Notes under the pieces: model-generated
Told to the model about the DNA's origin: nothing
The model's input: only the letters and a program-made list of their open reading frames with translations
Database searches by the model: none
In this document: one piece after another, positions 1 to 64,000 of the stretch
How positions within the stretch are numbered: the first letter of the stretch is position 1
How the letters are laid out: every line of letters starts with the position of its first letter
Made by a program: the position numbers and the translations under genes
Source: an uncultured Gammaproteobacteria bacterium
Lineage (GTDB): Bacteria > Patescibacteriota > Patescibacteriia > Magasanikbacterales > GWA2-37-8
Reading direction: 5' to 3'
DNA: 64,000 nt
NCBI GenBank assembly: GCA_964510885.1
Contig: CAZEDL010000001.1
Coordinates: 212,663 to 276,662 of the forward strand

Positions 1-300
1 CAACGGCAGGTGAATTCGCTGCAATGGAGAGTGATTTCCATTCCAGCGCCGCCGTGATTAGGGAAAGCTTCGAGAGTGCGGGTGGCGGTGGATTTACTGC
101 CGAGTTTGGTGAGGTTTTTTAGATCTTCTTTATTTGTAGGCATAGTTTATTTTTATCGTGTCGTTCCCGCGAAAGCCGGAATCCAGTGGCGTTATACTGA
201 GTGGTAAGTGCCTGGATCACCGCCTGCGCGGGGATGACAGTTGGGTGAAAGGTCGAATTGAAAGGGATTCTTCGCTGCGCTCAGAATGACAAATGAAGGA

Positions 301-1005
301 TTAGTACTTCAATGGTGTAAAATTCGTTTTCTTATCATAATGATCAATCCCCTCTTTTTTCTTAAGATACTTAATAATCAAATACGTAAGTGGCGTAGCC
401 AAGATTTCAAACCCAATCTTGAACATTGTTTCACTGATAATCACCCCGCGTAACTCGCTGGCAGCAAAGATCCCGCCGAAGGCGATGACGGTGAAAATGG
501 TGGTGTCAAAAGTTTCACCGACGATGGTGGAGCCGATGGTGCGCATCCAGAGGCGTTTTCCGTTCATCCAGACTTTCATTTTGGCTAGGACAAATGAATT
601 GGTGAAGCCGCCGACCAGATAGGCAATGAACGAAGCAGCGAGTAGGCGTGAAGAAAAACCAAGAATATTAGCGAAGGCTTCTTGCTGTTCAAAAAACGGA
701 GCCGGCGCCAAGCGCACAGCAATCGCAATAGCGCCCACCGCCAAAAAATTGCAGGCAAAGCCGGTCCAAAGCACGCGGCGGGCGGCGGCATAGCCGTAGA
801 CTTCGGTCAGAATATCAGAAATGACATAGCTGATGGGGAAAAAGATGACAGCGGAGGTAAGGAAGTGTCCATGAAAATCAGCTACTTTGACGGCTATGAT
901 ATTTGAAACTACGAGCACGGTGGTAAAAATGGCAGCGATCAGAGTGAAAAACTTTGATTCGGCCACTACCTTTTCTTCATCGCTTTTAGTGAAGAGCGAA
1001 AACAT
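301..1005 (-). CDS. Queuosine-precursor transporter (YhhQ/QueT, VUT family) membrane protein
   Basis: 234-aa polytopic membrane protein; sequence pattern typical of YhhQ/DUF165 family; ATG at 1003-1005. Confidence 0.6.
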   Translation of the reverse strand: MFSLFTKSDEEKVVAESKFFTLIAAIFTTVLVVSNIIAVKVADFHGHFLTSAVIFFPISYVISDILTEVYGYAAARRVLWTGFACNFLAVGAIAIAVRLAPAPFFEQQEAFANILGFSSRLLAASFIAYLVGGFTNSFVLAKMKVWMNGKRLWMRTIGSTIVGETFDTTIFTVIAFGGIFAASELRGVIISETMFKIGFEILATPLTYLIIKYLKKKEGIDHYDKKTNFTPLKY

Positions 1006-1080
1006 ACGTTGGTTTAAGAATTAATATACAGTACCCGGTGATCCGCTGGAGGTTCCAGCGGAGTGCCCACCACTATATAC

Positions 1081-1512
1081 TTATTTTTTGGCAACGTTGA
1101 TCGTAATTTTTTTAGCTTCGGCTGGTTTTGATTTCGGCAGGATGATTTTTAGGATGCCGTTACTGAATTCAGCGCATACACCCTCTTCAGACACGCTGCT
1201 TGGCAGCACGACTTCTCGATAGAACGATCCGGTGCGCACTTCTTTGCGGTAATAATTTTTTTCTTCAACTTCATGCTCTTTCTTTTGCTCGCCTTTTACC
1301 ACCAGCATGCCTTTATGGACGCTAACTTCCACATCTTCGGGGCGGACGCCAGCGAGCGGCAATTCCACCACGAGTGAGGTCTCCGTTTCGTACATGTCCA
1401 TGGGCGGGGCAAAGACTTTGAGCTCGCGATTACTCATCAGAGCCGGGAGCCGGTTCATGACGTCGTCCATATCGGAGAAGACGTCCATGGGGGTCCAACG
1501 AATTAGGGACAT
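1081..1512 (-). CDS. Hsp20/alpha-crystallin family small heat-shock protein
   Basis: 143 aa; alpha-crystallin domain pattern (…GILKIILPK…); SD AGGAGA upstream of ATG; last gene of hrcA-grpE operon. Confidence 0.8.
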   Translation of the reverse strand: MSLIRWTPMDVFSDMDDVMNRLPALMSNRELKVFAPPMDMYETETSLVVELPLAGVRPEDVEVSVHKGMLVVKGEQKKEHEVEEKNYYRKEVRTGSFYREVVLPSSVSEEGVCAEFSNGILKIILPKSKPAEAKKITINVAKK

Positions 1513-1564
1513 AGTTTTTCTCCTGCCAGTTGGCTACAGAAGAGAGCCAAGTGGCTTAAACTAA

Positions 1565-2137
1565 TTATTTAGCAATGATTACTTTGGCAACTTTGATAAT
1601 TCGATCTTTCATGCGGTAGCCACCATCAACTTCTTTTAGAATAATGCCATGCGGTTTGTCGAACTCTTCTTCGCCAACGGCTTCGTGCAACCGAGTGTCA
1701 AGTGGCTCGCCAACGGTTTTGATCTCTTCCACACCATGGGCTTTGAGAATATCTGCAAACTGTTTTTGAATGTATCCAATCCCCACTACCCAGTTAGTTT
1801 GTTCTTTACTCCAGTCCATTTTATCTTTGGCTGTAAAAGCTTTTTTAAAGTTGTCGTAGACCGGGATAAATTCTTCGAGGATCATTTGCTCGCTCAGTGA
1901 TGCCCATTCACTACGGCGGGCAGCGGTTTCTTTTTGCAAATTCTGATAATCGGCGATAGCACGTTGCCAATTTTGCTTGTATTCAGTGGTTAATTTTTCA
2001 AGCGGACTGCAGTTGACACAGGTTTCGGTAGAAGCAGCGGGCACTTCAGTCTTAGGCTCTTCCGAAAGCGGTGGCGTGACAGTGGATTGGTTGTCAGATT
2101 TAATATCGTCCATACTAACAATATAACAGTTTAACAA
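1565..2137 (-). CDS. grpE: Nucleotide exchange factor GrpE
   Basis: 190 aa; GrpE coiled-coil N-term and C-terminal beta domain (…DTRLHEAV…GYRMKDRIIK…); immediately downstream of hrcA. Confidence 0.85.
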   Translation of the reverse strand: MLNCYIVSMDDIKSDNQSTVTPPLSEEPKTEVPAASTETCVNCSPLEKLTTEYKQNWQRAIADYQNLQKETAARRSEWASLSEQMILEEFIPVYDNFKKAFTAKDKMDWSKEQTNWVVGIGYIQKQFADILKAHGVEEIKTVGEPLDTRLHEAVGEEEFDKPHGIILKEVDGGYRMKDRIIKVAKVIIAK

Positions 2138-2155
2138 TTTAGCAATGTGGTTTAA

Positions 2156-2842
2156 TTAAATAAGGTCTTTAATTTTTTGCATTAAGGCCCAGTTGCCGGC
2201 GTAGTTCATGCGCTGCGGGCCGAGCACAGCTACCAGCGATTCTTGGTCCGGACCAAAGCGCATGGCGAGCACACTTAGCATATCGCCAAAATGATGTTCA
2301 TTGCCGATAAAATAACGTGGTTCATTCGATACTAGCGGGTAAAAATTTTCGAGCGCCTCTTCGCAGCGATCGAATACGGCTGAGACATTCACCACGCTGC
2401 CAATTTCGGAAAAATCACGTTTTTGAAACAAGTTGCTGAGGCCGGTGTAGTAAATGCGATTGCGATCAAAGGCTACAAGAACCATGTCGGTCGAGAGTTC
2501 CACCAGGCTTTTGGCTAGATTTTTGCGCAGAGCTTCGTATTCACCCTCGCCAGTTATGGCTTCAGCCAGCTTTTTTTCTTCATTTTTATTGAGTTTAATT
2601 TTGGTAAAATCCAGGCGATCGACATAATATCTATACCCACGAGACGTAGGGATGCGACCAGCAGACGTATGCGGATGGGTGAGATAGCCAGCTTCTTCAA
2701 GGGCCCGAAGTTCATTACGAACCGTGGCTTCACTCCATTCCAGGTCGGCTTCGGACACTAAAAACTTAGAACCGACCGGTTCGCCGGTGGCTATGTATTG
2801 CTCGATAACAGCCATTAATAGTTGCTCCGGGCGGGAATCCAT
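2156..2842 (-). CDS. hrcA: Heat-inducible transcription repressor HrcA (short form)
   Basis: N-terminal winged-helix typical of HrcA (…EQYIATGEPVGSK…); ORF-track start 2851 is GTG; ATG at 2840-2842 more likely; CIRCE element directly upstream. Confidence 0.75.
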   Translation of the reverse strand: MDSRPEQLLMAVIEQYIATGEPVGSKFLVSEADLEWSEATVRNELRALEEAGYLTHPHTSAGRIPTSRGYRYYVDRLDFTKIKLNKNEEKKLAEAITGEGEYEALRKNLAKSLVELSTDMVLVAFDRNRIYYTGLSNLFQKRDFSEIGSVVNVSAVFDRCEEALENFYPLVSNEPRYFIGNEHHFGDMLSVLAMRFGPDQESLVAVLGPQRMNYAGNWALMQKIKDLI

Positions 2843-2844
2843 AG

Positions 2845-2871
2845 TTATCACTCTAAGTATCTGAGTGATAA
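2845..2871. promoter_or_regulatory. CIRCE-like operator (TTATCACTC-N9-GAGTGATAA) of hrcA-grpE-hsp20 operon
   Basis: Perfect 9-bp inverted repeat with 9-nt spacer matching CIRCE consensus TTAGCACTC-N9-GAGTGCTAA at 7/9 positions per arm; abuts hrcA start. Confidence 0.65.
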
Positions 2872-2898
2872 GATACTACGCTCCTCTGCCCTCGTCAA
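2870..2898 (-). promoter_or_regulatory. Putative sigma70-like promoter (-35 TTGACG / 17 nt / -10 TATCTT) overlapping CIRCE
   Basis: On minus strand TTGACG(2893-2898) then a 17-nt spacer then TATCTT(2870-2875); classical CIRCE-over-promoter layout. Confidence 0.4.
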
Positions 2899-2911
2899 GG
2901 CTAACTGTGTA

Positions 2912-2940
2912 CAAAAACGAGCCAGCCAAGGGCTGACTCG
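2912..2940 (-). terminator. Hairpin + T-run terminator after SPFH gene
   Basis: minus-strand GAGTCAGCCCTTGGCTGGCTCGTTTTTGT. Confidence 0.4.
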
Positions 2941-2960
2941 TATTGATAGGCATTATTTTG

Positions 2961-3551
2961 CTAGTGGATCTGCGAAACTTCGCCAAATAAGACGTTTTCT
3001 ACAAAAATGCCGCGTGCATAGAAAATTCGTTCTAATTCATTCTTTAAATCCTGCTCTACTTCGTGGCGACGTACGGTGATGATATCTTGGTAAGCAAAGC
3101 GACTAAATACCATGCGGATGCGGCTGCGAATGGCCGGACGAACAATTTTAACTACAAAATCCTCACCAATGGTTTGCCAAATTGACGGAATCTGATGCAC
3201 ATCAAGGCGGAGCAAGATGGTTCCTTCGACCCCAACTCGTTTACCATCAATTGTTACTGCGGCAATTGGGATATCCCCCATCGCCCGTTCGTGCTGCATG
3301 TCGAATTGGCGACTGATGCCATATTCGAGCGTTTGGGTATTGAATAGTTTGGCTTTCTGCCAAAAGGGAATTTTGAGATGCAGGCCTGGAGTGAGCACTT
3401 TTTTGAGCACGCCGCGGCCAAGATCGTAGACACAGGCCACATACCCCGGCGGGACATGAATGAAGAGCCCTTTCAGAACATCATCTACGACGAATGAATA
3501 CATTAACTTATCGAGAGAATCTCCGGCCATAGAGTTGAGTGAAATTTTCAA
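2961..3551 (-). CDS. SPFH/Band-7 (stomatin/prohibitin-like) domain protein
   Basis: 196 aa; SPFH-like pattern; ORF-track start is TTG, internal ATG (MAGDSLDK) at 3530 may be true start. Confidence 0.55.
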   Translation of the reverse strand: MKISLNSMAGDSLDKLMYSFVVDDVLKGLFIHVPPGYVACVYDLGRGVLKKVLTPGLHLKIPFWQKAKLFNTQTLEYGISRQFDMQHERAMGDIPIAAVTIDGKRVGVEGTILLRLDVHQIPSIWQTIGEDFVVKIVRPAIRSRIRMVFSRFAYQDIITVRRHEVEQDLKNELERIFYARGIFVENVLFGEVSQIH

Positions 3552-3645
3552 TTATCAATTTGCAATTTTCAATGACAATTAGATATTGAAAATTGAAGTA
3601 TTGTAAATTGTTTGAAAATTGGAAATTAGATATTGAAAATTAATT
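3540..3645. promoter_or_regulatory. Array of five 9-bp TTGAAAATT / AATTTTCAA motifs in yidC upstream region
   Basis: Two inverted copies (AATTTTCAA at ~3543, ~3565) and three direct copies (TTGAAAATT at ~3594, ~3613, ~3631); 18-bp direct repeat AATTAGATATTGAAAATT twice. Confidence 0.35.
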
Positions 3646-4363
3646 AATGATGCCCACCACCATGACCATGATCTTTTTTAGGGCTAAAAAACATCTTACC
3701 AACCAGGCTAACTATATCAGAAAATACTAGGGTTGTCAAAATAAAAAGTGACTTAACCATGGGCAAAAACCACAGGAAAAAGAAGATGAACAAGGGAAAT
3801 AAAAATAGGAAAAAGAAATCTTCCTGCTCCCATTTCTTTTTGAACCCATGCTCGAGTAGCGTACTGATAAAAACATACCCGGCCACAATGCTGGCCCAGA
3901 TAGTGTCGTGGGTTTTGCCAATATCAAAGCCGTAAAAGTATTTGTTGATGGTGCCCGGAAAGTCTACGCCGCTATATAAAATTTTGATAATTTTTTCACC
4001 ACTGATACCGCGCACAAATACCTGGTAGAGCAATAAAAATACGATTACCTGCACCGCCAGAGTCAGTACTTTAGCCCAGGGCGACACCCCATGGCGGTTC
4101 ATGACACGGCGGAATTCTTGCTTCTGAATGATCGGATCGTGGGAATATTTAGCCGCGACTTGTTTGGCTTCGGCGATCAGGGTTTCTTGCTTGAGGCTGT
4201 TGCGCTCAGAGATAATGCTGAGAGGCAGCAGGGCTACGCGAAGCAATACCGTGAGCCAGATCACCGCCCAGCCCAAATTCTCGCCGGCGATGCTGTTGTA
4301 AATATAAAACAGCGCGTTGAAGAGCGGCTGATAAAAAATGGTGAACCACAGACTAGAAAACAT
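3644..4363 (-). CDS. yidC: Membrane protein insertase YidC/Oxa1 family (short form) with C-terminal His/Gly-rich tail
   Basis: 239 aa; YidC 60-kDa inner-membrane-protein core pattern; C-terminal tail KKDHGHGGGHH. Confidence 0.75.
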   Translation of the reverse strand: MFSSLWFTIFYQPLFNALFYIYNSIAGENLGWAVIWLTVLLRVALLPLSIISERNSLKQETLIAEAKQVAAKYSHDPIIQKQEFRRVMNRHGVSPWAKVLTLAVQVIVFLLLYQVFVRGISGEKIIKILYSGVDFPGTINKYFYGFDIGKTHDTIWASIVAGYVFISTLLEHGFKKKWEQEDFFFLFLFPLFIFFFLWFLPMVKSLFILTTLVFSDIVSLVGKMFFSPKKDHGHGGGHH

Positions 4364-4539
4364 ACATCAGGAGTCAGTAAAAATTATTAAGCTTAGCATA
4401 CCATAAAAAAAGTGTTGTGAAAATAAGTAAAAAATGCTACTATTAATATAGCAAATTTAATCCAAAGTCTAGGCCAACTACTAAAAAAACATTTTTTCTT
4501 GTCGATATTGGGCTGTTTATACAAATCAATAACTAGCGT

Positions 4540-4731
4540 ATGGCTGGAGAGAAATCTTCGCTAAAACAGATGACATCTTTAGTTAAAGATGCATATGCAG
4601 CTTTCGCTGAATTTATGCGTGATTTAATGTCTATAAAAAAAGCTGAAAAAGATATAATTACCGAAGCTCATCGAAGAGTTGATGCCAAAAAGTTAGCAAT
4701 CATTAAATCAAAAATTAATTCTATTGACTAA
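4540..4731 (+). CDS. Hypothetical small helical protein (63 aa)
   Basis: Stop TAA 4729-4731 is 1 nt before ATG of next gene (translational coupling). Confidence 0.35.
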   Translation: MAGEKSSLKQMTSLVKDAYAAFAEFMRDLMSIKKAEKDIITEAHRRVDAKKLAIIKSKINSID

Positions 4732-4732
4732 T

Positions 4733-6520
4733 ATGGCGAAGACACGAGAAAAATTTGTGCTCCCGGTGCCCAAAGAAAATGTAGCTGTCCACGAACGTCT
4801 ACCGCGAGAGCAGTCGACTGCTGACAGCGAGATTGCAGCTTTAGAAGAAATACACGACCGAGCTGCCCAGGAAGTAGGCGTTCTATCAGAGAAATTTGGA
4901 CGCGACATGACAGATCAGGCGTTAACAAAGACAGACAAGCTTGAAATTACCAAGTTAGAAAACCGGGCGAAAGGTTTGTTTGGAAGACTGCAATCAAGAA
5001 TTGAAGGCCTGCTTGGCAGAAAAAAAACAGCTGAAAAAAAGATTGTGATGACTAGTAGCCCGGATAGAGAGATACACTCTAGCGATCATTTGTCGGGAAG
5101 TGAGACATACCAAGAAATGGAGGCTCGAATTAACAAAGAAATTCCTGAGCACTTAACTGCAGAACAGCTTACCAGATTATCTTTACTGGTAGATTCTGAG
5201 CGATTGCTCGTAGAAAAAAAGTTTTACGAGACACCAAACTATGAGACAAAAAACGCGCTAAACAATTTGGTACAAAAGAAAATAGCTATCATGGAGAGGT
5301 TAGAGAAACTAAATAGAGAAGATCCGGAAATAAAACAGGCTGCAGAAGCCAAAAAAATTGACGATTATTTAAAGAACAGCATTCAAGCTCCACCAGAATC
5401 AAAATTGAATTATGACATGGTTTCAGATTCTGTTTTAAATAGCGACCCGCTGTTACTTTTGGGCAGATATTTTCAAGATTTAAACGAGCAGCAGGATAGC
5501 CTCAAGTATTCTAATGATTCTGACAAAAATCCAAAAAGAATGGTCATTGCAGAACGCATGGAAGAGGCAGCACGTGCCCTCGAGAAACTGCGCAAAGGAG
5601 ATCCGGTAGAGGCAGAAAAACTGGTAAAAGATAAATTCTACTATGTTTCCGGTGGGCAGCAGGGAACTGGAATAGATCGGGGCCTTGTTCTTGACAGTAT
5701 CAAGAGGCTTGTCTATCCAAAGTTAAAAAAAGATCTACAAGACAGTGGTCGCCATTTATTGGCTGATTTTCAAGCTCAAGCTGAAGCTGCGCGCCAACAA
5801 CTTAAGGGTTTTGCTCCTGAGACGCTAGATGTTAATTACAACCTTCAGCCGGTGATTAAAGCGATTAACGAACGGATAAATCACTTTACAGAAGTGTTAT
5901 CCGTGGATCAAGCAAACGGCCGTCAAGACAGAGCGGCTGATTTAACAATGGCGCTTCAGGATTTAGAAAAAAGCCGTAAGACAGCGCTGGATCTGATGGA
6001 GGCACAAAAAAAACTACCAGCCGACCTTAACAGCAAGGCAAAAAAACTTGAATCATATCAACCTATTGCGACAGATTCAAAAGAAGTTAGAGAGACATTA
6101 GCGGAAGTTGAATTAAAAAAAGATATAGCAGCTCTTGAGCAAAAGCTGGAAAAAGATATGTCCAGTCTTGAAAATTTTCTTAGCCCGGTTATGAGCGCAG
6201 CTGATTTTGATGCGTTTTTAACTAACCCTAACAAGTTCATTGCCTCAATCCTTGAATTGACACCTGAAAAAATTGCTCAAAAAATCAAGGAAGTCGGGGA
6301 AAAATATAAAACACCTAAAAAATCTGCCCCGGATAAAAACGATGAAGTGGGAAGAAAGCGATTAAGCAAAGCCAAATTAGAATATAATTTCTGGAATGTT
6401 ATACCCGAAACTGTGGAAATAATGCATTCTATCAGACAAAAACAGGAGAAACTTAAAAAGTACGAATCAGATTTGGTTAGTATCCAAAACTTTTCTAAAA
6501 ACGACAGGCTGAGTGCTTAG
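4733..6520 (+). CDS. Hypothetical large K/E-rich predicted coiled-coil protein
   Basis: ~595 aa, heptad-like K/E/L-rich composition throughout, no recognisable catalytic motif; ATG 4733. Confidence 0.5.
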   Translation: MAKTREKFVLPVPKENVAVHERLPREQSTADSEIAALEEIHDRAAQEVGVLSEKFGRDMTDQALTKTDKLEITKLENRAKGLFGRLQSRIEGLLGRKKTAEKKIVMTSSPDREIHSSDHLSGSETYQEMEARINKEIPEHLTAEQLTRLSLLVDSERLLVEKKFYETPNYETKNALNNLVQKKIAIMERLEKLNREDPEIKQAAEAKKIDDYLKNSIQAPPESKLNYDMVSDSVLNSDPLLLLGRYFQDLNEQQDSLKYSNDSDKNPKRMVIAERMEEAARALEKLRKGDPVEAEKLVKDKFYYVSGGQQGTGIDRGLVLDSIKRLVYPKLKKDLQDSGRHLLADFQAQAEAARQQLKGFAPETLDVNYNLQPVIKAINERINHFTEVLSVDQANGRQDRAADLTMALQDLEKSRKTALDLMEAQKKLPADLNSKAKKLESYQPIATDSKEVRETLAEVELKKDIAALEQKLEKDMSSLENFLSPVMSAADFDAFLTNPNKFIASILELTPEKIAQKIKEVGEKYKTPKKSAPDKNDEVGRKRLSKAKLEYNFWNVIPETVEIMHSIRQKQEKLKKYESDLVSIQNFSKNDRLSA

Positions 6521-6571
6521 TTTGCAATAAAAAGAAGGGTAAGTTGAAAAAAGTAGCCTAATATAAAGCAA

Positions 6572-6600
6572 AAAACTACGGAGCGAACCGTAGTTTTTTT
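6572..6600 (+). terminator. Rho-independent terminator
   Basis: CTACGG-AGCGAA-CCGTAG hairpin followed by TTTTTTT. Confidence 0.6.
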
Positions 6601-6818
6601 ATATATATAAAGTAAAACTTACTTGACAATTCGAACAGAATGGGGTAGCGTAGGATGCTATTTCCGCGTTACTGCGGATATAGGACACGCTCTTTTTATT
6701 AGAATAGACTACTCGTCAGTTAGTTGCTTTGAATTAAGGAAATAAATTTTTGTTTGCTAACTTCAAAGCAATTACTAACCGCTTCTCCTGCCGGCAAGGC
6801 AGGGAAAGGAAACAACGA

Positions 6819-7580
6819 ATGATTGAAAAAGATAAAGAAGGTTCGGGAGGAGACATTGGCCCCATGACCACACTCCCCGCTGACACCCTCGTGGTGATTG
6901 AGGCAGAGCTCCCTCCGGACGTGCCTTATGTTCCGGCAGTGGTGTTGGATCCGAACACCCGCCGAAATGAGGCGGTGTACACACCAGAGCTCCTCCGGGC
7001 AGCTGGCCTGTCTGATCCACAGGCTCCACAGCTCCCCCTGCTGAGCGAGGCAGAAGACCATCCGAAGCAGCTACAGGACTATAACGTCGATGTGTCGGAC
7101 CTCTTGGCGGAAGCTGCGGCCGGGCCCCCTCCTCAACCTGGCCCTCCGCCGCTACAACTGCCCACGACTCCACCGGCGCCACAGCGGGCATTCCCGCGCT
7201 CGCGCCTCGGTAGCGTCATCTTGGCGCTCGGTGGCGCTGCTGGCATGGCGCTCATGCTCGCCAACTGGGCCTGGACGAGCCCACCAAAGCCCCGTAGCTC
7301 GACAGATTTCGGTCTGCCGGAGGCAGTGGTGCCTGCGCCCATACCCTCCCCCGACATTCCGCGGCAGTGCCAGCACCTTCCGGCTGCGGCGCGTGGGAAA
7401 CAGTGCCCCGCAGCGACCAGGGCCATTGAGGTCGAGGTACCGGAGCCCCAGAAAAAGCGGCCGAAAAAATCGCGTCGCAAAAGAGCTACACCGCCCACCT
7501 CTCCACCCTCTGTGCCACCACCCGCTGCGGTGGTAGCGCCGCCTGAGCCCGAGCAAGCGCCTCCTCCTCCGGCCGAGTAG
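6819..7580 (+). CDS. Hypothetical proline-rich, single-TM membrane-anchored protein encoded in a high-GC islet
   Basis: ATG 6819 with AGGGAAAGGA SD; PPPQPGPPP / TPPTSPPSVPPP low-complexity segments, central hydrophobic helix (LGSVILALGGAAGMALMLANWAW), basic KKRPKKSRRKR patch; local GC far above flanks. Confidence 0.45.
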   Translation: MIEKDKEGSGGDIGPMTTLPADTLVVIEAELPPDVPYVPAVVLDPNTRRNEAVYTPELLRAAGLSDPQAPQLPLLSEAEDHPKQLQDYNVDVSDLLAEAAAGPPPQPGPPPLQLPTTPPAPQRAFPRSRLGSVILALGGAAGMALMLANWAWTSPPKPRSSTDFGLPEAVVPAPIPSPDIPRQCQHLPAAARGKQCPAATRAIEVEVPEPQKKRPKKSRRKRATPPTSPPSVPPPAAVVAPPEPEQAPPPPAE

Positions 7581-7700
7581 TCACCCCCTGCCCCACCTCC
7601 CATCTGGGACGGCCAACTGGGGCAGGCGCATCGCCCTTCCCCTCCCTGTCATTTTATCTTCGATGAGCTGACAGGTAGAAGGGTGGCGCAATTATTTAAA

Positions 7701-7737
7701 AATATCCTCCTGATTAATCAGGAGGATATTTTTTTAT
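7701..7737. terminator. Strong bidirectional terminator
   Basis: Perfect hairpin ATATCCTCCTGATT-AATC-AGGAGGATAT + T-run. Confidence 0.65.
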
Positions 7738-8039
7738 TTCTTTTCGGACGTAGACAGTATGTTTTTTACCAGAGCAAAATTTTTCTGTTCAGGAGATAGC
7801 CCATATTTGTCTTCCAATTTAGAGGCCTCTTGCAACTGTTTTTTTTTTGGGACTGGCTCGCCTGAACGTAGCGTGGCATTAAAAATGAATAGATAGTCCT
7901 CGGCGTCGCGGCTTGACCAACCGAGTTTCTGTAAGGCTTCTATACGCCTAAGGTTGGCTTCAGCCTCGCTTACTTGGATATCAAACTGGATTTGGTGTGG
8001 AATAATAAATTCACCGGGTACAGGTTTTTTGAAAGGCAT
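7734..8039 (-). CDS. Hypothetical protein (101 aa)
   Basis: ORF with coding-like composition, 2 nt from upstream EEP gene. Confidence 0.4.
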   Translation of the reverse strand: MPFKKPVPGEFIIPHQIQFDIQVSEAEANLRRIEALQKLGWSSRDAEDYLFIFNATLRSGEPVPKKKQLQEASKLEDKYGLSPEQKNFALVKNILSTSEKK

Positions 8040-8041
8040 AG

Positions 8042-8842
8042 TTAATTAATAGTAAGAATAAGCGGCAAATGGTCAGAGATTGGCAAATCCGGAACGGTAA
8101 AATTTTTTACGGTCAGGCCCGGAGTAACAAAAGCATAATCGGCAAATTCTTGAAACCCATTCTCGCCGGCCGCATATTCTGGGTGGATCTGCTTAAGCAA
8201 GCTACCACGCGTCGTCTTGATAGCCCATTCTTTAACCAGGTTGCGGAAACCCGCTTTTTCAAAGGCAGTGACGCTGACAGTGTCGGGAAGTAGATTAAAA
8301 TCTCCCATGATAACTTTGTCTCCACTAAATTGCTCTGCTGTCCGGATAATTTTTTCTGACTGGGCTAACCGGTCGGGTGTATCTAGCTTTGAGAATGGAT
8401 AGGCGGTGCCGTGGACGCTAAAAACAGTTAGTGGCATCCCCTTCAATTCAGTTCTGACGTAAGCTGAGTTATGCGGCAAGGTAATAATATCATCAGCCAT
8501 ATAACTATTACGTTCGTGATAGATAAAGAAATTGCCACTGCCGTGAATGGGCCAGGTTTTTTTTACAAACAGCGCCACACCTTGCTCGATCGGAAGCGGC
8601 ACCATTGTCTCGACGTCAAAATTAGCTTGGGACGGAGCGAAAAAATGCTGGAAGCCTGGCAAAGCAGTGATTAGCTCTTCAAGCAAATTGGTGCGGGCGC
8701 CGTGACTTTCGCCAGCCGGGCCGGTGGTAGAGAGTATCTCTTGAAAACAAAAAATATCCGTGGTTGGGGCCTCGGATGTTATGAAGTCAAGCAGCGGTTC
8801 AAAAAAATGACCGGCGTATGTATTAAGCGAAATTATTTTCAT
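8042..8842 (-). CDS. Endonuclease/exonuclease/phosphatase (EEP) family protein
   Basis: 266 aa; EEP signatures (…MGDFNLLPD…, …SDHLPLIL…). Confidence 0.7.
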   Translation of the reverse strand: MKIISLNTYAGHFFEPLLDFITSEAPTTDIFCFQEILSTTGPAGESHGARTNLLEELITALPGFQHFFAPSQANFDVETMVPLPIEQGVALFVKKTWPIHGSGNFFIYHERNSYMADDIITLPHNSAYVRTELKGMPLTVFSVHGTAYPFSKLDTPDRLAQSEKIIRTAEQFSGDKVIMGDFNLLPDTVSVTAFEKAGFRNLVKEWAIKTTRGSLLKQIHPEYAAGENGFQEFADYAFVTPGLTVKNFTVPDLPISDHLPLILTIN

Positions 8843-9109
8843 AATAAAGCTTTCACTCTCCTAGCCCACGAGGGCCCAGGGCGGCCGTTTTATAGCCTAA
8901 CTTGTTCTGGGATAAGCCATAATATGAGGTCGTGCAGACCTCACCGCCTGATCAATCTATATTTTTTGCCTAGCAAGAAATTATCGTGCCGGAGATATGG
9001 AATTAGCTGCAAGGTTTTATTTAACCAAAATTATTCGCTTTGCAATATGTTAGAAAAAAGAATTTTATAATGATAACACATTTTATGAACTTTAAGCAAC
9101 TCTCGATGA

Positions 9110-10624
9110 TTGACTGACACGCAATTATCTGATATGATCAGCCACGTTTATAGCTCCACTCATATGGAACATGGCAATGTAATCATTCGGTTTGATACCG
9201 TGCAATTTGCCTACCAAGAAGGCAAGCAGATCCTTGAAGAGGCTAGTTTTTCGGTGCGTAAAAATGCCAAAGTGACCATCATGGGGCAAAACGGAGCGGG
9301 CAAAAGCACTATTTTTAAATTGATCCTCAATGAGCTTAGCCCGGACAGCGGCAGTGTTAGCATCGAGAACGGAGCCAAGATTGCCATTGCCACCCAGGTA
9401 ATGAAGCCGGAATTTTTTGACAAAACAGTGGCCGAATTTTTTGCCACCGCTTTTGAAGAAAAAACCTATGATCTGCCGAAACGAATTAAAGATGTGCTCG
9501 AAATTGTCCATTTGACCGCCCCGTTAGATAAATTGATCAAAGGTTTTTCGGGTGGCCAACAGGCCAGGCTGCTTTTGGCCTATGCCATTATTCAAGAACC
9601 GGATATTTTACTGCTTGATGAACCGACCAACAATCTTGATAGCCAAGGAATTGCGCATCTCACTGAATTTTTGATCAATTATCCCAAGACCTGCTTGGTC
9701 ATTTCGCATGATGCAAATTTTTTGAATGCCTTTACAGACGGCGTGTTATATCTCGATGTCTTCACCAAACAAGTGGAGCAGTATGTGGGCGACTATTACA
9801 ATGTGCTTGGTGAAATCGAAGCGCGGATTGAACGCGAACGCATGAAAAATGCCCAGCTGCGTAAAAGTATCCAAGATCGCAAGGATAAAATAAACTTTTT
9901 TGCCAATAAAGGGGGCAAGATGCGCAAACTGGCCAGCAAATTGCGTGACCAGGTGGAAGAAGCCGAGGATTCAATGGTAGATGAACGGCGCGAAGACAAA
10001 ACAATTAATGACTTTATGATTCCCGCCAGCACCGAACTGGTAGGGCCGGTGGTGGAAATTAGTTCGGTTGGGGTGATGATCGATCATGAGCCAGTACGAA
10101 AAACATTGCTGTCCCCCCTATCGCTTCGTAAAAAACAATGTTTGCTAATTGAAGGACCCAATGGCATTGGAAAGAGCACACTGCTTGCAGCGTTGGCTGC
10201 TGGCACCGAAAGCGGAGCTACGATTGCTAAGGATGTAAAAGTGGGATATTACCGACAAGATTTTTCAGGGCTAAATTTTGATCAAACCGCCTATGAAGCT
10301 TTGGCCGAAATGATGGTGGACCCCTGGAACCAAGAAATTTATGCTACGGCGTCGCAATTTTTATTAACCCCAGAAGTACTGCGTAATAAAGTAGGAGCTT
10401 TGTCGGAAGGTCAAAAAGGACTTTTGTGCTATGCCCGGTTTGTGTTACAAAAGCCGGGTTTACTGATTATGGATGAACCGACGAATCATATTAATTTTCG
10501 ACACCTCCCGGTGATTGCCAAAGCACTCGATGAATTTGAAGGGGCACTGATTCTGGTGAGTCATGCCTATGAATTTATTGGAGAAATAACGATTGATCAG
10601 CGCTTGGATCTGGTGAATATTTGA
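9110..10624 (+). CDS. ABC-F family ATPase (two tandem ABC domains, no TMD)
   Basis: Walker A GQNGAGKST and GPNGIGKST, signatures LSGGQQ / LSEGQK, Walker B LLLDEPTN / LIMDEPTN; start codon uncertain (TTG at 9110 or downstream ATG). Confidence 0.8.
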   Translation: MTDTQLSDMISHVYSSTHMEHGNVIIRFDTVQFAYQEGKQILEEASFSVRKNAKVTIMGQNGAGKSTIFKLILNELSPDSGSVSIENGAKIAIATQVMKPEFFDKTVAEFFATAFEEKTYDLPKRIKDVLEIVHLTAPLDKLIKGFSGGQQARLLLAYAIIQEPDILLLDEPTNNLDSQGIAHLTEFLINYPKTCLVISHDANFLNAFTDGVLYLDVFTKQVEQYVGDYYNVLGEIEARIERERMKNAQLRKSIQDRKDKINFFANKGGKMRKLASKLRDQVEEAEDSMVDERREDKTINDFMIPASTELVGPVVEISSVGVMIDHEPVRKTLLSPLSLRKKQCLLIEGPNGIGKSTLLAALAAGTESGATIAKDVKVGYYRQDFSGLNFDQTAYEALAEMMVDPWNQEIYATASQFLLTPEVLRNKVGALSEGQKGLLCYARFVLQKPGLLIMDEPTNHINFRHLPVIAKALDEFEGALILVSHAYEFIGEITIDQRLDLVNI

Positions 10625-10746
10625 CTTTTTTTTAAGAATATCTTAGAGTCCGAATCAGAGCATTTTGTTGGCCAAAATTGCGTAATAAGGCGTATGTATG
10701 GCCAATTTATCACCGGACTGCTTGTTGCGGTCCAAGGAGCTTGCAC

Positions 10747-10914
10747 ATGAAAATTTTGCGAATTGCGACTCTTTTTATCGGGTTTGCCTGCTTAGGGTGG
10801 GGGTACCCCGGACAGTGCGAAAACGACACCAACTGCCCCACGGGGCAGGTGTGTGGGAAGGAAAAAAGGTGCGTTCCAGCGCCAAAGCCAATCCCCAGGC
10901 CACCCACCAAGTAA
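10747..10914 (+). CDS. Small secreted cysteine-rich peptide (56 aa precursor; C-X5-C-X5-C-X5-C + Pro-rich tail)
   Basis: AAGGAG SD 8 nt before ATG 10747; Sec-type signal MKILRIATLFIGFACLGWG; four Cys at regular spacing; strong terminator follows. Confidence 0.5.
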   Translation: MKILRIATLFIGFACLGWGYPGQCENDTNCPTGQVCGKEKRCVPAPKPIPRPPTK

Positions 10915-10936
10915 GACCCCAGTAAGGTAGCCTGAA

Positions 10937-10975
10937 GCCGCCGGTTTCCTCTAACCGGCGGCTCTTTCTTTTTTA
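10937..10975 (+). terminator. Rho-independent terminator
   Basis: AGCCGCCGGTT…AACCGGCGGCT hairpin + TTTCTTTTTT. Confidence 0.65.
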
Positions 10976-11062
10976 AAGCATATTTAACCAGCCATTCCTT
11001 GACAATCGCTGGTTTTTTTGTTATATTTTAGCATTAATTTTGATTCCTTAACCAAGGATTTT

Positions 11063-12637
11063 ATGAATAAGTTTACAGCTTTTTTAAAAAGCCACTCGAC
11101 GATCATGTATGTGATTGTGGCAGTCGTATTGGTAGGCGCTGGCGCAGCTAACTATGCCCGGCATAAGCGGGCGGCAGCCACCGCACCTGTTGACACGACT
11201 ACCCGTGTCAGCCTGGTAGAGGCTAAGACATTTTTGAAAAGTACGGGCGTGGTAGCGGCTACCGGGGTGGTTGAATCGGCCGAGCAGGCAGATGTCCGTA
11301 GCCAGGCCACTGGCCAGGTGGCCCGGGTCAGTGCAGCGGTTGGCAACAGGGTCTATCGCGGTCAAGTATTAGTGAGCCTGACCAGCGCTGATTTACAAGC
11401 TCAGCGCCGACAGGCTGAGGCGGCTTTGAAAGTACAAGAAGCCAGTTTGCAACAGCTCTATAGCGGTGCCAAAACAGAGGATATTAGCCTGGCTGAAGCA
11501 CAACTCGCAGCGGCCCGAAAAAATGTAGAAGATGTACGCAGGCAACAGGAGGTAAACGTGAAAAATGCCTATTCAACGATGCTTAACGCCGGCCTCAGCG
11601 CCATGCCAGCGATTACCAATCAATCTACGGCAGCGCTGACTCTAAGCGGCACCTATACCGGGGAGCCTGGCACGTATAAAATTTCCCTTATCCAGGGCGG
11701 CGATGGGATCACTCTTAATTCTAGCGGCCTCGAAGTTGCCAGTGCCCGGGTCTATCCGGGGATAGCGACTGCGCTTGGTAAACGCGGATTATTCTTCACG
11801 TTCGCAGCCACCGGCAATATTAGCGTCCATGACACCTGGACTATCACGATTCCAAATACCCAGTCCCCTACCTATTTAGCGGCCAGCAATGCCTATGACG
11901 CCACCAAGCAAGCGTCCGAGGCAGCAATTCAAGGAGCAGAGAACGCCTTAGACATTGCTCAAAAAGCTCTTGATCTTAAAAAATCATCGGCTACAAATGC
12001 GCAGATTCAGGCCCAGCTCGCCGCCATAGAACAAGCCAAAGCGTCGATTGCTTTTATCAATGCGCAAATTGCTAAAACCGTAATTACCTCGCCGATTAAC
12101 GGGGTGATTTCAAACGTATCTATAAAATACGGCGAACTGGTTAGTGCTGGGCAGAAAGTGGCCAGTGTCGTAAATAACGGTGGATTACAAGTTAAGGTCT
12201 ATGTCAGCAGCGAAGATCTGCCGCGCCTTAGCGCCAAAGATAAAGTAACAATTGGCGCCACGGCAAACGGTGAGATTACCAATCTGGCGCCTAGTGTTGA
12301 TCCCACCAGTAAAACAGCTGAGGTAGTGATCAGTGTGGTGAACCCTCAAAAATCAGGATTGACGGCAGGACAAAATATTTCGGTCAAAATCAGCGGCGAA
12401 AAATCAAATGGTTCAACTAGCGATGTGTTTGTATTGCCGATTCAAATGGTGACTATTGCCCCCGACCAGAGTGCAACGGTGTACACGGTAGAGACTGGAA
12501 AAATTACCGCTTATCCAGTGGAACTCGGCCCGGTGAATGGTGAAACAGTGACGGTAAAAAAAGGGCTGAAAGCTGATATGAAATTAGTCTCTTCGGGATA
12601 TGGGCTGACGGTGGGACAAACGGTGATTGTTCAGTAA
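11063..12637 (+). CDS. Efflux transporter periplasmic adaptor (membrane-fusion/HlyD-like) subunit
   Basis: N-terminal TM anchor, coiled-coil hairpin (QAQRRQAEAALKVQEASLQQL…), C-terminal beta-barrel pattern; sits 15 bp upstream of RND gene. Confidence 0.65.
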   Translation: MNKFTAFLKSHSTIMYVIVAVVLVGAGAANYARHKRAAATAPVDTTTRVSLVEAKTFLKSTGVVAATGVVESAEQADVRSQATGQVARVSAAVGNRVYRGQVLVSLTSADLQAQRRQAEAALKVQEASLQQLYSGAKTEDISLAEAQLAAARKNVEDVRRQQEVNVKNAYSTMLNAGLSAMPAITNQSTAALTLSGTYTGEPGTYKISLIQGGDGITLNSSGLEVASARVYPGIATALGKRGLFFTFAATGNISVHDTWTITIPNTQSPTYLAASNAYDATKQASEAAIQGAENALDIAQKALDLKKSSATNAQIQAQLAAIEQAKASIAFINAQIAKTVITSPINGVISNVSIKYGELVSAGQKVASVVNNGGLQVKVYVSSEDLPRLSAKDKVTIGATANGEITNLAPSVDPTSKTAEVVISVVNPQKSGLTAGQNISVKISGEKSNGSTSDVFVLPIQMVTIAPDQSATVYTVETGKITAYPVELGPVNGETVTVKKGLKADMKLVSSGYGLTVGQTVIVQ

Positions 12638-12651
12638 TTGTCTAGCTTGCT

Positions 12652-15600
12652 ATGAATATGGATCAAGACGTATCTAAACAGGGCGAAGTTTTATCCTTTA
12701 TTCCACCGGTAATAAAAACCTCGGACCAATTATACCTCGATAGCTTGGAATTTGATCCGGCCTTGCGGAAAAGCTGGTTGAATTTTTTTGTCACTAATTT
12801 TCGCGTGGTACTCCTCTTGATCTTAATGGTCAGTGGAGCCGGTTTATATGCTTTTTTAAAATTACCGCGCGAATCGAACCCAGAAGTTAAGATAGCGATC
12901 GCGAGCGTGGTGACGGTATATCCGGGCGCATCACCAGCTGATGTGGAAGAACTGGTCACTAAAAAAGTGGAAACTAGTGTAGCCAGCTTGAAAGGCATTC
13001 AAAAAATTACCTCGAACTCACTGAATAACTTGTCTTCGGTAATAGTCGAATTTGACGCCAAGGCTGATCTTGATGATTCGATCCGCAGCCTGCGCGACAA
13101 GATGAACACCGTTAAATCTAATTTGCCAGCCGATGCCAAAGAACCAATTGTGACTGAGGTATCGCTTGATGATCAGCCGATCTTGACACTGGCCATGACC
13201 GGGCCATACGACGGCTTCACCATGCGTGAGTTTGCTGAAAAGGCGAAAGATGAACTTGAAAAAATTCCGGGCATCCGCGAAGTCTTGATCGACGGGGGCA
13301 ATGAGAAGGAATTTGAGATAGCATTCAATCCGGAAAAATTACTCTTCTACCATTTATCAACCCAGCAAGCTGCTCAGGCGATTGCTGCCACCAATCTGGC
13401 CATTCCGGCTGGGACTTTTGATAGTAATATTTACCAGTATTCCGTTCGATCTGATTCAAAATTATATACTCCTGAAGCGATTGCGGCGGTGCCAATCACC
13501 TCTTCAGCTAGCGGAGCAATCGTGACCATTGGCGACGTGGCCGAAGTGAGCGTCCACGCCATTAAAAAAAGCACCTTGTCACGGTTGTCTATAAAAGGAT
13601 CGGTGCCCCGAGATGCTATTACCTTGTCTTTGGTGAAACGCACGGGAGCGTCGGTGATTGATACGGCAAAAGCTGCCCGCACCACTATGGACGCGGTGGT
13701 CGCAACCGTCGGTGCTGGCGTGCATTATGATGTCAGCATGGATCTTGCCAAACAGATCGAAAAAGATTTTAACCAACTAGAGCACGATTTTGTACTGACG
13801 CTGCTTTTGGTGTTTGGCATCTTGTTTGTCATCGTCGGGCTTAAGGAAGCCTTTGTGGCGGGACTCGCTATTCCGCTCGTGTTCTTTGCCACATTCGTGG
13901 CACTGCTTAGTTTTGGCATATCACTCAACTTCTTATCACTGTTCTCACTGATCTTGTCGCTCGGGTTATTAGTTGACGATGCCATTGTGGTGGTATCGGC
14001 GACTAAACAATATCTAAAAATTGGTAAATTCACGCCGGAAGAAGCGGTGCTCTTGGTGCTGCGAGATTTTAAAGTGGTATTGACCACCACGACGCTCACT
14101 ACGGTGTGGGCTTTCTTACCGCTACTATTTGCCACTGGCATTATCGGTGAGTATATCAAATCAATTCCGATCACCGTGTCGATTACACTTATCTCTTCGC
14201 TGTTTATCGCGCTCATGATCAATCATCCGCTCGCAGCGGTGCTAGAGCGCCTACGCCTGACGAGACCGTTTTTCTTTATCATTGAAGCTGGATTATTATT
14301 CTTGGCTGCTATCACTCTTTATAGCGGCGGCGTGGCAGGATATATCGTGGCGGCGCTGGCTGCTGCGGCAGTGATTTACCTGGCCCGGTGGTATGAAAAA
14401 GGCGGTAAAGAGACGTTGATTGCCAATGTCGCGTTATCCCGGGCAGAATGGCAGAGCGATGACTTAATTAAGAAAAAATTAATCAGCCAGACGAATCATA
14501 TTGGTAGCAGCTGGAGTACGCGCCTGATGCACGGCATTCTGCATTTTGATCGTTTTTTGCCGCCCTATGAACGCAGCATGCGTAGAATTTTGGCTACCAA
14601 GCAAAGCCGCCGCCGGACACTGCTCACGGTAAGCGCCCTATTTATTCTGGCTGTGATTCTGCCAATTGCCGGCGTGGTACGCTCAGAATTCTTCCCGAAG
14701 ACCGATAATGAATATGTCTATATTGATATCAGCGCCCCGGTTGGCTACAAACTGGCGGAAACCAATAAGATCATCCGGATGGTTGAAGAAAAGCTACTAC
14801 CCTATAAAGAAATTGCCAACTTTTCCTCGTTCATTGGCCGGGTCAGCCCGGTGAATGCAAATGGGAAAAATTCTGAACATGTTGGTTCGATAGCGATCAC
14901 TCTAAAAGATAAGAGCGAGCGAGTGCAAAAATCGTATGATTTTGCCGATCGGTTACGCGATGAAATCGGGGTAATCCCAAATGCAGTATTGACAGTATCG
15001 TCACTCAGCGGGGGCCCACCGTCGGGGGCGGCGTTTCAGGCACGCATAAGCGGCGACGACTTGGCGACACTGTCGAAAATTGTCAATGAATTGCGGCCAA
15101 AATTGGCGGCTATCCCTGGGGTCGTAGATATTGATAGTTCGCTCAAAAATTCAGCTCCGGATTATACGTTTGTGCTTGATCCAATCAAAATAGCCCAGAA
15201 TAATCTGAATTCCGCCTATGTTGGATCAGTGCTCCGCCTCGCTATCTCAGGCACCGAAATCAGCACGGTACTGGAGAATAATAAAGAGATAAAAATCATG
15301 ACTCGGTTTGATACTAAAAATATTCCGGATTTGGCCGCGATTCAAAATCTGCAGATCCTTAATCAGTTGGGGCAGCCGGTTTACCTAAAAGATGTAGCCA
15401 CCATTCAACTTAAATCAGCGGTGGACGGCATTACACGCATCGACCAAAAGCGAACTATCTTGCTGTCCGCTAATACCTCAAGCGGCACTAGTGCGCCGCT
15501 CGTCCTATCTGCCTTCCAAAAAAATATTGCCGGTTATGCCTTCCCAACTGGTTATAGTATTGACTATGGCGGCGAGAACGAACAAAACCAAGAATCAGTC

Positions 15601-16089
15601 TTGTCTATCATCCGCGCCATGGTGATCGCTATGGTGCTTATCGTGTCTACGCTGATCGTACAGTTCAATTCATTCCGCAAGGCTTTTATCGTCCTGATCA
15701 CTATTCCTCTGGCTTTAATCGGTGTGTTTATTGGGCTCGCAGTATTTGGGGTGCCGCTTAGCTTCCCCGGTTTGATCGGGATTCTGGCGCTGTTTGGCAT
15801 CGTGGTTAAGAATGCCATTATTCTGGTAGATAAAATCAATCTTAATCTCAAGAGCGGCATACCGTTTGTAGAAGCGATCATCGACGCTGGAAAATCGCGC
15901 CTCGAAGCGATCTTTATTACTTCGATCTGCACGATCTTTGGTATCCTGCCTATCACCCTGTCCAATGAAACCTGGACTGCACTCGGGAGCGCTGTTATCT
16001 TTGGCCTCATGCTATCTTCTTTCTTGACTTTGTTTATCGTGCCGACATTGTTCGTAACACTGATGAAGCCGCATGATACTCAGGTCTAA
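12652..16089 (+). CDS. RND superfamily efflux transporter permease (AcrB-like)
   Basis: 1145 aa; 12-TM/2 large periplasmic loop architecture and AcrB-family motifs. Confidence 0.8.
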   Translation: MNMDQDVSKQGEVLSFIPPVIKTSDQLYLDSLEFDPALRKSWLNFFVTNFRVVLLLILMVSGAGLYAFLKLPRESNPEVKIAIASVVTVYPGASPADVEELVTKKVETSVASLKGIQKITSNSLNNLSSVIVEFDAKADLDDSIRSLRDKMNTVKSNLPADAKEPIVTEVSLDDQPILTLAMTGPYDGFTMREFAEKAKDELEKIPGIREVLIDGGNEKEFEIAFNPEKLLFYHLSTQQAAQAIAATNLAIPAGTFDSNIYQYSVRSDSKLYTPEAIAAVPITSSASGAIVTIGDVAEVSVHAIKKSTLSRLSIKGSVPRDAITLSLVKRTGASVIDTAKAARTTMDAVVATVGAGVHYDVSMDLAKQIEKDFNQLEHDFVLTLLLVFGILFVIVGLKEAFVAGLAIPLVFFATFVALLSFGISLNFLSLFSLILSLGLLVDDAIVVVSATKQYLKIGKFTPEEAVLLVLRDFKVVLTTTTLTTVWAFLPLLFATGIIGEYIKSIPITVSITLISSLFIALMINHPLAAVLERLRLTRPFFFIIEAGLLFLAAITLYSGGVAGYIVAALAAAAVIYLARWYEKGGKETLIANVALSRAEWQSDDLIKKKLISQTNHIGSSWSTRLMHGILHFDRFLPPYERSMRRILATKQSRRRTLLTVSALFILAVILPIAGVVRSEFFPKTDNEYVYIDISAPVGYKLAETNKIIRMVEEKLLPYKEIANFSSFIGRVSPVNANGKNSEHVGSIAITLKDKSERVQKSYDFADRLRDEIGVIPNAVLTVSSLSGGPPSGAAFQARISGDDLATLSKIVNELRPKLAAIPGVVDIDSSLKNSAPDYTFVLDPIKIAQNNLNSAYVGSVLRLAISGTEISTVLENNKEIKIMTRFDTKNIPDLAAIQNLQILNQLGQPVYLKDVATIQLKSAVDGITRIDQKRTILLSANTSSGTSAPLVLSAFQKNIAGYAFPTGYSIDYGGENEQNQESVLSIIRAMVIAMVLIVSTLIVQFNSFRKAFIVLITIPLALIGVFIGLAVFGVPLSFPGLIGILALFGIVVKNAIILVDKINLNLKSGIPFVEAIIDAGKSRLEAIFITSICTIFGILPITLSNETWTALGSAVIFGLMLSSFLTLFIVPTLFVTLMKPHDTQV

Positions 16090-16153
16090 GAGGTGCTGTC
16101 GGTAGACTTCTCACTGTGGTATACTAGATCGTATTACCTACTATTTCTTTGGC

Positions 16154-16375
16154 ATGACTAAACTAAACACATCTCAGTCGCATCCTAGAACGAACATATA
16201 CCTTCCTGTCTTCTGGATTGGAGTAGGAGCGCTACTAAGCGGAGCTCTTATTTTTTCGACTGGCTTTACGCTTGGCAGACTGCAACCCACACTACCCGGG
16301 CAGCATGGTAGCGATGGATTTTGCCGTGGGCCAGAACCAAAATTGCGCCATGAAGTGCCTGAAGACATTAACTAA
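16154..16375 (+). CDS. Hypothetical small membrane protein (73 aa)
   Basis: single hydrophobic segment; weak evidence. Confidence 0.2.
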   Translation: MTKLNTSQSHPRTNIYLPVFWIGVGALLSGALIFSTGFTLGRLQPTLPGQHGSDGFCRGPEPKLRHEVPEDIN

Positions 16376-16392
16376 TTTAGCTAAAAAATTGA

Positions 16393-18150
16393 CTAACTTT
16401 TCCGATTGTGATGAAGCAGTAATTCAAGCGCGTGATTCATAGATCCGGCCAGCTCTAATTTGCCTGAATTTACAAAGAAAATTTCATCAGCATTTTCGAT
16501 AGTATTTAGTCGATGAGCAATAATTACTTTCGTGGTTTTGCTTGGCAAATTTGCCAAGATTTCTTCTAGCAGGTACTCAGTAACTGTATCAATATTAGCA
16601 GTAGCCTCGTCAAGGATAAGAATATCTGGTCGGCGCAAAACAGCGCGAATAAACGCAATGAGCTGCTTTTGGCCAAGGCTTACTATATCACCGGTAATTT
16701 TAAGCTCGGTATCAAGGCCTTCTTCAAAACGTGATAAAATTTTAGTCAAACCAGCATTTCCTAGAGCAACAGCCAATTGATCGTTGCTAAGTGCAGATTG
16801 CTCAATATTTCCATAGACAATATTTTCTCTCAGAGTGCCCGTAAATATGACCGGGTCCTGCAAAATAAAACCAATCCTCCTAACTCGTTCGGCGTGAGAA
16901 TACGATCGAATATCTTTTCCTTCCAAATATACCGTTCCGGTTGTAGGATCATATAAACGCGCCATAAGTGACGCCGTAGTGGTTTTACCACCGCCAGTCG
17001 GGCCTACCAGGGCGTACGTTTTTCCAGGCTGCAGTGATAAGTTGGTGATGTGCAATACTTCCTTTCCGTTTTCATAGGCAAACGTAACGTCTTTGAATTC
17101 TAGCCGAGAATTAACTTGGCTGGCGGCAGCGTTAGGCACAACAGCGAGATTACTTTGAAGGACCAAAATTTCATGGACACGGTCCCAGCTGGCGAGAGCT
17201 GTCTGAAAGCTGGCCCAGAGCGCAGCCATATGACGGAGCGGATTGTAAAAGTTGGTAGCGTAAGATATGAAGCTAATTAACAGCCCAATGGTAAATTGCC
17301 CGACTGCAATGAGGGAGATACCGTAAACCAACACGATTAGCTGACCGATATTCGCTGCCAAACCATAGATAGGCACGAAAATATTGTTGGCAATGCCGGC
17401 TCCGATAGCCGCCTGATAGTTACTATTATTTACATCTTGGAATCTTTTTTTAAAATAGTCACGGCGATTAAACGCAATAATAACTTTAAAATTATTCAAG
17501 CTTTCTTGAATACCTGAACTCATGCCTCCCAAAGTTTCTGCACTCCGTGTATTTTTCTTTTTTACCCAAGACGATAGTGCCACCGTGATTCCCAGTAAGA
17601 TAGCGGCTGGCGCTAGCGTAGCCACACCAAGGCGCAGATTAAGCCCGAGCAGAAAAAAAACGGCCCCAGCCATTATAAAAATATTTCCAAAAAATTGCAC
17701 TAAAGACTGAGAAAAAAACTGATTAATCTTGTCAGTGTCATTGTTGATGCGTGAGATAAGATCACCAGCTTTATTCTGGTTAAAAAAAGCTACCGGCAGC
17801 TCTTGTAACTTATCAAAAATTTGGCCGCGTAAACGAAAAAGTACGCGCTGTCCTACACCACCCATCAACCGAACCTGAGTATAACTTGTTGCTAAACCAA
17901 ATAAGTATAGCAGAATAATAATTCCTGCGTAGAAAAGTACGCCCTTGTAGTCTCCCACCAGAATATAACTATCGATTGCATGGGCAATTAGGCGTGGTGC
18001 AATTAAGTTTACCAGTGAATTCAAAATCACCGCACCAAGAGCAAAACCAATAACACCCTGTTCTTCCCTGATGAGCGGCCAGAAATTTTTACCGGCCTGC
18101 CAAAGTGAATTTTTAGCAGGTTTGTCTATCCTGGTCAGGTTGTAATTCAT
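16393..18150 (-). CDS. ABC exporter, fused permease/ATPase subunit (heterodimer partner)
   Basis: 6-TM N-domain + NBD (GPTGGGKTT, LSLGQKQ, ILILDEATANID); 4-bp overlap (ATGA) with upstream partner. Confidence 0.8.
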   Translation of the reverse strand: MNYNLTRIDKPAKNSLWQAGKNFWPLIREEQGVIGFALGAVILNSLVNLIAPRLIAHAIDSYILVGDYKGVLFYAGIIILLYLFGLATSYTQVRLMGGVGQRVLFRLRGQIFDKLQELPVAFFNQNKAGDLISRINNDTDKINQFFSQSLVQFFGNIFIMAGAVFFLLGLNLRLGVATLAPAAILLGITVALSSWVKKKNTRSAETLGGMSSGIQESLNNFKVIIAFNRRDYFKKRFQDVNNSNYQAAIGAGIANNIFVPIYGLAANIGQLIVLVYGISLIAVGQFTIGLLISFISYATNFYNPLRHMAALWASFQTALASWDRVHEILVLQSNLAVVPNAAASQVNSRLEFKDVTFAYENGKEVLHITNLSLQPGKTYALVGPTGGGKTTTASLMARLYDPTTGTVYLEGKDIRSYSHAERVRRIGFILQDPVIFTGTLRENIVYGNIEQSALSNDQLAVALGNAGLTKILSRFEEGLDTELKITGDIVSLGQKQLIAFIRAVLRRPDILILDEATANIDTVTEYLLEEILANLPSKTTKVIIAHRLNTIENADEIFFVNSGKLELAGSMNHALELLLHHNRKS

Positions 18151-19925
18151 AAAGTATTGGTACTTTGTTGTGAATTATAGATCTGAACATATTCAGGTGA
18201 GGCGTCGAGTAGTTCGTGATGACTGCCGCTCACAATTTTTTCGCCTTCCATAAGCACCACTATCTGATCATAACTTTCGACTGAGGCGATCTTTTGTGTT
18301 ACTGAGACCAGAGTCAATCCGGGATAATTTTGGGCAATATTATTAAGAATTTTTTGTTCGGTTGCTGTATCCACACGAGCAGTAAAATCATCTAGCAGTA
18401 ATATTTTCGGATTGATTGCAAGTGCTCGAGCCAGCATTATGCGCTGCTTCTGGCCGCCAGATAAGCTAGTGCCACGCTCTGATACCACAGTTTCAAGACC
18501 TTGAGGTAACGACGCAATGAAATCAGATAATTCAGAGGTGGCAATAGCTTGTTTGAGATCGACGTTAGTCACTGCAGTGTTAAATGCAATATTTTCGCGC
18601 AGACTTATATTGAAAATTATACTATCTTGAAAAACAAGACCGATCTGGCGATATAAATTTTCGCGTCGGTAATCGGCCAGCGAGTGATTATCATATAACA
18701 CTTCCCCGGTGGTTGGTTTAACAAGGCCAACTAAAATATTTAGCAATTGAGTTTTACCCGCGGCCGTCGGCCCGATGATAGCTACTTTTTGACCAGGCTT
18801 GATATCAAGTGAAATGTTCGTCAGAACCATTTTTTCTCCATAATTCATCGAGATATTCTTTACTTCAATGGCCCCGCGCAGCGGCTCGACCCTGGTGCCG
18901 TCAGCAGTCGAAGGCGCAGAAGCGAGAACTATTTCAATACGGCTGTAGGAAGCTTGGGCTTGAGCAAGGATATTGCTGACAAAGCCAAGGATAAAAATTG
19001 GAAAAATTAAAATGGTTAAATAACTAGTAAATGAGGCAAAATCACCAAGTGACATGGTGCCACCGATGACAAATTTCCCGCCTAGGACCAAAATTATAAG
19101 GGTGGCGAGATTCGATGCAAACGTAACAACCGGAATCATGGCGGAAAATAATTTAAGAATGTTGACACCGACATCGCGCGCAGCCGCATTGGCAGCGTTG
19201 AATTTATCATGTTCGATAGTTTTTGCATCCAGCACTCGAACTAAGGTAGAACCGAGAATACTTTCGTTAATTACTTTATTCAGCCAATCGATAATTTCGC
19301 GAGTTTTGAGGAACAAAGCCCGAACTTTTCCGAGGATAAGAAAAAAAGTGACACCAATTATTGGTAAGACCGCTAGCACCGCAAGGCCAAGTTTCCAATT
19401 TATGGAAAGCAGCAAATAACTACCACCGATGATAAGCAATAGCGACGACACCAAGTTGACCACAGCTTGGGAGACAAAGTTTTTTATGGAATCTATATCC
19501 GATGTCAGGTTGGTCAGTAATTTTTCAGCAGTAAGCGTCTGAATTTCTGCATAGGTATAAGTAGAGATTTTATCTGAAACGGTATTGCGTAAATCACGAG
19601 CGACGCGCTCAGAGGCATAGGTCTGCAGGATATTTTGAAAACCTGTCAAAATAAAAATCAAGACCGCAACTAGACCAAACTGCCACTCAACCTTACTGAG
19701 TGATCGGGATAAAAAGTAACCATCAATACCATGAGCCAATAGGCGAGGAAGCCATAAAGTAAGCACATTAGCAACCACAGCCAATAACACCAAAGGTAAA
19801 ATTAAATTACCATAGGGCCTGAGAAGGGCCAATAAGTTGGGTTTTTTGGACTGAACGGTTTTAACTTCATGATTACTCATATAGTGTATAGCACTAAAAA
19901 GTGATTTTTTTGTTAAGAGCGACAT
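18147..19925 (-). CDS. ABC exporter, fused permease/ATPase subunit (heterodimer partner)
   Basis: 6-TM + NBD (GPTAAGKT, LSGGQKQR, LLLDDFTARVD - degenerate Walker B suggests asymmetric heterodimer). Confidence 0.8.
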   Translation of the reverse strand: MSLLTKKSLFSAIHYMSNHEVKTVQSKKPNLLALLRPYGNLILPLVLLAVVANVLTLWLPRLLAHGIDGYFLSRSLSKVEWQFGLVAVLIFILTGFQNILQTYASERVARDLRNTVSDKISTYTYAEIQTLTAEKLLTNLTSDIDSIKNFVSQAVVNLVSSLLLIIGGSYLLLSINWKLGLAVLAVLPIIGVTFFLILGKVRALFLKTREIIDWLNKVINESILGSTLVRVLDAKTIEHDKFNAANAAARDVGVNILKLFSAMIPVVTFASNLATLIILVLGGKFVIGGTMSLGDFASFTSYLTILIFPIFILGFVSNILAQAQASYSRIEIVLASAPSTADGTRVEPLRGAIEVKNISMNYGEKMVLTNISLDIKPGQKVAIIGPTAAGKTQLLNILVGLVKPTTGEVLYDNHSLADYRRENLYRQIGLVFQDSIIFNISLRENIAFNTAVTNVDLKQAIATSELSDFIASLPQGLETVVSERGTSLSGGQKQRIMLARALAINPKILLLDDFTARVDTATEQKILNNIAQNYPGLTLVSVTQKIASVESYDQIVVLMEGEKIVSGSHHELLDASPEYVQIYNSQQSTNTL

Positions 19926-20310
19926 AAAGTGACAACTCTTTATCGCTGAGAATACTAAACAAATCTGTTAATAGATCCACATTTTGACGCTCAAATTTTT
20001 TTAACATACGAGCAGCTTTTGGTGACAGTGATAGATTGGCACGGCGACGATCTTGTTTATACTGAGTCCGAATCAGATATTTTTTCTCGACTAAACTATC
20101 TACTAATTGCGAAACGGCACTACTGCTAACGTGAAGAGAATTGGCAATTTCTTTTACCTGAGCACTACCCTGGTCAGAGACGCACCGCAATACCATACCT
20201 TGGGACGGGGTAATGAGCCTGCTCTTACTCCCGTGACCTACGGCTAATTTCTTGCGCATTTGTAAAAAGAAGTGCCAAAGATTATTTATAAGTTCAGTTC
20301 GGCTGGGCAT
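19894..20310 (-). CDS. MarR family transcriptional regulator
   Basis: 138 aa winged-helix MarR pattern; first gene of MarR-ABC-ABC operon. Confidence 0.75.
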   Translation of the reverse strand: MPSRTELINNLWHFFLQMRKKLAVGHGSKSRLITPSQGMVLRCVSDQGSAQVKEIANSLHVSSSAVSQLVDSLVEKKYLIRTQYKQDRRRANLSLSPKAARMLKKFERQNVDLLTDLFSILSDKELSLYVALNKKITF

Positions 20311-20322
20311 GTTTTTTTAATT

Positions 20323-20355
20323 TAATAAGCTGCTTATTATTTAAGCAGCTTATTA
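20323..20355. promoter_or_regulatory. Palindromic candidate MarR operator (ATAAGCTGCTTAT / ATAAGCAGCTTAT inverted pair)
   Basis: TAATAAGCTGCTTATTATTTAAGCAGCTTATTA 13-45 bp upstream of marR start. Confidence 0.45.
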
Positions 20356-20419
20356 AATTTGCGTCAAATAGCTTTGGTTACCTAGATTCAAACTGAATCC
20401 CATCGTTATCAAATCTTTT

Positions 20420-20743
20420 TTATCCATTTCGGTGTGGGCAGCCTGGCCAACAGCATGGCCGACGTTGACCGTCTTTTAAATGTGTGCTCACGCGAGCTAT
20501 ATGCTGAAGTCTCGTAGACGGTTTTTTTACCGAATTAACCCAACAAATCCACTCATTGCGGGCTAGTGGAGTTATATCTTCCCAGATGGACAGGGTTGCC
20601 GAGTCAGAAGCCAGCGCTTTTTTTAGATCAGGCGGCAGTTCATGTAAAATGCCAGGAGAAATTTTTTTAGGCATGTTACTACTTTTTAAACTATTGTTAA
20701 TACATTTTGTATGGCTACTCTGGTTAAGCAGCCTCTGCTTCAA
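20420..20743 (-). CDS. YdeI/OmpD-associated (OmdA, bacteriocin-protection) family protein
   Basis: …ARNEWICWVNSVKKPSTRLQHIARV… resembles OmdA domain; true start probably internal Met (MPKKISPG). Confidence 0.45.
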   Translation of the reverse strand: MKQRLLNQSSHTKCINNSLKSSNMPKKISPGILHELPPDLKKALASDSATLSIWEDITPLARNEWICWVNSVKKPSTRLQHIARVSTHLKDGQRRPCCWPGCPHRNG

Positions 20744-20933
20744 TCATTGTAGAAGTTTCTATGACGATTGTCGAGGGCTTAATTTTGTGAATTCAAACAA
20801 ATATTTGATGAGGCAGTGACAAGGATCAGGGAAGATGAAAAATACATCAAGACCAGCCTGATTGGTATTACCAAGTAAAGCGCTGTTAACCTGCGAGTGA
20901 ATAATAACACTACAGGATTACCTCCATGCATCA

Positions 20934-21431
20934 TTATTCTAGGATAGGATACTTTTTGATTATAGACCGCTTCTTCCACCATTTCCCCAATCCATAATAA
21001 TCCCCTGCCCTTAGCTCAGCCGCTGCTATTCCTATTAAAAGTATTAAGTAGACAACATGTTCGTCAATAACTGGGTTATTCTTTGGAGGCAAAAGAGCGA
21101 GCCACATAAGCAATACCATAAATGCACCACTCCAACCGGCAATCTTAGTGCACACCCCTAAAATGAGTGATAGGCCAATACCTAATAGTCCGAGCATAAA
21201 TAACCAGTCTACAAAGACACTGCCGGACAGCGCATTAAAAAAACTACTAAATGGCCCACTTACACCAAACTTTAAAAAACCAGCTGTTGGTGAACCTCCA
21301 TGTATCCAAGCTTGCTCGGGTTGGGTGGCAAAGCCAAAGCCAAATAATTTATCTACAAAAGCCCAGAGAAAGATACTCCCCAGAGACAATCGGACTGCGA
21401 CCCAAACATATACATCTGCGATATATTCCAT
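20934..21431 (-). CDS. DoxX family membrane protein
   Basis: 165 aa; N-terminal RLSLGSIFLWAFVDKL DoxX motif, 4 TM. Confidence 0.7.
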   Translation of the reverse strand: MEYIADVYVWVAVRLSLGSIFLWAFVDKLFGFGFATQPEQAWIHGGSPTAGFLKFGVSGPFSSFFNALSGSVFVDWLFMLGLLGIGLSLILGVCTKIAGWSGAFMVLLMWLALLPPKNNPVIDEHVVYLILLIGIAAAELRAGDYYGLGKWWKKRSIIKKYPILE

Positions 21432-21540
21432 ATATTTAAAAATAATTAGTAAGCTGTTTTTTTATAACAGAATTATTCCTTTGAGATCGAAACTTGTAAT
21501 CACTCTTTTTTGCAGTAAATGCATAGGCACTGCGAGGTAT

Positions 21541-21570
21541 AAACACAAAAACTCACCCGGGGAGGTGAGC
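21541..21570 (-). terminator. Terminator after Com-like gene
   Basis: minus strand GCTCACCTCCCCGGGTGAG + TTTTTGTGTTT. Confidence 0.5.
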
Positions 21571-21609
21571 TTCAAGAGCTTCTTAAAAAAATTGCTTATA
21601 AAACTTTCT

Positions 21610-21822
21610 CTATGATCGTGTGCGCTGAATCTGGTCAAAACGACCAATACGGTGCGGACAAGGAGAAAAAGCGCAGAAGTACTGATTCGATTCGGCACTC
21701 TCGATACTATTCATTTTCTGGCATGACCGGCACTTTACTTCAACTACACTATCCACCAGCATACCCTTAAACAATAATTTTCGGCAGGCGCTACAGCGGT
21801 ATTCTTTCCAGAGAGCGTTCAT
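21610..21822 (-). CDS. Com-family (phage Mu Com-like) zinc-finger regulator
   Basis: 70 aa; YRCSACRKLLFK…EVKCRSCQKMN matches Com C4 zinc-finger pattern. Confidence 0.5.
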   Translation of the reverse strand: MNALWKEYRCSACRKLLFKGMLVDSVVEVKCRSCQKMNSIESAESNQYFCAFSPCPHRIGRFDQIQRTRS

Positions 21823-21933
21823 ATTGGCTACTATATTGCAGACTGTATAAATTATACTAACACATATTCATTAACCCCACAATTCATACCGGGTATTTAT
21901 CCACATCTTAATTTATCACTTAAACTCGAATCT

Positions 21934-22950
21934 CTACACCCTTACACGCCTCTTCTTTTGTAGATACTCAGTACACAAGATGCTTTCAAAGATCATTGCA
22001 GGAGTTTTATTATGGTTAACTACTTCATGTACGGCTGCTAATAGCGGCAATTTGAGATGAAATTTTTTTGCAAGAGCCCGGGCGCCGTGACTGGATGGGA
22101 TACCCTCTACCACCTGACCAACTTCTTGTTGTGCTTCACGAAAACTTAATCCTTGCCCCATGAATTCGCCAAAACGACGATTGCGGCTAATAGGTGATAA
22201 TCCTGTTGCTACTAAGTCACCTAGGCCCGCGAGAGAATAGGGGGTATGCGGATCTCCCCCACTCTTTTTAACCAAGAGCGACATCTCTTCAACTGCACGG
22301 ACCATTAAAAATGCTTTGGCATTAAGAGATAGCCCTAATCCATCCGCCATTCCCAACAATATGGCATATACATTTTTCAATGAGCCAGCCAATTTTATTC
22401 CCAAAATATCATTAGTAGGTAAAAAATTTAAACGAGCAGTACTAAGGACAGCTTTAGCAAAAGCCAGTGCTCGCTTATTTTTTCCGGCAATAGCCATGGT
22501 CGTAAATCCACCAGTAGCGATATCAAGAGCCACCGCCGGACCAGAGATGATAATTCGTTTATTCCACCATTTTTCAGCGCTCGAGGTTAAGGTTGATTTT
22601 TTATTAAATAAACCGGTAAATCCTTTGCTCACGTCAACTAGAACTGCTGCGGCAGGCAAAAACGGTACACAGGCCTCGAGCTGTCGCTCGATAACACTGC
22701 TTGGCACCGAGAGTATTACCAACCGGGCAGATTGCAACGCTGTTTTTAAATCAGGTTCGGCCACCACCGATGTTGGTAATATTATACCTGGCAAATATTT
22801 TTTATTCTCATGAAATGCGTTGATTTGTTGCAACGGCTCGGGATCACCTGCATAATTCCACAGGGTAATAACATGACCATGTTGGCCCAATGACTTGGCA
22901 AGCGCAGTTCCCATGTTTCCTGCCCCGATGATGGTAATCGGCGTTTTCAT
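21934..22950 (-). CDS. gpsA: NAD(P)H-dependent glycerol-3-phosphate dehydrogenase
   Basis: IIGAGNMGTALA Rossmann motif and GpsA core; likely start MKTPITIIG. Confidence 0.8.
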   Translation of the reverse strand: MKTPITIIGAGNMGTALAKSLGQHGHVITLWNYAGDPEPLQQINAFHENKKYLPGIILPTSVVAEPDLKTALQSARLVILSVPSSVIERQLEACVPFLPAAAVLVDVSKGFTGLFNKKSTLTSSAEKWWNKRIIISGPAVALDIATGGFTTMAIAGKNKRALAFAKAVLSTARLNFLPTNDILGIKLAGSLKNVYAILLGMADGLGLSLNAKAFLMVRAVEEMSLLVKKSGGDPHTPYSLAGLGDLVATGLSPISRNRRFGEFMGQGLSFREAQQEVGQVVEGIPSSHGARALAKKFHLKLPLLAAVHEVVNHNKTPAMIFESILCTEYLQKKRRVRV

Positions 22951-22964
22951 AGCAATACAATTAA

Positions 22965-23462
22965 TCAATTGAGGCTATAAATAGTAAAATTCAAAAACGC
23001 TGCAAAACTAACCCACAATATATAAGGCACCAGTAGCCACGCCGCCAATTTAGAAATTTTGGCGAACGTCACGATGCTCGCCATGATACTAAGCCATAAA
23101 AATACGATTTCGATAACGGCCGCACCCGGAGACCGCCAACCAAAAAAAACAATCGACCATAATATATTCAAAACCAGCTGAGCAGCAAAAATCCGTAACG
23201 CCCACGTGACCGGAAACGTTATTTTTTTTTGCCAAATTAGAGCGACAGCAATGCCCATGAGAAAATACAGCACTGTCCAGACCGGACCAAAAATCCAGGC
23301 TGGCGGATTGAATGTAGGTTTAACTAGTCCCGCGTACCAAGTAGGGATAGCGGACGCGGTAAAAATAGAACCAATTAACCCTGCGCTTTCGCAGACAACC
23401 ACTGCTACAAGATATACAAGCCATTTCTTAACTCCATGGCGACCAATGGTCGAATTATTCAT
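22965..23462 (-). CDS. TspO/MBR (tryptophan-rich sensory protein) family membrane protein
   Basis: 165 aa, 5 TM, Trp-rich, WYAGLVKP…PPAWIFGPVW pattern. Confidence 0.75.
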   Translation of the reverse strand: MNNSTIGRHGVKKWLVYLVAVVVCESAGLIGSIFTASAIPTWYAGLVKPTFNPPAWIFGPVWTVLYFLMGIAVALIWQKKITFPVTWALRIFAAQLVLNILWSIVFFGWRSPGAAVIEIVFLWLSIMASIVTFAKISKLAAWLLVPYILWVSFAAFLNFTIYSLN

Positions 23463-24022
23463 AGTGAAGATATTAATGATAATAAAACAATTTTTGACCC
23501 AATTGCAATTAAAATTATACCAGCAAAAATGGTAGCTTTTTTACCCCAACGTTCACCTGACTTTTTTCCCAAATAAATCGACGCTAATGACAAAATAAAT
23601 GTGGTTATACCAATTATTGTTAAGCTGCTCCAGAGCTGAACAGGAAAAAAAGCAAACGCTGCACCCACGGCCAGCGCATCGAGGCTGGTAGCTACAGACA
23701 AAGCCACTATCGTCTTCCAGCTATCGAGATCGACAGGCCGATCATTGTCTGTTTTATGCGCCTCAAAAATAAATTTAATCCCTACACCGCTCAACAATAA
23801 AAAAATGATCCAATAATCGTAGGTAACAATCACTTGATTTAACCTGGTTCCGAGTAACCAGCCAAGGAGCGGCATAGCGAATTGAAAAGCGCCAAAACAC
23901 AAAGCCATGCGAACAGCTTTAACAAAAGATATCAAAGGATACCGAGCTCCGCTTGCAGCAGCAACTGCCATAGCATCAACCGATACAGAAATGGCTACTA
24001 TGAATATTTCTGTCAAGGACAT
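23459..24022 (-). CDS. mntP: Manganese efflux pump MntP family
   Basis: 187 aa, duplicated S-x-D-A-x-AV motifs (SVSVDAMAV, SLDALAV). Confidence 0.75.
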   Translation of the reverse strand: MSLTEIFIVAISVSVDAMAVAAASGARYPLISFVKAVRMALCFGAFQFAMPLLGWLLGTRLNQVIVTYDYWIIFLLLSGVGIKFIFEAHKTDNDRPVDLDSWKTIVALSVATSLDALAVGAAFAFFPVQLWSSLTIIGITTFILSLASIYLGKKSGERWGKKATIFAGIILIAIGSKIVLLSLISSL

Positions 24023-24577
24023 GTACTTACTTTATTATTTTATCAGTCTAAGGTTTTCTAAGCGACTTGTCGAGTACTATATTCGACTGTTCTACTATCT
24101 AGAAAAAAGTGTATTGAGCAAGTAACCAACCGCATTACAGCACTATCAACGCCTATGCCCCGCTGATATAAACCATGACAGGTTGCATTATGCACGCAGA
24201 TAGTATAGCAAAATTATTAAGTTCGTATACCTCATTGAATTTTGTTTTACTCAACGAGCGTTTTAAATTGGTATTATTAATGACGTTAATATTATTAAAA
24301 AGTATTGAAGCATCTTTGAATTTACCGGAGCTCGGTACTAAGCTTTGTTCATCAAAGCCTATTCTACTACAAAACGGAAGAAGTATCCCAAATTTTTTGT
24401 TTGCCGCACCCTACTATCGAGTTACCTTGTAAAACCATACTGAATAAAAATAGCACAGTCTGCTTTCGAACGTAGGCACATTATATATAATTACTTTTTC
24501 CCAAAAATTAAAATTTTTTTGTATTTAATGTAAGCTCAATAAAAATACCGCCCTCATTTAGGGGGCGGTACTTAATG

Positions 24578-24663
24578 CGGAGAGTGAGGGATTCGAACCC
24601 TCGATACCTTTCGGTATACACGCTTTCCAAGCGTGCGCACTAGACCAACTATGCGAACTCTCC
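24578..24663 (-). tRNA. tRNA-Ser (anticodon GGA), type II with long variable arm
   Basis: Hand-folded: acceptor GGAGAGT/ACTCTCC, D-loop with GG, anticodon loop TTGGAAA, 16-nt variable arm, T-arm GAGGGTTCGAATCCCTC, discriminator G; hairpin+T-run downstream. Confidence 0.85.
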
Positions 24664-24673
24664 AAATTTTTAG

Positions 24674-25483
24674 CTACTTTTGTCTGCTTGGTGGGGTGCC
24701 CAGCATTTTCGGCGACCGCTTGATTTTTCCATATATTGGGATAAAAGTCAATGCGGCAACAAATAACAGCATCCCCCACTGGGCCGGGGTCAAAATCCAG
24801 TACCGGACATCGCTGATCGGTAGGTCATGAGCCCGCAGAAAATCAAGAAAAAAGCGGGCTATCGCATATGCCAATACAGAGAAATAAGTAACGAGTCCGG
24901 GTCGGCGTTTGGTGAGAGCGGTGAAGAGCAGTGAAAAGACTATAAACAAGGCAAAGCCAGTCAGCGACTCATACAAGCCAAGATCATGGCGGATGCCACC
25001 TGGGTAATTCACACCCCCAATAAAGCTGGTAAGCGTGCCTGGATGATCATGGATGAGAAAGCAGCCGATGCGGCCTACGCCCCAACCGAGCCAGAGGCTG
25101 AGTGTACCGATATCAAGATACGGAATAACTTCTGACCACGAGAATTTGCGGCGCCAAAAAAACCAGGCGGCAGTGAGGCTACCCCCGATAAAACCGCCAA
25201 GCGATGAGGCGCCACCATGCCAAAAAGCGATAATTTCGGCCGGATGAGCAAGGTAGTAGGCTGGCTGGTAGCATAAAATATGCCCCAGCCGCCCACCGAT
25301 CAAGGCGCCAATCACCACTGCTACGGAAAGATCAAGCACAAGTGCAGTGGACAGCACCCCTCTCTTGGCACGGTAATAAAAATGAAGGATCGCTGCCAAA
25401 ATTCCGCCTGACACCAACAGACCCCACACTTTTATAGAGATGGGGCCAATGATGATATCAGTGTATTGAACAAACGGGATCAT
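24674..25483 (-). CDS. lgt: Prolipoprotein diacylglyceryl transferase
   Basis: 269 aa; Lgt signature GWGVGRIGCFLIHDHPG and membrane topology. Confidence 0.8.
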   Translation of the reverse strand: MIPFVQYTDIIIGPISIKVWGLLVSGGILAAILHFYYRAKRGVLSTALVLDLSVAVVIGALIGGRLGHILCYQPAYYLAHPAEIIAFWHGGASSLGGFIGGSLTAAWFFWRRKFSWSEVIPYLDIGTLSLWLGWGVGRIGCFLIHDHPGTLTSFIGGVNYPGGIRHDLGLYESLTGFALFIVFSLLFTALTKRRPGLVTYFSVLAYAIARFFLDFLRAHDLPISDVRYWILTPAQWGMLLFVAALTFIPIYGKIKRSPKMLGTPPSRQK

Positions 25484-25495
25484 ACCAGCAGCTAA

Positions 25496-26848
25496 CTACT
25501 TGGTTTTACCAAGATACTGAAAAACTTCTTCGGGTGAATCAACCACCTTAATAAAGAGCTCATCCATCTCACTGATGGTCTTGAACTCTGCATACAGTTG
25601 GTGAATAAAATCTAGAAGTGGCTGCCAATATGACCGCCCATATAGAATAATAGGCAGACTTTCAATTTTCTTGGTTTCTTCAAGAGTTAGGAGTTCAAAT
25701 AGCTGGTGCAGCGTACCAAAGCCACCGGGGAAAAAAATAAAAGCTTCGGCTGGTGCGGTAATGATTAATTTACGGACGAATGGAAAGAAAAATGAGATAG
25801 ATTTTGTAACATAACTATTTAATTGCTCTTGGCGACGCAAGCTCACAGAAATACCAACACTTTGACCGCCATGCTGGAACGCACCTTTGTTCGCTGCTTC
25901 CATAATACCGGTTCCGCCGCCTGTTAGCGTGGTATATTGGTGCTCGGCTAACTGCGCCCCGAGATTATAGGCCGCTTCGTAATAGGGTGACCCAGGCAGC
26001 ACGGTGCGCGTGCCAAACACGGTAACATCGCGGGTAATTTGGGTCAGAAATTCAAACCCATCTACTAATTCAGCCATCATTCGGAACATGCGCCAGTCAT
26101 CGCCACCTTGGCAAATCGGATTATCCGGATCCAGCGCGCAAAAATCGCCAAAATCAGGAGCGCTCTTAACAATGTCAAAAGCTTCTTCGGCGGTGTCCAC
26201 AATATGCCAGCTATTAATTTCGTGGATATCAACTGAGTGTACTTGCTCTACGCCCTGTTGGCGCAAAAATTTGATGAGTGGCCCCCAAAAATCGCGCCCA
26301 ACTAATATTACAGGAGCGCGTTGCATTTGACCCTGCTCAATATAGTCAACAACTTCGAATAATTCATCTAGGGTGCCGAAGCCACCAGGGAAAAAGACAA
26401 AAGCATTAGCCGGGCTTGTGAGCATTACCTTACGACTGAAAAAATATTCAAAGGCAATCGCTTTTTTGACATATGGATTGATACGTTGTTCAAACGGCAG
26501 TTGGATATTAAGCCCAGCCGTTTCACCTCCGACTTCGTATGCCCCTTTACTTGCAGCCTCCATAATGCCTGGGCCACCACCAGTAATCGTAGTAAAACCG
26601 TGGCGACCAAGAAGTTTGCCAAAGCTTTCAGCCAACTTGTAATATTTATTATTGGAATCAAGACGAGCCGAACCAAAGACGGTGACTTCTTTTTTTAGAG
26701 ATCGCAAAAATTGATAGCCTTCGACGAATTCGGAAATGATTTTGAAAATGCGCCAACTGTCACGATAGTTAACCACCTTGCCACCGGTAGCTGCCAATTC
26801 ATCGAGGGTATGGGTATGCAAATTATCTCGTTCAACAGATTGAGGCAT
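25496..26848 (-). CDS. Tandem-duplicated LOG family (TIGR00730, lysine-decarboxylase-like) protein
   Basis: Two LOG units; first carries PGGFGTLDE, second PGGFGTLHQ (Glu replaced). Confidence 0.7.
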   Translation of the reverse strand: MPQSVERDNLHTHTLDELAATGGKVVNYRDSWRIFKIISEFVEGYQFLRSLKKEVTVFGSARLDSNNKYYKLAESFGKLLGRHGFTTITGGGPGIMEAASKGAYEVGGETAGLNIQLPFEQRINPYVKKAIAFEYFFSRKVMLTSPANAFVFFPGGFGTLDELFEVVDYIEQGQMQRAPVILVGRDFWGPLIKFLRQQGVEQVHSVDIHEINSWHIVDTAEEAFDIVKSAPDFGDFCALDPDNPICQGGDDWRMFRMMAELVDGFEFLTQITRDVTVFGTRTVLPGSPYYEAAYNLGAQLAEHQYTTLTGGGTGIMEAANKGAFQHGGQSVGISVSLRRQEQLNSYVTKSISFFFPFVRKLIITAPAEAFIFFPGGFGTLHQLFELLTLEETKKIESLPIILYGRSYWQPLLDFIHQLYAEFKTISEMDELFIKVVDSPEEVFQYLGKTK

Positions 26849-26923
26849 AAAAATTGTTACATTGCTAAATTGTTAAATTGTTATTGTTTGCGTTATTACT
26901 GCCACCACGCGAGAATGTCAGCG

Positions 26924-28369
26924 CTACTGTGATTCAGCTTGTAAATGGTGACCAACCCGTAATACCAGCGACTCACTGAGGCGTGGGCCGATGATCTGTA
27001 CGCCGACAGGCAAGCCAGCAGCGGTTTTACCGGCTGGCACTGAGAGAGCAGGGACACCAGAGAGAGCCGAGGGGCTGACCATGACATCAGCCAGGTACAG
27101 AGCCAGTGGATCAGCCGCTTTTTCGCCCACTCCAAAAGCTGGGAATGGTGAGGTGGGAGTAATTAACACATCAACAGAAGAAAACACTTGGTCAAAATCA
27201 CGACGAATCAGGGTGCGGACGGCTTGGGCTTTTTTGTAATAAGCGTCGTAGTATCCAGCGGACAGGGCGTAGGTGCCAATCAAAATACGGCGCTTCACTT
27301 CTTCGGGGAAACCCGTAGCACGAGAAGTAGCATACAGATCATAGAGATTAGCGGCTTGGGCTCTGACTCCATAGCGGACACCCTCAAGACGCGCTAAGTT
27401 AGAACTATCTTCGGAGGGCACCACGATATAATATACGGCAATGGCATATTTGGTATGGGGCAGGCTCACGGGCACAATCTGGCAGCCGGCAGATTTCAAG
27501 CGCTCAATACTGGCCTCGGTAATTTTTTTAACTTCAGGATCAATGCCGGCCATCTCTAAGTATTCCTTGGGGATACCAACTCGGAGATTACTGATAGAAT
27601 CGGTTACTGAGTCCAGATACTTTGGCACTGGATCTGAGACGGTGGTGGCATCGCGGTCATCCTGACCAGCCATTACGCCAAGCACACTGGCAGCATCAAG
27701 TACGGTCTTAGTAATCGGTCCAACCGTGTCGAGCGATGAGGCCATGGGCATGATGCCGTAGCGAGAATTGCGTCCATAACTGGGGCGCAAGCCCACCACA
27801 CCACAAAAACTGGCTGGGCAGCGGATAGAGCCGCCAGTATCTTCGGCGATACTAAAAATTGAACAATTATCGGCCACGGCGGCGGCCGAGCCGCCAGATG
27901 AGCCGCCCGCAACTTTACTGAGGTCGTGCGGATTACGCACGGGCCCGTACATACTGTTTTCATTGCTGGCACCATGACCAAAGGCATCGCAGTTATTTTT
28001 ACCGAGCAATACCCCTCCGGCAGCGGTAATTTTTTCGATGACGGTGGCGCTAAACGGTGGAATATAGTTATCGAGAATTTTAGCAGCCCCGGTAGAGCGG
28101 ACCTCACCGGTACAGATTGCATCTTTCACAGAAAATGGAATACCGGTGAGCGATTTAGCTTCACCACGGGCAATTATTTTATCAGCGGCAGCCGCGGCCA
28201 AGAGCGCACTGTCTTCATTCACTGTGATGAAGGCGTTAGTTTCAGGATTGCGCTGTTTGATACGGTTAAGGCAGGCAGTGGTGAGTTCGACGGCCGAGAA
28301 TTCTTGGTTATCAAGGCCAGCTCGAGCTTCTTTTATCGTTAATTCGTTGAGATTCATACAATTATTCAA
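26924..28369 (-). CDS. gatA: Glutamyl/aspartyl-tRNA amidotransferase subunit A
   Basis: 481 aa; amidase signature GGSSGGSAAAVA. Confidence 0.85.
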   Translation of the reverse strand: MNNCMNLNELTIKEARAGLDNQEFSAVELTTACLNRIKQRNPETNAFITVNEDSALLAAAAADKIIARGEAKSLTGIPFSVKDAICTGEVRSTGAAKILDNYIPPFSATVIEKITAAGGVLLGKNNCDAFGHGASNENSMYGPVRNPHDLSKVAGGSSGGSAAAVADNCSIFSIAEDTGGSIRCPASFCGVVGLRPSYGRNSRYGIMPMASSLDTVGPITKTVLDAASVLGVMAGQDDRDATTVSDPVPKYLDSVTDSISNLRVGIPKEYLEMAGIDPEVKKITEASIERLKSAGCQIVPVSLPHTKYAIAVYYIVVPSEDSSNLARLEGVRYGVRAQAANLYDLYATSRATGFPEEVKRRILIGTYALSAGYYDAYYKKAQAVRTLIRRDFDQVFSSVDVLITPTSPFPAFGVGEKAADPLALYLADVMVSPSALSGVPALSVPAGKTAAGLPVGVQIIGPRLSESLVLRVGHHLQAESQ

Positions 28370-28649
28370 ATACGGCCGGTACTACCAGCTGGTCATGTTT
28401 AACATCTGGAAAACGCTTAATCAGCGCCGCAGACAAGCCGCTATCAACAACAGTATCAGGCCGAGTAACATCAGTAAGCCCGGTAACTTGAGACGTGGGT
28501 TCGACACCGGTAGTGTCAACTTCGTTTAAGATGGTCATGTAATCGAGCACCGCTGAAATTGTAGTGGCATAACGAGCTTCCTCGGCGGCACTAAGCTTAA
28601 GACGAGCCAAGGTGGCAATTTTTCGGATTTCTTCGGAAGATAGATTCAT
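28362..28649 (-). CDS. gatC: Glutamyl/aspartyl-tRNA amidotransferase subunit C
   Basis: 95 aa GatC pattern, overlaps gatA start by 8 bp. Confidence 0.75.
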   Translation of the reverse strand: MNLSSEEIRKIATLARLKLSAAEEARYATTISAVLDYMTILNEVDTTGVEPTSQVTGLTDVTRPDTVVDSGLSAALIKRFPDVKHDQLVVPAVFE

Positions 28650-28744
28650 AGGGTAAAATAGCGTATCTAGTATATAAAATCGGCTTCAATCTGGCAACTT
28701 AACGAGGCCAGTGGCAGCTTGAAAAAATTGCAAAACTGGCTATA

Positions 28745-29197
28745 ATGCACCATATGATAAAAACTACCCATACTATAGCTGAAACAGAGGCCCTGGCCAC
28801 CGAGATTGCCCACCGACTGCGGGGAGGCGAAGTTCTCTGCCTGCATGGCGACATGGGGGCAGGAAAAACGACTTTTACCAATGGGTTAGTACAGGCGCTT
28901 CACGGCACAAGTGCTGTGTCCAGCCCCACTTTTACACTCATGAACCTCTATCCAGCTGCAGGGCCGGCTATAAAGACCATCGTTCATATTGATACCTATC
29001 GCCTGGAAAATGAAGCTGAATTAGTGGCCATTGGGGCCGAAGATTATATTGGAACTCCGGGCACAGTGACGGTGATTGAATGGCCTGAGAAAGTCAATGG
29101 CTTGTTGCACGATACCGTTCGGATCGATATTTATTTTGAACATGGAGACAAAGGTAGCCGCAGCATCCGCTACGATGAAGCTGCGTTGCCACTTTAG
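28745..29197 (+). CDS. tsaE: tRNA threonylcarbamoyladenosine biosynthesis protein TsaE
   Basis: P-loop GDMGAGKTTF, ~150 aa. Confidence 0.8.
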   Translation: MHHMIKTTHTIAETEALATEIAHRLRGGEVLCLHGDMGAGKTTFTNGLVQALHGTSAVSSPTFTLMNLYPAAGPAIKTIVHIDTYRLENEAELVAIGAEDYIGTPGTVTVIEWPEKVNGLLHDTVRIDIYFEHGDKGSRSIRYDEAALPL

Positions 29198-30462
29198 TTA
29201 TCAGACTTCTTTGGTTTAACTTGTAAATATTTCTTACCTCTCACTTCTTTAGGGAGGTATTCCTGACTAACCTCGCCGTCATAGGCGGGGTTATATTTAT
29301 ACCCTTTACCATACTCAAGCTCTTTCATTAATTTGGTCGGGGCATTACGCAAATGGAGTGGCACACCGAGATGAGAGGTGGCCCGGGCATCAGCGGCGGC
29401 GGCTTGGTAGGCGCTGTAGAGCAGATTAGACTTATTTGATTTGGCGCAATAGACCACGGCCTGAGCCAAGTGAACAGTACATTCTGGATAACCGATCTTG
29501 TGGCAAGCATCGTAGGCAGCGTTGGCCTGAATCATAGCTTCGCTATTAGCCATGCCAATATCTTCGCTTGCAAAGCGCAGAACACGGCGTGCAATATAAA
29601 GCGGATCAGCTCCGCCCTCGAGCATGCGAGCCAGCCAATAGAGCGAAGCATCGGCATCGCTGCCGCGCATGGATTTGTGCAGGGCCGAAATAAGATTATA
29701 AAATTCTTCACCGCGCTTATCAAAGATCAGGTGAGTGCGCTGCAACGCTTCTTTTATATCGGCTGCAGATAGCACCATTCCCATTTTTGATTTTGATTTT
29801 TTAGATTGATTTTTTTTCGACTGTACGGCAATCTCAAGGCCGTTTAGTGCCGTACGGGCATCACCCCCTGAAAGTTCAGAGAGCAGTGTAAGCGTGTCGT
29901 CATCGATAGCAACCCTTTCGTGGCCGAGGCCATGATTGGTATCGGCAAGGGCATGAGAAATAATTTTTTTAAGATCAGGAGCGGCTAGATGTTCGAGTAC
30001 AAATACCCGAGCCCGCGATAACAATGCACCAATAATTTCAAAAGAAGGATTCTCTGTAGTGGCGCCAATCAGAGTCACTATCCCCTGCTCTACCACGGGC
30101 AATAACGCATCCTGCTGAGCTTTATTCCAGCGATGGATTTCATCAACAAACAAGAGCGTACGTTCGCCCTGTGCGGCAGCTGTTTCGGCCGCAGCAATCA
30201 TCTGGCGCAGATCTTCTTTACCGCTCATCACGGCTGAGACGCTCTGAAACGAAGCGTTTATTTGGTTGGCAATCAAGCGGGCCAAGGTGGTTTTGCCCAC
30301 TCCCGGCGGGCCCCAAAAAATAAGTGACGGCAAGTGCCCTTGATCAATCAGAGAACGGAGAGTGGTGCCGGGGCCAATGATTTTTTCTTGCCCGAAAAAA
30401 TCATCAAACGTGCGCGGACGCATGCGCTCGGCTAGTGGTGCCTGCGGCTCTACCTTAGACAT
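29194..30462 (-). CDS. rarA: Replication-associated recombination protein A (AAA ATPase RarA/MgsA)
   Basis: [11 protein letters not shown] Walker A, RarA C-terminal pattern; start chosen at MSKVEPQ… (internal Met of track ORF). Confidence 0.8.
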
Positions 30463-31558
30463 AATTTTCAAGCGAGGCGGCCAAGCGATTGAGTAGCCGG
30501 CGCCACCAGCCACGCTTAGAGAAGATAGTTTTTGAAAAAGGAACCGCTTTTTGTTTCCAACGATTCAAAATCGTATTCAATTCTTGTACCATGGCACTTT
30601 CTTTAAACAAGAGACCAGCTTCTTCGTTCACAAAAAAACTGCGCGGCGTGAAGTTGATGCTGCCCACAAGGCCCATTTTGTCATCGATACTGAGCGCTTT
30701 GCCATGATTCATTTTTGGCAAAAAATGAAGTCTGGCACCAGCACGTTCGCTGATAGCATAAAAGGCTTCGGACACATACCGCATCAGAGCATTGTCAGTT
30801 TCAAACGGTAAGAGCACATCCACCGTCACGCCGCGGCGCCGCGCTTTTTTAACCATTTTTAGAAATCGGCGATCGGGGCGATAATAGGGAGTCAACAAAA
30901 CAATTCGCTCTTTGGCAAATTCAAATGCGTGGTCATACCATTGGCGCAAGCGGCGCGAACGTGGCATGACAATTGGCGAATGAAGAATATGCTCAACCCG
31001 GTCTTTTAAACTTTGGTCGTCATTCTTTTTCTTTTTGAGCAAATGGAGCACTGAAGTGCGCTGACCTCCGGAACGGATATAATTTTTGGCAAAACCTTTT
31101 AAAAATCCCCGTGATACCGGGCCGGTTATTTTGATATGGACATCATCCCAATCGGTGGCGAGGGATTCAACATTCACACCCCCGACAAAGGTAGTTTGTT
31201 CATCGATAATCAAAACTTTGCGATGATTACGATACCAGACGCGCTTTAACCACTGACGCACATTAAGCCCCGGATGAAGACGGTTGTACCAAATCAAATC
31301 CACTCCGGCCTGTTTAAGTTTGGCAGTGGCCGAACGTGACATGGATAAACTGCCAAAAGAATCAATCAGTAATTTTACTTCAAGACCCGCTTTGGCTTTG
31401 TCAGATAATACTTTAATAAATCGCTCCCCGGCTGCATCATCTACCAGTGCATATAGCTCCCAGTAAATCGAAGTTTGGGCAGAGCAAAGCGCCTGGTACA
31501 TAGCGTCCCAGGCAGCGAGGGTGGTATTGTAAAATTGATAGGAAAAATTAGAGGACAT
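30455..31558 (-). CDS. Phospholipase D/cardiolipin synthase-like protein (two HKD motifs)
   Basis: HRKVLIIDEQTTFVGGVN and NHGKALSIDDKMGLVGSIN HxK(x)4D motifs. Confidence 0.7.
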   Translation of the reverse strand: MSSNFSYQFYNTTLAAWDAMYQALCSAQTSIYWELYALVDDAAGERFIKVLSDKAKAGLEVKLLIDSFGSLSMSRSATAKLKQAGVDLIWYNRLHPGLNVRQWLKRVWYRNHRKVLIIDEQTTFVGGVNVESLATDWDDVHIKITGPVSRGFLKGFAKNYIRSGGQRTSVLHLLKKKKNDDQSLKDRVEHILHSPIVMPRSRRLRQWYDHAFEFAKERIVLLTPYYRPDRRFLKMVKKARRRGVTVDVLLPFETDNALMRYVSEAFYAISERAGARLHFLPKMNHGKALSIDDKMGLVGSINFTPRSFFVNEEAGLLFKESAMVQELNTILNRWKQKAVPFSKTIFSKRGWWRRLLNRLAASLENYV

Positions 31559-31765
31559 CGCTTGAGGTTTTAGTTTTTAGGTGTTAGGTTTTAGCGTCTT
31601 AATTGATGTTACTATAGCGCTCTTTTTTTGGTCTTGTCAATTTGTTAAAACTAAAAGAACCCCGACTAAATCAGGATTCTTAGCAGGTTCCCGAGACTGT
31701 GGTGTGACGAAAGTGAAGTGTCGGGAGGGCACCTCACCTTCTGAGGGTCGGCCAAGACTTGCTGG

Positions 31766-32608
31766 CTAGGGCTGAAAGGCCCGGGCGCGGATGTCTGGCG
31801 GGATGAAATCGAGCTCCATCGCGGCTGCCTGCCGCGCCATCTTTCTGACGTCGAACAGAGCTGGGCCTGCTGGATGCTGATTGAACATAATGGGCGCCAC
31901 CAAGGGCAGAAGGTTTCTTACGACCCACATCCGAATGCGCCCAAGCTGTGTTCTGACGTAGACGAGGTGACCAACCTCATCGATGAGGATTTGCTCGATC
32001 AGGTCGAGTATGCGGCGACCAGCCGTTGTTTCGGTACCGAGCAGCTGGCTCGTTTTCTCTCGAAGGGCGACGAACATGAGAACCGCTCCAATCTCACCGA
32101 CCAACCCGAGCATACTACTAATGCTGTGTGGCAGTATGGCCGCCAGGAGAAGAAAAAGCCGCATGAAGCCGCGCGGCTTGCGCATCTCGGCGTTGAGGCC
32201 GAGTACGCTCAGTGCGTCCACCAGGATGCGGGTGTGATATATCTCCTCAATTTCGATAGTGGTCATGGGATCCTTCAAATCCGTCCTTCGACGGATGGCG
32301 AGCGCGATCTCGATGGCGTAGGCCTCCGCCATGTTGACTGAGGCCAAGAGCCCAGCGAAGATTGCGATGTGCGAGCAATGCCTGATGTCCGCGACAGATA
32401 TCGCGTTGAGGACTCGGCTATATTCATCTAAACACACTTGACCATCCCACTTGACGGGGTTAGCGGCATGCTCGGAGAAATATACCTCACGCGCCGCGAG
32501 TGTATGGTTCTCGAGGCCTACCTCTCCATTGCGCTGCTTGCTCCATTGTAAGTACGCTGCAGCTTGTCGAACCCGCTCTTTCCTAGAAAGTACTCGCAGA
32601 AACTTCAT
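31766..32608 (-). CDS. Hypothetical protein with two E…ExxH pairs (possible ferritin-like diiron fold), in a GC-elevated islet
   Basis: EAYAIE…EEIYH and GEIG…DEVGH spaced ~30 aa; 280-aa ORF in ~57% GC DNA; could be partly spurious. Confidence 0.3.
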   Translation of the reverse strand: MKFLRVLSRKERVRQAAAYLQWSKQRNGEVGLENHTLAAREVYFSEHAANPVKWDGQVCLDEYSRVLNAISVADIRHCSHIAIFAGLLASVNMAEAYAIEIALAIRRRTDLKDPMTTIEIEEIYHTRILVDALSVLGLNAEMRKPRGFMRLFLLLAAILPHSISSMLGLVGEIGAVLMFVALREKTSQLLGTETTAGRRILDLIEQILIDEVGHLVYVRTQLGRIRMWVVRNLLPLVAPIMFNQHPAGPALFDVRKMARQAAAMELDFIPPDIRARAFQP

Positions 32609-32828
32609 GATAGTCTTCCTTTCTTCCCATCAATAGACGGGACTTATTACTTATAGCATATCGATGTACTTTTTGTTAGTAGACATGATTGACCGAATAA
32701 AAAGTTCTTGATATTTTAAGTACACGCGTTTAATCTCATACTGACGGTACTGTTTGGATGAAGAAAATGCTCCCCCGAGGAGTATGTTTTGTTTTAAAAC
32801 CTAAAGATAGACTTAGAGTTTTTTATTT

Positions 32829-33431
32829 ATGACAACTATTGAACAAGTTATCGACTCAATCAGATCCGGACAGATGGTGATCGTAACTGATGCGACTGAT
32901 CGAGAGAATGAAGGCGATCTAATCATGGCAGCGGAGCGAGTTAGCCCGGAAAAAATTAACTTTATGAGTCGAGAAGGGCGTGGGTTAATATGCCTTGCCA
33001 TTACTCCAGAGCGGGCGGGTGCCCTTGACCTGCCACCCATGGTGAGTGACAACACATCACTGCACCACACTAATTTTACGGTGTCGATTGATAGCCGCGA
33101 CGGAATTACCACCGGCATTGGGGCGGCCGAGCGGGCTAAAACTATTGTGGATGTGTTAAAAGATGACGCGCAGCCAGAAGATTTTTGCCGGCCTGGGCAT
33201 GTGTTTCCGATAATCGCTCACCCGGGCGGAATACTCGCTAGGCCCGGCCACACGGAGGCAGCTGTAACACTGGCGCAATTAGCTGGACTAAAACCAGCTG
33301 GGGTTATTTGCGAAATTTTAGATGCGGCTGGCAATTCATGTCGTGGAGATGATTTGACTAGGTTTGCCAAGCGACATGATTTGTTAGTTATTAGCATTGC
33401 AGAACTTATCGAGTATCTAAAGACTAAATAA
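32829..33431 (+). CDS. ribB: 3,4-dihydroxy-2-butanone-4-phosphate synthase
   Basis: 200 aa; RibB motifs (…DRENEGDL…, …HTEAAVTLA…). Confidence 0.85.
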   Translation: MTTIEQVIDSIRSGQMVIVTDATDRENEGDLIMAAERVSPEKINFMSREGRGLICLAITPERAGALDLPPMVSDNTSLHHTNFTVSIDSRDGITTGIGAAERAKTIVDVLKDDAQPEDFCRPGHVFPIIAHPGGILARPGHTEAAVTLAQLAGLKPAGVICEILDAAGNSCRGDDLTRFAKRHDLLVISIAELIEYLKTK

Positions 33432-33476
33432 GTATTAAAAAACGAACCGGTTGGCTCGTTTTTTACTTTAGATAAA

Positions 33477-33944
33477 TTATTTTTCTAAGCGGAAGTAACC
33501 GATGGTAAAGGGCAAGCCAGGAATCACGCGGTAGTGGATCTTGCCGAGATATTTTCCCGGAGACACTTCAACAATTTCATCAAGGATTGGCTTAATCCAG
33601 AATTGGTTGCCTGGCAATCGATAATCGATTTTAAAGGTTTGGATGCCGGCATCCCGGAACCCAGGGCCACTATAGGTGAAGAACGGATACTTGTTAATGG
33701 CTTCGGTGCCGACTGAGAAGCGGTTGTCACCCGTATTATCAGAGGGACGGAAGGTTTTGCCGAGCCAGTTGGCACGATAGAAGGTGGTGGATCCACGATA
33801 AAATCCTTCTGGGGGCGAACTCGGGAGCGTGCCCTTTAAAAATTCGGCTTGCTCGGGAGTATTTTTGCTTCTGATTGTTAAATACGACAGCACGATGACC
33901 AAAATTACTATGGCTGCCAAAATAAATTGAAGAAGTATTTTCAT
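33477..33944 (-). CDS. Hypothetical N-terminally anchored exported protein
   Basis: 155 aa, N-terminal TM/signal anchor. Confidence 0.4.
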   Translation of the reverse strand: MKILLQFILAAIVILVIVLSYLTIRSKNTPEQAEFLKGTLPSSPPEGFYRGSTTFYRANWLGKTFRPSDNTGDNRFSVGTEAINKYPFFTYSGPGFRDAGIQTFKIDYRLPGNQFWIKPILDEIVEVSPGKYLGKIHYRVIPGLPFTIGYFRLEK

Positions 33945-34017
33945 ACAATATTTAAATTGTTTGCATATATTACCATATAAATCTTAATATTGGTAGCGAT
34001 TTTAAAAAATAAAAAAA

Positions 34018-34350
34018 TCAAACGCTTTTTTTCTTACGTGGTTTCGGCGGTTTAAGATCCGCTGCGCAGGCTGCACATAAAGCATCAAAGCTTTCACCGT
34101 TTTCCAAAAATTCTGTACTCATAATATAAGCCGGTTTGGCACCCGGGTATGGCAAACCCGTCTTGTGCTTCGCACCAAGTATGCCAGTAGTCTGCGGCGT
34201 AATTTTAACAAACACCTGATTATCGCAGATCAAAGCTACGACTTTATTATTATAGTACAGTGCATATTCACCAAACATCGCTCGGATGCGGGCCACATGG
34301 CCATTAACTTGATCGAGCACGAATTCGGCAAAATCGCGGGTGGTGGCCAT
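34018..34350 (-). CDS. TfoX N-terminal domain protein
   Basis: RAMFGEYALYYNNKVVALICDNQVFVK matches TfoX_N core. Confidence 0.5.
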   Translation of the reverse strand: MATTRDFAEFVLDQVNGHVARIRAMFGEYALYYNNKVVALICDNQVFVKITPQTTGILGAKHKTGLPYPGAKPAYIMSTEFLENGESFDALCAACAADLKPPKPRKKKSV

Positions 34351-34406
34351 AGTTATAGTGATTTCAAAAATTATATACTACGACTGACATACCAGAATAA
34401 ATGCTG

Positions 34407-34865
34407 CTATTTTTTGCTCGAAACCGTTTGATCGATATGACCCACCTTCTTAGCGATCGCATGCACATCGGTGTGAATTTCCTCTAGCGCTTCGCTTTCC
34501 GAAACAATTTCGGCCTCGGTTTTTTCTACTAATTTTTTCTGTCCACGCAAACCAGAAATAATAATTTCATTACCAATAAAATTAGAAACAAATAAACCCG
34601 TAGACAGGGTAATTATAGTGCCGATAAGTAACGATACCGGCCCATCCCACCACGGAAAAACGGCTTGACCAAGAGCAGTCGGAGCGAAAAAACATTCCAT
34701 GATCAGATCTACGGTATTCCAAGCACCGCGCCAAAAAACCACTACCCCAAACCCGCCAATAAACGCATATACGATCGGCCGACGGCTGCACCAGCCACGA
34801 ACTTTATCTTCAAATTTATCACCCCAACGGTATATTTTTTTGAACATATTCGGTTGATTTATCAA
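34407..34865 (-). CDS. Hypothetical membrane protein
   Basis: 152 aa, 2-3 TM. Confidence 0.4.
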   Translation of the reverse strand: MINQPNMFKKIYRWGDKFEDKVRGWCSRRPIVYAFIGGFGVVVFWRGAWNTVDLIMECFFAPTALGQAVFPWWDGPVSLLIGTIITLSTGLFVSNFIGNEIIISGLRGQKKLVEKTEAEIVSESEALEEIHTDVHAIAKKVGHIDQTVSSKK

Positions 34866-35167
34866 ACTAGGATACAGAACTTATTTACTTACTATTTTTC
34901 GCATTTTATATTTAATGACCCCGTATACGCAGGAAGATTATACTAATCATTATAAAGATGCAACACAGACATTTATTAAGCGATAGGCTGAATACGTAGA
35001 GGGTATAGAATTATTTTTTGAATTAATCTGACAGCTGGTTTAATGATGTGCAGATAAACAATTAAGAAACTGTACTTTTCATGAATGAACTGAGATAAAT
35101 GTATCTTTTTTGATCTAATTTTTTGAAGTAAAAACTAAGACACCGGCATTAAAGCTGCTGTCTTAAA

Positions 35168-35184
35168 TGTAGCCCGTACGGGAA
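35168..35184. repeat. Partial (17-bp) third copy of the tRNA-Glu att core
   Basis: TGTAGCCCGTACGGGAA identical to first 17 nt of the 24-bp repeat; diverges after. Confidence 0.55.
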
Positions 35185-35342
35185 ATCTTGTGCGTCGTCG
35201 CTACGCTCCTCCTACACAAAAACCTTCGGGTTTTCGTGGGCTTTCCTCCCCAGGTAAAAAACTCCATTTCTTACCATCTTGCGTGCGATTCAGTGGATCA
35301 AAAAACAAATAAAATACTCCCTTATTAAGGGAGTATTTTATT

Positions 35343-35366
35343 TGTAGCCCGTACGGGAATCGCACC
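35343..35366. repeat. Left att direct repeat (24 bp) of integrative element
   Basis: TGTAGCCCGTACGGGAATCGCACC identical to 42063-42086. Confidence 0.7.
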
Positions 35367-35568
35367 AACTCAAGCAAATTCTGAATTTTCCTACGGTTGA
35401 GCAATTATACGCTGACGTTAGCTAAAAGTCTAATTCTCATTCGTTCTCAAGTATCCGCATCCGTACTCCCCTTTCATCACTTTTTGGCCACAGGGTGGAC
35501 ACAAACTTTTAAGATGTTCAACGGCAACACAGAGAAAGTGATATTGCGGGGAAACCCGTATAGAAAAT

Positions 35569-36228
35569 TTATGGTAGAGGAAGGTTCTTGTCCTTCTTTC
35601 CAAAAAGGACGTAAATAAAGGCTTTATAGTAAAAAAGTAAGCCTCCGGCCACTAATCCTACCCAAGTTAAAACAGAAAATAAAATTGTTTGTATATAAAA
35701 AATGTAATTTCTCTGATACTTAACTATGTCTTGATATTCACAATTATTTCGATCATCTTTATTGATAAGACAAACCAAACTTTTCTCCTTGATTGTATTG
35801 ATAACATAAGTTTTCAAAAACTCCCTTTCTTTTCCTTGGTTATCATAATAATTAGGAATAATTACAGGCAACACCGAATCAAGAGAACTCAAAATATCTT
35901 TATTGCAATAACTATCTTTAGAAAGACTATACTCCGAAAGCCACTTATAATTATTTGCTGGTTTATCAAGGCATCCTAGCTCACCTTTTGTAGCCAAAAA
36001 ATCAGGCAATACATTGGTGGAGCTATCTACACTCTTGGTATATTCATTAAGATTTGAAATAATCTTAGTATTTGAAGGTTTTAATTGTAATAAGAAATAG
36101 TACGAAATCGGTATTAGAACTATTAGTAAGGAAATAATAAGAAAGAAAACCACCTTAAATAGCCTGTGCCACCATTTAGAATTTAAGTTTAAGTCTGGGC
36201 GAAAAAAATTATTATATCTTTGCTTCAT
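35569..36228 (-). CDS. Hypothetical membrane protein (island cargo)
   Basis: 219 aa, TM near N-term and C-term. Confidence 0.4.
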   Translation of the reverse strand: MKQRYNNFFRPDLNLNSKWWHRLFKVVFFLIISLLIVLIPISYYFLLQLKPSNTKIISNLNEYTKSVDSSTNVLPDFLATKGELGCLDKPANNYKWLSEYSLSKDSYCNKDILSSLDSVLPVIIPNYYDNQGKEREFLKTYVINTIKEKSLVCLINKDDRNNCEYQDIVKYQRNYIFYIQTILFSVLTWVGLVAGGLLFYYKAFIYVLFGKKDKNLPLP

Positions 36229-36305
36229 AATATTAAAAAAATTAACGCCTCACCTTTTCACTTTCGTAAACTTGCTTAAAATATTTCCTAGTTTTCATGT
36301 TATTT

Positions 36306-36665
36306 TTATCTAAATTTTTCTACCTCATTATCATAATCCGACCTTGTATCAACCGCTTTTATTTCTTTTCCTTCTAAAATGTCCTTCAGTACAAAGGATG
36401 TATAGACTTTTTCCTTGCCATTAAAATCGGCATGTGTGACTCTGGCTAAACCTTCTAAACACGTATCCAGCTTTGTGCTGTAAAAAATTTCCAACAGAGA
36501 AAGGTTGTTATAGGGAGAATTTTCAGTGTTATACTTTTCGATATTTTGTTTTTCAGTAGAAATATAGTTTGAACATTCAAGTTTTTTCTGAAAACTAATA
36601 TCATTTTTTGCACAACCCGCACCTATCATTAGAAAAATGATCAAGAAAAAACCTATTTTTCTCAT
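36306..36665 (-). CDS. Hypothetical lipoprotein (island cargo)
   Basis: Signal peptide + lipobox IGAGC. Confidence 0.45.
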   Translation of the reverse strand: MRKIGFFLIIFLMIGAGCAKNDISFQKKLECSNYISTEKQNIEKYNTENSPYNNLSLLEIFYSTKLDTCLEGLARVTHADFNGKEKVYTSFVLKDILEGKEIKAVDTRSDYDNEVEKFR

Positions 36666-36679
36666 AAATTATTGTTAAT

Positions 36680-37288
36680 TTATCTAAAAGTACTAGTAAC
36701 GGTACTTGAACTACTCAGACCCGTGTCTGTATTAAGCACACTAGTAACAGGGGCTATTTTTTTAGAAGTCGGATGTAGAAAACTTAAAAGGCTTCCCCAA
36801 TTAAACACCACCGCAATAACCAGAACAGCAAGAAGAGTGAAAAAACCTACTATAAAAAAGCTGTTAATTTTTTTTGTAATGGCAGAAAAGGCAATTTTTG
36901 TTGTTGGTAATTGTGCTTTATAAAAAGCATACACTAAGACTAAAAATCCTAAGTAGCCTAAATATCTTTTTAAACTAGACATTTGTCCAAATGCGCTGAT
37001 AATAATATAACCAACCAAACTAACAAGCATTGTTGTAAAAGGAAGTTTTTCTTCAAGATGGGCTAATAAACTAGGGACGTATTGGATACCATAATTGTCA
37101 CCGCCACCCAGCCCTTTCCTACTAGTCCAGTCATCTGACGAAGTACCCCCACCGCTCTTAGTGCCACCCTCTTGATTAACTGAATTAGGTTGCCCAAAAC
37201 TACTGATATCCTCAAAATTATCAGTATCTATAGAAACTCCGGTTGGTTTTTCGTTCGTATTCCTAGAATCAACCGCTCCGTTATTCAT
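36680..37288 (-). CDS. Hypothetical membrane protein with Gly/Ser-rich N-terminal region (island cargo)
   Basis: 202 aa; GGTKSGGGTSSDD low-complexity then 3-4 TM. Confidence 0.4.
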   Translation of the reverse strand: MNNGAVDSRNTNEKPTGVSIDTDNFEDISSFGQPNSVNQEGGTKSGGGTSSDDWTSRKGLGGGDNYGIQYVPSLLAHLEEKLPFTTMLVSLVGYIIISAFGQMSSLKRYLGYLGFLVLVYAFYKAQLPTTKIAFSAITKKINSFFIVGFFTLLAVLVIAVVFNWGSLLSFLHPTSKKIAPVTSVLNTDTGLSSSSTVTSTFR

Positions 37289-38003
37289 AGAAATATGTCA
37301 AAAAACCATTGTGTATTTCTTCGATTGCATTCACATTTGATTTACACAGGTTTAGTAATTGATCCGGATCCAAGACCATCTCTTTATTTTGATAGAAATC
37401 AATGCTACAAAAAGTGCCACAGTCACGCTTGAAATTTTCCGGATAAATCTTTTTATTTTCAAAAAACCGAGTAAAAGCCTCTTCTGCAGAAACAGGGCCG
37501 GTTTGAAAATTATACTTACCTTCAGATCGTTCGCAATCATTAAAGGTATAACCAAAATCTAATATTTTTGAATTAGTATAAGTTTCAAATGAGGCATAAT
37601 TTTTAAACATTTTTTCTTTATACCTTGTTTTTATATTCTCAAGGTTATCTGCGCTTCTATAGTTCAAAACCAAGGACTTTGTGCCGACCCGTATTAAAGA
37701 CTTGATGGGGTATTTATCAAATTTTCTTAAAATTCTAAATAAATCATCAATTTTATTACGAAACTCGCCAAAATCAGGAGAAGCTTCAATTTGAAGACCA
37801 AAATTTTCTAAACTAAAAAAAAGAAACTCTGAAAAATCTTCAGTAGCAACATCCACTCGATCGTTTGCCATTCTTATTTTTGTAAACTCTGAATTTCTAG
37901 ATATTAAATACTCCGCCATCTCGCCTTTAAAATCTATGAAAGAAAATTTTCTATTCTTTAATCGAATTTCTAGAAGATGCCTAATTATTTTTGTATCCGA
38001 CAT
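37281..38003 (-). CDS. Hypothetical protein (island cargo)
   Basis: 240 aa soluble, no recognised motif. Confidence 0.4.
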   Translation of the reverse strand: MSDTKIIRHLLEIRLKNRKFSFIDFKGEMAEYLISRNSEFTKIRMANDRVDVATEDFSEFLFFSLENFGLQIEASPDFGEFRNKIDDLFRILRKFDKYPIKSLIRVGTKSLVLNYRSADNLENIKTRYKEKMFKNYASFETYTNSKILDFGYTFNDCERSEGKYNFQTGPVSAEEAFTRFFENKKIYPENFKRDCGTFCSIDFYQNKEMVLDPDQLLNLCKSNVNAIEEIHNGFLTYFYE

Positions 38004-38129
38004 AATAGTAAATTCTATTTTAGAATAGAAATTAAAGCCTTGAATTTTAGAAATTTAAAATTTGTGTATAGGCTAATTTTGCTATACTATAGCAGAAAAT
38101 CAATATTTTACAAGCAAAATCCTCCCACT

Positions 38130-39242
38130 ATGCCCTCCCCTAACCCTCAAGTCGTCACCGCCATAGATACAGGTAAAATGTTAGAAAGACTACATTCTTC
38201 AACACAGACAACCGAGCAGAATTTTCTTCCTACGTTATTTGACTATCTAGAGTATATAGTTAAGAATCCAAAAACTAAGGCTCTGCTTCAGGAATTAGAA
38301 AAATCCCGAACAGATGCCTATAGCAGCTACTTTGAGCTTAAATCGAAGTCAAAAAAAGAACTTGAGAAATCAAAAAAAATACTCTTAGGAGCAGTCGCTA
38401 AAAATAAAATACAGAATCCTCAGCTAAAAGAGCGTACTGAAAACTGGAAACGTTATGAAAAAGGTGAAATAAGTAGCAACGCACTTTATGAGCACCGATT
38501 AGAAAGCTTTCTAATCGATATCTTCGATATTCTTTTTAAAGAGGGGTGCGGATCACTAATTGAGCCTTTATTTCCCAAAAATAACTATGGAAATTTGATT
38601 TTTTCTCCCTCTTTAGCCTTGTTTAAGAGAGAAAGTGAAAGGATAGACGAATTAAGAGATATTGAAATGTGGCATTGTTGGTATTCATTAAAATTTGTAC
38701 CCGAAATATCTAAACAAACTTTTGGCGATATAATGCACTCTCAAGGCCATTTAACTCACGAAGAGATCGGCTATTATTTTGACGCCTTACGTTTTAGGCA
38801 AGAGGGGCGAAAAGAAAAATCCAAGGATTATGAAGAGGATTTGCCAAAATATAAGGGCTATTTGAATCGACTGCACAACTATCTTGTTCAAAGATTGGAC
38901 GAAAGTAAAACCATTCCACTAGAGCAACCAATGACCCACAAGCTCAACTTTTTTCCAGCAGACGGAACAGCTCAATACAGAGGATCCAGCTATATATTCG
39001 CCTCAGGAACCAAAGGGCATGAATTATTAAACTTCTTATTTAACTCAAAAAATACCCCTTTAGAATTGCGCTACTTTCAAGAGCGATGTAACGAGAAAAT
39101 CAGGATCGGAAGGAATAAATTTAAAACAGACAAAGATATTTTAGACACGGTTAACCATATTAAAAAAAGACTGAAAGTGAATAAGAGTGAATACTTTCCT
39201 ATTTTTAAAACCGAAAAATGCTTTATTTGGGAGGAAAAATAG
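38130..39242 (+). CDS. Hypothetical protein (island cargo)
   Basis: start set at ATG 38130 (track ORF starts earlier and overlaps the divergent gene); terminator at 39300-39328. Confidence 0.4.
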   Translation: MPSPNPQVVTAIDTGKMLERLHSSTQTTEQNFLPTLFDYLEYIVKNPKTKALLQELEKSRTDAYSSYFELKSKSKKELEKSKKILLGAVAKNKIQNPQLKERTENWKRYEKGEISSNALYEHRLESFLIDIFDILFKEGCGSLIEPLFPKNNYGNLIFSPSLALFKRESERIDELRDIEMWHCWYSLKFVPEISKQTFGDIMHSQGHLTHEEIGYYFDALRFRQEGRKEKSKDYEEDLPKYKGYLNRLHNYLVQRLDESKTIPLEQPMTHKLNFFPADGTAQYRGSSYIFASGTKGHELLNFLFNSKNTPLELRYFQERCNEKIRIGRNKFKTDKDILDTVNHIKKRLKVNKSEYFPIFKTEKCFIWEEK

Positions 39243-39375
39243 CATTCACTCGGTTCACTTCATTCATCCACATAGAGAAGCAAAGAAAAACCCCATAGAA
39301 TCGTAGTATCAGACACTACGATTTTTTATTTAATACTTGGTTGCAAATCGCTGTTTTTCTTATCTGGCTTTTCCT

Positions 39376-39429
39376 GGGAGGGTTAGGCCGGAAGGTAAGC
39401 AGCGACTTGTTACCAATAACCCTCCCATG
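39376..39429 (+). promoter_or_regulatory. RBS-sequestering hairpin (GGGAGGGTTA…TAACCCTCCC) directly before start codon
   Basis: Perfect 10-bp inverted repeat, 31-nt spacer, 3' arm ends at ATG 39427. Confidence 0.45.
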
Positions 39430-40695
39430 GATACCGTCCGTCTAAAATTTAGCCATTACCTACCCAAAACTTCCTTTTTTAAGGATAAAGTTTTAAGTAA
39501 GGTTTTAGCCTTAGAATCAGGCGCAGGTAAGCGTTATATCTTCACCAACAACGAATGGCGTAAGCAGCGCCAAGCGCAAGGTTTGTATACTCCTAAATAC
39601 TGGATTGAGGAGGATGTTGTAATACCCTCAAATACTTTCTTCTATATCGAGTGCTCTCTGCCCAAGCTGCACTGGGGACAAAATATAACCGAACCAACAG
39701 ATACCGATTTAGAGCCTATAGTCGCCTCTCTAAGAGCTTTTTTGAGAGAAATTGAGGTATATGTCAGTACGGGTCAAATCCTCAACGCTACCCCTACTCT
39801 TGTAGCAGTAGGAAAGAATATTGATCTCACCCGTTTCTGCTCCGTCGACTTAACTCTAAAAGCACTTAGCCCTTTTGACTTCAAGCCAAAAACTAAGCAT
39901 CGGTTTATTGATTTTTTGGATTGTGAGCATGGGGGCAGGCAGATAATTTTTTCCAAAAAAGAAGAAACGCTTAAGCTCTACAACAAACTATCTGAAGTAG
40001 CCAATAATGCTATTACCGATAAAGAAAAAGCTGTAAGGCAGGCCGTTGAGAAGCAGCGTTACCGCTCAGAAGCTATCTATGTCAACGAAATGCTTAGAAC
40101 AGAGCTAACACTTAAAACAAGACGAAAGATAGAGAATAGATTTAAAAAGTACCTGCCTACTGGCCAAGAGGTGAATTTTCAAAATCTCTTCAAAAAATCA
40201 ATTTGGGATAAATTGCTAGCCGAAGAAATAGCGACCGTATATATGCACCCACTACGGCATTTTGTTTTTCTAGCACAAGAAAATAAGCCAATTATTGAGG
40301 CTTTCTTGGACAAAAACCACAAGCATATCGAGACGAAAGATACGGTAATGGGAATTATTGGCTCTTTACAGGAATATGGCCTAGCTCAAACCCGCCAGAG
40401 ATACTTGGCAAAATACGACAGCAGACAGACTTGGTACAACTATCTAAAACGGTTTAAAAAAATTGATGAAGCATACGATTTTAGTTCGCTGGCTAACTCT
40501 GATAATTACAAAATTTACTGCCATATTCTTGGACAATTTGGCTTAGATACTGCCGCCCAAGCTAGTTTTGATTTCGATACATTGTCTAAAAAACTAGACA
40601 GCGAGCAGTGTAATACTAATTGTGATAAACTAACAGCGACCAAGGCGGCTAGTCCGTCTTCTGTGTTGCTCTCTGACAATTTATATGGATGCTGA
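39427..40695 (+). CDS. Hypothetical protein; possible rolling-circle replication initiator (weak Rep_trans-like N-terminus)
   Basis: N-terminal DTVRLKFS resembles iDwLrfTf start of replication-initiation-factor family; otherwise unassigned. Confidence 0.3.
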   Translation: MDTVRLKFSHYLPKTSFFKDKVLSKVLALESGAGKRYIFTNNEWRKQRQAQGLYTPKYWIEEDVVIPSNTFFYIECSLPKLHWGQNITEPTDTDLEPIVASLRAFLREIEVYVSTGQILNATPTLVAVGKNIDLTRFCSVDLTLKALSPFDFKPKTKHRFIDFLDCEHGGRQIIFSKKEETLKLYNKLSEVANNAITDKEKAVRQAVEKQRYRSEAIYVNEMLRTELTLKTRRKIENRFKKYLPTGQEVNFQNLFKKSIWDKLLAEEIATVYMHPLRHFVFLAQENKPIIEAFLDKNHKHIETKDTVMGIIGSLQEYGLAQTRQRYLAKYDSRQTWYNYLKRFKKIDEAYDFSSLANSDNYKIYCHILGQFGLDTAAQASFDFDTLSKKLDSEQCNTNCDKLTATKAASPSSVLLSDNLYGC

Positions 40696-40921
40696 TTGTA
40701 CCCCACAATCCAAGCTCCGCTTTCTAACACCGCCAGAGGTGGCTGCTTTTCTGTGTATTTCCAAAGCCACTGTCTACCGCTTTATTGAGAAGCGAACCCT
40801 CCCCTTCTACAAAATCGGCGGATCAATCCGGTTTAAAGAAAGCGACGTTTTGGACTATATCGAACAGTGTCGGGTACAAACAGCTACAGAACTATATGAG
40901 CACACTAAAACGAGGAAATAA
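40685..40921 (+). CDS. Excisionase/AlpA-like helix-turn-helix DNA-binding protein
   Basis: LTPPEVAAFLCISKATVYRFIEKRTLPFYKIGGSIRF HTH_17 pattern; overlaps int start. Confidence 0.6.
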   Translation: MDADCTPQSKLRFLTPPEVAAFLCISKATVYRFIEKRTLPFYKIGGSIRFKESDVLDYIEQCRVQTATELYEHTKTRK

Positions 40922-42026
40922 CTGGTATATCGATTTCTGGTTTGACCGTATCCGATACCGTAAGCGTAGCCCTGACAATAGCAAAGCAGGGGCAGAGGCT
41001 TACGAAGTACTGCTACGCCAGAAACTAGCTCACGGAGAGCCGATTATAGAGGTTAAAGAGGTTGCTAAAAACATCCCCACCTTTGCAATCTTCTCTCAAG
41101 AGTGGCTAGCGTCGTACGTTCAGAACAATAATAAGTATTCCGAAGCTGAAAATAAACGCTCCGCCCTGAACTATAACCTTATCCCCTTTTTCGGGAAACT
41201 TCCTTTAGATCAGATTGCTACCCGTAACGTAGAGGAATACAAAGCTGCCAAGATTAAGGCTGGACTAAAAAACAAGAGCATCAACAATCATTTGTCTTGC
41301 CTCAGAAAATGCCTGACTACAGCTCAAGAATGGGAAATGCTCGAACATGTGCCAAAGATAAAGCTACTTAAAGTACCACCGCCAGAAACTAAATTCCTAA
41401 ACCAAGCAGAATGCGAACGGTTGCTCAAAGTGGCCACAAACAACTGGTACGACATGATTTTTACCGTCATGCGTACCGGCATGCGATTTGGCGAACTTGT
41501 TGCCCTGAAATGGTCGGATATAGACTTCAACGGAAGAATTATTACCATCCAACGAAGTATAGCCCGTGGAAAAATGGGCAGCACCAAAAGCAACAAAATC
41601 AGAAAAATCCCACTGGCTAGCGACCTATCAAGTCTGCTAGATAGAAAAAGAAGGAACGGAGTATTCGTTTTTGCGGATGGACAAGGGAATCTTCCTAAGC
41701 AGGACTTCTGTCGCAGCCACTTACTACGCCTAGCAGAAAAGGCCGATGTTGAACTTATTGGGTGGCACACTTTACGCCATACCTTCGCCTCGCATCTAGC
41801 TAATAACGGGGTAGCTGTTCATGTCATCCAGCAACTACTTGGACACTCCGACATTAAGACCACGATGCGCTACTCGCATATCGCTCCTACGACGCTGGTG
41901 AACGCAATTAGCGTACTTGAAAACAGCTCTCCACTGTTTTGGACACAGGATGGACACAAGCAAGAAAATTCTGAAATCGGACAGCTCTTCAAAACTTTTT
42001 CTTCGACTCGTATTTTCGCTCAATAA
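40896..42026 (+). CDS. Tyrosine-type site-specific integrase
   Basis: N-terminal arm-binding-like WYIDFWFDRIRYRKRS; C-terminal catalytic R…HTLRHTFAS…H…RY (LGHSDIKTTMRYSHI). Confidence 0.85.
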   Translation: MSTLKRGNNWYIDFWFDRIRYRKRSPDNSKAGAEAYEVLLRQKLAHGEPIIEVKEVAKNIPTFAIFSQEWLASYVQNNNKYSEAENKRSALNYNLIPFFGKLPLDQIATRNVEEYKAAKIKAGLKNKSINNHLSCLRKCLTTAQEWEMLEHVPKIKLLKVPPPETKFLNQAECERLLKVATNNWYDMIFTVMRTGMRFGELVALKWSDIDFNGRIITIQRSIARGKMGSTKSNKIRKIPLASDLSSLLDRKRRNGVFVFADGQGNLPKQDFCRSHLLRLAEKADVELIGWHTLRHTFASHLANNGVAVHVIQQLLGHSDIKTTMRYSHIAPTTLVNAISVLENSSPLFWTQDGHKQENSEIGQLFKTFSSTRIFAQ

Positions 42027-42030
42027 CGCA

Positions 42031-42055
42031 AAAAACAGAGTTGTCTCTGTTTTTA
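42031..42055 (+). terminator. Terminator after integrase
   Basis: ACAGAG-TTGT-CTCTGT hairpin + TTTT. Confidence 0.5.
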
Positions 42056-42062
42056 AATCGCG

Positions 42063-42086
42063 TGTAGCCCGTACGGGAATCGCACC
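42063..42086. repeat. Right att direct repeat (24 bp) overlapping 3' end of tRNA-Glu
   Basis: Identical to 35343-35366. Confidence 0.7.
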
Positions 42087-42136
42087 CGTCTTTGAGCCGT
42101 GAGAGGGCCCTGTCCTAACTGATAGACGAACGGGCC
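42065..42136 (-). tRNA. tRNA-Glu (anticodon CTC)
   Basis: Hand-folded: acceptor GGCCCGT/ACGGGCT (one G-U), U8, D-arm TTCGTCTA… like bacterial tRNA-Glu, anticodon loop CTCTCAC, 4-nt variable loop, T-arm ACGGG-TGCGATT-CCCGT (unusual G at position 55), discriminator A. Confidence 0.65.
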
Positions 42137-42197
42137 ATCAGTTTTAGCAGTGATAGATTAGCAAAAATTTAGCAGATAGTCAACGCTTGGTTGATCC

Positions 42198-43487
42198 CTA
42201 TTTTTGCCATTCTGGACCCTGTCGCACTAACAATGCTTCTGCACGGAGCGGTTCATCCATCACTTCTTTAAGCACTCGCTCAAGACGCATACCCTGCGAT
42301 CCTTTGACCAACACGATATCGCCAGGTGATAATTTTTCCTGTAAAAATTTTCCGGCCGATGCGGTATCGGCAAAGCAAGCCACCTGGTGCTCTGGTAAAC
42401 CGGCCTCTTTAGCACCTTCAGCCGTAAGCTTACTGGCTTCGCCTACGGTAATAAGAAAATCGATATCATGTTCTGCTGCAGAAAAACCTACTTCGCGGTG
42501 AGCATCCCGAGTTTCTTCACCGAGTTCAAGCATGTCACCGAGTACGGCGTAGCGCTCGCCTCCAGGAGGAAGGCGGATTGAGCCGAGTGTCGCCAGGGCC
42601 GCTTTGGCGGCTTCGGGGCTAGAATTATAACTATCATCAATTAAAATAGTCTCTTTAACACCCGGAATCAGATGCATGCGCCCCGGGAGCGGTGTGAGCG
42701 ATCTGAGCAAGGCCGCAGCTTCGATAATATTAACCGAATAAACATCCGCTACTGCCAAAGCTGCCAGAGCAGGCAGCACCAGATGTTCGGCCACAATACC
42801 GGGCAAGAACATTGGCACGCTACTGCCTTTGAAATTAACTTTACAATTTATTCCGCTCGGCAGACCAGCGTCATCATACACAATATGAGCATCGGATGCC
42901 TGGAGTTCCGCATCATGCCGGAACCCATAGGTGATTACACGGGCTGAGGTGGCGGATATTTGTTCGCGCACCAACTCATTATCAATATTCAGAATAGCCA
43001 CACCTTCTGAGGTGAGGTGGCTGATAATTTTTTTCTTTTCTTGGGCAACTTTTTTTACGGTTTTAAAAAATTCAGTGTGGGCGCGACCAATCGCCGTTAG
43101 TACCCCAACATCACAGGGTGCGATATCAACCAAATAGCCAATATCCCCAGGCTTATCGGCAGCCATTTCGAGAACCAATAATTCCGGGTATGAAGGATCA
43201 GTAGACCACAAAAGTTTCTGCGCTTTAATAAACACCAGCGCCCAACCAAACAGCGATGATCCAGGTGAATCTTCTACCCCGATAACTGTAAGCGGCAACC
43301 CGATCTCATTATTATAATTTTTATGACTGGCACGCAGGCGGAATTTTATCTTCAGTACTGCTGCAATTGATTCTTTGGTTGAGGTTTTTCCGACCGAACC
43401 GGTAATACCAATAATTTTCGGCTGATATTTTTTAAGAATTTTTTTAGCATAACTAGCTAGCAATGAATGTAGGGTGTTAGTCAACAT
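42198..43487 (-). CDS. murF: UDP-N-acetylmuramoyl-tripeptide--D-alanyl-D-alanine ligase
   Basis: ITGSVGKTSTKE P-loop, Mur ligase three-domain pattern. Confidence 0.8.
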   Translation of the reverse strand: MLTNTLHSLLASYAKKILKKYQPKIIGITGSVGKTSTKESIAAVLKIKFRLRASHKNYNNEIGLPLTVIGVEDSPGSSLFGWALVFIKAQKLLWSTDPSYPELLVLEMAADKPGDIGYLVDIAPCDVGVLTAIGRAHTEFFKTVKKVAQEKKKIISHLTSEGVAILNIDNELVREQISATSARVITYGFRHDAELQASDAHIVYDDAGLPSGINCKVNFKGSSVPMFLPGIVAEHLVLPALAALAVADVYSVNIIEAAALLRSLTPLPGRMHLIPGVKETILIDDSYNSSPEAAKAALATLGSIRLPPGGERYAVLGDMLELGEETRDAHREVGFSAAEHDIDFLITVGEASKLTAEGAKEAGLPEHQVACFADTASAGKFLQEKLSPGDIVLVKGSQGMRLERVLKEVMDEPLRAEALLVRQGPEWQK

Positions 43488-43490
43488 AGA

Positions 43491-45242
43491 TTAGCGTTCT
43501 TCTTTAATCGTATAATACTGTAGCACAAACTTCATAATATCGTGAAATACGGGGGCGGCGGTAGATTCGGCAAACTGACGGGCAGGCGCTTCGTATTTTA
43601 CAACCACTACAAAACCCGGGTCACGGGCAGTGGCAAACCCGACCAAGGTATGATTGGTATTATCACCATACCCTCCGCCAGCTGAGGCAATTTGCGCGGT
43701 ACCCGTTTTTCCCCCGATATAATAATGGTCAAACTTAGCCAATCTGTAGCTGCTGCCGCGGTCTACTACCGCCACCAGCATACCCGTAATTAGTTTGGCG
43801 GCGGCGGGTGAAATGGCCTGTTCTACCAGCTGCGGGATGGTTTTATCTTTATGGCCGTCTGGATAACGGATTTCCTCCACAATATAGGGCTTTGGGAGTT
43901 GGCCTTCATTAACGAGCGCGGAATAGGCAGCAGCCAGCTGGAGCGGCGTCGCAGTCAACCCCTGTCCAAACGAACCGACGGCCCCATAAATGGGAGATTT
44001 CTTACTGAGCGAAGAGATGTCGCCACCCGCTTCGGTAGGAAGAGTAATGCCAGTACGTTCACCAAAACCAAATTTTTCTACATATTTTCGAAAACGATCG
44101 ATGCCAATTTTTTCTTGCACCCAGATCATACCTGTGTTAATCGAATTTTCTAACACGCCAGTCATGGTCTGTTTTCCGTAACATTTATTCAAGGCATTGC
44201 GGATGGGTTTAGGAAAACCCGAAATCAATCGTTCGCAGGGGTCAACAAAGGTGGTATCAGGGTTTACGAGTCCTAGATCAAGGGCAATTGCCATCGTAAT
44301 AGGCTTAAATACCGAACCCGGTTCATAGGAAGTAAATACACTGGTGTTGTTAAAGGCGCGAAGATCTGGATTGGCGGAATAATTATTTGGGTCAAAATCG
44401 GGCACACTACACATGGCAATAATAGCTCCAGTCTTCGGATTCATTATTACGAGCGAAGCGCTTTTAGCCTGGTAGTCAGCTAACCCCTGACGCAATCGTT
44501 CGCAGGCCATGTATTCAATAGTACGATCGATAGTGAGGAGGACATCCGCCCCATTTTCGGACGGGCGCAGGGTGCGGCCGGCGAGCGTGATCCAGCTGCC
44601 AAGGGCGCCGCGGGCACCAAGCACAAAGCCCGGTTTGCCGGCTAATTTATTATTTAAAAAATCTTCGACGCCATAATGCCCCACTAAATCACCGGCATCA
44701 TTAAAACTGGCAAATCCGAGCACGGGGCCAGCACTGCCACCTTCGGGATAATACCGAAATTCTTGTGGTGAAAAATAAATACCTTTTAACTTACGAGCTT
44801 TTATCGCCGCTACAGTTTCTTCACTGACTTTGCGTTCAATAGGTTCGTAGACATCGGTGCTGCGACTAAGGCGATCGGTGAGCGTTTTTATTTTGTCAGC
44901 ACTGTCGTATCCAAATAGACTCGCCAGCTGGGCGCTGGTAGTGGCAACGTCTACAGCAGGGATCTCTTTTGGAACGGCAAAAGCCAGATAGAACTGTTTG
45001 TTAACCGCTACCGGATACTCTTGTTTGGTGCGCGTATCTTGAAACAAAATTGCTCCTCGCTTGGGGTGTAACTGCTGATAAATCTCATGACTATTTAGGG
45101 CAAATAAATTGTAATAATCATGATTGATCACTTGGAGCATGAACAGACGAAATAGCACCCAGCCGGCAATCAGCAAAAAAAACAACGCCACAAGGCGCAA
45201 GCGATTATCAGTTGATGGAGCAGAAGAAGTTGGTTTATGCAT
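43491..45242 (-). CDS. Penicillin-binding protein 2 / FtsI-type peptidoglycan D,D-transpeptidase
   Basis: N-terminal TM anchor; SVFK, SIN, KTGT motifs. Confidence 0.8.
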   Translation of the reverse strand: MHKPTSSAPSTDNRLRLVALFFLLIAGWVLFRLFMLQVINHDYYNLFALNSHEIYQQLHPKRGAILFQDTRTKQEYPVAVNKQFYLAFAVPKEIPAVDVATTSAQLASLFGYDSADKIKTLTDRLSRSTDVYEPIERKVSEETVAAIKARKLKGIYFSPQEFRYYPEGGSAGPVLGFASFNDAGDLVGHYGVEDFLNNKLAGKPGFVLGARGALGSWITLAGRTLRPSENGADVLLTIDRTIEYMACERLRQGLADYQAKSASLVIMNPKTGAIIAMCSVPDFDPNNYSANPDLRAFNNTSVFTSYEPGSVFKPITMAIALDLGLVNPDTTFVDPCERLISGFPKPIRNALNKCYGKQTMTGVLENSINTGMIWVQEKIGIDRFRKYVEKFGFGERTGITLPTEAGGDISSLSKKSPIYGAVGSFGQGLTATPLQLAAAYSALVNEGQLPKPYIVEEIRYPDGHKDKTIPQLVEQAISPAAAKLITGMLVAVVDRGSSYRLAKFDHYYIGGKTGTAQIASAGGGYGDNTNHTLVGFATARDPGFVVVVKYEAPARQFAESTAAPVFHDIMKFVLQYYTIKEER

Positions 45243-45327
45243 ATCCGAAACGTGCCAGGATAGTATACTCTTTTTTTACGGAGGCAACAATATTAAAAAA
45301 CTCCCGGTTATGCGGGAGTTTTTAGGG

Positions 45328-47154
45328 TTAGCCGTTGCTTTTAGCTTTGCGGCGGGCCTCGTTTTCATTGAGGATCATCTTGCGGATACGGACATTTTTG
45401 GGGGTAATTTCAACCAATTCATCGTCGCCAATATATTCGAGGGCATCTTCGAGTTCCATGATACGTGGGGCATTAAAATGTTCGGCCGTGCCGTCGCCTT
45501 TGGAGCGCATGTTGGAGAGCTGTTTCATTTTGCAGACATTGATGCGCAAGTCGCCGCTCCGGTTGTTCTGGCCCACCACCTGGCCTTCATAGACATCGAT
45601 ATTCGGGCCAACGAACATCACACCGCGATCCTGTACGCCGAGGAGGCCATAGAGGGCGGTGGTGCCAGTTTCATGAGCCACGAGCGAGCCCTGATTGCGC
45701 TCTTTCCAGTTGCCAGGGTCGGGCAAGTAATCGAGGAAGATGCTATGCATAATGCCAAGGCCTTTGGTGTCGGTGAGGAATTCGGTGCGGTAGCCAAACA
45801 GCCCACGAGTCGGGATATCAAATTCCATGAACATGATGCCATTTTCAGAACGCATATCTTTGAGTTGACCATTACGGCTGCCCATTTTTTGCATAATCAC
45901 GCCGTTGTAAATTTCCGGAACTTCGATATAGACATGGTCATATGGGCACATTTTTTGGCCATCGATTTCTTTCATAATTACCTGCGGGCGTGAAACTTGG
46001 AATTCAAATCCGTCGCGGCGCATGCGTTCGATAAGAATAGCGAGATGCAATTCACCACGGCCGGAAACGATCCAATCACCACTATCACTGTCTTCAACCC
46101 GGAGCGCAACATCGTTTTCAGCTTCTTTAAATAAGCGTTCGCGGATTTGACGCGACGTGCTGTAATCACCTTCTTTGCCGGCAAAGGGCGAATCGTTAAC
46201 GGCAAATGTCATTTTTACGGTTGGTTCATCGATGGTAATCGTTGGCAAAGCCACCGGATTTTGCACATCGGCAAAGGTGTCGCCAATCGTGACATCAGGA
46301 TTGCCAGCTACCGCTACTACATCCCCTACTTCTGCTGATTCAATTTCCATGCGATCGAGGCCCATAAAGGTCATAAGGGCGGTGAGGCGGAATTTTTTCT
46401 GGTGTCCGGCGCGGTCGATGTGCATCACTTCTTGGTTCTTTTTAATCGAACCATTGTAAATGCGACCAATGGCGATACGGCCCTTGAAGTTGTCGGCGAC
46501 GGTTGAAACAACGAGCATCTGGAGCGGCTTGCCGGCATCTCCGCTCGGAGTAGGAACATTTTTTAAAATAGCATCAAACACTGGCGTAATATCAGTCATC
46601 GCATTTAGATCTGGAGTAGTGCCAGCTTTACCTTGTTTGGCCGAAGCGAATACTACCGGGAATTCAGCAATTTCATCGCTCGCACCTAATTCCAAAAATA
46701 GCTCTAAGGTTTTATCGAGTACATATTGAATACGAGCATCTGGTTTATCAACTTTATTAACGACTACAATCACGCGGTGACCCATCTGGAGGGCCTTGCG
46801 CAGTACAAAGCGAGTCTGCGGCATCGGGCCTTCTTTGGCATCCACGAGGAGCAAACAGCCATCGGCCATTTTGAGCACACGCTCCACCTCACCGCCAAAG
46901 TCAGCATGGCCGGGGGTATCGATAATATTGATCTTGGTAGCCACGTTGGTGTTTGGATCAGTCCAGGTGACCGAGGCGTTTTTAGAAAAAATGGTGATAC
47001 CGCGTTCGCGTTCCAAATCATTGTTATCCATGATTGTGGTAACGTCAGCGAATTCTTTGGCGAGTTTGGTTTTGGATTGGCGCAGCAAGGCATCCACGAG
47101 CGTAGTTTTACCGTGGTCAACGTGAGCAATGATAGCAACGTTACGAATATTCAT
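45328..47154 (-). CDS. typA: Translational GTPase TypA/BipA
   Basis: MNIRNVAIIAHVDHGKTTLVD G1 motif, EF-G-like domains; start set at ATG 47152-47154. Confidence 0.85.
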   Translation of the reverse strand: MNIRNVAIIAHVDHGKTTLVDALLRQSKTKLAKEFADVTTIMDNNDLERERGITIFSKNASVTWTDPNTNVATKINIIDTPGHADFGGEVERVLKMADGCLLLVDAKEGPMPQTRFVLRKALQMGHRVIVVVNKVDKPDARIQYVLDKTLELFLELGASDEIAEFPVVFASAKQGKAGTTPDLNAMTDITPVFDAILKNVPTPSGDAGKPLQMLVVSTVADNFKGRIAIGRIYNGSIKKNQEVMHIDRAGHQKKFRLTALMTFMGLDRMEIESAEVGDVVAVAGNPDVTIGDTFADVQNPVALPTITIDEPTVKMTFAVNDSPFAGKEGDYSTSRQIRERLFKEAENDVALRVEDSDSGDWIVSGRGELHLAILIERMRRDGFEFQVSRPQVIMKEIDGQKMCPYDHVYIEVPEIYNGVIMQKMGSRNGQLKDMRSENGIMFMEFDIPTRGLFGYRTEFLTDTKGLGIMHSIFLDYLPDPGNWKERNQGSLVAHETGTTALYGLLGVQDRGVMFVGPNIDVYEGQVVGQNNRSGDLRINVCKMKQLSNMRSKGDGTAEHFNAPRIMELEDALEYIGDDELVEITPKNVRIRKMILNENEARRKAKSNG

Positions 47155-47162
47155 ACTAACAT

Positions 47163-47189
47163 TAAAACATGAAAACACGAGAACATTTT
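47163..47189. repeat. Conserved ~27-nt motif CATTAAAACATGAAAACAC(G/T)AGAACAT, copy 1 (upstream of typA)
   Basis: Near-identical to 59920-59946. Confidence 0.55.
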
Positions 47190-47376
47190 GAACCATGCTG
47201 AAATCCGTACGCACGGAAAACAATGTAAACCGCGAATTTCTTTATTAAAAAAACTGCTTTTTAGCGAGCAGGATCACTTTTAAAGTGGCTTAACCTTAGC
47301 ACAAATTCGGCTATTCGTCAAACTGAAATACCCTAGAATACGGGGTGGCGCTGCCAGGAGCCCCCGGCAGGCAGCG

Positions 47377-47853
47377 CTAGCGCTCTACAAGCGGTGGAGT
47401 GAATATAAACGAAAAGAACATCCCGGGGACACTTGCCCTCCCCACTACATCACCGCCGAAGCTAGCAATAAGGGCCGGACACAGCCACGATTGACTACAG
47501 GTAGCCACTTCTAGCCCGGCGGCCACCACCACGCTGTCGTTTGGCGTGCCGTCATATGGCGTGCTGGCAGAGAGATAGGGCCCGATTAGCAGCGGGCCGA
47601 CCGGAAATAGCCAGTCGACTGACAGACTAAGGCTACTACTGACCGGGCACACCTCGAATGTGATCGAGGCGTACTGCCTTTTTTTAAGGCCTTTCTGCAA
47701 AGCTAGGCCAAGGCACGGCTCGATAGTGACCGCAGGATTTGGTTCTAGCGGCACGGTCATCGAGAGATCGGCGACGAAGAGGAGTGACTCTTCGGCAGCG
47801 GCTGTGAGCGTACTTGCCAATAAACAAAAAATGACGAGGGTCGTTCTCATCGT
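47377..47853 (-). CDS. Hypothetical secreted protein (high-GC islet)
   Basis: Signal peptide MTMRTTLVIFCLLASTLTAAAEE; no recognised domain. Confidence 0.4.
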   Translation of the reverse strand, partial: TMRTTLVIFCLLASTLTAAAEESLLFVADLSMTVPLEPNPAVTIEPCLGLALQKGLKKRQYASITFEVCPVSSSLSLSVDWLFPVGPLLIGPYLSASTPYDGTPNDSVVVAAGLEVATCSQSWLCPALIASFGGDVVGRASVPGMFFSFIFTPPLVER

Positions 47854-48015
47854 CATGTCACGGACCTCCAAACGATTGGTTAGACGTTTGAGGTGATACT
47901 AGCAAGTTTCTATGGATTCGTATACAGAGGCCGCTGTGCAGCCGCTTTGTACGAACTGCCAGGCCAGCCCGCGCGAATCGGAGACTCGCGGGGCGGCCTG
48001 GCTGGTTCTAGTGGT

Positions 48016-48582
48016 TCAATGGGTGGGATCCGGGATCGGCGCGCTGAGTAGCATGCCGATCCCGTGGCCAGGGTGGCCGTGGTGATCGGGGTGGAGCAGG
48101 TGCCCCACGATTACGGACACGCTGGTCCGTTTCGTGGGCTTCACCCGCAGGGTTGGGCCCGCCACATTCCCGCCAAAGCCGGGCTTTTCGCCGCTGAGCG
48201 CGACGATTAAGCCATCTCCGAGCCCGAGCGCCCAGCTGGGGCTGAGGGCGCGCAAACCGGCGATGGTCAGGATGAGCTGGAACTGCGGCTGGGTGTTCAT
48301 ACCCAGCTCGATCTCCCAGAGGAGCATCCACGCTCCCTGGCCACACTTGCCACCGATCCCGACGCCGCCGTCCCCAATGTACTCGGGCCGCAGCCTTGGC
48401 TCACCAAGGTGCAGCTCCTTTTCAAAAGGAGCAGCGAAGGACAGGCTCAATACCGGGTGCGGTCGCCCGCACCGGAAGCCTGCCGGCTGGTGGGGGCCGG
48501 CTTCATCGTCAGCACGAACCTCGCTCCCCACCAGGAGCAAGGCAATTACAAGTAGGGCGAAAATGCCCTTGTGACCCCTCAT
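48016..48582 (-). CDS. Hypothetical secreted protein with His-rich C-terminus (high-GC islet)
   Basis: Signal peptide MRGHKGIFALLVIALLLVGSEVRA; C-term HLLHPDHHGHPGHG. Confidence 0.4.
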   Translation of the reverse strand: MRGHKGIFALLVIALLLVGSEVRADDEAGPHQPAGFRCGRPHPVLSLSFAAPFEKELHLGEPRLRPEYIGDGGVGIGGKCGQGAWMLLWEIELGMNTQPQFQLILTIAGLRALSPSWALGLGDGLIVALSGEKPGFGGNVAGPTLRVKPTKRTSVSVIVGHLLHPDHHGHPGHGIGMLLSAPIPDPTH

Positions 48583-48633
48583 CTAGATACCTCCGAAAGA
48601 AGATGGTGCCACTTCGAACAGAATTGTTCGCAG

Positions 48634-48680
48634 TTGGCATTTAGAAAATTCACATTTTGTATGCGCTTTCTAAATGCCAA
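48634..48680. promoter_or_regulatory. 14-bp perfect inverted repeat TTGGCATTTAGAAA-N19-TTTCTAAATGCCAA
   Basis: Located ~50 bp upstream (minus strand) of secreted-protein gene start. Confidence 0.4.
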
Positions 48681-48950
48681 TTAATTACGAACTCTGTTTT
48701 TAAACCACTAGAATAGTGAGAAGACTAAGAGAACAGAGAATCCCATTTGGTGGGATTAGCCGCGACAAGCAAGCTCCCTTACACAGAAAAAAGCCGAACA
48801 TTTCGATATTTTTCTCTGTAAAAGTCGCTCACTAGGCGGGGACTCTGTACCATCTTACTTCTCGTTGTAAAGAACGATTTCTTAAATTCTGTAAAAAATT
48901 TAAGAAATCACTATAGCATAAAAATAGGAATTTGTCAATGTATTTTTTCT

Positions 48951-48980
48951 GGGGATAAAAAAATCCCCTGGCAGGGATTT
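48951..48980 (-). terminator. Rho-independent terminator (minus strand) downstream of 39-aa ORF
   Basis: minus strand AAATCCCTGCCAGGGGATTTTTTTATCCCC. Confidence 0.55.
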
Positions 48981-49079
48981 AGCTTACTTAAGCCTCTTTT
49001 AAGGCCTAAACAAGCCCTACAAGAGGCCGCGCATCTGAGTTAAAGATGCGCGAATAGATGCGCGGCCCTCCTGCCGTGG

Positions 49080-49199
49080 TTAGTGAGCGGGTGGTGATCC
49101 GATGCCGGTCACACCGGCATAGATGACCCAGGCATAAAATGCTACACAGAGCGCGAGAAGAGCTGCCATGCCAACGCGGCGAAAGATATAGAGAGCCAT
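49080..49199 (-). CDS. Small hydrophobic protein (39 aa), type-I-toxin-like arrangement
   Basis: GGAGGTAAGTC-ATG strong SD; MALYIFRRVGMAALLALCVAFYAWVIYAGVTGIGSPPAH single TM; hairpins at both ends. Confidence 0.35.
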   Translation of the reverse strand: MALYIFRRVGMAALLALCVAFYAWVIYAGVTGIGSPPAH

Positions 49200-49275
49200 G
49201 ACTTACCTCCCGAAGGTGGCAAGTCTAATCTTAAAAAGATTTTGCTTGCCACCGCCGAGAGGATTTGTAAAAGAG

Positions 49276-49980
49276 CTAAAAAATTTCAAAATGAATATGC
49301 TTCATCGGCACTTTTTGGACCAGCAGAGCTGACCGGACATCTTTAATCATCTCCAAACTACCACACACATAATATTCGGCAAGCTCGGGGAGCGTGGGCA
49401 GATGAGCGGTGACGCGACCGATCCTACCCTGCCATTTGGCTGGTTCGTGCGCGCCGGAGAGGCAGATTGAATAATCAAAGGATGGCAGATCTTTTTTGAG
49501 GGCAGCCAAGCGATCATGCCAAAAGACATCATGCTCGGTACGTACCCCAAATAATACGGTTTGACTCTCCCCTGCTTTAAATTCAGTTGGCTGATCGGCC
49601 AAAATACTCAGAATCGGGGTGATGCCGGTGCCCGTAGCCACGAATACTTTGGTTGGGAGTGCCGCCGGAGTGACCACAAAAAAGCCCTGCGCAGCAGAGA
49701 AAATAACTTCACTGTTCAGACTCAAAACGTTGAAATACTGTGAAGCTGCCCCACCAGGAAGAATTTTGATGCAAAACTCGAGGTAGTCGGCATTGGGGGC
49801 TGAGGCAATCGAATAACTGCGCCAAACCGGTTCGGTGCTAGTTGGGATTTTGAACTGCACGAATTGACCGGCTTTAAACTCAAATCCAGCCGGACGCGAT
49901 ACCCGAAATATTAAGACATCGCTCGTGACGAAGTGGCGTTCGGTGAGGACTCCGGTATATTCGACTCGGACGGGTGACAT
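49276..49980 (-). CDS. Ferredoxin-NADP reductase-like FAD/NAD(P)-binding oxidoreductase
   Basis: RSYSIAS (FAD RxYS) and GTGITP (NAD) motifs. Confidence 0.65.
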   Translation of the reverse strand: MSPVRVEYTGVLTERHFVTSDVLIFRVSRPAGFEFKAGQFVQFKIPTSTEPVWRSYSIASAPNADYLEFCIKILPGGAASQYFNVLSLNSEVIFSAAQGFFVVTPAALPTKVFVATGTGITPILSILADQPTEFKAGESQTVLFGVRTEHDVFWHDRLAALKKDLPSFDYSICLSGAHEPAKWQGRIGRVTAHLPTLPELAEYYVCGSLEMIKDVRSALLVQKVPMKHIHFEIF

Positions 49981-50104
49981 AGGTTGACAAAAAGGCTAAA
50001 AATAGAGTAAAATAGGGCAGATTTTGAATTCTAAGCTATCTGGTTAGTTGGCTAGCATACTATACTTTTAGTGATTTAGCAATCAGGCCAGAATTTTTCC
50101 GCGC

Positions 50105-51517
50105 ATGCCAAAAGTAGTCAAAAAAAATATACCGAAACTCGACCGCTCGGCCTATGATACGGCTAACCCGGAAGCGCATCGCTTTAAGAGTGCACCAGGC
50201 TTATCCGAAGAGTTGGTGCGCGAGATTTCGGCGCAAAAAAATGAACCGGAGTGGATGCTTAAAAAACGCCTCCAGGGTTTGGCGTTGTTCCGCGAGAAGC
50301 CGTTACCAGCGTGGGGGCCTGATTTATCGAAATTGGATTTAGAAAAAATTGTCTATTTTGTTCGGCCGGATAGCGACAGCGCCACCACATGGGACAAAGT
50401 ACCCGAGAATATTAAAAAAACGTTTGACCGGTTGGGAATTCCGGAGGCTGAGAAAAAGGCTTTGGCTGGAGTCGGAGCGCAGTATGATTCAGATATTGTC
50501 TATCATAAATTAAAAAAGCAATGGGAGGACAAAGGCGTGGTATTTGAAAATATGGATGTGGCGGTGCATAAATATCCAGAGCTGGTGAAAAAATATTTCA
50601 TGATACAATGCGTGCCGGTATCTGACCATAAATTCACTATGCTGCATGCGGCGGTATGGAGCGGCGGCACCTTTATTTATGTCCCGAAGGGCGTGACGGT
50701 TGATTTGCCGCTGCAAGCGTACTTCCGCATGAATGTGCGCTCGGGCGGGCAATTTGAACATACGCTGATTATCGCCGATGAAGGCAGTACGATTCATTAT
50801 ATTGAAGGATGCTCAGCGCCACGCTACGGGCAAAGTTCATTGCATGCCGGGTGTGTTGAGATTTTTGTCCATGCCGGGGCACGCGTGCGCTATTCATCGA
50901 TTGAGAATTGGTCAAAAGATACCTACAATTTAAATACGAAACGGGCGCTGGTGGATGAAGATGGGGTGATTGAATGGGTGAATGGCAATATGGGTAGCGG
51001 GGTCACCATGCTGTACCCGAGTTCGATTTTGCGCGGGCGCGGGGCACGTTCGGATAGCTTGGGGGTGGCGTTTGCTGGGCCGGGGCAGAACCAAGATACG
51101 GGAGCTAAAGCAATTCACACGGCACCACACACCAGCTCGAATATTGTATCAAAATCTATTTCGGTGAATGGCGGTATTAATACCTTCCGCGGGCTAATCC
51201 ATATCACGCCGGCAGCAAACAATGTGAATGCGGCGATGGTGTGTGATGCGCTTTTGATTGGCAAAAACGCGGTGGCGAATACGATTCCGGAATTAAAAAT
51301 TAAGAATGAAGATGTCACGGTGTCGCACGAAGCGCGCGTGGGCAAGATTGGTGACGAAGAAATTTTTTATTTGCAGTCGCGGGGGTTATCCGAACAAGAA
51401 GCGATTCGGCTGGTGGTATCGGGATTTATTGAGCCGATTGTGAAGGCGTTGCCGATTGAGTATGCGCTTGAATTAAATAAATTGATTGAGCTTGAGATGG
51501 AGGGGGCGGTGGGATAA
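50105..51517 (+). CDS. sufB: Fe-S cluster assembly protein SufB
   Basis: 470 aa with SufB N- and C-terminal conserved regions. Confidence 0.85.
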   Translation: MPKVVKKNIPKLDRSAYDTANPEAHRFKSAPGLSEELVREISAQKNEPEWMLKKRLQGLALFREKPLPAWGPDLSKLDLEKIVYFVRPDSDSATTWDKVPENIKKTFDRLGIPEAEKKALAGVGAQYDSDIVYHKLKKQWEDKGVVFENMDVAVHKYPELVKKYFMIQCVPVSDHKFTMLHAAVWSGGTFIYVPKGVTVDLPLQAYFRMNVRSGGQFEHTLIIADEGSTIHYIEGCSAPRYGQSSLHAGCVEIFVHAGARVRYSSIENWSKDTYNLNTKRALVDEDGVIEWVNGNMGSGVTMLYPSSILRGRGARSDSLGVAFAGPGQNQDTGAKAIHTAPHTSSNIVSKSISVNGGINTFRGLIHITPAANNVNAAMVCDALLIGKNAVANTIPELKIKNEDVTVSHEARVGKIGDEEIFYLQSRGLSEQEAIRLVVSGFIEPIVKALPIEYALELNKLIELEMEGAVG

Positions 51518-51521
51518 TGGC

Positions 51522-51926
51522 TTATGTCAATCGAATAATCCCAAGAATGGCCGACAGATCTTTAATTTTATAACCTTCCATCTCCCCATAAGATTCATCA
51601 ACGGGTTCTAATCCTGCGGGATTATAAACTGCGATAGCAGGATTTTTATAATCCAGGGCAAATTCGAATGGATTTTGGTTGTCGCCGTCGCCATTGATAT
51701 CATCTTCTTCAGCGCAAAAAACTACCATCTTACCTTCTGCAGAACCCCAATTTTTTCCTATTTGGTCTCCATCAAATCCGCTATACAAAAGGCCGGGCCG
51801 ATAAAAAGGCAACTTTTTGAGCTCTCGCATAAATATTTCGATTTGCGACTCCTTATCCCAACCTTCAGAAATATCAATGCTGTAAACGGGAGGTTGCGGC
51901 ATTCTTTCACGTCTTTCAATCGGCAT
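51522..51926 (-). CDS. Hypothetical acidic protein
   Basis: 134 aa, no motif; AT-rich insertion in suf locus. Confidence 0.4.
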   Translation of the reverse strand: MPIERRERMPQPPVYSIDISEGWDKESQIEIFMRELKKLPFYRPGLLYSGFDGDQIGKNWGSAEGKMVVFCAEEDDINGDGDNQNPFEFALDYKNPAIAVYNPAGLEPVDESYGEMEGYKIKDLSAILGIIRLT

Positions 51927-51999
51927 AGGTTTAAAACTATAGTTTAAGTACGGTTGTTATTTTACCCTATTTTAGGGGATAGTAAAACACAGTCAATTT

Positions 52000-52674
52000 T
52001 TAAAAATGTTCGTCTATCTTCAGTCTATAGTGACCACTTATCGGGGCCGGCCAACTGGTTAACTTATCATCTTCAACTACGCCAAATCCATAATTGTGGA
52101 TGAGGAGCGGAACCGGCGGTTGATTGTCGATTTCTACCATTTTATTCGACACAATGGCTATGTGCCACAGGCTCCCGGGTATCTGATCGAAGGTTACGAT
52201 ATCGCCTGGCTGCCAATAGCCTTTGTCAAAACAGTCTTTGTCAGTGCATGTCGGCACTGGTTCGGCATAGTGATCTAGAAAAATTTTTACATTTCTGACT
52301 CGGCGGTAATTAATATTGGGGTCGGATTCATGAGGATACCTGGCGGGGTATTTTTTCATATCGGCATCTATTTTTGCTTTGAGATTATAGTTGTTGTCAC
52401 GAAGCGCTCTTTCAATGACATCAGTGCAGGCTCCCCTATCGTCTGGTGGGTAGCCGCCGGTGTAGTAGCTGGTATCGTAGCTGGTTACCACTCCGATTTG
52501 TTTTCTGGCGGAATCTACGAGGGGGTGGCTGGCGTGGTATACATACTTGATATTGGGAAGTGGGTTGGTGGCTGAGGTGGTACTTTCTTGGGTGATAGTG
52601 CTGGAGCAGCCAGAGAGCAGAACCGTTCCTAATAACAGCAGCAGTAAATTTTTTTTCATATTTACTGTATTCAT
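52000..52674 (-). CDS. Hypothetical lipoprotein (possibly DUF1287-like)
   Basis: Signal + lipobox LLSGC; family assignment is weak recollection. Confidence 0.45.
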   Translation of the reverse strand: MNTVNMKKNLLLLLLGTVLLSGCSSTITQESTTSATNPLPNIKYVYHASHPLVDSARKQIGVVTSYDTSYYTGGYPPDDRGACTDVIERALRDNNYNLKAKIDADMKKYPARYPHESDPNINYRRVRNVKIFLDHYAEPVPTCTDKDCFDKGYWQPGDIVTFDQIPGSLWHIAIVSNKMVEIDNQPPVPLLIHNYGFGVVEDDKLTSWPAPISGHYRLKIDEHF

Positions 52675-52750
52675 TTAGAAAAATTTCTTGTTTTTACTTT
52701 GAGATACAAATGGCAGAGGGGTAGGGGCGAATACCCTGAGGCCAAACTCC

Positions 52751-53737
52751 TTATATGTACTTTTGATACATAATTTCAGCTGTTTTCATATTTTTCTTTA
52801 TACCGAGACCAAAATTAAAAAAATTTTCTGGAATTGGATTAAGAGGATTTTCATGGTAGGCAAACAAAAACTCGTTGCCGATTCCGCTCCATGAACTATG
52901 TCCGATTGAATAGCCGGAGTACAATACTGCACTAATTTTTGAAAAATCATTCATTACCATAGGCTCAGTTTTAATTTCTTCAACTAAATTGTCTTTCGTA
53001 GTCCTTTTAACTGGCCGTGCTGACAGGTAACCTCTTTGTAAGCCCCTTTGGTTTGGAATTTTAGTATAAGATTCAAGACCTCTCGCAAACATTGCCCTCT
53101 CGAAGAGTGCCTGGTCATCTGAATACTGTTGAATGTCTGCGCCACTAATCGCAATCACCAAACAATCGTTATCCCTTATTCCTATTTTGACATTTTCTAT
53201 ATCGAGACAAAATTTTTTAAATTTTTTATAGAATGCGCTTGTTATGCGTAACACCCGATTATGCTGCATCTCTTCTATGTCATATTGATTTGCCCCAAGT
53301 GAATATGGCTTAACACGAACGTCACCGTCACTACATGCAATCGCTTCAATCCACACCTTTTTTCCATTGGGGGCTTCAATACAGAAATCAGGACCATCAT
53401 CTTGTGTTTTATTTAGCAGCCTAAAACCCTTATTTACCAAAATAGTAGCTAAATAAAATTCCCAGGCTCTCTTACTATGAGAGTCTTCTGCTTGGAATGC
53501 TTTTAAGAAATTTTTATCTAAGTAATTGCAAACGTTGGGCCAATTTTTTTCATACCATTTTCTGTCATTTTGCCAACCTGAATATAAAGCTGTCTGAATG
53601 AATCTCTTAGAATAGCTAGGGTACTCTTGGAACGCAGCGTCTAATTCTTTTTGATTTTTTACACTACCTGAAATTAAATAATCAGGAAATATTTTTAAGA
53701 GTTTTTTAGCCATAGCTACATATGTCATCAATTTCAA
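52751..53737 (-). CDS. Hypothetical protein (328 aa)
   Basis: No recognised domain; possible PD…E nuclease-like segment GPDFCIEAP…VWIEAI is unconvincing. Confidence 0.4.
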   Translation of the reverse strand: MKLMTYVAMAKKLLKIFPDYLISGSVKNQKELDAAFQEYPSYSKRFIQTALYSGWQNDRKWYEKNWPNVCNYLDKNFLKAFQAEDSHSKRAWEFYLATILVNKGFRLLNKTQDDGPDFCIEAPNGKKVWIEAIACSDGDVRVKPYSLGANQYDIEEMQHNRVLRITSAFYKKFKKFCLDIENVKIGIRDNDCLVIAISGADIQQYSDDQALFERAMFARGLESYTKIPNQRGLQRGYLSARPVKRTTKDNLVEEIKTEPMVMNDFSKISAVLYSGYSIGHSSWSGIGNEFLFAYHENPLNPIPENFFNFGLGIKKNMKTAEIMYQKYI

Positions 53738-53907
53738 AATAAAAATATTTTTTTGATTATCTCATTAAAATATGAAAAACAAAATCAAATTTTTTTAAGA
53801 ACTTGGACGATAACGCAATTATATTAAAAACTTGAATAATATACAAATTTTTGCTAAGATAAGCGCTCCATAGGACACTCTATGGAAACGAACTAAATAC
53901 AGATGCA

Positions 53908-55113
53908 ATGTGCCCGCTAGACAAAATAAAGTCCAATTTCCCAATTTTTAAGAACCACCCCGAGTTGGTCTATCTTGATAGTGCCGCGACAACCCAAACC
54001 CCGGAGGCTGTTCTAGCTGCAATGACCGATTATTACACGAAATACCGCGCTAATACGCAGCGCGGCCTGTATGCGCTTAGCGAAACGGCCACGACTGCCT
54101 ACGAACAAGCTCGGGCTGATATTGCAACCTTTATTGGAGCAGAGACGAATGAAGTTGTATTCACCGGAGGGGCTACGCACGGGCTGAATTTACTTGCTTC
54201 ACAACTCGGCAAAAAATTAACCAAAAATGATTCAATTGTACTAACGCGCCTAGAGCATCATGCCAATCTTATCCCGTGGCAACAGGTGGCTAAACGCACC
54301 GGGGCTGAACTTCGATTTATCAATATCACTAAACAGGGCGAAATTGATCTGCAGAGTGCCTATGAAGCGATTGATGAAACCACCAAAATTGTCAGTGTGA
54401 CTGGGTTATCGAACGCACTCGGTACCATTGCCCCACTTAAAGAAATCATAGCCATTGCTAAAGAATCCGAGGCGATTACAATTGTTGACGCCTCGCAATT
54501 AGTTGGCCACTCCCCTACTAACGTGCGTGAACTTGATTGTGATTTCTTGGTATTTTCCGGACATAAGGTATATGGGCCGACGGGCATCGGAGTGCTCTAT
54601 GGGAAAACTGAACGCTTGGATGCTTTGGAACCCTGGATGTTCGGTGGTGAAATGATTGAAGATGTTAGTTACACCACCGCCAGCTGGACTGAGGCGCCAC
54701 ATAAATTTGAAGCGGGGACGCAAAATATTGCCGGAGCGATTGGGCTCGGGGCAGCCGTTAGATTCCTATCTGAGATTGGGCTCGAACATATTCAGAAGCA
54801 TGAAGCAGAGATTACGGCTTATGCGCTCGAACAATTAGCTGCAGAAGCGGTGATCATTGGCCCCCCTACTGCCGCAGCCCGTGGATCGATTGTGTCGTTT
54901 ATTGTCCCTGGCATTCACCCACATGATTTGGCGGAGCTGCTCGGCAGAGAACATATGGCCGTCAGAGCCGGGCACCATTGCGCCAAGCCGCTGATGAAAT
55001 ATTTAGATGTCCCGGGTACGGTGCGCGCGTCGTTTGGGATGTATTCGAGCCAGGAAGATGTTGATCGATTGATTGCGGGGATTAAAAAAGCTAAGCAAGT
55101 GTTTAGAGTATAA
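53908..55113 (+). CDS. sufS: Cysteine desulfurase SufS (class V aminotransferase)
   Basis: PLP-lysine region FSGHKVYGPTGIGVLYG; catalytic Cys region RAGHHCA. Confidence 0.85.
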   Translation: MCPLDKIKSNFPIFKNHPELVYLDSAATTQTPEAVLAAMTDYYTKYRANTQRGLYALSETATTAYEQARADIATFIGAETNEVVFTGGATHGLNLLASQLGKKLTKNDSIVLTRLEHHANLIPWQQVAKRTGAELRFINITKQGEIDLQSAYEAIDETTKIVSVTGLSNALGTIAPLKEIIAIAKESEAITIVDASQLVGHSPTNVRELDCDFLVFSGHKVYGPTGIGVLYGKTERLDALEPWMFGGEMIEDVSYTTASWTEAPHKFEAGTQNIAGAIGLGAAVRFLSEIGLEHIQKHEAEITAYALEQLAAEAVIIGPPTAAARGSIVSFIVPGIHPHDLAELLGREHMAVRAGHHCAKPLMKYLDVPGTVRASFGMYSSQEDVDRLIAGIKKAKQVFRV

Positions 55114-55114
55114 T

Positions 55115-55480
55115 ATGGACCAGCTGTACCACGACATTTTGCTTGATTTGTACCGGCACCCGCTGAACAAGGTAGTTCCAGAGCACTATTCAACACACAC
55201 GACTGAACATAACCCACTGTGCGGAGAAGAGCTGACGCTATATATTGGCTGGAGCACCCAAGGAACGATTGAAACAATTGGCTGGCAAGGCGATGGTTGT
55301 GCTATTTCACAGACAGCAGCGTCATTATTAACTGAGGAATTAAAAGGTAAAACAGTGGCCGAGGCCCAAAGCATAACCCTAGAACAACTATTATGTTTGC
55401 TTGGATTAACGGATTTGAATCCGACTCGCCAGCGCTGTGCGAGCCTGGGGCTCGTAGCGCTTAAAAAAATAATCGTATGA
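55115..55480 (+). CDS. sufU: SUF system Fe-S scaffold SufU (NifU/IscU-like)
   Basis: Cys ligands in …NPLCGEE…, …GDGCAIS…, …RQRCASL…. Confidence 0.75.
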   Translation: MDQLYHDILLDLYRHPLNKVVPEHYSTHTTEHNPLCGEELTLYIGWSTQGTIETIGWQGDGCAISQTAASLLTEELKGKTVAEAQSITLEQLLCLLGLTDLNPTRQRCASLGLVALKKIIV

Positions 55481-56199
55481 GCTTAACTATTTCTCATTTT
55501 ACTGTCGCGGTTGAAGGCAAGACTATCTTGTCTGATTTTAATTTGACCATTAAACCGGGTGAAGTACATGCCATCATGGGGCCGAATGGCTCGGGTAAGT
55601 CAACGCTGGCTAATTCTCTCATGGGCCACCCTAAATATGTGGCGCAGGGGCACGTGCAGATTAACGGTGAAGATATTACCGAATTGTCACCTGACAAAAA
55701 AGCCAAGGCTGGATTATTTTTGTCACCGCAGTACCCCCCGGAAATTGCCGGGGTGACGATTGCTAATTTTTTGCGTTTGGCGGTGGGGGCAAAACGCGGT
55801 TCGGCAGTTAACCCACTCACCTTTCAAAAAGAATTGTATGCGCTGATGGATGAGCTCGGTATCGATCATGCCTTTGCGGGGCGTTATTTGAATAAAGGAT
55901 TTTCAGGCGGCGAGAAAAAACGGTTGGAAATTTTACAACTGCTCTTGTTGCAGCCACAGTATGCGATTCTTGATGAAACGGATTCTGGGCTTGATGTTGA
56001 TGCGCTGCGCATTGTGGCGGCTGGGATTAATCGATTTAAGACGGCTGACACCGGAGTGCTGCTTATTACGCATTATAACCGAATTTTAGAATATGTTACG
56101 CCTGACTTTGTGCATATTATGAAAGGCGGCGCGATAGTTCGTTCAGGCGATAAAGATCTGGCTAAAGAAATTGAAGCCACCGGGTACGCTGAATTATAA
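55477..56199 (+). CDS. sufC: Fe-S cluster assembly ATPase SufC
   Basis: GPNGSGKST, FSGGEKKR, ILDETDSGLD motifs. Confidence 0.85.
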   Translation: MSLTISHFTVAVEGKTILSDFNLTIKPGEVHAIMGPNGSGKSTLANSLMGHPKYVAQGHVQINGEDITELSPDKKAKAGLFLSPQYPPEIAGVTIANFLRLAVGAKRGSAVNPLTFQKELYALMDELGIDHAFAGRYLNKGFSGGEKKRLEILQLLLLQPQYAILDETDSGLDVDALRIVAAGINRFKTADTGVLLITHYNRILEYVTPDFVHIMKGGAIVRSGDKDLAKEIEATGYAEL

Positions 56200-56203
56200 A
56201 ACT

Positions 56204-56488
56204 ATGTTAACCAAGGAAAAAATCATTGAGGCGCTGCAAACTATCAAAGATCCGGAAGTTGGATTTGATGTTTGGACTATGGGGCTAATTTATAATATCG
56301 ATGTTTCTAATAATGCGGTAAAAATTCTGATGACGTATACCACCCCGTTTTGTCCGTGGGGGCCGGAATTAAACCAATCAATTACCGACGGACTTAAAGC
56401 GATCGGGGCCGAAGAGGTAGCTATTGAAGTAACGTTTGAACCGCCGTATAAAATGCCGGAAGAGCTCCGGGTATTACTTGGCGTATAA
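56204..56488 (+). CDS. DUF59/SufT (MIP18-family) Fe-S assembly protein
   Basis: …IKDPEVGFDVWTMGLIY…TTPFCPWGP… pattern; ATG 56204. Confidence 0.65.
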   Translation: MLTKEKIIEALQTIKDPEVGFDVWTMGLIYNIDVSNNAVKILMTYTTPFCPWGPELNQSITDGLKAIGAEEVAIEVTFEPPYKMPEELRVLLGV

Positions 56489-56493
56489 TCGGT

Positions 56494-56805
56494 ATGGCTG
56501 TAAAAATTATTCGTGTCTGCTGCGGTCGAAAATGCACTGAACATGGCGCTGAATCAATCATGGAGCGCCTAAGCACTTTCTTTGGGCTTCAGCCGGGAGG
56601 AAAAAATGACCAAACAGATCTTGATTTTTGCGCTTGTACAGGGTATTGTGAGCAAGCTGCAAATGTAGTAATCGATGAAACGCATATTATCCACGAAGCT
56701 AAAGCCGAAACGATCGCCGAAAAAATTGAACGCGGCGAAACGAGTGAAATATATATTCCTGATTTTGATACCATTGCCAAAGATGATTTTTTAGGCGATT
56801 TATAA
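56494..56805 (+). CDS. Thioredoxin-like [2Fe-2S] ferredoxin domain protein
   Basis: Cys clusters VCCGRKC … CACTGYC. Confidence 0.5.
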   Translation: MAVKIIRVCCGRKCTEHGAESIMERLSTFFGLQPGGKNDQTDLDFCACTGYCEQAANVVIDETHIIHEAKAETIAEKIERGETSEIYIPDFDTIAKDDFLGDL

Positions 56806-56830
56806 CCACCTCTTTAGATTATATTATTTT

Positions 56831-57103
56831 ATGCCTGGACCTACTCAAGACCCTATTTCTGAAGGAACTAAAGCTACCGGCCAGATCCGCCGCATCGTGG
56901 TGGATCGCGCCAAGTGCATTGGTGCTCGCTCGTGTGCAGCGGTGGCGCCGGGGGTATTTGAAATGGATGATGGTAATTTAGCGTATGTGACGAATCCGGA
57001 GAGTACGGATGATGATACGATTATGATGGCGGCGCAGTCGTGCCCGGTCTTGGCGGTGCTACTGTATGATGAGGCGGGGAAGCAGATTTTTCCGGATGAA
57101 TAA
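56831..57103 (+). CDS. Small ferredoxin (single [3Fe-4S]/[4Fe-4S] cluster type)
   Basis: C-x5-C … C-P pattern (CIGARSCAAVAPGVFEMDD…AAQSCPVLA). Confidence 0.6.
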   Translation: MPGPTQDPISEGTKATGQIRRIVVDRAKCIGARSCAAVAPGVFEMDDGNLAYVTNPESTDDDTIMMAAQSCPVLAVLLYDEAGKQIFPDE

Positions 57104-57134
57104 AATTTATAATTTTAAAACACCTTGTCCAATT

Positions 57135-57161
57135 GTCATTCCCGCGAATGCGGGAATCCAG
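57135..57161. repeat. REP-like palindromic element copy A (GTCATTCCCGC-GAAT-GCGGGAATCCAG)
   Basis: 8-bp stem ATTCCCGC/GCGGGAAT, loop GAAT. Confidence 0.6.
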
Positions 57162-57175
57162 GGGTCACTATAATA

Positions 57176-57204
57176 AAAATCACCCTTCAACAGGTGATTT
57201 TTTA
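57176..57204. terminator. Bidirectional terminator after suf/ferredoxin operon
   Basis: AAAATCACC-CTTCAACA-GGTGATTTT + TTT. Confidence 0.6.
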
Positions 57205-57267
57205 ATTATTAATTTTACCAAGGGATCCTTCTCTGCCTGCGGCGGATCAGGATGACACCTGAGGGTG

Positions 57268-59538
57268 TCAATTCTCCCACCAGCGACCAGTTTCAAACAT
57301 TTCGCGTTTCCATTTGTAGACTTGTAATAATTCGCATTCGGTGAGCGGGGCGGTAGACGAGACTGATGTTTCGGTAATCGGAGCACACTCAAGGTGCCCA
57401 GGGACATCATAAGAAATTTTACGTCTGCCGCCTACGGCTTCATTGATGTAGAGGCCGAGCTCGTGCATACCTACCACATTTGGATATTTTTGACGATCGG
57501 CAAAGATAGAATACCCCTCAAATGAACTGGGCGCATTTATACCAAGCATATGAAGCAGTGTTGGGGCCACATCGATGCTTGAGGCGGTGGTGGTCACTTG
57601 CTTTGGCAACACCGTATCCGGCACATACATCAAGAAAAAATTCTCATCGTAATAGCTAAGCTGCTTAGCTTCTTTGGCAAACAGATCGGTGGTGAGGGCG
57701 GCCGGAAAAATGGCATGGTCGGCCACGGCGATGACAATAGTGTTACTGGCAAAACGGCTCGCTTTGAATCCTTGCCAGAATTTTAAAAAGGCATCGTCGG
57801 TGGTGTGAAATGAATTTAATACCAGTTGTTTGCCGTCGCCGTAGGGAACCGTATCTTTGGCTAGGTCAAACGGCGGGTGCGTGTCTACGGTTGCGAGCAT
57901 GGTGACTGAAGGCTCGGGAGATTTGGCCAAAAATTCCGTCACGGCCGGGAATAATTGATGATCGGAATAGCCCCATGCCAGCGGAGCGCCGGAAATATAA
58001 TCCTTAAGCTCGTCGGTGCCATAGACTTTATCTACGCCCGCACTGGTGAAAATACCATCTTTATGGGCAAAATCTTTGTCGACCGCGGTCAGATAATTAA
58101 CTTCTTTGTACCCACCCTGCCGTTTTAATAGTTCTGGAAAGCAGAGCAGGTGGTGGGCTTGAAGCTTGCGATCATTCTGAATTTCGTTGTGGCCGGTGGG
58201 AGGCAAGAAGGAGCACAGTTGCGACAAGGTGCCGGTGATGGTAGGCGTGGAGCCGTTAAAATAATTATGAAACACGGTGGTATTTGGATCAGCCGCCATA
58301 GTGTTGAACCCGGGGGTGAGATCGGCAAAACGCGGATTGTAGACGCCGGTCATGCGGGCGGAAAAAGATTCAAGCAGCAGAATCACGATATTTGGATGAT
58401 TGGTCTGCAGGCGGCTCGGCAATAATTTTTGTGTGGAGGAAGTAAATAATGTCTCGCGGTGGGCCGGCTTAGATGCCTCGGGGTTATAGTTAAGGCCAAA
58501 GCGCTGCATTTTTTTTTGCAGAGCAACGGGCAATAGTACGTGCTGTTCAGTCCCCTGCCAGCGCTGCATAAAGGTGCGTAGCACCACTCGCTCTGGCGCA
58601 GTCCGAAAAGAACTAAGGCCAAGCAGGAAGAATAGCCCGCCGGCAATGAGGCCGCTCTGGTACCACGACCAGTAACGAGCCGGAGTCTTGCTCTGAGCCT
58701 TGATTAACCTGACTAGAACGTAGATAAAACTGAGGAGTGCGATAATCCCGACTGCAATGACCAGGTAGACAAAATTGTTCTCAGCTACCCCTTCGCCACC
58801 ACCGCGGTGATCCCAGATCACCGGACTAAAATAGAGGCCGGAAAAATAGAGCACCGAAATGTTGGCTACCCAAAAAATAATGTTGAATATAAATAATGAA
58901 CCCCACAGAGTTACGCCGGCATACCGCCAATAGCGGGGTAGACGCTGATAGATAAAACTGGCTAGGGCAAAACCAATCAGCCAGAAGCCTGTCATAGATA
59001 CCACCCGGAACACCACGATATTAAAATATTTTATATCAGCATCGAGAATATAGTAGTGGTAAGAGGCATATTGGCAGAGCGCCTGAAACCAGAAGACAAA
59101 ATACCCCATGGCAAACATGTGGCGGTGAGTACTCAGCCACGGGCCAGCATTGGGGTGAGTCTGAAGTTCGCGATCGACGCGCCAGAATATAAACGGGAAT
59201 AGCAGGGCCGCGTAGCCGAGACTCAGCAGTTCATTTTTAGAAAAGAAAATCAGGAAAAATAAAGACAACAGGAAGATGAATTGCGGTAGAAAATCCTGAA
59301 ATTCTTTTTGCCAGAACGGATGCCGGGAAAAGCGCCGCACCAACCAATGATAGGCGTATAGCCCAGTTTCAATGGCAATAAATACAGCCAGAGACAGTGC
59401 GGCCACAATTATTACAAACCGCAGGTGATTATGCTTCACCAAATGATACCACCCCCACCCACCGGCAATAATACCGGCAGCGAGGCCGGTATAGAGGTGC
59501 TTTTTGACGAAGGCAATGATCCAGCTAAGAACTTTCAT
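57268..59538 (-). CDS. LTA-synthase/sulfatase-family membrane protein (polytopic N-domain + extracytoplasmic alkaline-phosphatase-like domain)
   Basis: 756 aa; ~10 TM N-terminus; C-terminal sulfatase-like region (…ILLLESFSARMTG…). Confidence 0.6.
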   Translation of the reverse strand: MKVLSWIIAFVKKHLYTGLAAGIIAGGWGWYHLVKHNHLRFVIIVAALSLAVFIAIETGLYAYHWLVRRFSRHPFWQKEFQDFLPQFIFLLSLFFLIFFSKNELLSLGYAALLFPFIFWRVDRELQTHPNAGPWLSTHRHMFAMGYFVFWFQALCQYASYHYYILDADIKYFNIVVFRVVSMTGFWLIGFALASFIYQRLPRYWRYAGVTLWGSLFIFNIIFWVANISVLYFSGLYFSPVIWDHRGGGEGVAENNFVYLVIAVGIIALLSFIYVLVRLIKAQSKTPARYWSWYQSGLIAGGLFFLLGLSSFRTAPERVVLRTFMQRWQGTEQHVLLPVALQKKMQRFGLNYNPEASKPAHRETLFTSSTQKLLPSRLQTNHPNIVILLLESFSARMTGVYNPRFADLTPGFNTMAADPNTTVFHNYFNGSTPTITGTLSQLCSFLPPTGHNEIQNDRKLQAHHLLCFPELLKRQGGYKEVNYLTAVDKDFAHKDGIFTSAGVDKVYGTDELKDYISGAPLAWGYSDHQLFPAVTEFLAKSPEPSVTMLATVDTHPPFDLAKDTVPYGDGKQLVLNSFHTTDDAFLKFWQGFKASRFASNTIVIAVADHAIFPAALTTDLFAKEAKQLSYYDENFFLMYVPDTVLPKQVTTTASSIDVAPTLLHMLGINAPSSFEGYSIFADRQKYPNVVGMHELGLYINEAVGGRRKISYDVPGHLECAPITETSVSSTAPLTECELLQVYKWKREMFETGRWWEN

Positions 59539-59542
59539 GCGA

Positions 59543-59914
59543 TTATTCTTCAGGGTTATATTCTTTGGCGGCGCGAGCGCCGAGCTTTTGTTTTTTTTCG
59601 TTGCCGTTCATGGTTACTTTATGTTTTTTAAGCTCAAGCTCAAGATAATCCCGAATTTTATCAATAGCCTTATATAACGTCTCTTCATTTTTGGAAGCAA
59701 ACAAATCGTTCCCGGCCACGCTGAGGCGGCATTCGGCCATAAAGACATCGCCTTTTTGATGGTGTTTTGAGTCTTGACCGACTACCACTTCGGCTTTGAT
59801 AATTGGGCTAAAAAATTTTTCAAGACTCTCAATTTTTTTATGCGTATATTCTTCGATAGCTGGGGTAAGACTAATACCTTTACCGGTGATATTGATTTGC
59901 ATATTTTTTTTCAT
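59543..59914 (-). CDS. hpf: Ribosome hibernation-promoting factor (HPF/RaiA, S30EA family)
   Basis: INITGKGISLTPAIEEY…KAEVVV pattern. Confidence 0.8.
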   Translation of the reverse strand: MKKNMQINITGKGISLTPAIEEYTHKKIESLEKFFSPIIKAEVVVGQDSKHHQKGDVFMAECRLSVAGNDLFASKNEETLYKAIDKIRDYLELELKKHKVTMNGNEKKQKLGARAAKEYNPEE

Positions 59915-59919
59915 TAAAA

Positions 59920-59946
59920 CATGAAAACACTAGAACATTAAAACAA
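59920..59946. repeat. Conserved ~27-nt motif copy 2 (upstream of hpf), also left arm of MITE-like unit
   Basis: CATTAAAACATGAAAACACTAGAACAT. Confidence 0.55.
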
Positions 59947-60156
59947 AATTGGTCGGTGTCATTCCCGCGCAGCAGCGGGAATCCAGTCGCAAATTTGCTA
60001 CATCACTTTGTCATTCTGAGTGGAACGAAGAATCCTTTATAGCTAACAGGAGTAATAAGTTAGCGTTAAGGGATCCTTCACTACGTTCAGCATGACAAGT
60101 ACTACAAACGCGTATTTTTTGTTTTTATGTTCTCGTGTTCTAGTGTTTTTCCATGC
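59928..60156. repeat. MITE-like ~230-bp intergenic unit with ~20-bp terminal inverted repeats containing REP-like copy B and a degenerate copy
   Basis: Left CATGAAAACACTAGAACAT (59932-59950) vs right ATGTTCTCGTGTTCTAGTGTTTTTCCATG (60128-60156, reverse complement CATGGAAAAACACTAGAACACGAGAACAT). Confidence 0.4.
59948..59976. repeat. REP-like palindromic element copy B (loop GCAGCA)
   Basis: GTCATTCCCGCGCAGCAGCGGGAATCCAG. Confidence 0.6.
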
Positions 60157-60175
60157 GAATGGATTTCACTGTAGT

Positions 60176-61120
60176 TCAATATGTTTTCATGATCTGTACT
60201 TCTGGCTCAAGTTTGACCCCAAAGTTAGTATACGCCCTACTAACTACTTCTTCAACCACGGCGAGCACGTCTGCCTGCGTCGCCTTATCAGCATTGACCA
60301 AAAAGTTGCCGTGCTCTTTTGAAACCATTGCGCCACCCACTTGGTAGCCCTTTAATTTATTTTGCTCCGTAGTCCAACCGGCCGGCACCTCCTGTTTGAT
60401 TTTAAATGACGCGGGGAGAAGTGACTTATCGCCCGGCCAAACCGAAAACGGAATATTCTTGAAAAAACTGCCAGCTGAAGGAGCGGCGGGGTATTTTCCA
60501 TTGCGGCCTTTAATCGTGGCTTGCATGGTTTGCATTAGTTCGAGCTTGTTGCCCGGAGAAGTTTTGAACCACGCGCGGATAACCACGTCGGTGTTATGTT
60601 TAAAGATGCTGTCGCGATATCCATAGGCACAGTCTTCTGGCCGGAGCATGATAACTTCACCATCGCGCCAGACTTCAATTTGGCGGAGTGATCGGCTGGT
60701 GTCACTATCCATGGCCCCAGCATTACCACGCACGGCACCTCCCACAGTCCCCGGCATTCCGGCGGCCCACTCGAGGCCAGCCAAATTATTCTGAACCGCC
60801 AGCATGACCAGGGCCGCAAAGGGAGCGCCTGCCTCGGCTATAATTTCTTGGCCGTCGATTTTTATGCCCTGGGTGGCCACCTTTATAACTACCCCTTCCC
60901 ATGCTTCATCCTGCCATAAGAGGTTTGATCCTCCGCCTAAAATAAAATAGGGCACCCCTTCGCCTACTAAAAAATTGAGGAGCTTAATTAGGTTATCCGA
61001 GTCCATGACCTCAACCATATATTGCGCTGGCCCACCAATATGGAAAGTCGTATATTTACTCATCAGCGCATTTGAGCGGACGCGGCCGTAGGTTTGTAAG
61101 TCTTTATATAATGTATCCAT
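60176..61120 (-). CDS. murB: UDP-N-acetylenolpyruvoylglucosamine reductase
   Basis: FAD-binding HIGGPA…GGGSNLL pattern, 314 aa. Confidence 0.85.
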   Translation of the reverse strand: MDTLYKDLQTYGRVRSNALMSKYTTFHIGGPAQYMVEVMDSDNLIKLLNFLVGEGVPYFILGGGSNLLWQDEAWEGVVIKVATQGIKIDGQEIIAEAGAPFAALVMLAVQNNLAGLEWAAGMPGTVGGAVRGNAGAMDSDTSRSLRQIEVWRDGEVIMLRPEDCAYGYRDSIFKHNTDVVIRAWFKTSPGNKLELMQTMQATIKGRNGKYPAAPSAGSFFKNIPFSVWPGDKSLLPASFKIKQEVPAGWTTEQNKLKGYQVGGAMVSKEHGNFLVNADKATQADVLAVVEEVVSRAYTNFGVKLEPEVQIMKTY

Positions 61121-61244
61121 AAAATGCCTTAACTGAGCGGTATTATACTTATTATTACTTCGTATTTCGGCCGTCTATTTCAGTGCCTAGGACAGCGTTG
61201 ACGGCGGTTGCCAACTGCATCTTTTTTTAGTATACTACCCGCCT

Positions 61245-62477
61245 ATGAAAGCCCTTGAATTAGCGCTAAAAAAGGCTCCTATAGTCTATGTTACCCGCGA
61301 TATTGAGCGGGCTCTTGGGCTGCCCGCAGGGGTTAAAAACTATGTCATCATAACAAATGCCACCCCCTTTGCAAAGGAAATAGCCAAAGGGCGGCAGAAT
61401 GTTATGCTTGTCGGAGGCAAGAAGCTGCTTGATACACGAGAGCTACTCGCACACTCTGCCACCAAACGATACGTGAAAAAATTAAGCTCGCCGCGGATTG
61501 TAGTGTTTAAGAACACTCAGGCAATTGAACGAGAGTGCTTAAAAAATGGCTGGCAGCTTTTGAATCCGTCGGCAGTAGTCGCGAGCGCGATTGAAGAAAA
61601 AATTAGCCAAGTAGCCTGGCTCGGGCCACTACAAAAATATTTGCCGCCCCACCGGATTGTCACCTGCAAGCAGGTACGTTTTACTGGCACGCCGTTTATT
61701 ATGCAATTCAACCGGGCGCACACCGGCAGCGGCACCATGCTCATTTCAAATGACGGCGAATTAGCAGAATTTCAAAACCTGTTTCCAGATCGACCAGTTA
61801 GAATTACGGAGTATATCACCGGGCCTTTATTTACCAATAACAACGTGGTATGGGACACCACTGTGTTGACCGGTAATATCAGCTGCCAAATCACCGGACT
61901 GCCACCATTTACCAGTCGGCCATTTGCTACCATTGGCAATGATTGGAAATTACCACACCATATTTTAAATAAAAAGCAATTACAGCAGTTTAATAAAATG
62001 GCAACTGACATTGGCAAACAACTTCAGAAGAGCGGGTGGCGCGGATTGTTCGGGATTGATGTGGTGCTCGATGCAAAGACTAAAAAATTATACCTGATAG
62101 AAATTAATGCCAGGCAGCCAGCGAGCACTACCTACGAATCAGAGCTGCAACAACTGGTTAAAAAGAAAAAAGCGACTTCGCTAACTACTTTTGCAGCACA
62201 TCTGTCTGCGTTACTCGAACTGCCGTATAAAAAAGAAACACTAGCACCGATTAGCGACGGGGCGCAGGTTGTACAAAAAAGAATTACGAATAAAGAATTA
62301 CGAATTAAGGAGTGTGCGAAGAAACTTAAAGCTAAAGGATTTAACATTATTTCCTATACGAATACTGAGCCAGAATCAGATTGGCTACGTATTCAAAGCA
62401 AGACTAGCCTAATGAAAAATTACCAGATGTTTAATGAACAGGGAGCGATGATTCAAAAAATGTTAGCGGAATTATAA
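61245..62477 (+). CDS. ATP-grasp domain protein of unknown specificity
   Basis: LYLIEINARQP ATP-grasp catalytic loop; does not match canonical Ddl N-terminus. Confidence 0.6.
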   Translation: MKALELALKKAPIVYVTRDIERALGLPAGVKNYVIITNATPFAKEIAKGRQNVMLVGGKKLLDTRELLAHSATKRYVKKLSSPRIVVFKNTQAIERECLKNGWQLLNPSAVVASAIEEKISQVAWLGPLQKYLPPHRIVTCKQVRFTGTPFIMQFNRAHTGSGTMLISNDGELAEFQNLFPDRPVRITEYITGPLFTNNNVVWDTTVLTGNISCQITGLPPFTSRPFATIGNDWKLPHHILNKKQLQQFNKMATDIGKQLQKSGWRGLFGIDVVLDAKTKKLYLIEINARQPASTTYESELQQLVKKKKATSLTTFAAHLSALLELPYKKETLAPISDGAQVVQKRITNKELRIKECAKKLKAKGFNIISYTNTEPESDWLRIQSKTSLMKNYQMFNEQGAMIQKMLAEL

Positions 62478-62491
62478 TATTAAGTGAACGA

Positions 62492-62518
62492 CTGGATTCC
62501 CGCCTACGCGGGAATGAC
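62492..62518. repeat. REP-like palindromic element copy C (inverted orientation; loop CTAC/GTAG) with adjacent degenerate copy
   Basis: CTGGATTCCCGCCTACGCGGGAATGAC; degenerate CTGGATTCTCC…GGGAACGACAA at ~62547-62575. Confidence 0.6.
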
Positions 62519-62578
62519 AATGAATGATAAAGAACCTGGATTCTCCAAACTGAACCCCGGGAACGACAATAAAAGTAT

Positions 62579-63397
62579 ATGCTGTCACCAAAAGCTGAAC
62601 AACTTATTAACGACTATTTTAATCTGCCGTTTGCCGGCATCCCGGGAGTGCGCTGCCCGTATTTTAATAATGCTATACTCAGGCGGCGCGCCGAGTTGCG
62701 AGCCCTGATTGGGAAAGGCACGCCAAAAGAAATCGTGGATGAGGCCAAAATTATTTCACTGCAGTATCACACCGGTTTATTTGATACCAGCGGCAACTGC
62801 TGTTTGCATAATGAACATACCGGAGAAAAAACTACTCCAGAACAAATCAGAAAATTTTTAATTGAACGCAAACTCGGGGTTGAATGTTCTGGTTTTGTAA
62901 CTCAAGTGCTCAGCGCTCACTATTTAGAAAGCAAAAAAATAGTGTTGACCAAAAAATTAACCATCTGCCCGCGCACCCGGCTACTACGTCGTGTAATTTG
63001 TCGTCTGCGTCCGATTGAAAATTGCGGTGTTACCGTGTATGCGGATAATGATAATACAAGTGTTGTCGTAGGCAGCAGCGGGCCATACGCTTACCACAAT
63101 GTACAACCGGGTGATGTTATTGTCTTAATCGGGGCTGGGCCACGCAAGAATCATAATCATATTTTACTCATTACTGATGTCACTAATTCTGTCATCAGCT
63201 ATACCCATGCCCGGGCTTGGAAAAGCGAAGGGTTGTATGGACATGGGGTGGCTCGTGGCACAATTACGATTGTAAATCCTGGCAATAATCTGCTGGCACA
63301 AAGGTTTGAAGAAAATGGTATGATCGGTGCTGACAATGAAACATTTGTGGAAATGACCGAGGCTCAGCAGCTCGAAATTAGACGCGTGAATGTATGA
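62579..63397 (+). CDS. Hypothetical protein with candidate Cys/His papain-like (CHAP/NlpC-P60-type) signature
   Basis: GVECSGFV (Cys) … NHNHILLITDV (His) ~80 aa apart; weak. Confidence 0.35.
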   Translation: MLSPKAEQLINDYFNLPFAGIPGVRCPYFNNAILRRRAELRALIGKGTPKEIVDEAKIISLQYHTGLFDTSGNCCLHNEHTGEKTTPEQIRKFLIERKLGVECSGFVTQVLSAHYLESKKIVLTKKLTICPRTRLLRRVICRLRPIENCGVTVYADNDNTSVVVGSSGPYAYHNVQPGDVIVLIGAGPRKNHNHILLITDVTNSVISYTHARAWKSEGLYGHGVARGTITIVNPGNNLLAQRFEENGMIGADNETFVEMTEAQQLEIRRVNV

Positions 63398-64000
63398 TGC
63401 CTTTTTCCGTTAACCTGCTCGAACAAGCGCTGATGTTCATGATCGGAGCCACTGTATTGTCGGCTCTTTTGGCACCACTCTTAACCAAACTTTTATATCA
63501 TTTTAAGATTACTCGGCGCAGTGAATTTGATTTCACCTTGAGCGGCGCGCGAGCGGCCAAGGCCGGCACCCCGACTATGGGGGGCATATTGGTCATAGTC
63601 ACGGTTATTATTATCACCGTCTTATTTAATTGGGAACGTAGATACACCTATGTGCCGATTGGGGCTATGGGTATTGCCGCCCTTCTTGGTGCAGCTGATG
63701 ACCTGTTAAATATCTTTGGGGCAACACGGCGAATCAGGAATTTGAAGCACACACTGACTCTGATGCGCGTGCATAAACACTGGTATACCCGCGCCTGGCA
63801 TGCGCTCACGGTGCCATGGGCTGCATTCCGTCATTTCGTCCAGGTGCTTGGTTCAAAAAATCCAGGGCGGGGTCTGCAGGTACACGAAAAATTGCTCTTA
63901 CAATTTTTGGCTGGGGCGGTAACTGCGTGGTGGGTATATTTTAAACTAGGAGAAAGCTGGCACACGCTGTGGGTGCCGTTTGTTGGCGAATGGGCTATTG
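63394..64000 (+). CDS. mraY: Phospho-N-acetylmuramoyl-pentapeptide transferase (partial, continues past window)
   Basis: KAGTPTMGG motif; ATG overlaps previous stop (ATGA). Confidence 0.8.
   Translation, partial: MMPFSVNLLEQALMFMIGATVLSALLAPLLTKLLYHFKITRRSEFDFTLSGARAAKAGTPTMGGILVIVTVIIITVLFNWERRYTYVPIGAMGIAALLGAADDLLNIFGATRRIRNLKHTLTLMRVHKHWYTRAWHALTVPWAAFRHFVQVLGSKNPGRGLQVHEKLLLQFLAGAVTAWWVYFKLGESWHTLWVPFVGEWAI

Follow-up and report, generated by a model that had tools for sequence, protein, structure and literature searches.

The GC-rich islet that separates typA from a gene for an FNR-like oxidoreductase in the window (the whole 64-kb stretch of DNA analyzed here) is, in our judgment, probably a transcription unit native to a small clade of Patescibacteria (CPR bacteria near Magasanikbacteria) and passed on vertically, not a recent import. 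In this unit, a near-consensus σ70 promoter would be followed by a conserved, folded 5′ leader of ~320 nt, by orf188, which encodes a predicted secreted protein of 188 aa, and by a strong hairpin at the 3′ end. Only this genome has an extra orphan gene (orf164), placed between the hairpin and the typA promoter. The leader RNA is new, as is the secreted-protein family, which has four members among ~15 billion proteins. We also put forward, as a tentative proposal, that the whole ~1.6-kb transcript may be under selection for RNA structure strong enough to make the islet GC-rich, in which case it would be bifunctional: a structured RNA and the mRNA for a barrel protein.

A GC-rich islet at a conserved site

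Over positions 47,321-48,640, the GC content in 200-300-nt windows is 0.60-0.695 (also reported as 0.60-0.70 over 47,320-48,640). The mean for the 64 kb is 0.450 (standard deviation 0.073, 99th percentile 0.66), and only one other stretch, 6,821-7,720, is equally extreme. The GC-rich islet described in the initial annotation is thus real (0.60-0.70 GC vs a background of 0.45), and both of the adjacent minus-strand genes reported there were found (48,016-48,582, 188 aa, and 47,377-47,871), along with long overlapping ORFs on either strand. Because its codon-position GC is 0.70/0.48/0.77, we take the 188-aa frame to be the coding frame. The islet has a GC content of 0.65 vs 0.45 for the background, and the GC3 of orf188 is 0.77 vs 0.51 expected from native codon usage. 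About half of this GC excess stems from an amino-acid composition rich in Gly, Ala, Pro and Leu, and the other half from G/C-ending synonymous codons, which are arranged such that base-pairing of the mRNA is far above chance.

The neighbors named in the initial annotation were confirmed by Pfam as TypA/BipA and an FAD/NAD-binding FNR-like protein, and the gene order sufB / FNR-like / typA / PBP is kept in related genomes. In three of these (L003, L087 and L088), an orf188 homologue lies within the FNR-like/typA interval, which together with the window makes four genomes, all of them Patescibacteria. In two others (L004 and L008), the gap between the FNR-like gene and typA is only ~72 bp and the orf188 homologue is absent. 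All four copies are GC-rich at third codon positions (GC3 of 0.77 in the window and 0.61, 0.80 and 0.82 in the other three; 0.42-0.53 in neighboring genes). At fourfold-degenerate sites of sufB and typA, identity between the window and L003/L087 is 0.36-0.39 (0.39 for L003), where 0.26 is expected by chance. Since synonymous sites between these genomes are near saturation, a passive GC excess should have decayed. The initial annotation had held that homologues with native composition in close relatives would speak against foreign DNA; homologues do exist in relatives, but they have the same non-native composition.

The second gene, orf164 (47377..47856, minus strand), has its realistic start at the ATG at 47,856, 8 nt past a GGAGG Shine-Dalgarno (SD) sequence (47,865-47,869), which leaves a signal-peptide ORF of 159 aa within the full ORF of 47,377-47,871. 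It is moderately GC-rich (GC1/2/3 of 0.56/0.49/0.62) and its RNA is predicted to be structured. Searches of 5.8 billion proteins returned only orf164 itself, and it is absent in L003, L087 and L088; orf164 alone is missing from the syntenic site in relatives, the pattern looked for as a mark of recent gain. The idea that it is a diverged tandem paralogue of orf188 was rejected, as BLASTP, hhalign and hmmsearch gave no significance. By sequence comparison, the extra gene orf164 is a singleton, confined to this genome and lacking comparative support. An 8-bp GC hairpin that overlaps the orf164 stop codon (47348..47377, minus strand) marks the end of the islet. It is followed by the typA promoter (TTGACG at 47,316-47,321), which is native and, together with the typA leader, conserved in L087 and L003.

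The orf188 protein family

The orf188 ORF (48016..48582, minus strand) is protein-coding. In 6/6 family pairs, nucleotide identity is highest at codon position 2, lower at position 1 and lowest at position 3, and the family conserves the signal peptide, two Cys residues and the motif E-[IL]-x-LGMN-[TS]-x-P-x-[FM]-Q. An SD sequence, an ATG and (by eye) a signal peptide are present in all four members. The classical signal peptides that the initial annotation had assigned to both ORFs are, by inspection, of the Sec type: the N-terminus of orf188 reads MRGHK-GIFALLVIALLLVG-SEVRA, with DD after the putative cleavage site, and that of orf164 reads MTMR-TTLVIFCLLASTLT-AAA, with EE after it. In all four family members and in orf164, we recognize by eye a basic n-region, a hydrophobic core of 13-16 residues and an AxA-like site.

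A His-rich C-terminus had been proposed as a possible metal-binding tail. The His-rich stretch, HLLHPDHHGHPGHG, is present but not C-terminal: it occupies residues 161-174 of 188 and, because the last hydrophobic strand comes after it, it is not a terminal tail. Within these residues the window protein has 7 His, and the aligned segments of the homologues P0005, P0007 and P0003 have 1, 0 and 1, respectively. A metal-binding tail is not a feature of the family, whose other members retain only a G-x-HP-x-x-G remnant, and the His-rich loop is specific to this genome.

Neither ORF has a recognizable domain, in agreement with the initial annotation: sequence searches of Pfam, NCBIfam, PHROGs and the PDB were empty. 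When orf188, orf164 or the homologue from L003 served as query in word-indexed protein searches, only self-matches were returned. P0005 and P0007 were recovered solely by an exhaustive profile search of 1.84 billion representative proteins, which include those of high-GC organisms and among which no orf188 homologue beyond the four-member family was found. Two further matches from the profile search (P0004 and P0006), giant repeat proteins with 17 and 9 matched stretches, were set aside as spurious after inspection of P0006. Viral scans returned one chance match to a 20-mer and no protein relatives. In the family alignment, P0005 and P0007 are 46% identical to each other and orf188 is 22-32% identical to its three homologues, whereas identity is 74% for typA and 74-88% for the neighboring genes. 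The most divergent copy is that of L003, the closest genome. By these comparisons, the orf188 protein evolves fast.

A fold model of orf188, of low confidence (pLDDT 52.5), is similar to small barrels of eight strands, among them the transmembrane domain of OmpA, and orf188 is possibly an 8-stranded meander barrel. A two-sequence AF2 model (pLDDT 31.7) was unusable. The small 8-stranded barrels, whether of membranes (OmpX, OmpA-TM, OmpW and PagL) or soluble (avidin, UPF0311 and YceI-like), have no sequence similarity to the orf188 family. Unlike the membrane barrels, the window protein, for which the model is of low confidence, ends in PIPDPTH and not in a terminal aromatic residue. The C-termini of the four members read ...SAPIPDPTH, ...SVAFRP, ...GFALR and ...RPQRHH; only some have an aromatic residue 2-3 positions from the end, and a C-terminal β-signal ending in an aromatic residue is absent from all four. 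To our knowledge, CPR bacteria are regarded as having no outer membrane, and we know of no BAM machinery in this lineage. From its sequence features and the model, orf188 is probably a Sec-exported, disulfide-bonded, charge-poor all-β protein, and we predict that it probably associates with a membrane or the envelope.

Promoter, leader and folding of the transcript

Just before the islet promoter, a candidate intrinsic terminator with an 8-bp stem and a U-run (48961..48980, minus strand), detected by a terminator scan and in the sequence, would end the upstream unit of the FNR-like gene and a small ORF. The promoter is of the σ70 type, TTGACA-17-TATAGT with an extended -10 TG (48910..48938, minus strand; 11/12 matches), and no other promoter-like site was seen in 47,100-49,400. 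It places the predicted transcription start near 48,903. The -35 and -10 hexamers are kept in the closest relative, L003, and the L088 homologue has an analogous upstream TTGACA-17-TAAACT.

Between the predicted start and orf188 lies a structured 5′ leader of ~320 nt (48583..48903, minus strand), recognized by its folding z-score, conservation and compensatory pairs. Its predicted elements are (i) a hairpin just after the start (~48,880-48,905), (ii) a core with a three-way junction (48,724-48,861), (iii) a long 14-bp hairpin (48,634-48,680) together with a small hairpin, and (iv) the SD sequence of orf188, GGAGG (48,590-48,594), all on the minus strand. The folding z-score of the leader is -6.8 in the window, -5.7 in L003, -5.2 in L088 and -4.5 in L087. 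The core is 86% identical to that of L003 across 160 nt, whereas adjacent spacer DNA aligns poorly. Six compensatory pairs distinguish the window from L003, and six more were found in the terminal hairpin among the window, L003 and L087; these counts come from 2-3 informative sequences. A covariance model of the leader core detects the window, L003 and L089 but not L088 or L087. Homology of the leader is solid for the window and L003 only, and in L087 for the terminal hairpin. Three metagenome matches to the leader pattern GTGAGCGAC-N25-55-GTGTAAGGGAGC were unrelated and attributed to chance.

The leader resembles riboswitches and other cis-regulatory leaders in being a multi-helix 5′ UTR between promoter and SD sequence, with invariant blocks and compensatory changes. 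Unlike riboswitches, it matches none of the 4,227 families of Rfam 15: searches of the window and of the homologous loci in L003, L087 and L088, in both gathering and E-value modes, gave no credible match even at E ≤ 5, the yield being one tRNA and chance-level matches. It also differs from riboswitches in having no evident terminator/anti-terminator pair or proven SD-sequestering switch, and the terminator scan found no U-tract terminator in the stretch from the leader to the ATG. The leader does allow alternative pairings to be drawn.

Directly after the orf188 stop codon is a GC-rich 16-bp hairpin without a U-tract (inverted repeat I2; 47958..48002, minus strand), which marks the 150-nt stretch with the strongest structure here (local z -8.0). 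The hairpin region is ~69% similar to positions 8,927-8,988 of L003, and in L087, by inspection, the stop codon is likewise followed by a long GC-rich hairpin.

The coding RNA is also highly structured. In these predictions, which draw on the only four known family members, the folding z-score is -8.0 for orf188, -6.7, -4.4 and -6.0 for its homologues and -4.0/-4.2 for orf164. For 33 control segments it ranges from -2.2 to +2.1 (16 segments within the window, -2.2 to +2.1; 17 GC-matched genes of high-GC bacteria, -1.4 to +1.1), and for flanking genes at the other family loci from -2.2 to +0.2. Against shuffles of synonymous codons, the z-scores are -8.3 for orf188, -6.75, -3.7 and -3.65 for the homologues and -3.4 for orf164, with controls at -0.1 to -1.7. 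When the 64 kb were scanned, 20 windows had z ≤ -3, and seven of them, the two most extreme included, fell in 47,601-49,400. The structured zone is unbroken over ~47,550-49,250, a range that takes in both ORFs as well as the leader. A fold conserved within the ORF was sought with a codon-aware alignment and alifold and rejected (structure conservation index 0.14-0.37), and the alignment-fold z against codon-column shuffles was only -1.4 to -2.6. Since base pairs are poorly conserved between homologues, we do not claim a conserved specific fold for the coding region; what the homologues share there is a tendency to be structured.

Two rival explanations for this structure were considered. The ~1.6-kb transcript could be chiefly a large structured RNA, bifunctional or primarily non-coding, with the secreted protein secondary or co-opted. 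Such an RNA would fit the continuous structured zone, the synonymous-shuffle z of orf188, which amounts to nucleotide-level constraint beyond the protein, the strong conservation of the leader, and the GC enrichment, a known hallmark: DNA that templates structured RNAs tends to exceed its genome in GC content (PMC8632094). The locus also shares with the OLE, GOLLD, ROOL and HEARO RNAs a structured zone of >1 kb, GC enrichment relative to the genome and very negative folding z-scores. Unlike these RNAs, however, it encodes a conserved protein, matches none of their Rfam models (nor any other Rfam family) and has no demonstrated conserved long-range architecture in the orf188 ORF. The clear coding signature of orf188 and the lack of column-by-column conservation of coding-region pairs also speak against it, and we consider this explanation unlikely.

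Alternatively, a locus-specific mutational process (quasi-palindrome template switching or GC-biased gene conversion) could yield a GC excess and inverted repeats without selection. The very fast evolution of the protein relative to its neighbors would be expected from such a process, as would hairpins that differ among homologues and a signal on both strands, with the antisense strand of L088 folding slightly better than the sense strand. However, the same local bias would have had to last through four lineages and to halt at gene borders, the low-GC leader is likewise structured and is conserved in sequence, and three of the four homologues, like most local windows, are more structured on the sense strand. 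A purely mutational origin therefore strikes us as improbable.

Origin of the islet and comparison with known systems

The initial annotation read the islet as foreign DNA. Acquisition from a high-GC donor would, at this locus, have to be ancient with incomplete amelioration or involve a cassette repeatedly exchanged among relatives. As in horizontally acquired islets, there is a local anomaly of GC content and codon usage, the secreted proteins are orphans, and the distribution among relatives is patchy (orf188 is missing from L004 and L008, and orf164 occurs in one genome only); the presence of the most divergent orf188 copy in the closest genome points the same way. For orf188, however, this reading is contradicted by the homologues at the same FNR-like/typA site in L003, L087 and L088, with a homologous leader, and by a GC3 of 0.61-0.82 that has persisted in four syntenic copies across near-saturated synonymous divergence. 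In addition, donor-like homologues from high-GC organisms are absent from the 1.84 billion representative proteins, and the folding signature of orf188 is missing from real genes of high-GC bacteria, which fold like their own shuffles. Around the islet we found no mobility genes, at its borders no integrase or tRNA, and as flanking direct repeats only short ones at chance level, none suggestive of a target site. We regard horizontal acquisition as quite improbable. The claimed likeness in pattern to islets 1 and 2 of the window is doubtful, as islet 1 carries no RNA-structure signal (z -1.1 to -1.9).

An assembly chimera, in which GC-rich reads from a different organism ended up in a CPR contig, is very improbable: although the contig belongs to a metagenome-assembled genome and the orf164 half lies outside independent assembly support (both Logan contigs stop near 47,835-47,880), two independent Logan assemblies (SRR16481187 and SRR16481186) match 47,835-49,162 at 100% identity, so that the upstream low-GC/high-GC junction is not a mis-join and the mis-assembly raised in the initial annotation is not borne out for these positions, while the arrangement is common to three other genomes, the L003 locus was re-assembled in another sample (L089) and the native, conserved typA promoter lies directly downstream.

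With a native transcription unit as the preferred reading, selection for RNA structure may extend over the whole transcript, from the 5′-terminal hairpin through leader and coding body to the 3′ hairpin. Its likeliest purposes would be to give the mRNA a long life and to let the leader control how an abundant surface protein is translated. The nearest parallel is ompA of Escherichia coli, whose mRNA is stabilized by a 5′ UTR with a 5′-terminal stem-loop and has a 3′ hairpin, and whose product is an abundant 8-stranded envelope barrel. Like ompA, the orf188 unit is served by a strong promoter of its own, and its 5′ UTR is long and structured, with a hairpin that starts only a few nucleotides from the predicted 5′ end; another hairpin directly follows the stop codon. 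The unit encodes what is, by eye, a signal-peptide protein with a low-confidence model near the OmpA transmembrane domain. Unlike ompA, its leader is ~320 nt rather than ~130 nt long, the sequences are unrelated, and the structure excess runs through the entire coding region and shifts its base composition. Moreover, the host is one of the CPR bacteria, which are regarded as having no outer membrane, and the likeness of orf188 to ompA is one of predicted features.

Islets of deviant composition are usually taken for horizontal transfer. At this locus, such a signal is both syntenic and persistent, and it goes with an RNA-folding excess far outside the range of 33 coding-segment controls; therefore, some islands in the genomes of small-genome bacteria may reflect selection on RNA. 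If transcript-wide RNA selection holds, such islets would be signatures of RNA structure and not of horizontal transfer, and, if the structure is functional, this locus would be an unusually clear case in which the synonymous sites of a whole coding region are shaped by mRNA structure. The surface biology and gene regulation of CPR bacteria are almost unknown, and both the leader RNA and the secreted-protein family bear on them.

Coding content of islet 3

Against a mean GC of 0.450 for the window (200-nt windows: sd 0.073, 99th percentile 0.66), the patch at 47,321-48,640, islet 3, has a GC of 0.60-0.695, and the only comparable stretch in the window is 6,821-7,720. Islet 3 carries two minus-strand ORFs: orf188 (48,016-48,582; 188 aa, GGAGG 7 nt ahead of the ATG) and orf164 (ORF 47,377-47,871), for which ATG 47,856, 8 nt after a GGAGG, is a plausible start giving 159 aa. 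By inspection, each ORF begins with what reads as a Sec signal peptide. Neither ORF has a match in Pfam, NCBIfam, PHROGs or PDB sequences, and the neighbors are genes for a Mur ligase, a PBP transpeptidase, TypA/BipA, a FAD/NAD FNR-like protein and SufB. Thus, the initial annotation of two domainless signal-peptide proteins in a GC-rich patch between typA and an FNR-like gene holds. The His-rich stretch that it reported, HLLHPDHHGHPGHG, is present in orf188 (residues 161-174 of 188) but precedes a final hydrophobic strand and is therefore not a terminal tail.

Long ORFs that overlap on both strands, as noted earlier, are the usual effect of high GC; the codon-position pattern GC3 > GC1 > GC2 (0.77/0.70/0.48) appears in the 188-aa frame alone. 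Under native codon usage, the GC3 of orf188 would be 0.51 and its overall GC 0.56, so about half of its GC excess comes from amino-acid composition and about half from codon choice. The assembly check that had been recommended was favorable: the stretch 47,835-49,162 is identical in two independent Logan assemblies, indicating that the upstream composition junction is genuine. Further upstream, just downstream of the FNR-like gene, a 39-aa hydrophobic ORF (MALYIFRRVGMAALLALCVAFYAWVIYAGVTGIGSPPAH; 49,080-49,199, minus) with a GGAGG ahead of it probably encodes a small membrane protein; its SD and ATG position are kept in the related locus L003, where the ~31-aa hydrophobic peptide differs.

The orf188 family and the origin of the islet

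The gene order sufB, FNR-like, typA, PBP is kept in Magasanikbacteria-like CPR genomes, and in two relatives that lack an orf188 homologue (L004 and L008) the gap from the FNR-like gene to typA is ~72 bp. In the closest relative, L003 (CAZXIF010000040.1; sufB 88% and FNR 56% identical), this gap is 1.5 kb and holds a 188-aa signal-peptide ORF in 0.56-0.62 GC DNA with weak similarity to orf188 (E 7e-6). The next-best relatives are Magasanikbacteria MAGs, and the label of L003, "uncultured Gammaproteobacteria bacterium", is probably wrong: both the gene order and the closest matches speak for an origin in CPR/Patescibacteria. A word-indexed search of 5.8 billion proteins returned only self-matches for orf188 and orf164, and an exhaustive profile search of 1.84 billion representative proteins found two further true homologues of orf188, P0005 (E 1.4e-11) and P0007 (E 5e-4). 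In L087, typA (74% identical to that of the window) comes next after the P0005 gene; in L088, 444 bp separate the P0007 gene from an FNR-like gene (47-50% identical) ahead of it. Between that FNR-like gene and the promoter of the homologue, L088 also has a near-perfect ~30-bp inverted repeat (CATGTGTATGCATTTACAACATATTTTCAA...; 820-975) enclosing a second one, a predicted large nested hairpin that is MITE-like or a terminator.

In a codon-aware family alignment, nucleotide identity followed pos2 > pos1 > pos3 in all six pairs (0.52/0.73/0.43 at positions 1/2/3 in one of them), which indicates protein-level selection and marks orf188 as a real gene. The family shares a signal peptide, two conserved Cys, the block E-[IL]-x-LGMN-[TS]-x-P-x-[FM]-Q-[ML]-P-x-T, a GG-x-x-x-GP turn and a final strand PG-x-S-x-F-x-S-x-A-F; its proteins have few charged residues (only ~14-17%) and abundant Gly, Ala, Leu, Val and Pro. 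The His cluster is limited to the window protein (0-1 His in the aligned segment of the homologues). We assign the product to no known family and describe it as a predicted secreted, small and beta-rich protein, possibly a barrel. Nothing corresponding to orf164 occurs in L003, L087 or L088, and it shows no significant similarity to the orf188 family. It is a singleton, an extra ORF ahead of the conserved typA promoter in the window genome, and only its length at its GC content, its SD and its signal-peptide-like start speak for it as a gene. This promoter (TTGACG-17-TAAGGT in the window) and the typA leader lie at 47,254-47,321 (minus) in the window, ~765-880 in L087 and ~9,080-9,160 in L003; the conserved CUGCU...AGCAG hairpin of the leader, with seven U after it, looks like an attenuator or terminator before the gene.

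All four copies of the orf188 family lie in GC-rich islets with flanks of roughly 0.40-0.50 GC, and their GC3 is 0.77, 0.61, 0.80 and 0.82 versus 0.42-0.53 for adjacent genes. Between these genomes, identity at the four-fold-degenerate sites of sufB and typA is just 0.36-0.39 (chance, 0.26), a divergence over which a passively inherited anomaly of composition should have faded. The islet borders show no tRNA, integrase or meaningful direct repeat. Thus, islet 3 is probably not recent foreign DNA, and of the earlier reading the observation is confirmed while the interpretation is only partly supported. Elsewhere in the window, a low-GC block (35,000-42,140; 0.31-0.39) looks like a separate integrated element; at its end, a tyrosine-recombinase (phage integrase) gene (40,785-42,026) adjoins tRNA-Glu(CTC) (42,064-42,136).

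Promoter, leader and folding of the transcript

The only sigma-70-like site within 47,100-49,400 is a predicted promoter at 48,938-48,910 (minus; TTGACA-17-TATAGT plus a TG extension, 11/12 matches), just after an intrinsic terminator (48,980-48,961, minus) and followed by a leader of ~320 nt to the orf188 ATG. Between the window and L003, both hexamers and large leader blocks are invariant, a 160-nt leader core is 86% identical and the alignment is poor in the spacer that directly precedes the promoter. Folding z (more negative, more structured than shuffled sequences) of the leader is -6.8 in the window, -5.7 in L003, -5.2 in L088 and -4.5 in L087 (3' part only). The common anatomy starts with a hairpin at the predicted 5' end, whose sequence differs from genome to genome; a three-way junction comes next, then a long and a small hairpin, and lastly the SD. 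RNAalifold found six pairs changed on both sides between the window and L003, and six more in the long hairpin (window, L003, L087). The leader has no Rfam match; a covariance model of its core matched only the window, L003 and L089 (the L003 organism from another sample), missing L088, and a metagenome pattern scan gave chance matches only. We regard the leader as a candidate for a new RNA with a cis-regulatory or stabilising role, with few sequences behind it.

Against dinucleotide shuffles, coding-region z is -7.4 / -8.0 for orf188, -5.4 / -6.7, -5.0 / -4.4 and -6.0 for the L087, L088 and L003 homologues, and -4.0 / -4.2 for orf164. Controls gave -2.2 to +2.1 (16 segments of other window genes), -2.2 to +0.2 (flanking genes of the other loci) and -1.4 to +1.1 (17 coding segments of truly high-GC bacteria, matched at GC 0.62-0.71, GC3 0.70-0.95). 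When synonymous codons were shuffled, leaving protein and codon usage unchanged, z remained at -8.3, -6.75, -3.7, -3.65 and -3.4 versus -0.1 to -1.7 in controls, indicating that the pairing is encoded in synonymous-codon choice. Scanned in 200-nt windows (mean z -0.54, sd 1.54), the whole 64 kb yielded 20 with z <= -3, of which 7, including the two most extreme, fall in 47,601-49,400; a finer scan bounds the zone at ~47,550-49,250, where the sense strand is usually the more structured, as in three of four whole ORFs. Isolated windows starting at 1,001, 25,401, 35,201 and 60,001 (z -4.9 to -5.6) probably represent terminators or some other kind of small structured element. Alignment folding of the homologues (structure conservation index 0.14-0.37, z -1.4 to -2.6) showed no column-by-column conservation of coding-region pairs; what is conserved there is the degree of structure, without a demonstrable common fold.

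The three islets had been described as one pattern. Islet 1 (GC-rich over 6,821-7,720) holds a 253-aa Pro-rich ORF (6,819-7,580, plus) that has a hydrophobic segment in its middle, matches nothing in Pfam and is preceded by a terminator and then a TTGACA-type promoter of its own. In contrast to islet 3, the RNA of islet 1 shows no unusual degree of folding (z -1.9, -1.1; synonymous shuffle, -1.7), so the islets are not all of one kind. Probably the former islet 2 is a 280-aa ORF at 31,766-32,608 (minus; GC3 0.67, no Pfam match), with z of -2.2 (dinucleotide shuffle) and -0.9 (synonymous shuffle).

A proposed native unit with a structured mRNA

The most economical account, on computational evidence from four genomes, is that promoter, leader, orf188 and 3' hairpin form a native lineage-specific unit whose transcript appears to be under selection for heavy base-pairing. 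GC enrichment in the templates of structured RNAs is a known regularity (PMC8632094). In islet 3, such enrichment reaches into the coding region. The E. coli ompA transcript is a stabilised mRNA of an abundant envelope protein. With its predicted 5'-terminal hairpin, long structured UTR and 3' hairpin, the islet 3 transcript would resemble that type of mRNA, and for this reason we favor mRNA longevity together with leader-controlled translation as the purpose that the structure may serve. There are rival explanations: (i) the transcript is a bifunctional large RNA or (ii) mutation peculiar to this locus, by template switching or biased gene conversion, shaped the islet. Horizontal transfer is poorly supported given the shared context, the near-chance four-fold identity and the bare borders, as is assembly error given the Logan matches. 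Both the protein family and the leader are undescribed. A lasting compositional islet that comes with a very large mRNA-structure excess is unusual, yet a variant of known phenomena, namely structured leaders and selection on mRNA folding.

What the first reader, a model, noticed from the sequence alone, without database searches (positions are those of the whole stretch)
48600..49276. 39-aa hydrophobic mini-protein with structured 5' leader, strong SD and dedicated terminator (type-I-toxin-like)
On the minus strand there is a 17-bp near-perfect hairpin (GGTGGCAAG…CTTGCCACC with nested AATCTT/AAGATT). It is followed by GGAGGTAAGTC-ATG and a 39-codon ORF (MALYIFRRVGMAALLALCVAFYAWVIYAGVTGIGSPPAH; 49199-49080), which the 60-aa ORF-track cutoff misses. 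A 12-bp GC hairpin (GGCCGCGCATCT/AGATGCGCGGCC) comes next, then a hairpin plus U-run terminator. Further downstream a 14-bp inverted repeat sits in a 590-bp non-coding tract. This layout matches type I toxin-antitoxin loci or small-membrane-protein regulators, and an antisense RNA could be encoded opposite.
Basis: partly seen in the sequence, partly recalled or inferred. Interest (0 to 1): 0.5.

Follow-up and report, generated by a model that had tools for sequence, protein, structure and literature searches.

The report
Gated mini-membrane ORF beside conserved leader RNA
The region holds two separate things: a probably real 39-codon membrane-peptide gene at the tail of a flavin-reductase operon, whose ribosome-binding site is locked in a hairpin, and next to it a strong promoter driving a conserved, folded, undescribed leader RNA; it is not a toxin-antitoxin locus by any test run here.

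Summary
The reading needs changing. (1) The 39-aa ORF (49199..49080, minus) sits 76 nt after an FNR-like flavin reductase gene, with no promoter of its own. Its hairpin is longer than described and pairs the Shine-Dalgarno GGGAGG with an upstream CCUCUC (pairing probability about 1.0). One relative (L001) has the same layout: the same hairpin architecture with compensatory changes, the same SD-ATG block, and a 31-aa single-helix ORF. Six other groups of related loci lack the ORF. No antisense promoter, no second copy and no known toxin family were found, so a type I toxin-antitoxin system is not supported. The terminator ends the operon; it is not dedicated to the ORF. (2) The 'non-coding tract' is a second transcription unit. 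It has an 11/12 sigma-70 promoter (48938..48910), a hairpin at the transcript's 5' end, and a 162-nt multi-helix RNA (48877..48716). This RNA is conserved in six distinct relatives, with 31 of 51 pairs showing double changes, and matches nothing in Rfam. It precedes a fast-evolving signal-peptide protein. The organism is Patescibacteria-like. Interest is moderate and rests mainly on the leader RNA.

The parts
49276..49980 (-). FNR-like flavin reductase gene (234 aa). It is the upstream gene of the operon and is divergent from sufB (50105..51517, +).
   Evidence: Pfam FAD_binding_6 and NAD_binding_1. NCBIfam matches only below family cut-offs. The divergent arrangement next to SufB is conserved in L001, L081-L083, L084, L090, L097 and L100.
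49206..49262 (-). Long hairpin whose base pairs CCUCUCGG (49262-49255) with UCGGGAGG (49213-49206). It therefore buries the Shine-Dalgarno sequence GGGAGG (49211-49206) of the mini-ORF.
   Evidence: Stability -33.2 kcal/mol, z -5.4. SD pairing probability 1.0. The same architecture occurs in L001 (-35.1 kcal/mol, z -4.8). The two-sequence consensus has 19 pairs: 4 with double changes, 4 with one-sided compatible changes and none broken. Inverted repeat I1.
49080..49199 (-). 39-codon ORF encoding a predicted single-pass hydrophobic peptide.
   Evidence: ORF list. The best 19-residue Kyte-Doolittle window scores 2.15. Shuffles of its own bases give an ORF of at least 30 aa with such a segment in 0.66% of trials, and 0.16% for the 31-aa ORF of L001. 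The block GGAGGT.A.TCATG is conserved in L001. An identical 39-aa protein is already in the public protein library, and no relative was detectable.
49021..49073 (-). GC-rich hairpin directly after the mini-ORF stop codon. Its core is a perfect 12-bp repeat at 49067-49056 and 49036-49025.
   Evidence: -28.1 kcal/mol, z -4.3. Repeat I4. L001 has a weaker GC hairpin at the same place (z -1.4).
48981..49016 (-). 16-bp hairpin between the GC hairpin and the terminator.
   Evidence: Fold of 48955-49025. No counterpart is seen in L001.
48954..48980 (-). Intrinsic terminator that ends the FNR-like/mini-ORF transcription unit: an 8-bp stem with a UGCC loop, then UUUUUUU.
   Evidence: Terminator scan. 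A hairpin plus U-run sits at the same place in L001. In L093 it follows the FNR-like stop codon directly.
48910..48938 (-). Strong sigma-70-type promoter, TTGACA-17-TATAGT, with a TG extension. It is the start of a second transcription unit.
   Evidence: 11 of 12 consensus positions. It is conserved in position and sequence in L001, L093, L084, L097 and L100.
48876..48909 (-). Perfect 13-bp stem-loop at the predicted 5' end of the transcript.
   Evidence: Repeat I3. In all six homologues a hairpin of unrelated sequence begins within about 0-2 nt (up to about 6 nt in the window itself) of the position 7 nt after the -10 box. The transcription start is inferred, not measured.
48716..48877 (-). 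Conserved 162-nt structured RNA core. Its elements in order are: a single-stranded UCGUUCUUUACAA, outer stems P1 and P2, a long irregular hairpin flanked by the invariant GUGAGCG and GUAAGGGAGCU, and a short variable hairpin.
   Evidence: Covariance model R1 gives one hit per locus in six distinct sequences, E 1e-45 to 2e-7. 90.4% of cells are paired, against 41-51% in slid controls, and 31 of 51 pairs show double changes. There is no Rfam match. No ORF is conserved across it; the 33-aa ORF at 48700..48801 has no ATG in L001.
48634..48680 (-).
   Evidence: Repeat I2. It is present in L001, with two central mismatches, and in L093, with a changed sequence. It is absent from the short-form leaders of L084, L097 and L100. 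No U-run follows it in the window.
48016..48594 (-). SD GGAGG (48594-48590) and a 188-aa protein gene (48582..48016). The protein has a signal peptide and is the gene served by the leader.
   Evidence: ORF list. Counterparts of 176-194 aa follow the RNA in all five full loci and share 23-32% identity. No Pfam or NCBIfam family matches. The word-based homology search returned only the protein itself. The single-sequence AlphaFold model is unusable, pLDDT 34.

Best explanation
The interval contains the end of one transcription unit and the start of another.

Unit A is the FNR-like flavin reductase gene plus a lineage-restricted 39-codon ORF, transcribed together from the promoter region shared with the divergent sufB. 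The ORF encodes a single-pass membrane peptide. Its ribosome-binding site is held in the base of a very stable hairpin, so translation is expected to be low or conditional until something opens the stem. A GC hairpin and an intrinsic terminator then end the operon.

Unit B starts 16 nt after the terminator's U-run (27 nt after its stem), at a near-consensus promoter. Its transcript begins with a stem-loop at the 5' end, an arrangement that in other bacteria protects mRNAs from 5'-end-dependent decay. It continues into a conserved 162-nt multi-helix RNA domain and runs without an intervening terminator into the gene for a secreted or surface protein. The most likely role of the RNA domain is cis-regulation of that gene: control of stability and/or translation by a bound factor or ligand.

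Shown here: the sequence elements, the predicted structures, their conservation and covariation, and the gene order. Inferred: co-transcription, the transcription start, translation of the mini-ORF, membrane insertion, and the regulatory role of the RNA.
For: Unit A:
- No promoter-like site lies between the FNR-like gene and the ORF.
- The SD is buried, with probability about 1.0, in both the window and L001.
- The hairpin is conserved by structure, with 4 double changes and no broken pair.
- The SD-ATG block is identical in spacing in both.
- Both ORFs carry a 19-residue segment with hydropathy of at least 2.1. This is rare in shuffles of their own bases: 0.0066 and 0.0016.
- A canonical terminator follows.

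Unit B:
- The promoter matches 11 of 12 positions and is conserved in six loci.
- A 5' hairpin is conserved in position but not in sequence.
- The covariance model finds exactly one copy per locus, always between the promoter and the signal-peptide gene.
- Covariation is strong.
- Core identity among the three closest sequences is 82%, while the downstream proteins share only 23-32%.
- In the short-form leaders the core ends about 10-40 nt before the start codon.
Against: - The mini-ORF is found in only two genomes. The two peptides are not significantly similar by sequence (tblastn E = 13), so their relatedness rests on position, the SD block and composition.
- No expression data exist.
- A -33 kcal/mol hairpin over the SD could equally mean the ORF is rarely or never translated.
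- For the RNA, no consistent alternative pairing with the downstream SD was found across the six sequences, so there is no visible expression platform.
- Only six sequences from one narrow clade are available, and the pair counts come from an alignment fitted to the model.
- High RNA conservation next to a fast-evolving ORF is also what an independent RNA gene would show.
Confidence: 0.55

Rival explanations
1. Type I toxin-antitoxin locus. The 39-aa peptide is a membrane toxin whose mRNA is kept untranslatable by the SD hairpin, and an antisense or divergently encoded small RNA acts as the antitoxin.
For: A small hydrophobic single-helix peptide. The SD is fully sequestered in a stable structure that is conserved in L001, as in many type I toxin mRNAs (general knowledge). 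The ORF is patchily distributed among relatives, which suits an accessory element.
Against: - No promoter-like site on the opposite strand at 9/12 or better; the best relaxed match is 8/12 and is not shared with L001.
- No promoter for the toxin mRNA itself. The ORF sits 76 nt after the FNR-like stop codon in the same orientation.
- No Pfam or NCBIfam toxin family matches.
- Single copy, with no repeats of the region in the window.
- The sequence between the ORF and the terminator is not conserved between the window and L001, so no conserved antisense gene is visible there.
Confidence: 0.07
2. The mini-ORF is not a gene. The hairpins after the FNR-like stop codon are 3'-UTR structures (mRNA 3'-end stabilisers or processing sites), and the ORF with its SD-like arm is incidental.
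For: The ORF is absent from most relatives, where the FNR-like gene is followed directly by a terminator or by other ORFs. Peptide similarity between the two carriers is at noise level. The SD is permanently paired in the predicted ensemble. The whole tail is unusually structured, z -6.6.
Against: The block GGAGGT.A.TCATG is retained with exact spacing in L001, while the hairpin interior has diverged. Both genomes keep an open frame of at least 31 codons encoding a transmembrane-like segment, with joint chance of roughly 1e-5 from shuffles. A gene caller has already called the identical 39-aa product in a public record.
Confidence: 0.2
3. The conserved 162-nt RNA is an independent, abundant non-coding RNA gene, processed from a transcript that also carries the downstream ORF, as E. 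coli 6S RNA is processed from the ssrS-ygfA transcript. It would not be a cis-regulatory leader.
For: - Near-consensus promoter.
- The RNA is far better conserved than the protein that follows.
- If the weakly supported helix 3 is not real (77.8% of cells paired), the shape becomes a closing stem, an internal bubble with a small 3' hairpin, and a long terminal stem. That loosely recalls 6S RNA (general knowledge).
Against: - No match to 6S or any other Rfam family, even at E up to 10 on a 226-nt query, nor in five homologous loci.
- No terminator follows the core.
- In three of the six loci the core ends about 10-40 nt before the start codon of the same gene family. This is the geometry of a leader.
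Confidence: 0.15

Closest known systems
Type I toxin mRNAs (hok/sok, tisB/istR-1, ibs/sib, zor/orz, aapA/isoA)
   Same: The product is a hydrophobic single-helix peptide of under 60 aa. The ribosome-binding site is buried in a stable 5' structure, so the primary transcript is translationally inert.
   Different: No antisense or divergent RNA gene, no own promoter and no family match were found. The ORF is the last cistron of a housekeeping-type operon and is single copy. Toxicity was not tested.
Operon-encoded small membrane subunits (CydX in cydABX, KdpF in kdpFABC, AcrZ-type peptides)
   Same: A 30-40-aa single-pass peptide encoded in the same operon as, and immediately next to, an enzyme gene. 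Distribution among relatives is patchy.
   Different: The partner here is a soluble-type FNR-like reductase, not a membrane complex. The SD is strongly occluded, which is not a feature of those genes as far as I know. There is no sequence similarity.
E. coli ompA 5' UTR and similar stabilising leaders
   Same: A strong promoter, a stem-loop at the very 5' end of the transcript, a long structured untranslated leader, and an exported protein downstream.
   Different: This leader carries an additional multi-helix domain with invariant junction nucleotides and covariation. The organism is Patescibacteria-like rather than enterobacterial. No small-RNA or Hfq site is known here.
Riboswitch-type cis-regulatory leaders
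   Same: A compact multi-helix domain of about 160 nt in a 5' UTR. It is much better conserved than the downstream gene, with invariant nucleotides concentrated at helix junctions. In short forms it lies directly before the ribosome-binding site.
   Different: No ligand is known and no conserved expression platform was found. It matches no Rfam family. It is known from only six sequences and is always upstream of one orphan gene family.
6S RNA (ssrS)
   Same: Strong promoter, size class, co-transcription with a downstream ORF, and possibly a stem-bubble-stem outline.
   Different: No hit to the Rfam 6S models. The predicted branch point and short hairpin differ from the canonical rod. RNA polymerase binding was not tested.

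Membership tests
Type I toxin-antitoxin system | Small hydrophobic toxin peptide (under about 60 aa, one transmembrane helix) | tested here: met
   39 aa; the best 19-residue hydropathy window scores 2.15.
Type I toxin-antitoxin system | Antitoxin RNA gene, with its own promoter, overlapping or adjacent to the toxin gene | tested here: not met
   No + strand promoter-like site at 9/12 or better in 48000-50200 apart from the sufB promoter. The relaxed scan's best match is 8/12 and is not shared with L001. This is sequence-based only; no transcript data exist.
Type I toxin-antitoxin system | Toxin mRNA with its own promoter and a long leader | tested here: not met
   The ORF starts 76 nt after the FNR-like stop codon, and this gap is filled by the hairpin. 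No credible sense promoter lies in the FNR-like 3' half.
Type I toxin-antitoxin system | Translation blocked by an mRNA structure over the SD | tested here: met
   SD pairing probability 1.0 in the window and 0.96-1.0 in L001. The hairpin is conserved.
Type I toxin-antitoxin system | Toxicity of the peptide when expressed | not testable with these tools
   This needs an expression experiment.
Known small-toxin or small-protein families (Pfam, NCBIfam) | Profile match | tested here: not met
   No family at E up to 0.01 (Pfam) or 0.1 (NCBIfam). phmmer against 1.84 billion representative proteins returned only the identical sequence.
Intrinsic (Rho-independent) terminator | GC-containing stem-loop followed directly by a U-run, at the end of a transcription unit | tested here: met
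   Stem 48980-48961 with 8 pairs, then UUUUUUU. Analogous sites occur in L001 and L093.
Any described RNA family (Rfam 15), including 6S RNA and metal or metabolite riboswitches | Covariance-model match to the leader RNA | tested here: not met
   Nothing at gathering score. E-value scans of 1.1 kb and of 226 nt gave only hairpin-type noise. The leaders of five homologous loci gave none.
Riboswitch (as a functional class) | Conserved structured aptamer domain in a 5' UTR, supported by covariation | tested here: met
   Six sequences; 90.4% of cells paired, 31 of 51 pairs with double changes, slid controls 41-51%. Caveat: the alignment is fitted to the model.
Riboswitch (as a functional class) | Ligand binding, and an alternative structure controlling the terminator or SD | tested here: inconclusive
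   Folds of leader plus start region give no common pairing partner for the downstream SD. Ligand binding cannot be tested here.

The most novel reading that the evidence does not exclude
The 162-nt RNA at 48877..48716 is a previously undescribed ligand- or protein-responsive regulatory RNA class, confined to a Patescibacteria-like lineage. It would control a secreted protein whose mature N-terminus is rich in His-Pro, which hints at a metal-related signal. Separately, the neighbouring mini-ORF would be a translationally gated membrane peptide released only when its SD hairpin is opened.
Probability: 0.25. Interest if true: 0.6.

Novelty: new member of a known kind. Interest (0 to 1): 0.4.

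Why it matters
Regulatory RNAs and small proteins are almost uncharted in Patescibacteria (CPR), whose tiny genomes are assumed to carry little regulation. This region offers two concrete, testable cases side by side. The first is a small membrane-peptide gene with a built-in translational lock. The second is a well-folded, covarying leader RNA with no described relative, placed in front of an orphan exported protein. If the RNA senses a ligand or protein, it would be a new regulatory RNA class from a lineage that cannot be cultured alone. If not, it is still a clean example of a leader that stabilises an mRNA. The work also removes a tempting but unsupported toxin-antitoxin annotation.

Tried and rejected
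1. The first metagenome pattern scan used GTAASGGGAGC, which has one base too many for the window-type sequence; one search exposed the error. It could match only L084-type RNAs and found nothing. The corrected pattern gave two hits, both inside unrelated sequence and so chance matches.
2. The viral-contig scan lost its trailing element and returned more than 120 loose hits. Model R1 found no true match in the 80 loci listed.
3. The search for homologous proteins cannot take queries under 40 aa. The exhaustive phmmer search found only the peptide itself, which says little for so short a peptide.
4. The 188-aa downstream protein gave nothing: no relatives by word-based search, no Pfam hit even at E up to 5 for it or five homologues, and an unusable single-sequence AlphaFold model with pLDDT 34. 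I first took it for an outer-membrane protein. I dropped that label once TypA placed the organism near Patescibacteria.
5. 6S RNA idea: no Rfam support and nothing in the literature.
6. The motif TCTTT(T)ACAA occurs just 5' of both the SD hairpin and the leader core. Its count in the window is 3, against 2.3 expected, so the resemblance is not statistically meaningful. Readings of it as a -35 box found no matching -10.
7. I looked for a protein-coding explanation of the leader's conservation. Frames differ between loci, 1-2-nt indels occur, and the window's 33-aa ORF lacks its ATG in L001.
8. I considered whether a ribosome terminating on the FNR-like gene could open the hairpin. The stem starts 13 nt after the stop codon in both genomes, probably just beyond the reach of a terminating ribosome. 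This is general knowledge, not tested here.
Full report
**Observation**

- The FNR-like gene ends with TAG at 49278-49276.
- Thirteen nucleotides later a long inverted repeat begins, with arms 49262-49236 and 49232-49206.
- ATG at 49199 opens a 39-codon ORF that ends at 49080.
- A perfect 12-bp GC inverted repeat lies at 49067-49056 and 49036-49025.
- A 16-bp hairpin lies at 49016-48981.
- A terminator stem at 48980-48961 is followed by seven U.
- The perfect 14-bp inverted repeat lies at 48680-48667 and 48647-48634.

These structures exceed chance. The leader hairpin folds at -33.2 kcal/mol (z -5.4), the GC hairpin has z -4.3, and the whole 331-nt tail has z -6.6.

**Context and organism**

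The upstream gene is a 234-aa protein with FAD_binding_6 and NAD_binding_1 domains. It falls below every NCBIfam equivalog cut-off. It is transcribed divergently from sufB (50105..51517). Downstream lie a 188-aa and a 164-aa ORF, both with signal peptides and no family assignment, and then typA.

Named relatives of TypA at 72-75% identity are all Patescibacteria: Magasanikbacteria and the Parcubacteria group. The closest FNR-like relatives outside the immediate clade are also Magasanikbacteria. The window therefore comes from a Patescibacteria-like organism. The 'Gammaproteobacteria' title of the syntenic MAG contig L001 is probably a mislabel.

**The mini-ORF**

Its base pairs CCUCUCGG with UCGGGAGG, so the SD GGGAGG is double-stranded with probability 1.0 in the ensemble.

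The syntenic contig L001 (FNR-like protein 56% identical) has the same layout.
- The stop codon and hairpin are again separated by 13 nt.
- Its hairpin has a base that pairs CUUCCU with AGGAGG (-35.1 kcal/mol, z -4.8) and an interior of different sequence.
- The block GGAGGT.A.TCATG is identical in spacing.
- It carries a 31-codon ORF, MEDLKAALFILGVPYSIAFYIFAIYMAFQGP.
- A GC hairpin and a terminator follow.

A two-sequence consensus fold gives 19 pairs: 4 with changes on both sides, 4 with one-sided compatible changes and none broken. Both peptides contain a 19-residue segment with mean hydropathy of at least 2.1. In shuffles of each ORF's own bases, an open frame of at least 30 codons with such a segment appears in 0.66% and 0.16% of trials. 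The two peptides are not significantly similar by sequence (tblastn E = 13). The case for a real, related gene therefore rests on position, the conserved SD-ATG block, the open frame and the hydrophobic character. An identical 39-aa product is already present in the public protein library, and no relative reaches E 0.001 among 1.84 billion representative proteins.

**Distribution of the mini-ORF**

Six other groups of related loci lack the mini-ORF.
- L093: the FNR-like stop codon is followed directly by a terminator.
- L084 and L097: a hydrophilic 102-aa or 72-aa ORF occupies the slot.
- L081: a 301-aa ORF follows.
- L090, L094 and L100: nothing comparable is present.

The interval between the FNR-like gene and the next promoter is thus a variable slot, and the hydrophobic mini-ORF is one lineage-restricted occupant.

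**Is it a type I toxin-antitoxin locus?**

Two features fit: a small hydrophobic peptide and an occluded SD. The defining partner does not appear.
- There is no promoter-like site on the opposite strand at the tool's threshold.
- The best match in a relaxed scan is 8/12 and is not conserved in L001.
- There is no separate promoter for the ORF. It lies 76 nt behind the FNR-like gene, and the hairpin fills that gap.
- The sequence between the ORF and the terminator is not conserved between the two carriers.
- There is no toxin-family match and no second copy in the window.

I therefore treat the toxin-antitoxin reading as a low-probability rival. The terminator is simply the operon terminator. 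What opens the hairpin is unknown. The stem begins 13 nt after the stop codon in both genomes, which is probably just outside the reach of a terminating ribosome (general knowledge, not tested). Simple translational coupling is therefore doubtful.

**The 'non-coding tract'**

Sixteen nucleotides after the terminator's U-run (27 nt after its stem) lies TTGACA-17-TATAGT with a TG extension, matching 11 of 12 consensus positions. This promoter and the sequence after it are conserved in L001, L093, L084 (L085 is the same), L097 (L098 the same) and L100 (L101 and L102 the same).

In all six distinct sequences a hairpin begins within about 0-2 nt (up to about 6 nt in the window itself) of the position 7 nt after the -10 box. 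The hairpins share no sequence. The transcription start itself is inferred.

A conserved core of 156-168 nt follows; in the window it is 162 nt, at 48877..48716. Its elements are:
- a single-stranded UCGUUCUUUACAA;
- a purine-rich/pyrimidine-rich outer stem;
- a second stem, ACAGRG/CUCUGU;
- a long irregular hairpin flanked by the invariant GUGAGCG and GUAAGGGAGCU;
- a short hairpin whose sequence changes completely between loci.

A covariance model built from the three closest sequences finds the three more distant ones at E 6e-11 to 2e-7, exactly once per locus and nowhere else in the window or in 18 other loci. On the resulting alignment 90.4% of cells are standard pairs, against 41-51% when partners are slid. 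Thirty-one of 51 pairs show changes on both sides, and no shuffle reaches the observed covariation score. The caveats are that the alignment is fitted to the model and that there are only six sequences.

No reading frame is conserved across the core. No Rfam family matches in the window or in five homologous loci, even with permissive thresholds. Full-text searches found no description of such an element. Scans of JGI metagenomes and of viral contigs yielded only chance matches, so the RNA is so far known only from this narrow clade.

**What the RNA precedes**

In every full locus the RNA is followed, with no terminator, by a 176-194-aa protein that has a signal peptide. These proteins each have two cysteines and a high glycine content, and in four of five the mature N-terminus is rich in His-Pro. 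They are only 23-32% identical to one another. They match no family, and no usable structure could be predicted.

In the short-form leaders the core ends about 10-40 nt before the start codon.

This geometry favours a cis-acting leader. The 5' stem-loop is likely to stabilise the mRNA, as in the E. coli ompA leader (general knowledge). The conserved multi-helix domain looks like a binding module for a ligand or protein. I could not identify a common alternative pairing with the downstream SD, so the mechanism of any switch is open. An independent RNA processed from the same transcript, as 6S RNA is from ssrS-ygfA, remains a rival, because the RNA is so much better conserved than the ORF.

**Verdict**

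The mini-ORF is most likely a real, lineage-restricted small membrane-protein gene with a translational lock. It is not a demonstrable toxin-antitoxin system. The more notable element in the interval is the neighbouring conserved, covarying, undescribed leader RNA of a Patescibacteria-like organism. Overall interest is moderate (0.4).

Noticed in passing
window 49263-49275 and 48866-48877; L001 4706-4718 and 5079-5089: A similar single-stranded motif, UCUUU(U)ACAA, lies immediately 5' of both large structured domains: the SD hairpin of the mini-ORF and the leader core. This holds in both the window and L001. The motif count in the window is not above chance (3 against 2.3 expected), so it may be coincidence, a shared protein site or an RNase site.
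   Followed up: partly
L084 4040-4078; L097 3330-3361: In these relatives the -35 box of the leader promoter sits in the loop of the upstream gene's terminator hairpin (AAAGGCC-TTGACAA-AAGGCCTTTTTT, then GTGCTATACT). This is an unusually compact overlap of a terminator and a promoter.
   Followed up: no
L001 (CAZXIF010000040.1), record title: The contig is titled 'uncultured Gammaproteobacteria bacterium'. However, it is fully syntenic with the window, whose TypA and FNR-like proteins are closest to Patescibacteria (Magasanikbacteria). The label is probably a taxonomic mislabel.
   Followed up: partly
L081 151-2778 (also L082, L083): SufB in this groundwater relative is 875 aa and is interrupted by an intein with a LAGLIDADG endonuclease domain, according to precomputed Pfam hits.
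   Followed up: no
window 48016-48582 and homologues in L084, L097 and L100: The exported proteins behind the leader RNA have mature N-termini rich in His-Pro (for example EVHPHDELHPH and NEPHHQEHPR) and exactly two cysteines. The window protein also has a His-rich C-terminus. This may indicate metal binding. L001 lacks the His-rich N-terminus.
   Followed up: partly
window 47377-47871 (-): A second orphan ORF (164 aa) with a signal peptide lies between the 188-aa gene and typA. It aligns weakly (23%) with the 188-aa family. No copy of the leader RNA precedes it.
   Followed up: partly
window 34000-40000: A low-GC stretch (0.32-0.38, against about 0.46 elsewhere) that may be an acquired island.
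   Followed up: no
L086-L092 (Patescibacteria-type loci): In more distant relatives the FNR-like gene sits next to an Rrf2-family regulator and a cysteine desulfurase instead of SufB. The reductase is therefore consistently linked to Fe-S cluster assembly genes.
   Followed up: no
window 42064-42136 (-): ARAGORN calls a tRNA-Glu (anticodon CUC) here, but the Rfam tRNA model did not report it at gathering score in the whole-window scan.
   Followed up: no

Follow-up and report, generated by a model that had tools for sequence, protein, structure and literature searches.

What are the short palindromes that recur between the genes of this stretch of DNA, and what might act on them? The first-pass annotation of the stretch, analysed here as a window of 64 kb, had described one palindrome at three intergenic loci and likened it to REP/BIME elements or to a dispersed hairpin bound by protein or RNA. 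Below, we argue that the palindromes are most probably Ssn-related motifs (SRMs) of the NTS/dRS3 family, sharing the published Ssn mechanism.

Class-1 hairpins

The palindrome GTCATTCCCGC-loop-GCGGGAATCCAG occurs at 57135 and 59958 and, on the minus strand, at 62518. The positions originally given as 57135 and 62492 were confirmed; the second copy had been placed at 59948, a slip of 10 nt. Exact matches to ATTCCCGC-N(4-6)-GCGGGAAT number three in the window, against 0.00 expected from 100 dinucleotide-preserving shuffles. As described before, all three are intergenic, the flanks GTC…CCAG are constant, and the loop changes (GAAT, GCAGCA, GTAG). A covariance model added two copies, at 160 and 238, giving five class-1 matches in the window at E <= 4e-7. 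The class-1 layout is an 8-bp stem with a GNAN loop. The class-1 elements are as follows.

57135 to 57161, plus strand: SRM/NTS-type hairpin GTCATTCCCGCGAATGCGGGAATCCAG; loop GAAT; covariance-model E 3.8e-12
59958 to 59986, plus strand: SRM-type hairpin GTCATTCCCGCGCAGCAGCGGGAATCCAG with the 6-nt loop GCAGCA; covariance-model E 3.6e-9; fold -8.2 kcal/mol
62492 to 62518, minus strand: SRM/NTS-type hairpin GTCATTCCCGCGTAGGCGGGAATCCAG; loop GTAG; covariance-model E 2.1e-12; fold z -4.8
62536 to 62567, minus strand: decayed copy GTCGTTCCCGGGGTTCAGTTTGGAGAATCCAG; weak covariance-model match (E 4) and no stable fold
160 to 186, plus strand: SRM-type hairpin with mutated stem, GTCGTTCCCGCGAAAGCCGGAATCCAG, in spacer 143-300; 3 mismatches to NTS; covariance-model E 3.8e-7
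212 to 238, minus strand: SRM-type hairpin, ATCCCCGC/GCGGGGAT stem variant with one stem mismatch; covariance-model E 3e-8

As single-stranded DNA, the three intact copies fold into hairpins of -8.2 to -9.0 kcal/mol; the copy at 57135, which lies 32 nt past the stop codon of a ferredoxin gene, reaches -9.0 kcal/mol (z -2.8). Several copies in the window had broken stems in the fold computation. The constant stem had been taken as a sign of selection on structure. Because the stems of the three exact copies are identical, they yield no covariation, and support for selection comes from the wider family instead.

Class-1 copies compared with the NTS, SRM, and dRS3 patterns

The SRM family was first known as dRS3 of Neisseria and was redefined in 2025 as NTS (Chenal et al., Nat Commun 2025, PMC11893778). 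Two copies agree with the NTS consensus, CGTCATTCCCGCGMAVGCGGGAATCYRG, at 26 of 28 positions and one at 25 of 28, where 0 such matches are expected by chance. The search rule of that study allows at most 1 mismatch to CGTCATTCCCGCGMAVGCGGGAATCYRG; the copies at 57134-57161 and 62492-62519 have 2 and that at 159-186 has 3, which places them outside the strict definition. The mismatches fall at position 1 and in the loop, and the two best copies have none in the palindrome or in the GTC and C beside it. The published degenerate SRM motif, HGTCWYN(0-2)YYVSBRHN(0-5)WNVSBRGN(0-2)RNCYNB (PMC11893778), is matched by 57134-57161 (plus strand) and 62492-62519 (minus strand); the window holds 3 matches in all, against 0.16 expected and no more than 2 in any of 200 shuffles. 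The copy at 59958, with its 6-nt loop, does not fit this pattern, nor does any copy of the second class described below. GTC 5′ and C 3′ of the palindrome, the reported determinants of cleavage and binding (PMC11893778), are present in all five class-1 copies; GTC and a 3′ CC are likewise constant throughout the window copies and the repeats around Ssn genes. The dRS3 sequence ATTCCC-N8-GGGAAT occurs exactly at 57138-57157 and 62496-62515, and 59961-59982 has N10 in its place.

Class 1 thus shares with NTS/SRM the 8-bp palindrome ATTCCCGC/GCGGGAAT, the 5′ GTC, the 3′ CCAG, and the GNAN loop, and the elements are likewise multicopy, intergenic, and set in convergent pairs like those around ssn genes. 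The host differs, being a Magasanikbacteria-like Patescibacteria metagenome-assembled genome rather than a member of the Pseudomonadati, as do the two mismatches to the strict consensus and the lack of an ssn gene in the window. With dRS3 and the intergenic mosaic elements of Neisseria, a genus unrelated to this host, the window has in common the two exact copies and the clustering of mixed small repeats within spacers; dRS3, however, is defined by its palindrome ends only, whereas the window elements add the longer, oriented NTS flanks. Because the palindromes belong to a described family of Ssn hairpins, this would be a new host for a known element. Of the two suggestions made at first pass, that of a dispersed protein-binding hairpin has held up: the elements form a family of oriented intergenic hairpins that are predicted sites for SsnA-type proteins.

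A second class of repeat in the same spacers

A second class of repeat in the window has the consensus GTCATYCTGA-GCGNAGC-GAAGRATCC.

57223 to 57256, minus strand: candidate class-2 SRM, long-loop variant GTCATCCTGATCCGCCGCAGGCAGAGAAGGATCC; covariance-model E 0.03
60010 to 60035, plus strand: candidate class-2 SRM GTCATTCTGAGTGGAACGAAGAATCC; 2 mismatches to the class-2 consensus
60071 to 60096, minus strand: candidate class-2 SRM, decayed, GTCATGCTGAACGTAGTGAAGGATCC; 3 mismatches; gapless alignment to Planktothrix modules
265 to 290, minus strand: candidate class-2 SRM, perfect consensus GTCATTCTGAGCGCAGCGAAGAATCC; 0 mismatches; contains the GCGNAGC mini-hairpin sequence

The first-pass annotation had noted a degenerate second copy at each of the second and third loci. 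Both exist; that at 62536-62567 is a decayed class-1 element, but that at 60010-60035 belongs to class 2. It had missed 57223-57256 (minus strand), 60071-60096 (minus strand), and the whole locus at 143-300.

The element at 57223-57256 lies 12 nt past the stop codon of a sulfatase-family gene and is convergent with the copy at 57135; read directly from the sequence, its inner stem is closed by a GCA triloop. The copies at 60010 (plus strand) and 60071 (minus strand) converge to form an inverted-pair module of 87 nt, and the former is 1 nt different from the repeat that brackets an ssn gene in Planktothrix. The 26-mer pattern of 265-290 was found in 33 IMG/VR contigs.

Class 2 is predicted to fold into a 5-bp stem, on which tandem G.A pairs and a GCGNAGC mini-hairpin would be stacked in turn. 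Stem position 3 covaries perfectly (29 T/A, 30 C/G, 0 mixed), and in the window variants GTGGAAC and ACGTAGT both sides have changed and the closing pairs are preserved. The mini-hairpin core (GCGNAGC or GCGNNAGC) is identified at the level of sequence only, as GCGCAGC in 265-290; the DNA parameters of ViennaRNA do not model this fold. The same core, d(GCGNAGC)/d(GCGNNAGC), was described by Hirao and co-workers as mini-hairpin DNA. It is central in class-2 repeats, GCGTCAGC occurs in one IMG/VR class-2 variant, and GCGAAAGC lies within class-1 copies with the loop GAAA. Mini-hairpin DNA differs in being a structural motif of phage single-stranded DNA origins and N4 promoters and not a repeat family (PMC13037366); its apparent presence inside SRMs is an observation of the present analysis. 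A core of this type is far more stable as DNA, a related octamer melting at 76.5 C against 39 C for RNA (PMC13037366).

Ten elements cluster in four intergenic spacers

In total, the window contains ten elements in four intergenic spacers: the three exact and two model-found class-1 copies and five more that were counted as class 2, although, listed individually, these five are four class-2 elements and the decayed class-1 copy at 62536..62567. All ten are intergenic, although just 12% of the window is spacer. In three of the four spacers, class 2 is interleaved with class 1; among 153 IMG/VR loci, by comparison, the two classes never occurred together. Most elements are paired as convergent inverted repeats, as around ssn genes elsewhere. 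Spacer 143-300 holds three elements, at 160-186 (plus strand), 212-238 (minus strand), and 265-290 (minus strand), the first two of which are convergent.

The exact copies lie 2.5-2.8 kb apart in both orientations, with housekeeping genes between them. Their flanks differ, and hence they are not parts of a duplicated segment. It had been proposed that the family reading would fail if these were the only copies and lay in such a segment; in fact, there are more copies in the window, and the same 25- to 27-mer occurs in >120 IMG/VR contigs and in replicons of many Proteobacteria. The elements are not a CRISPR array, as had been recognized: there are no regular direct repeats with unique spacers of similar length, and both orientations occur. 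The small open reading frame at 62484-62708 is a translation artefact of the repeats.

Two further features lie beside the elements.

57175 to 57202, plus strand: terminator-like hairpin with a T-run that lies outside the family; separates the repeats at 57135 and 57223
59917 to 60150, no strand: older inverted repeat of the murB-hpf spacer, with arms at about 59917-59950 and 60113-60150

The repeats at 59958, 60010, and 60071 all lie inside the arms of this inverted repeat. The hpf-proximal arm is nearly identical in one relative (L124), where only about 28 nt separate the arms; the whole spacer measures 261 nt here, compared to about 30-95 nt in relatives. In four syntenic relatives (MurB 69-73% identical), the covariance model found nothing below E 0.5 across 78 kb. 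Since these four lack any such repeats, we infer that the repeats were gained in this lineage.

Related repeats covary and bracket GIY-YIG genes in other genomes

SsnA is a 94-amino-acid GIY-YIG nuclease that binds and cuts the SRM as a hairpin of single-stranded DNA; it does not cleave double-stranded DNA, RNA, or the complementary strand, a specificity reported for four homologues (PMC11893778). The N. gonorrhoeae ssnA orthologue encodes 94 amino acids, has Y6, Y17, and E64 as in PMC11893778, and is flanked by NTS. IMG/VR Ssn-like proteins are 53% identical to it, and their genes stand between convergent GTCAT-hairpin-CC repeats whose stems covary. When repeats were picked solely by their flanks and position, 84% of cells paired, compared to 24-51% with slid partners; pair 6-21 is CG in 13 repeats, UA in 8, and GC in 3, and none of 500 shuffles reached the observed covariation score.

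The link between gene and repeat was reproduced independently: an adjoining GIY-YIG open reading frame was present at 5 of 120 IMG/VR loci found by motif, and 14 of 33 loci found by protein matched the strict motif pattern. Most of the other 19 have variant GTCAT-hairpin repeats; among the 18 whose flanks were read, there were none upstream in L180 and L186 and none downstream in L176, and L175 ends at the contig edge. For class 2, the link to Ssn consists of one locus and one of similar architecture. The first is in Planktothrix, where GTCATTCTGAGTGAAACGAAGAATC repeats bracket the gene of a GIY-YIG protein that shares 48% identity with Neisseria SsnA (E 2e-28); in the second, the repeats that bracket a Spirosoma homologue share the class-2 architecture. 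Around the 33 class-2-bearing IMG/VR contigs, no GIY-YIG open reading frame was found in 314 kb, and class 2 turned up in named replicons of Cyanobacteria and Acidobacteria only. The 64-kb window itself, part of a 400,724-bp contig, contains no ssn or other GIY-YIG gene.

Alternative explanations

The elements could be decaying, functionless relics left by a mobile SRM-ssn-SRM unit that later disappeared. Half of them (5 of 10) have mismatched or unstable stems, the window lacks an ssn gene, and close relatives manage without the repeats. However, the fact that four copies, three of class 1 and one of class 2, are perfect speaks for recent spread or maintenance; we regard the relic reading as rather unlikely.

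A role in RNA, as intrinsic terminators or as mRNA-stabilizing hairpins of 3′-UTRs, is improbable. All copies do lie between genes, those at 57135 and 57223-57256 shortly past stop codons, and class-1 stems could also pair as RNA. Yet T-runs do not follow the intact class-1 copies, none of which was called a terminator; the sole repeat so called is a decayed copy (62538-62557, minus strand), and the canonical terminator-like site at 57175-57202 belongs to a hairpin of its own. With respect to transcription, the copies face either way (57135 sense, 59958 and 62518 antisense). No Rfam family matches the repeats, the RNA form is not bound by SsnA (PMC11893778), and the class-2 GCGNAGC core, present on one strand only, has far greater stability in DNA than in RNA.

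The architecture is REP-like: short, imperfect, intergenic palindromes with an oriented 5′ flank, clustered and often alternating in orientation. To this extent, the original comparison was apt, since neighbors are indeed often inverted, but the family was misassigned. As in the REP/BIME-RAYT systems of Enterobacteria and Pseudomonas, short oriented palindromes would act as single-stranded hairpins, inverted copies bracket an enzyme gene, and gene-less copies pile up in spacers. REPs carry a conserved GTAG-type tetranucleotide 5′ of the palindrome, whereas all copies here have the flank T-GTC-AT. The sequence is that of NTS/SRM, with no similarity to REPs, and at 38 independent loci the bracketed gene has a GIY-YIG domain and not Y1_Tnp; the partner enzyme there is a GIY-YIG nuclease instead of an HUH Y1 transposase. 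Nor did the window yield the RAYT that had been suggested as a partner: among 59 open reading frames of >=100 amino acids scanned against Pfam, none had a transposase domain. Although the authors of PMC11893778 draw the REP analogy themselves, mobilization by a RAYT (an IS200/IS605-like tyrosine transposase) is very improbable. We give equally little credence to attachment or target sites of an IS110/Piv-type recombinase or filamentous prophage, as reported for Neisseria dRS3: dRS3 is cited as the target of a specific phage recombinase (PMC11893778) and two window copies are exact dRS3, but the window has no IS110/Piv-like or filamentous phage genes and no repeats interrupted by insertions, and the sole recombinase it encodes, a tyrosine integrase at tRNA-Glu, is 15 kb from any repeat.

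Proposed function and significance

Under the SRM reading, the GTCAT... strand would fold into a hairpin once single-stranded, as might happen when DNA is taken up in transformation or in the course of replication, conjugation, or repair. A GIY-YIG nuclease of the small, single-domain SsnA type would bind the palindrome and the C immediately 3′ of it and cut a few nucleotides 5′ of GTC. In Neisseria, cutting by SsnA lowers the integration of NTS-bearing transforming DNA (PMC11893778). In this Patescibacteria lineage, the repeats may have spread as gene-less derivatives of SRM-ssn-SRM units, and they may be, or may have been, cut by one or two Ssn nucleases whose genes lie elsewhere in the genome.

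More tentatively, class 2 could be a distinct class of Ssn site, a DNA-specific mini-hairpin on tandem G.A pairs outside the published SRM pattern, which this genome acquired together with the proteobacterial NTS class; both would have been inserted side by side in shared spacers, in one of which they would have landed between the older inverted repeat's arms. We consider this possible but doubtful.

For annotation, the repeats are better labeled SRM/NTS-type hairpins than REPs. The spacers would hold two specificity classes side by side, and a mini-hairpin confined to DNA would give a structural reason for reading such sites as single-stranded DNA. Ssn enzymes are under development as site-specific cutters of single-stranded DNA, and new classes of site are therefore useful leads. 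If class 2 does consist of Ssn sites and both classes were acquired, SRM-ssn units would be mobile elements that cross phylum boundaries, with single-stranded hairpin DNA as their target, and a DNA-scavenging bacterium of the Candidate Phyla Radiation would be using them to police incoming single-stranded DNA. The family as a whole would extend to this radiation, a group presumed to rely on taking up DNA, and there an enzyme that cleaves single-stranded DNA at such sites on entry would matter biologically.

The window repeats form two interleaved classes

A first-pass annotation had described a palindrome with a constant stem and variable loops at three loci. The pattern ATTCCCGC-N(4-6)-GCGGGAAT had exactly these three matches in the window and none in 100 dinucleotide-preserving shuffles; the second copy lies at 59958-59986 (+), a ten-base slip from the position originally given, 59948. 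We detected two further copies of this hairpin (class 1; 8-bp stem) by a structure-aware scan and with a covariance model of family members, and all five scored E ≤ 4e-7 with the model. With a decayed sixth copy and four elements of a second class (class 2; consensus GTCATYCTGAGCGNAGCGAAGRATCC), which adjoin class-1 copies, the total is 10 elements, spread over the four spacers 143-300, 57104-57267, 59915-60175, and 62478-62578. All ten are intergenic, in a window that is only 12% spacer.

Repeat elements in the window
160-186, +: class-1 copy (structure-aware scan and covariance model)
212-238, -: class-1 copy (structure-aware scan and covariance model)
265-290, -: class-2 copy, perfect consensus (0 mismatches)
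57135-57161, +: class-1 copy, GTCATTCCCGC-GAAT-GCGGGAATCCAG (exact pattern with flanks)
57223-57256, -: class-2 long-loop variant
59958-59986, +: class-1 copy, GTCATTCCCGC/GCGGGAATCCAG flanks and stem, loop GCAGCA (exact pattern)
60010-60035, +: class-2 copy (2 mismatches to the consensus)
60071-60096, -: class-2 copy (3 mismatches to the consensus)
62492-62518, -: class-1 copy, GTCATTCCCGC/GCGGGAATCCAG flanks and stem, loop GTAG (exact pattern)
62536-62567, -: class-1 copy, decayed

Half of the copies are degraded, as would be expected of relics, a reading that we consider rather unlikely. A CRISPR reading was rejected for the window repeats. Folded as single-stranded DNA (ssDNA), the three intact class-1 copies gave the expected 8-bp hairpin (-8.2 to -9.0 kcal/mol). 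That the repeats act as terminators or RNA stabilizers is improbable: the intact class-1 copies lack a T-run, a terminator-like site at 57175-57202 is a separate hairpin, orientation relative to transcription is mixed, and Rfam searches at gathering and permissive thresholds gave only sub-threshold FtrB/STnc230 noise for the window repeats.

Class 1 belongs to the NTS/SRM family

A full-text literature search with the repeat string led to the work of Chenal et al. (2025; PMC11893778), in which the Neisseria repeat dRS3 (ATTCCC-N8-GGGAAT) is redefined as an oriented 28-nt Neisseria Transformation Sequence (NTS), CGTCATTCCCGCGMAVGCGGGAATCYRG, and generalized to "Ssn-related motifs" (SRM). SsnA, a 94-aa single-domain GIY-YIG nuclease, binds the hairpin only as ssDNA and cuts a few nucleotides upstream; the C directly 3' of the palindrome is critical for binding, and the triplet GTC on its 5' side for cleavage (PMC11893778). 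Two window copies matched the NTS consensus at 26 of 28 positions and a third at 25 of 28; two are exact dRS3. The published degenerate SRM motif fits two of the copies and had three matches in the window, compared to 0.16 expected. Both GTC and the 3' C were retained in every copy. We conclude that this is a repeat family already described, in 2025 and earlier as dRS3, in a new host phylum. The first description of dRS3 reportedly dates from 2000.

We searched the window for a partner gene with phmmer (GIY-YIG sequences) and with two HMMs of real Ssn homologues on six-frame translations, ran Pfam on 59 ORFs, and inspected small ORFs in all gaps. The 64 kb contained neither an Ssn nor any other GIY-YIG gene, and no REP-associated tyrosine transposase (RAYT) or IS110-type gene. 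Genomes normally have a single ssn gene, and the window is thus uninformative on the presence of ssn. The Ssn family has no NCBIfam model, and a large protein search with an Ssn profile gave only sphingomonad-like homologues among the matches listed. The first-pass annotation had likened the repeats to REP/BIME elements or a dispersed protein- or RNA-binding hairpin and had suggested a search for a RAYT. Their architecture does agree with REP elements, but the repeat family differs and the window has no RAYT; we regard the REP/RAYT reading as very improbable, and the repeats should be labeled SRM/NTS instead of REP. Equally remote is the reading as IS110 or phage attachment sites, since the window has no such gene and no copy is interrupted.

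Related repeats flank ssn genes in other genomes

Support for the SRM assignment came from the surroundings of class-1 repeats elsewhere. A scan of IMG/VR with the exact class-1 pattern matched at least 120 contigs, and in 5 of the 120 listed a small GIY-YIG ORF lies directly beside a repeat. Searching with an alignment of those proteins yielded 33 IMG/VR loci. A strict pattern finds repeats at 14 of the 33, in most cases with a convergent copy on either side of the gene. Of the remaining 19 loci, 18 were examined by reading their flanks, and most of these have variant GTCAT-hairpin-CC(C)AG repeats, sometimes on one side only; L180 and L186 showed none upstream, L176 showed none downstream, and a contig end cuts L175. 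The Neisseria gonorrhoeae ssnA orthologue is 53% identical to the IMG/VR proteins, has Y6, Y17, E64, and a length of 94 aa in line with the published description (PMC11893778), and is itself NTS flanked. In PLSDB, two 2.17-Mb N. gonorrhoeae "plasmids" (NZ_CP119140.1 and NZ_CP119142.1) are evidently misfiled chromosomes; in NZ_CP119142.1, the ssnA frame is unconnected to the nearest upstream ATG, with a frameshift or another start possible. Ssn homologues of Rhizobiaceae (Rhizobium, Shinella, and Sinorhizobium; L208-L210) are bracketed by GTCATCCTCGGGCTTGACCCGAGGATCC, and repeats of this type have 9-bp stems and occur at several copies per kilobase at these loci. They may correspond to long-known rhizobial intergenic mosaic repeats.

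Covariation was assessed in repeats picked solely by their flanks and position near Ssn-like genes. Stem pair 6-21 was CG in 13, UA in 8, and GC in 3 repeats, and pair 9-18 switched too. Paired cells amounted to 84%, compared to 24-51% with slid partners, and the observed covariation score was reached by 0 of 500 shuffles. Hence, the selection on structure proposed in the first pass holds for the stems of the wider SRM family; the three identical stems of the window do not by themselves argue for it.

Class-1 neighbors less than 600 nt apart in IMG/VR were convergent in 16 cases, divergent in 5, and tandem in 20. The convergent gaps are bimodal, at about 17-61 nt (gene-less pairs) and 267-329 nt, which matches an ssn gene in size. 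Within the window, a convergent pair is present in each of the spacers 143-300, 57104-57267, and 59915-60175. A 74-aa ORF at 62484-62708 (+) starts with MNDWIPAYAGMT and is almost certainly spurious, because its N terminus is the translated class-1 hairpin; similar N-terminal extensions (e.g., SFPRRRESS) on several IMG/VR Ssn genes are artifacts of the same type.

Class 2 as a probable further class of Ssn site

The exact class-2 pattern was found in 33 IMG/VR contigs. Although the pattern had permitted all four combinations at stem position 3, 29 sites had T...A, 30 had C...G, and none was mixed. The fold that we propose from these sequences would comprise a 5-bp stem (ATYCT/AGRAT), tandem G.A/A.G, and then GCGNAGC; ViennaRNA DNA parameters do not model it. 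GCGNAGC is the "mini-hairpin DNA" of Hirao and coworkers, with two G-C pairs and a sheared G.A, which is far stabler as DNA than as RNA, nuclease resistant, and poorly bound by SSB (PMC13037366). Decayed class-2 copies in the window keep the inner closing pairs through two-sided changes (GTGGAAC and ACGTAGT), and in variants elsewhere the core is swapped for other G...C-closed hairpins or for GCGTCAGC.

In the 33 IMG/VR contigs, we found no GIY-YIG ORF and no recurrent neighbor beside class 2. The annotated sites in Calothrix and Granulicella are single intergenic copies, and literature string searches gave no relevant match. A Planktothrix agardhii plasmid encodes a GIY-YIG protein with 48% identity to Neisseria SsnA (E 2e-28); GTCATTCTGAGTGAAACGAAGAATC stands on both sides of its gene, each copy with an inverted long-loop partner. 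The window module 60010-60096 aligns with the Planktothrix modules without gaps, and its left arm differs by 1 base. A Spirosoma homologue is bracketed by GTCATCCCGAGGAACGAGGGATC, repeats with this architecture. These two loci, which are not a survey, favor the reading of class 2 as a further class of Ssn site.

The repeats were gained in this lineage

The repeats are flanked by housekeeping genes (Pfam): SufS/U/C and other Fe-S assembly genes and genes for ferredoxin, a sulfatase-family membrane protein, a ribosome hibernation factor, MurB, an ATP-grasp protein, MraY, and a Vut_1 transporter. The named proteins nearest to the window TypA (72-75% identical) are from Candidatus Magasanikbacteria and Patescibacteria MAGs. 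The host is an uncultured member of Patescibacteria, and the window lies on an NCBI contig of 400,724 bp.

Four GTDB species (L121-L124) share the gene order o272-ATPgrasp-murB-hpf-sulfatase-ferredoxin-suf, with MurB 69-73% identical; relatives from JGI metagenomes reach at most 38% identity. The GTDB contigs (CAZINT010000001.1 and others) bear the title "uncultured Gammaproteobacteria bacterium," but TypA groups them with Magasanikbacteria/Patescibacteria, and one TypA match is 92% identical; the record taxonomy is probably wrong. Neither repeat class occurs in the 78 kb of these four relatives (best covariance-model E, 0.5), and their murB-hpf spacers measure about 30-95 nt, compared to 261 nt in the window. 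We therefore conclude that the repeats were gained in this lineage. The window and L124 have an almost identical hpf-proximal spacer segment, both have an inverted repeat, and the three window elements of this spacer sit between its arms.

This inverted repeat is long and AT rich (arms 59917-59950 and 60113-60150 in the window; 10945-11030 in L124). Its hpf-proximal arm, TGTTTTAATGTTCTRGTGTTTTMATGTTTTAATG, is near-identical in the window and in a relative with only about 70% protein identity. It is a candidate for a conserved element that regulates the ribosome hibernation factor gene, which lies downstream. In a distant JGI relative (L198, contig Ga0247841_10000878; MurB 35% identical), the murB-hpf spacer holds a second, different element at 10905-11200, a gene for an 85-aa single-domain GIY-YIG protein that lies between the two arms of a perfect 14-bp inverted repeat (ACCCCGTTAGAAGC / GCTTCTAACGGGGT). 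The protein is 38% identical to Planktothrix Ssn across the N-terminal 66 residues and lacks the Ssn C-terminal region.

Among named replicons, class-1 matches were confined to Proteobacteria (Azospirillum, Neisseria, sphingomonads, Legionella, Cupriavidus, and others) and class-2 matches to Cyanobacteria and one acidobacterium. The classes co-occurred at 0 of 153 IMG/VR loci; in three of the four window spacers, at most 100 nt separate them.

As far as could be checked, and for few loci, three points appear to go beyond the published description: both classes are interleaved in one CPR genome; class 2 falls outside the published SRM pattern, yet flanks a cyanobacterial ssn gene on both sides; and class 2 may have a mini-hairpin core. 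A cognate nuclease in this organism, and a role of the sites for the organism, are putative.

A low-GC stretch (0.32-0.38) at 34407-42136 has seven consecutive ORFs without a Pfam match and is closed by a tyrosine integrase gene (40785-42026, +) abutting tRNA-Glu(CTC) (42064-42136, -); it resembles an island or prophage inserted at this tRNA gene. An ORF at 34018-34350 (-) encodes a TfoX N-terminal domain, which is typical of competence regulators. This ORF is possibly relevant, since Ssn/NTS acts on transforming DNA in Neisseria.
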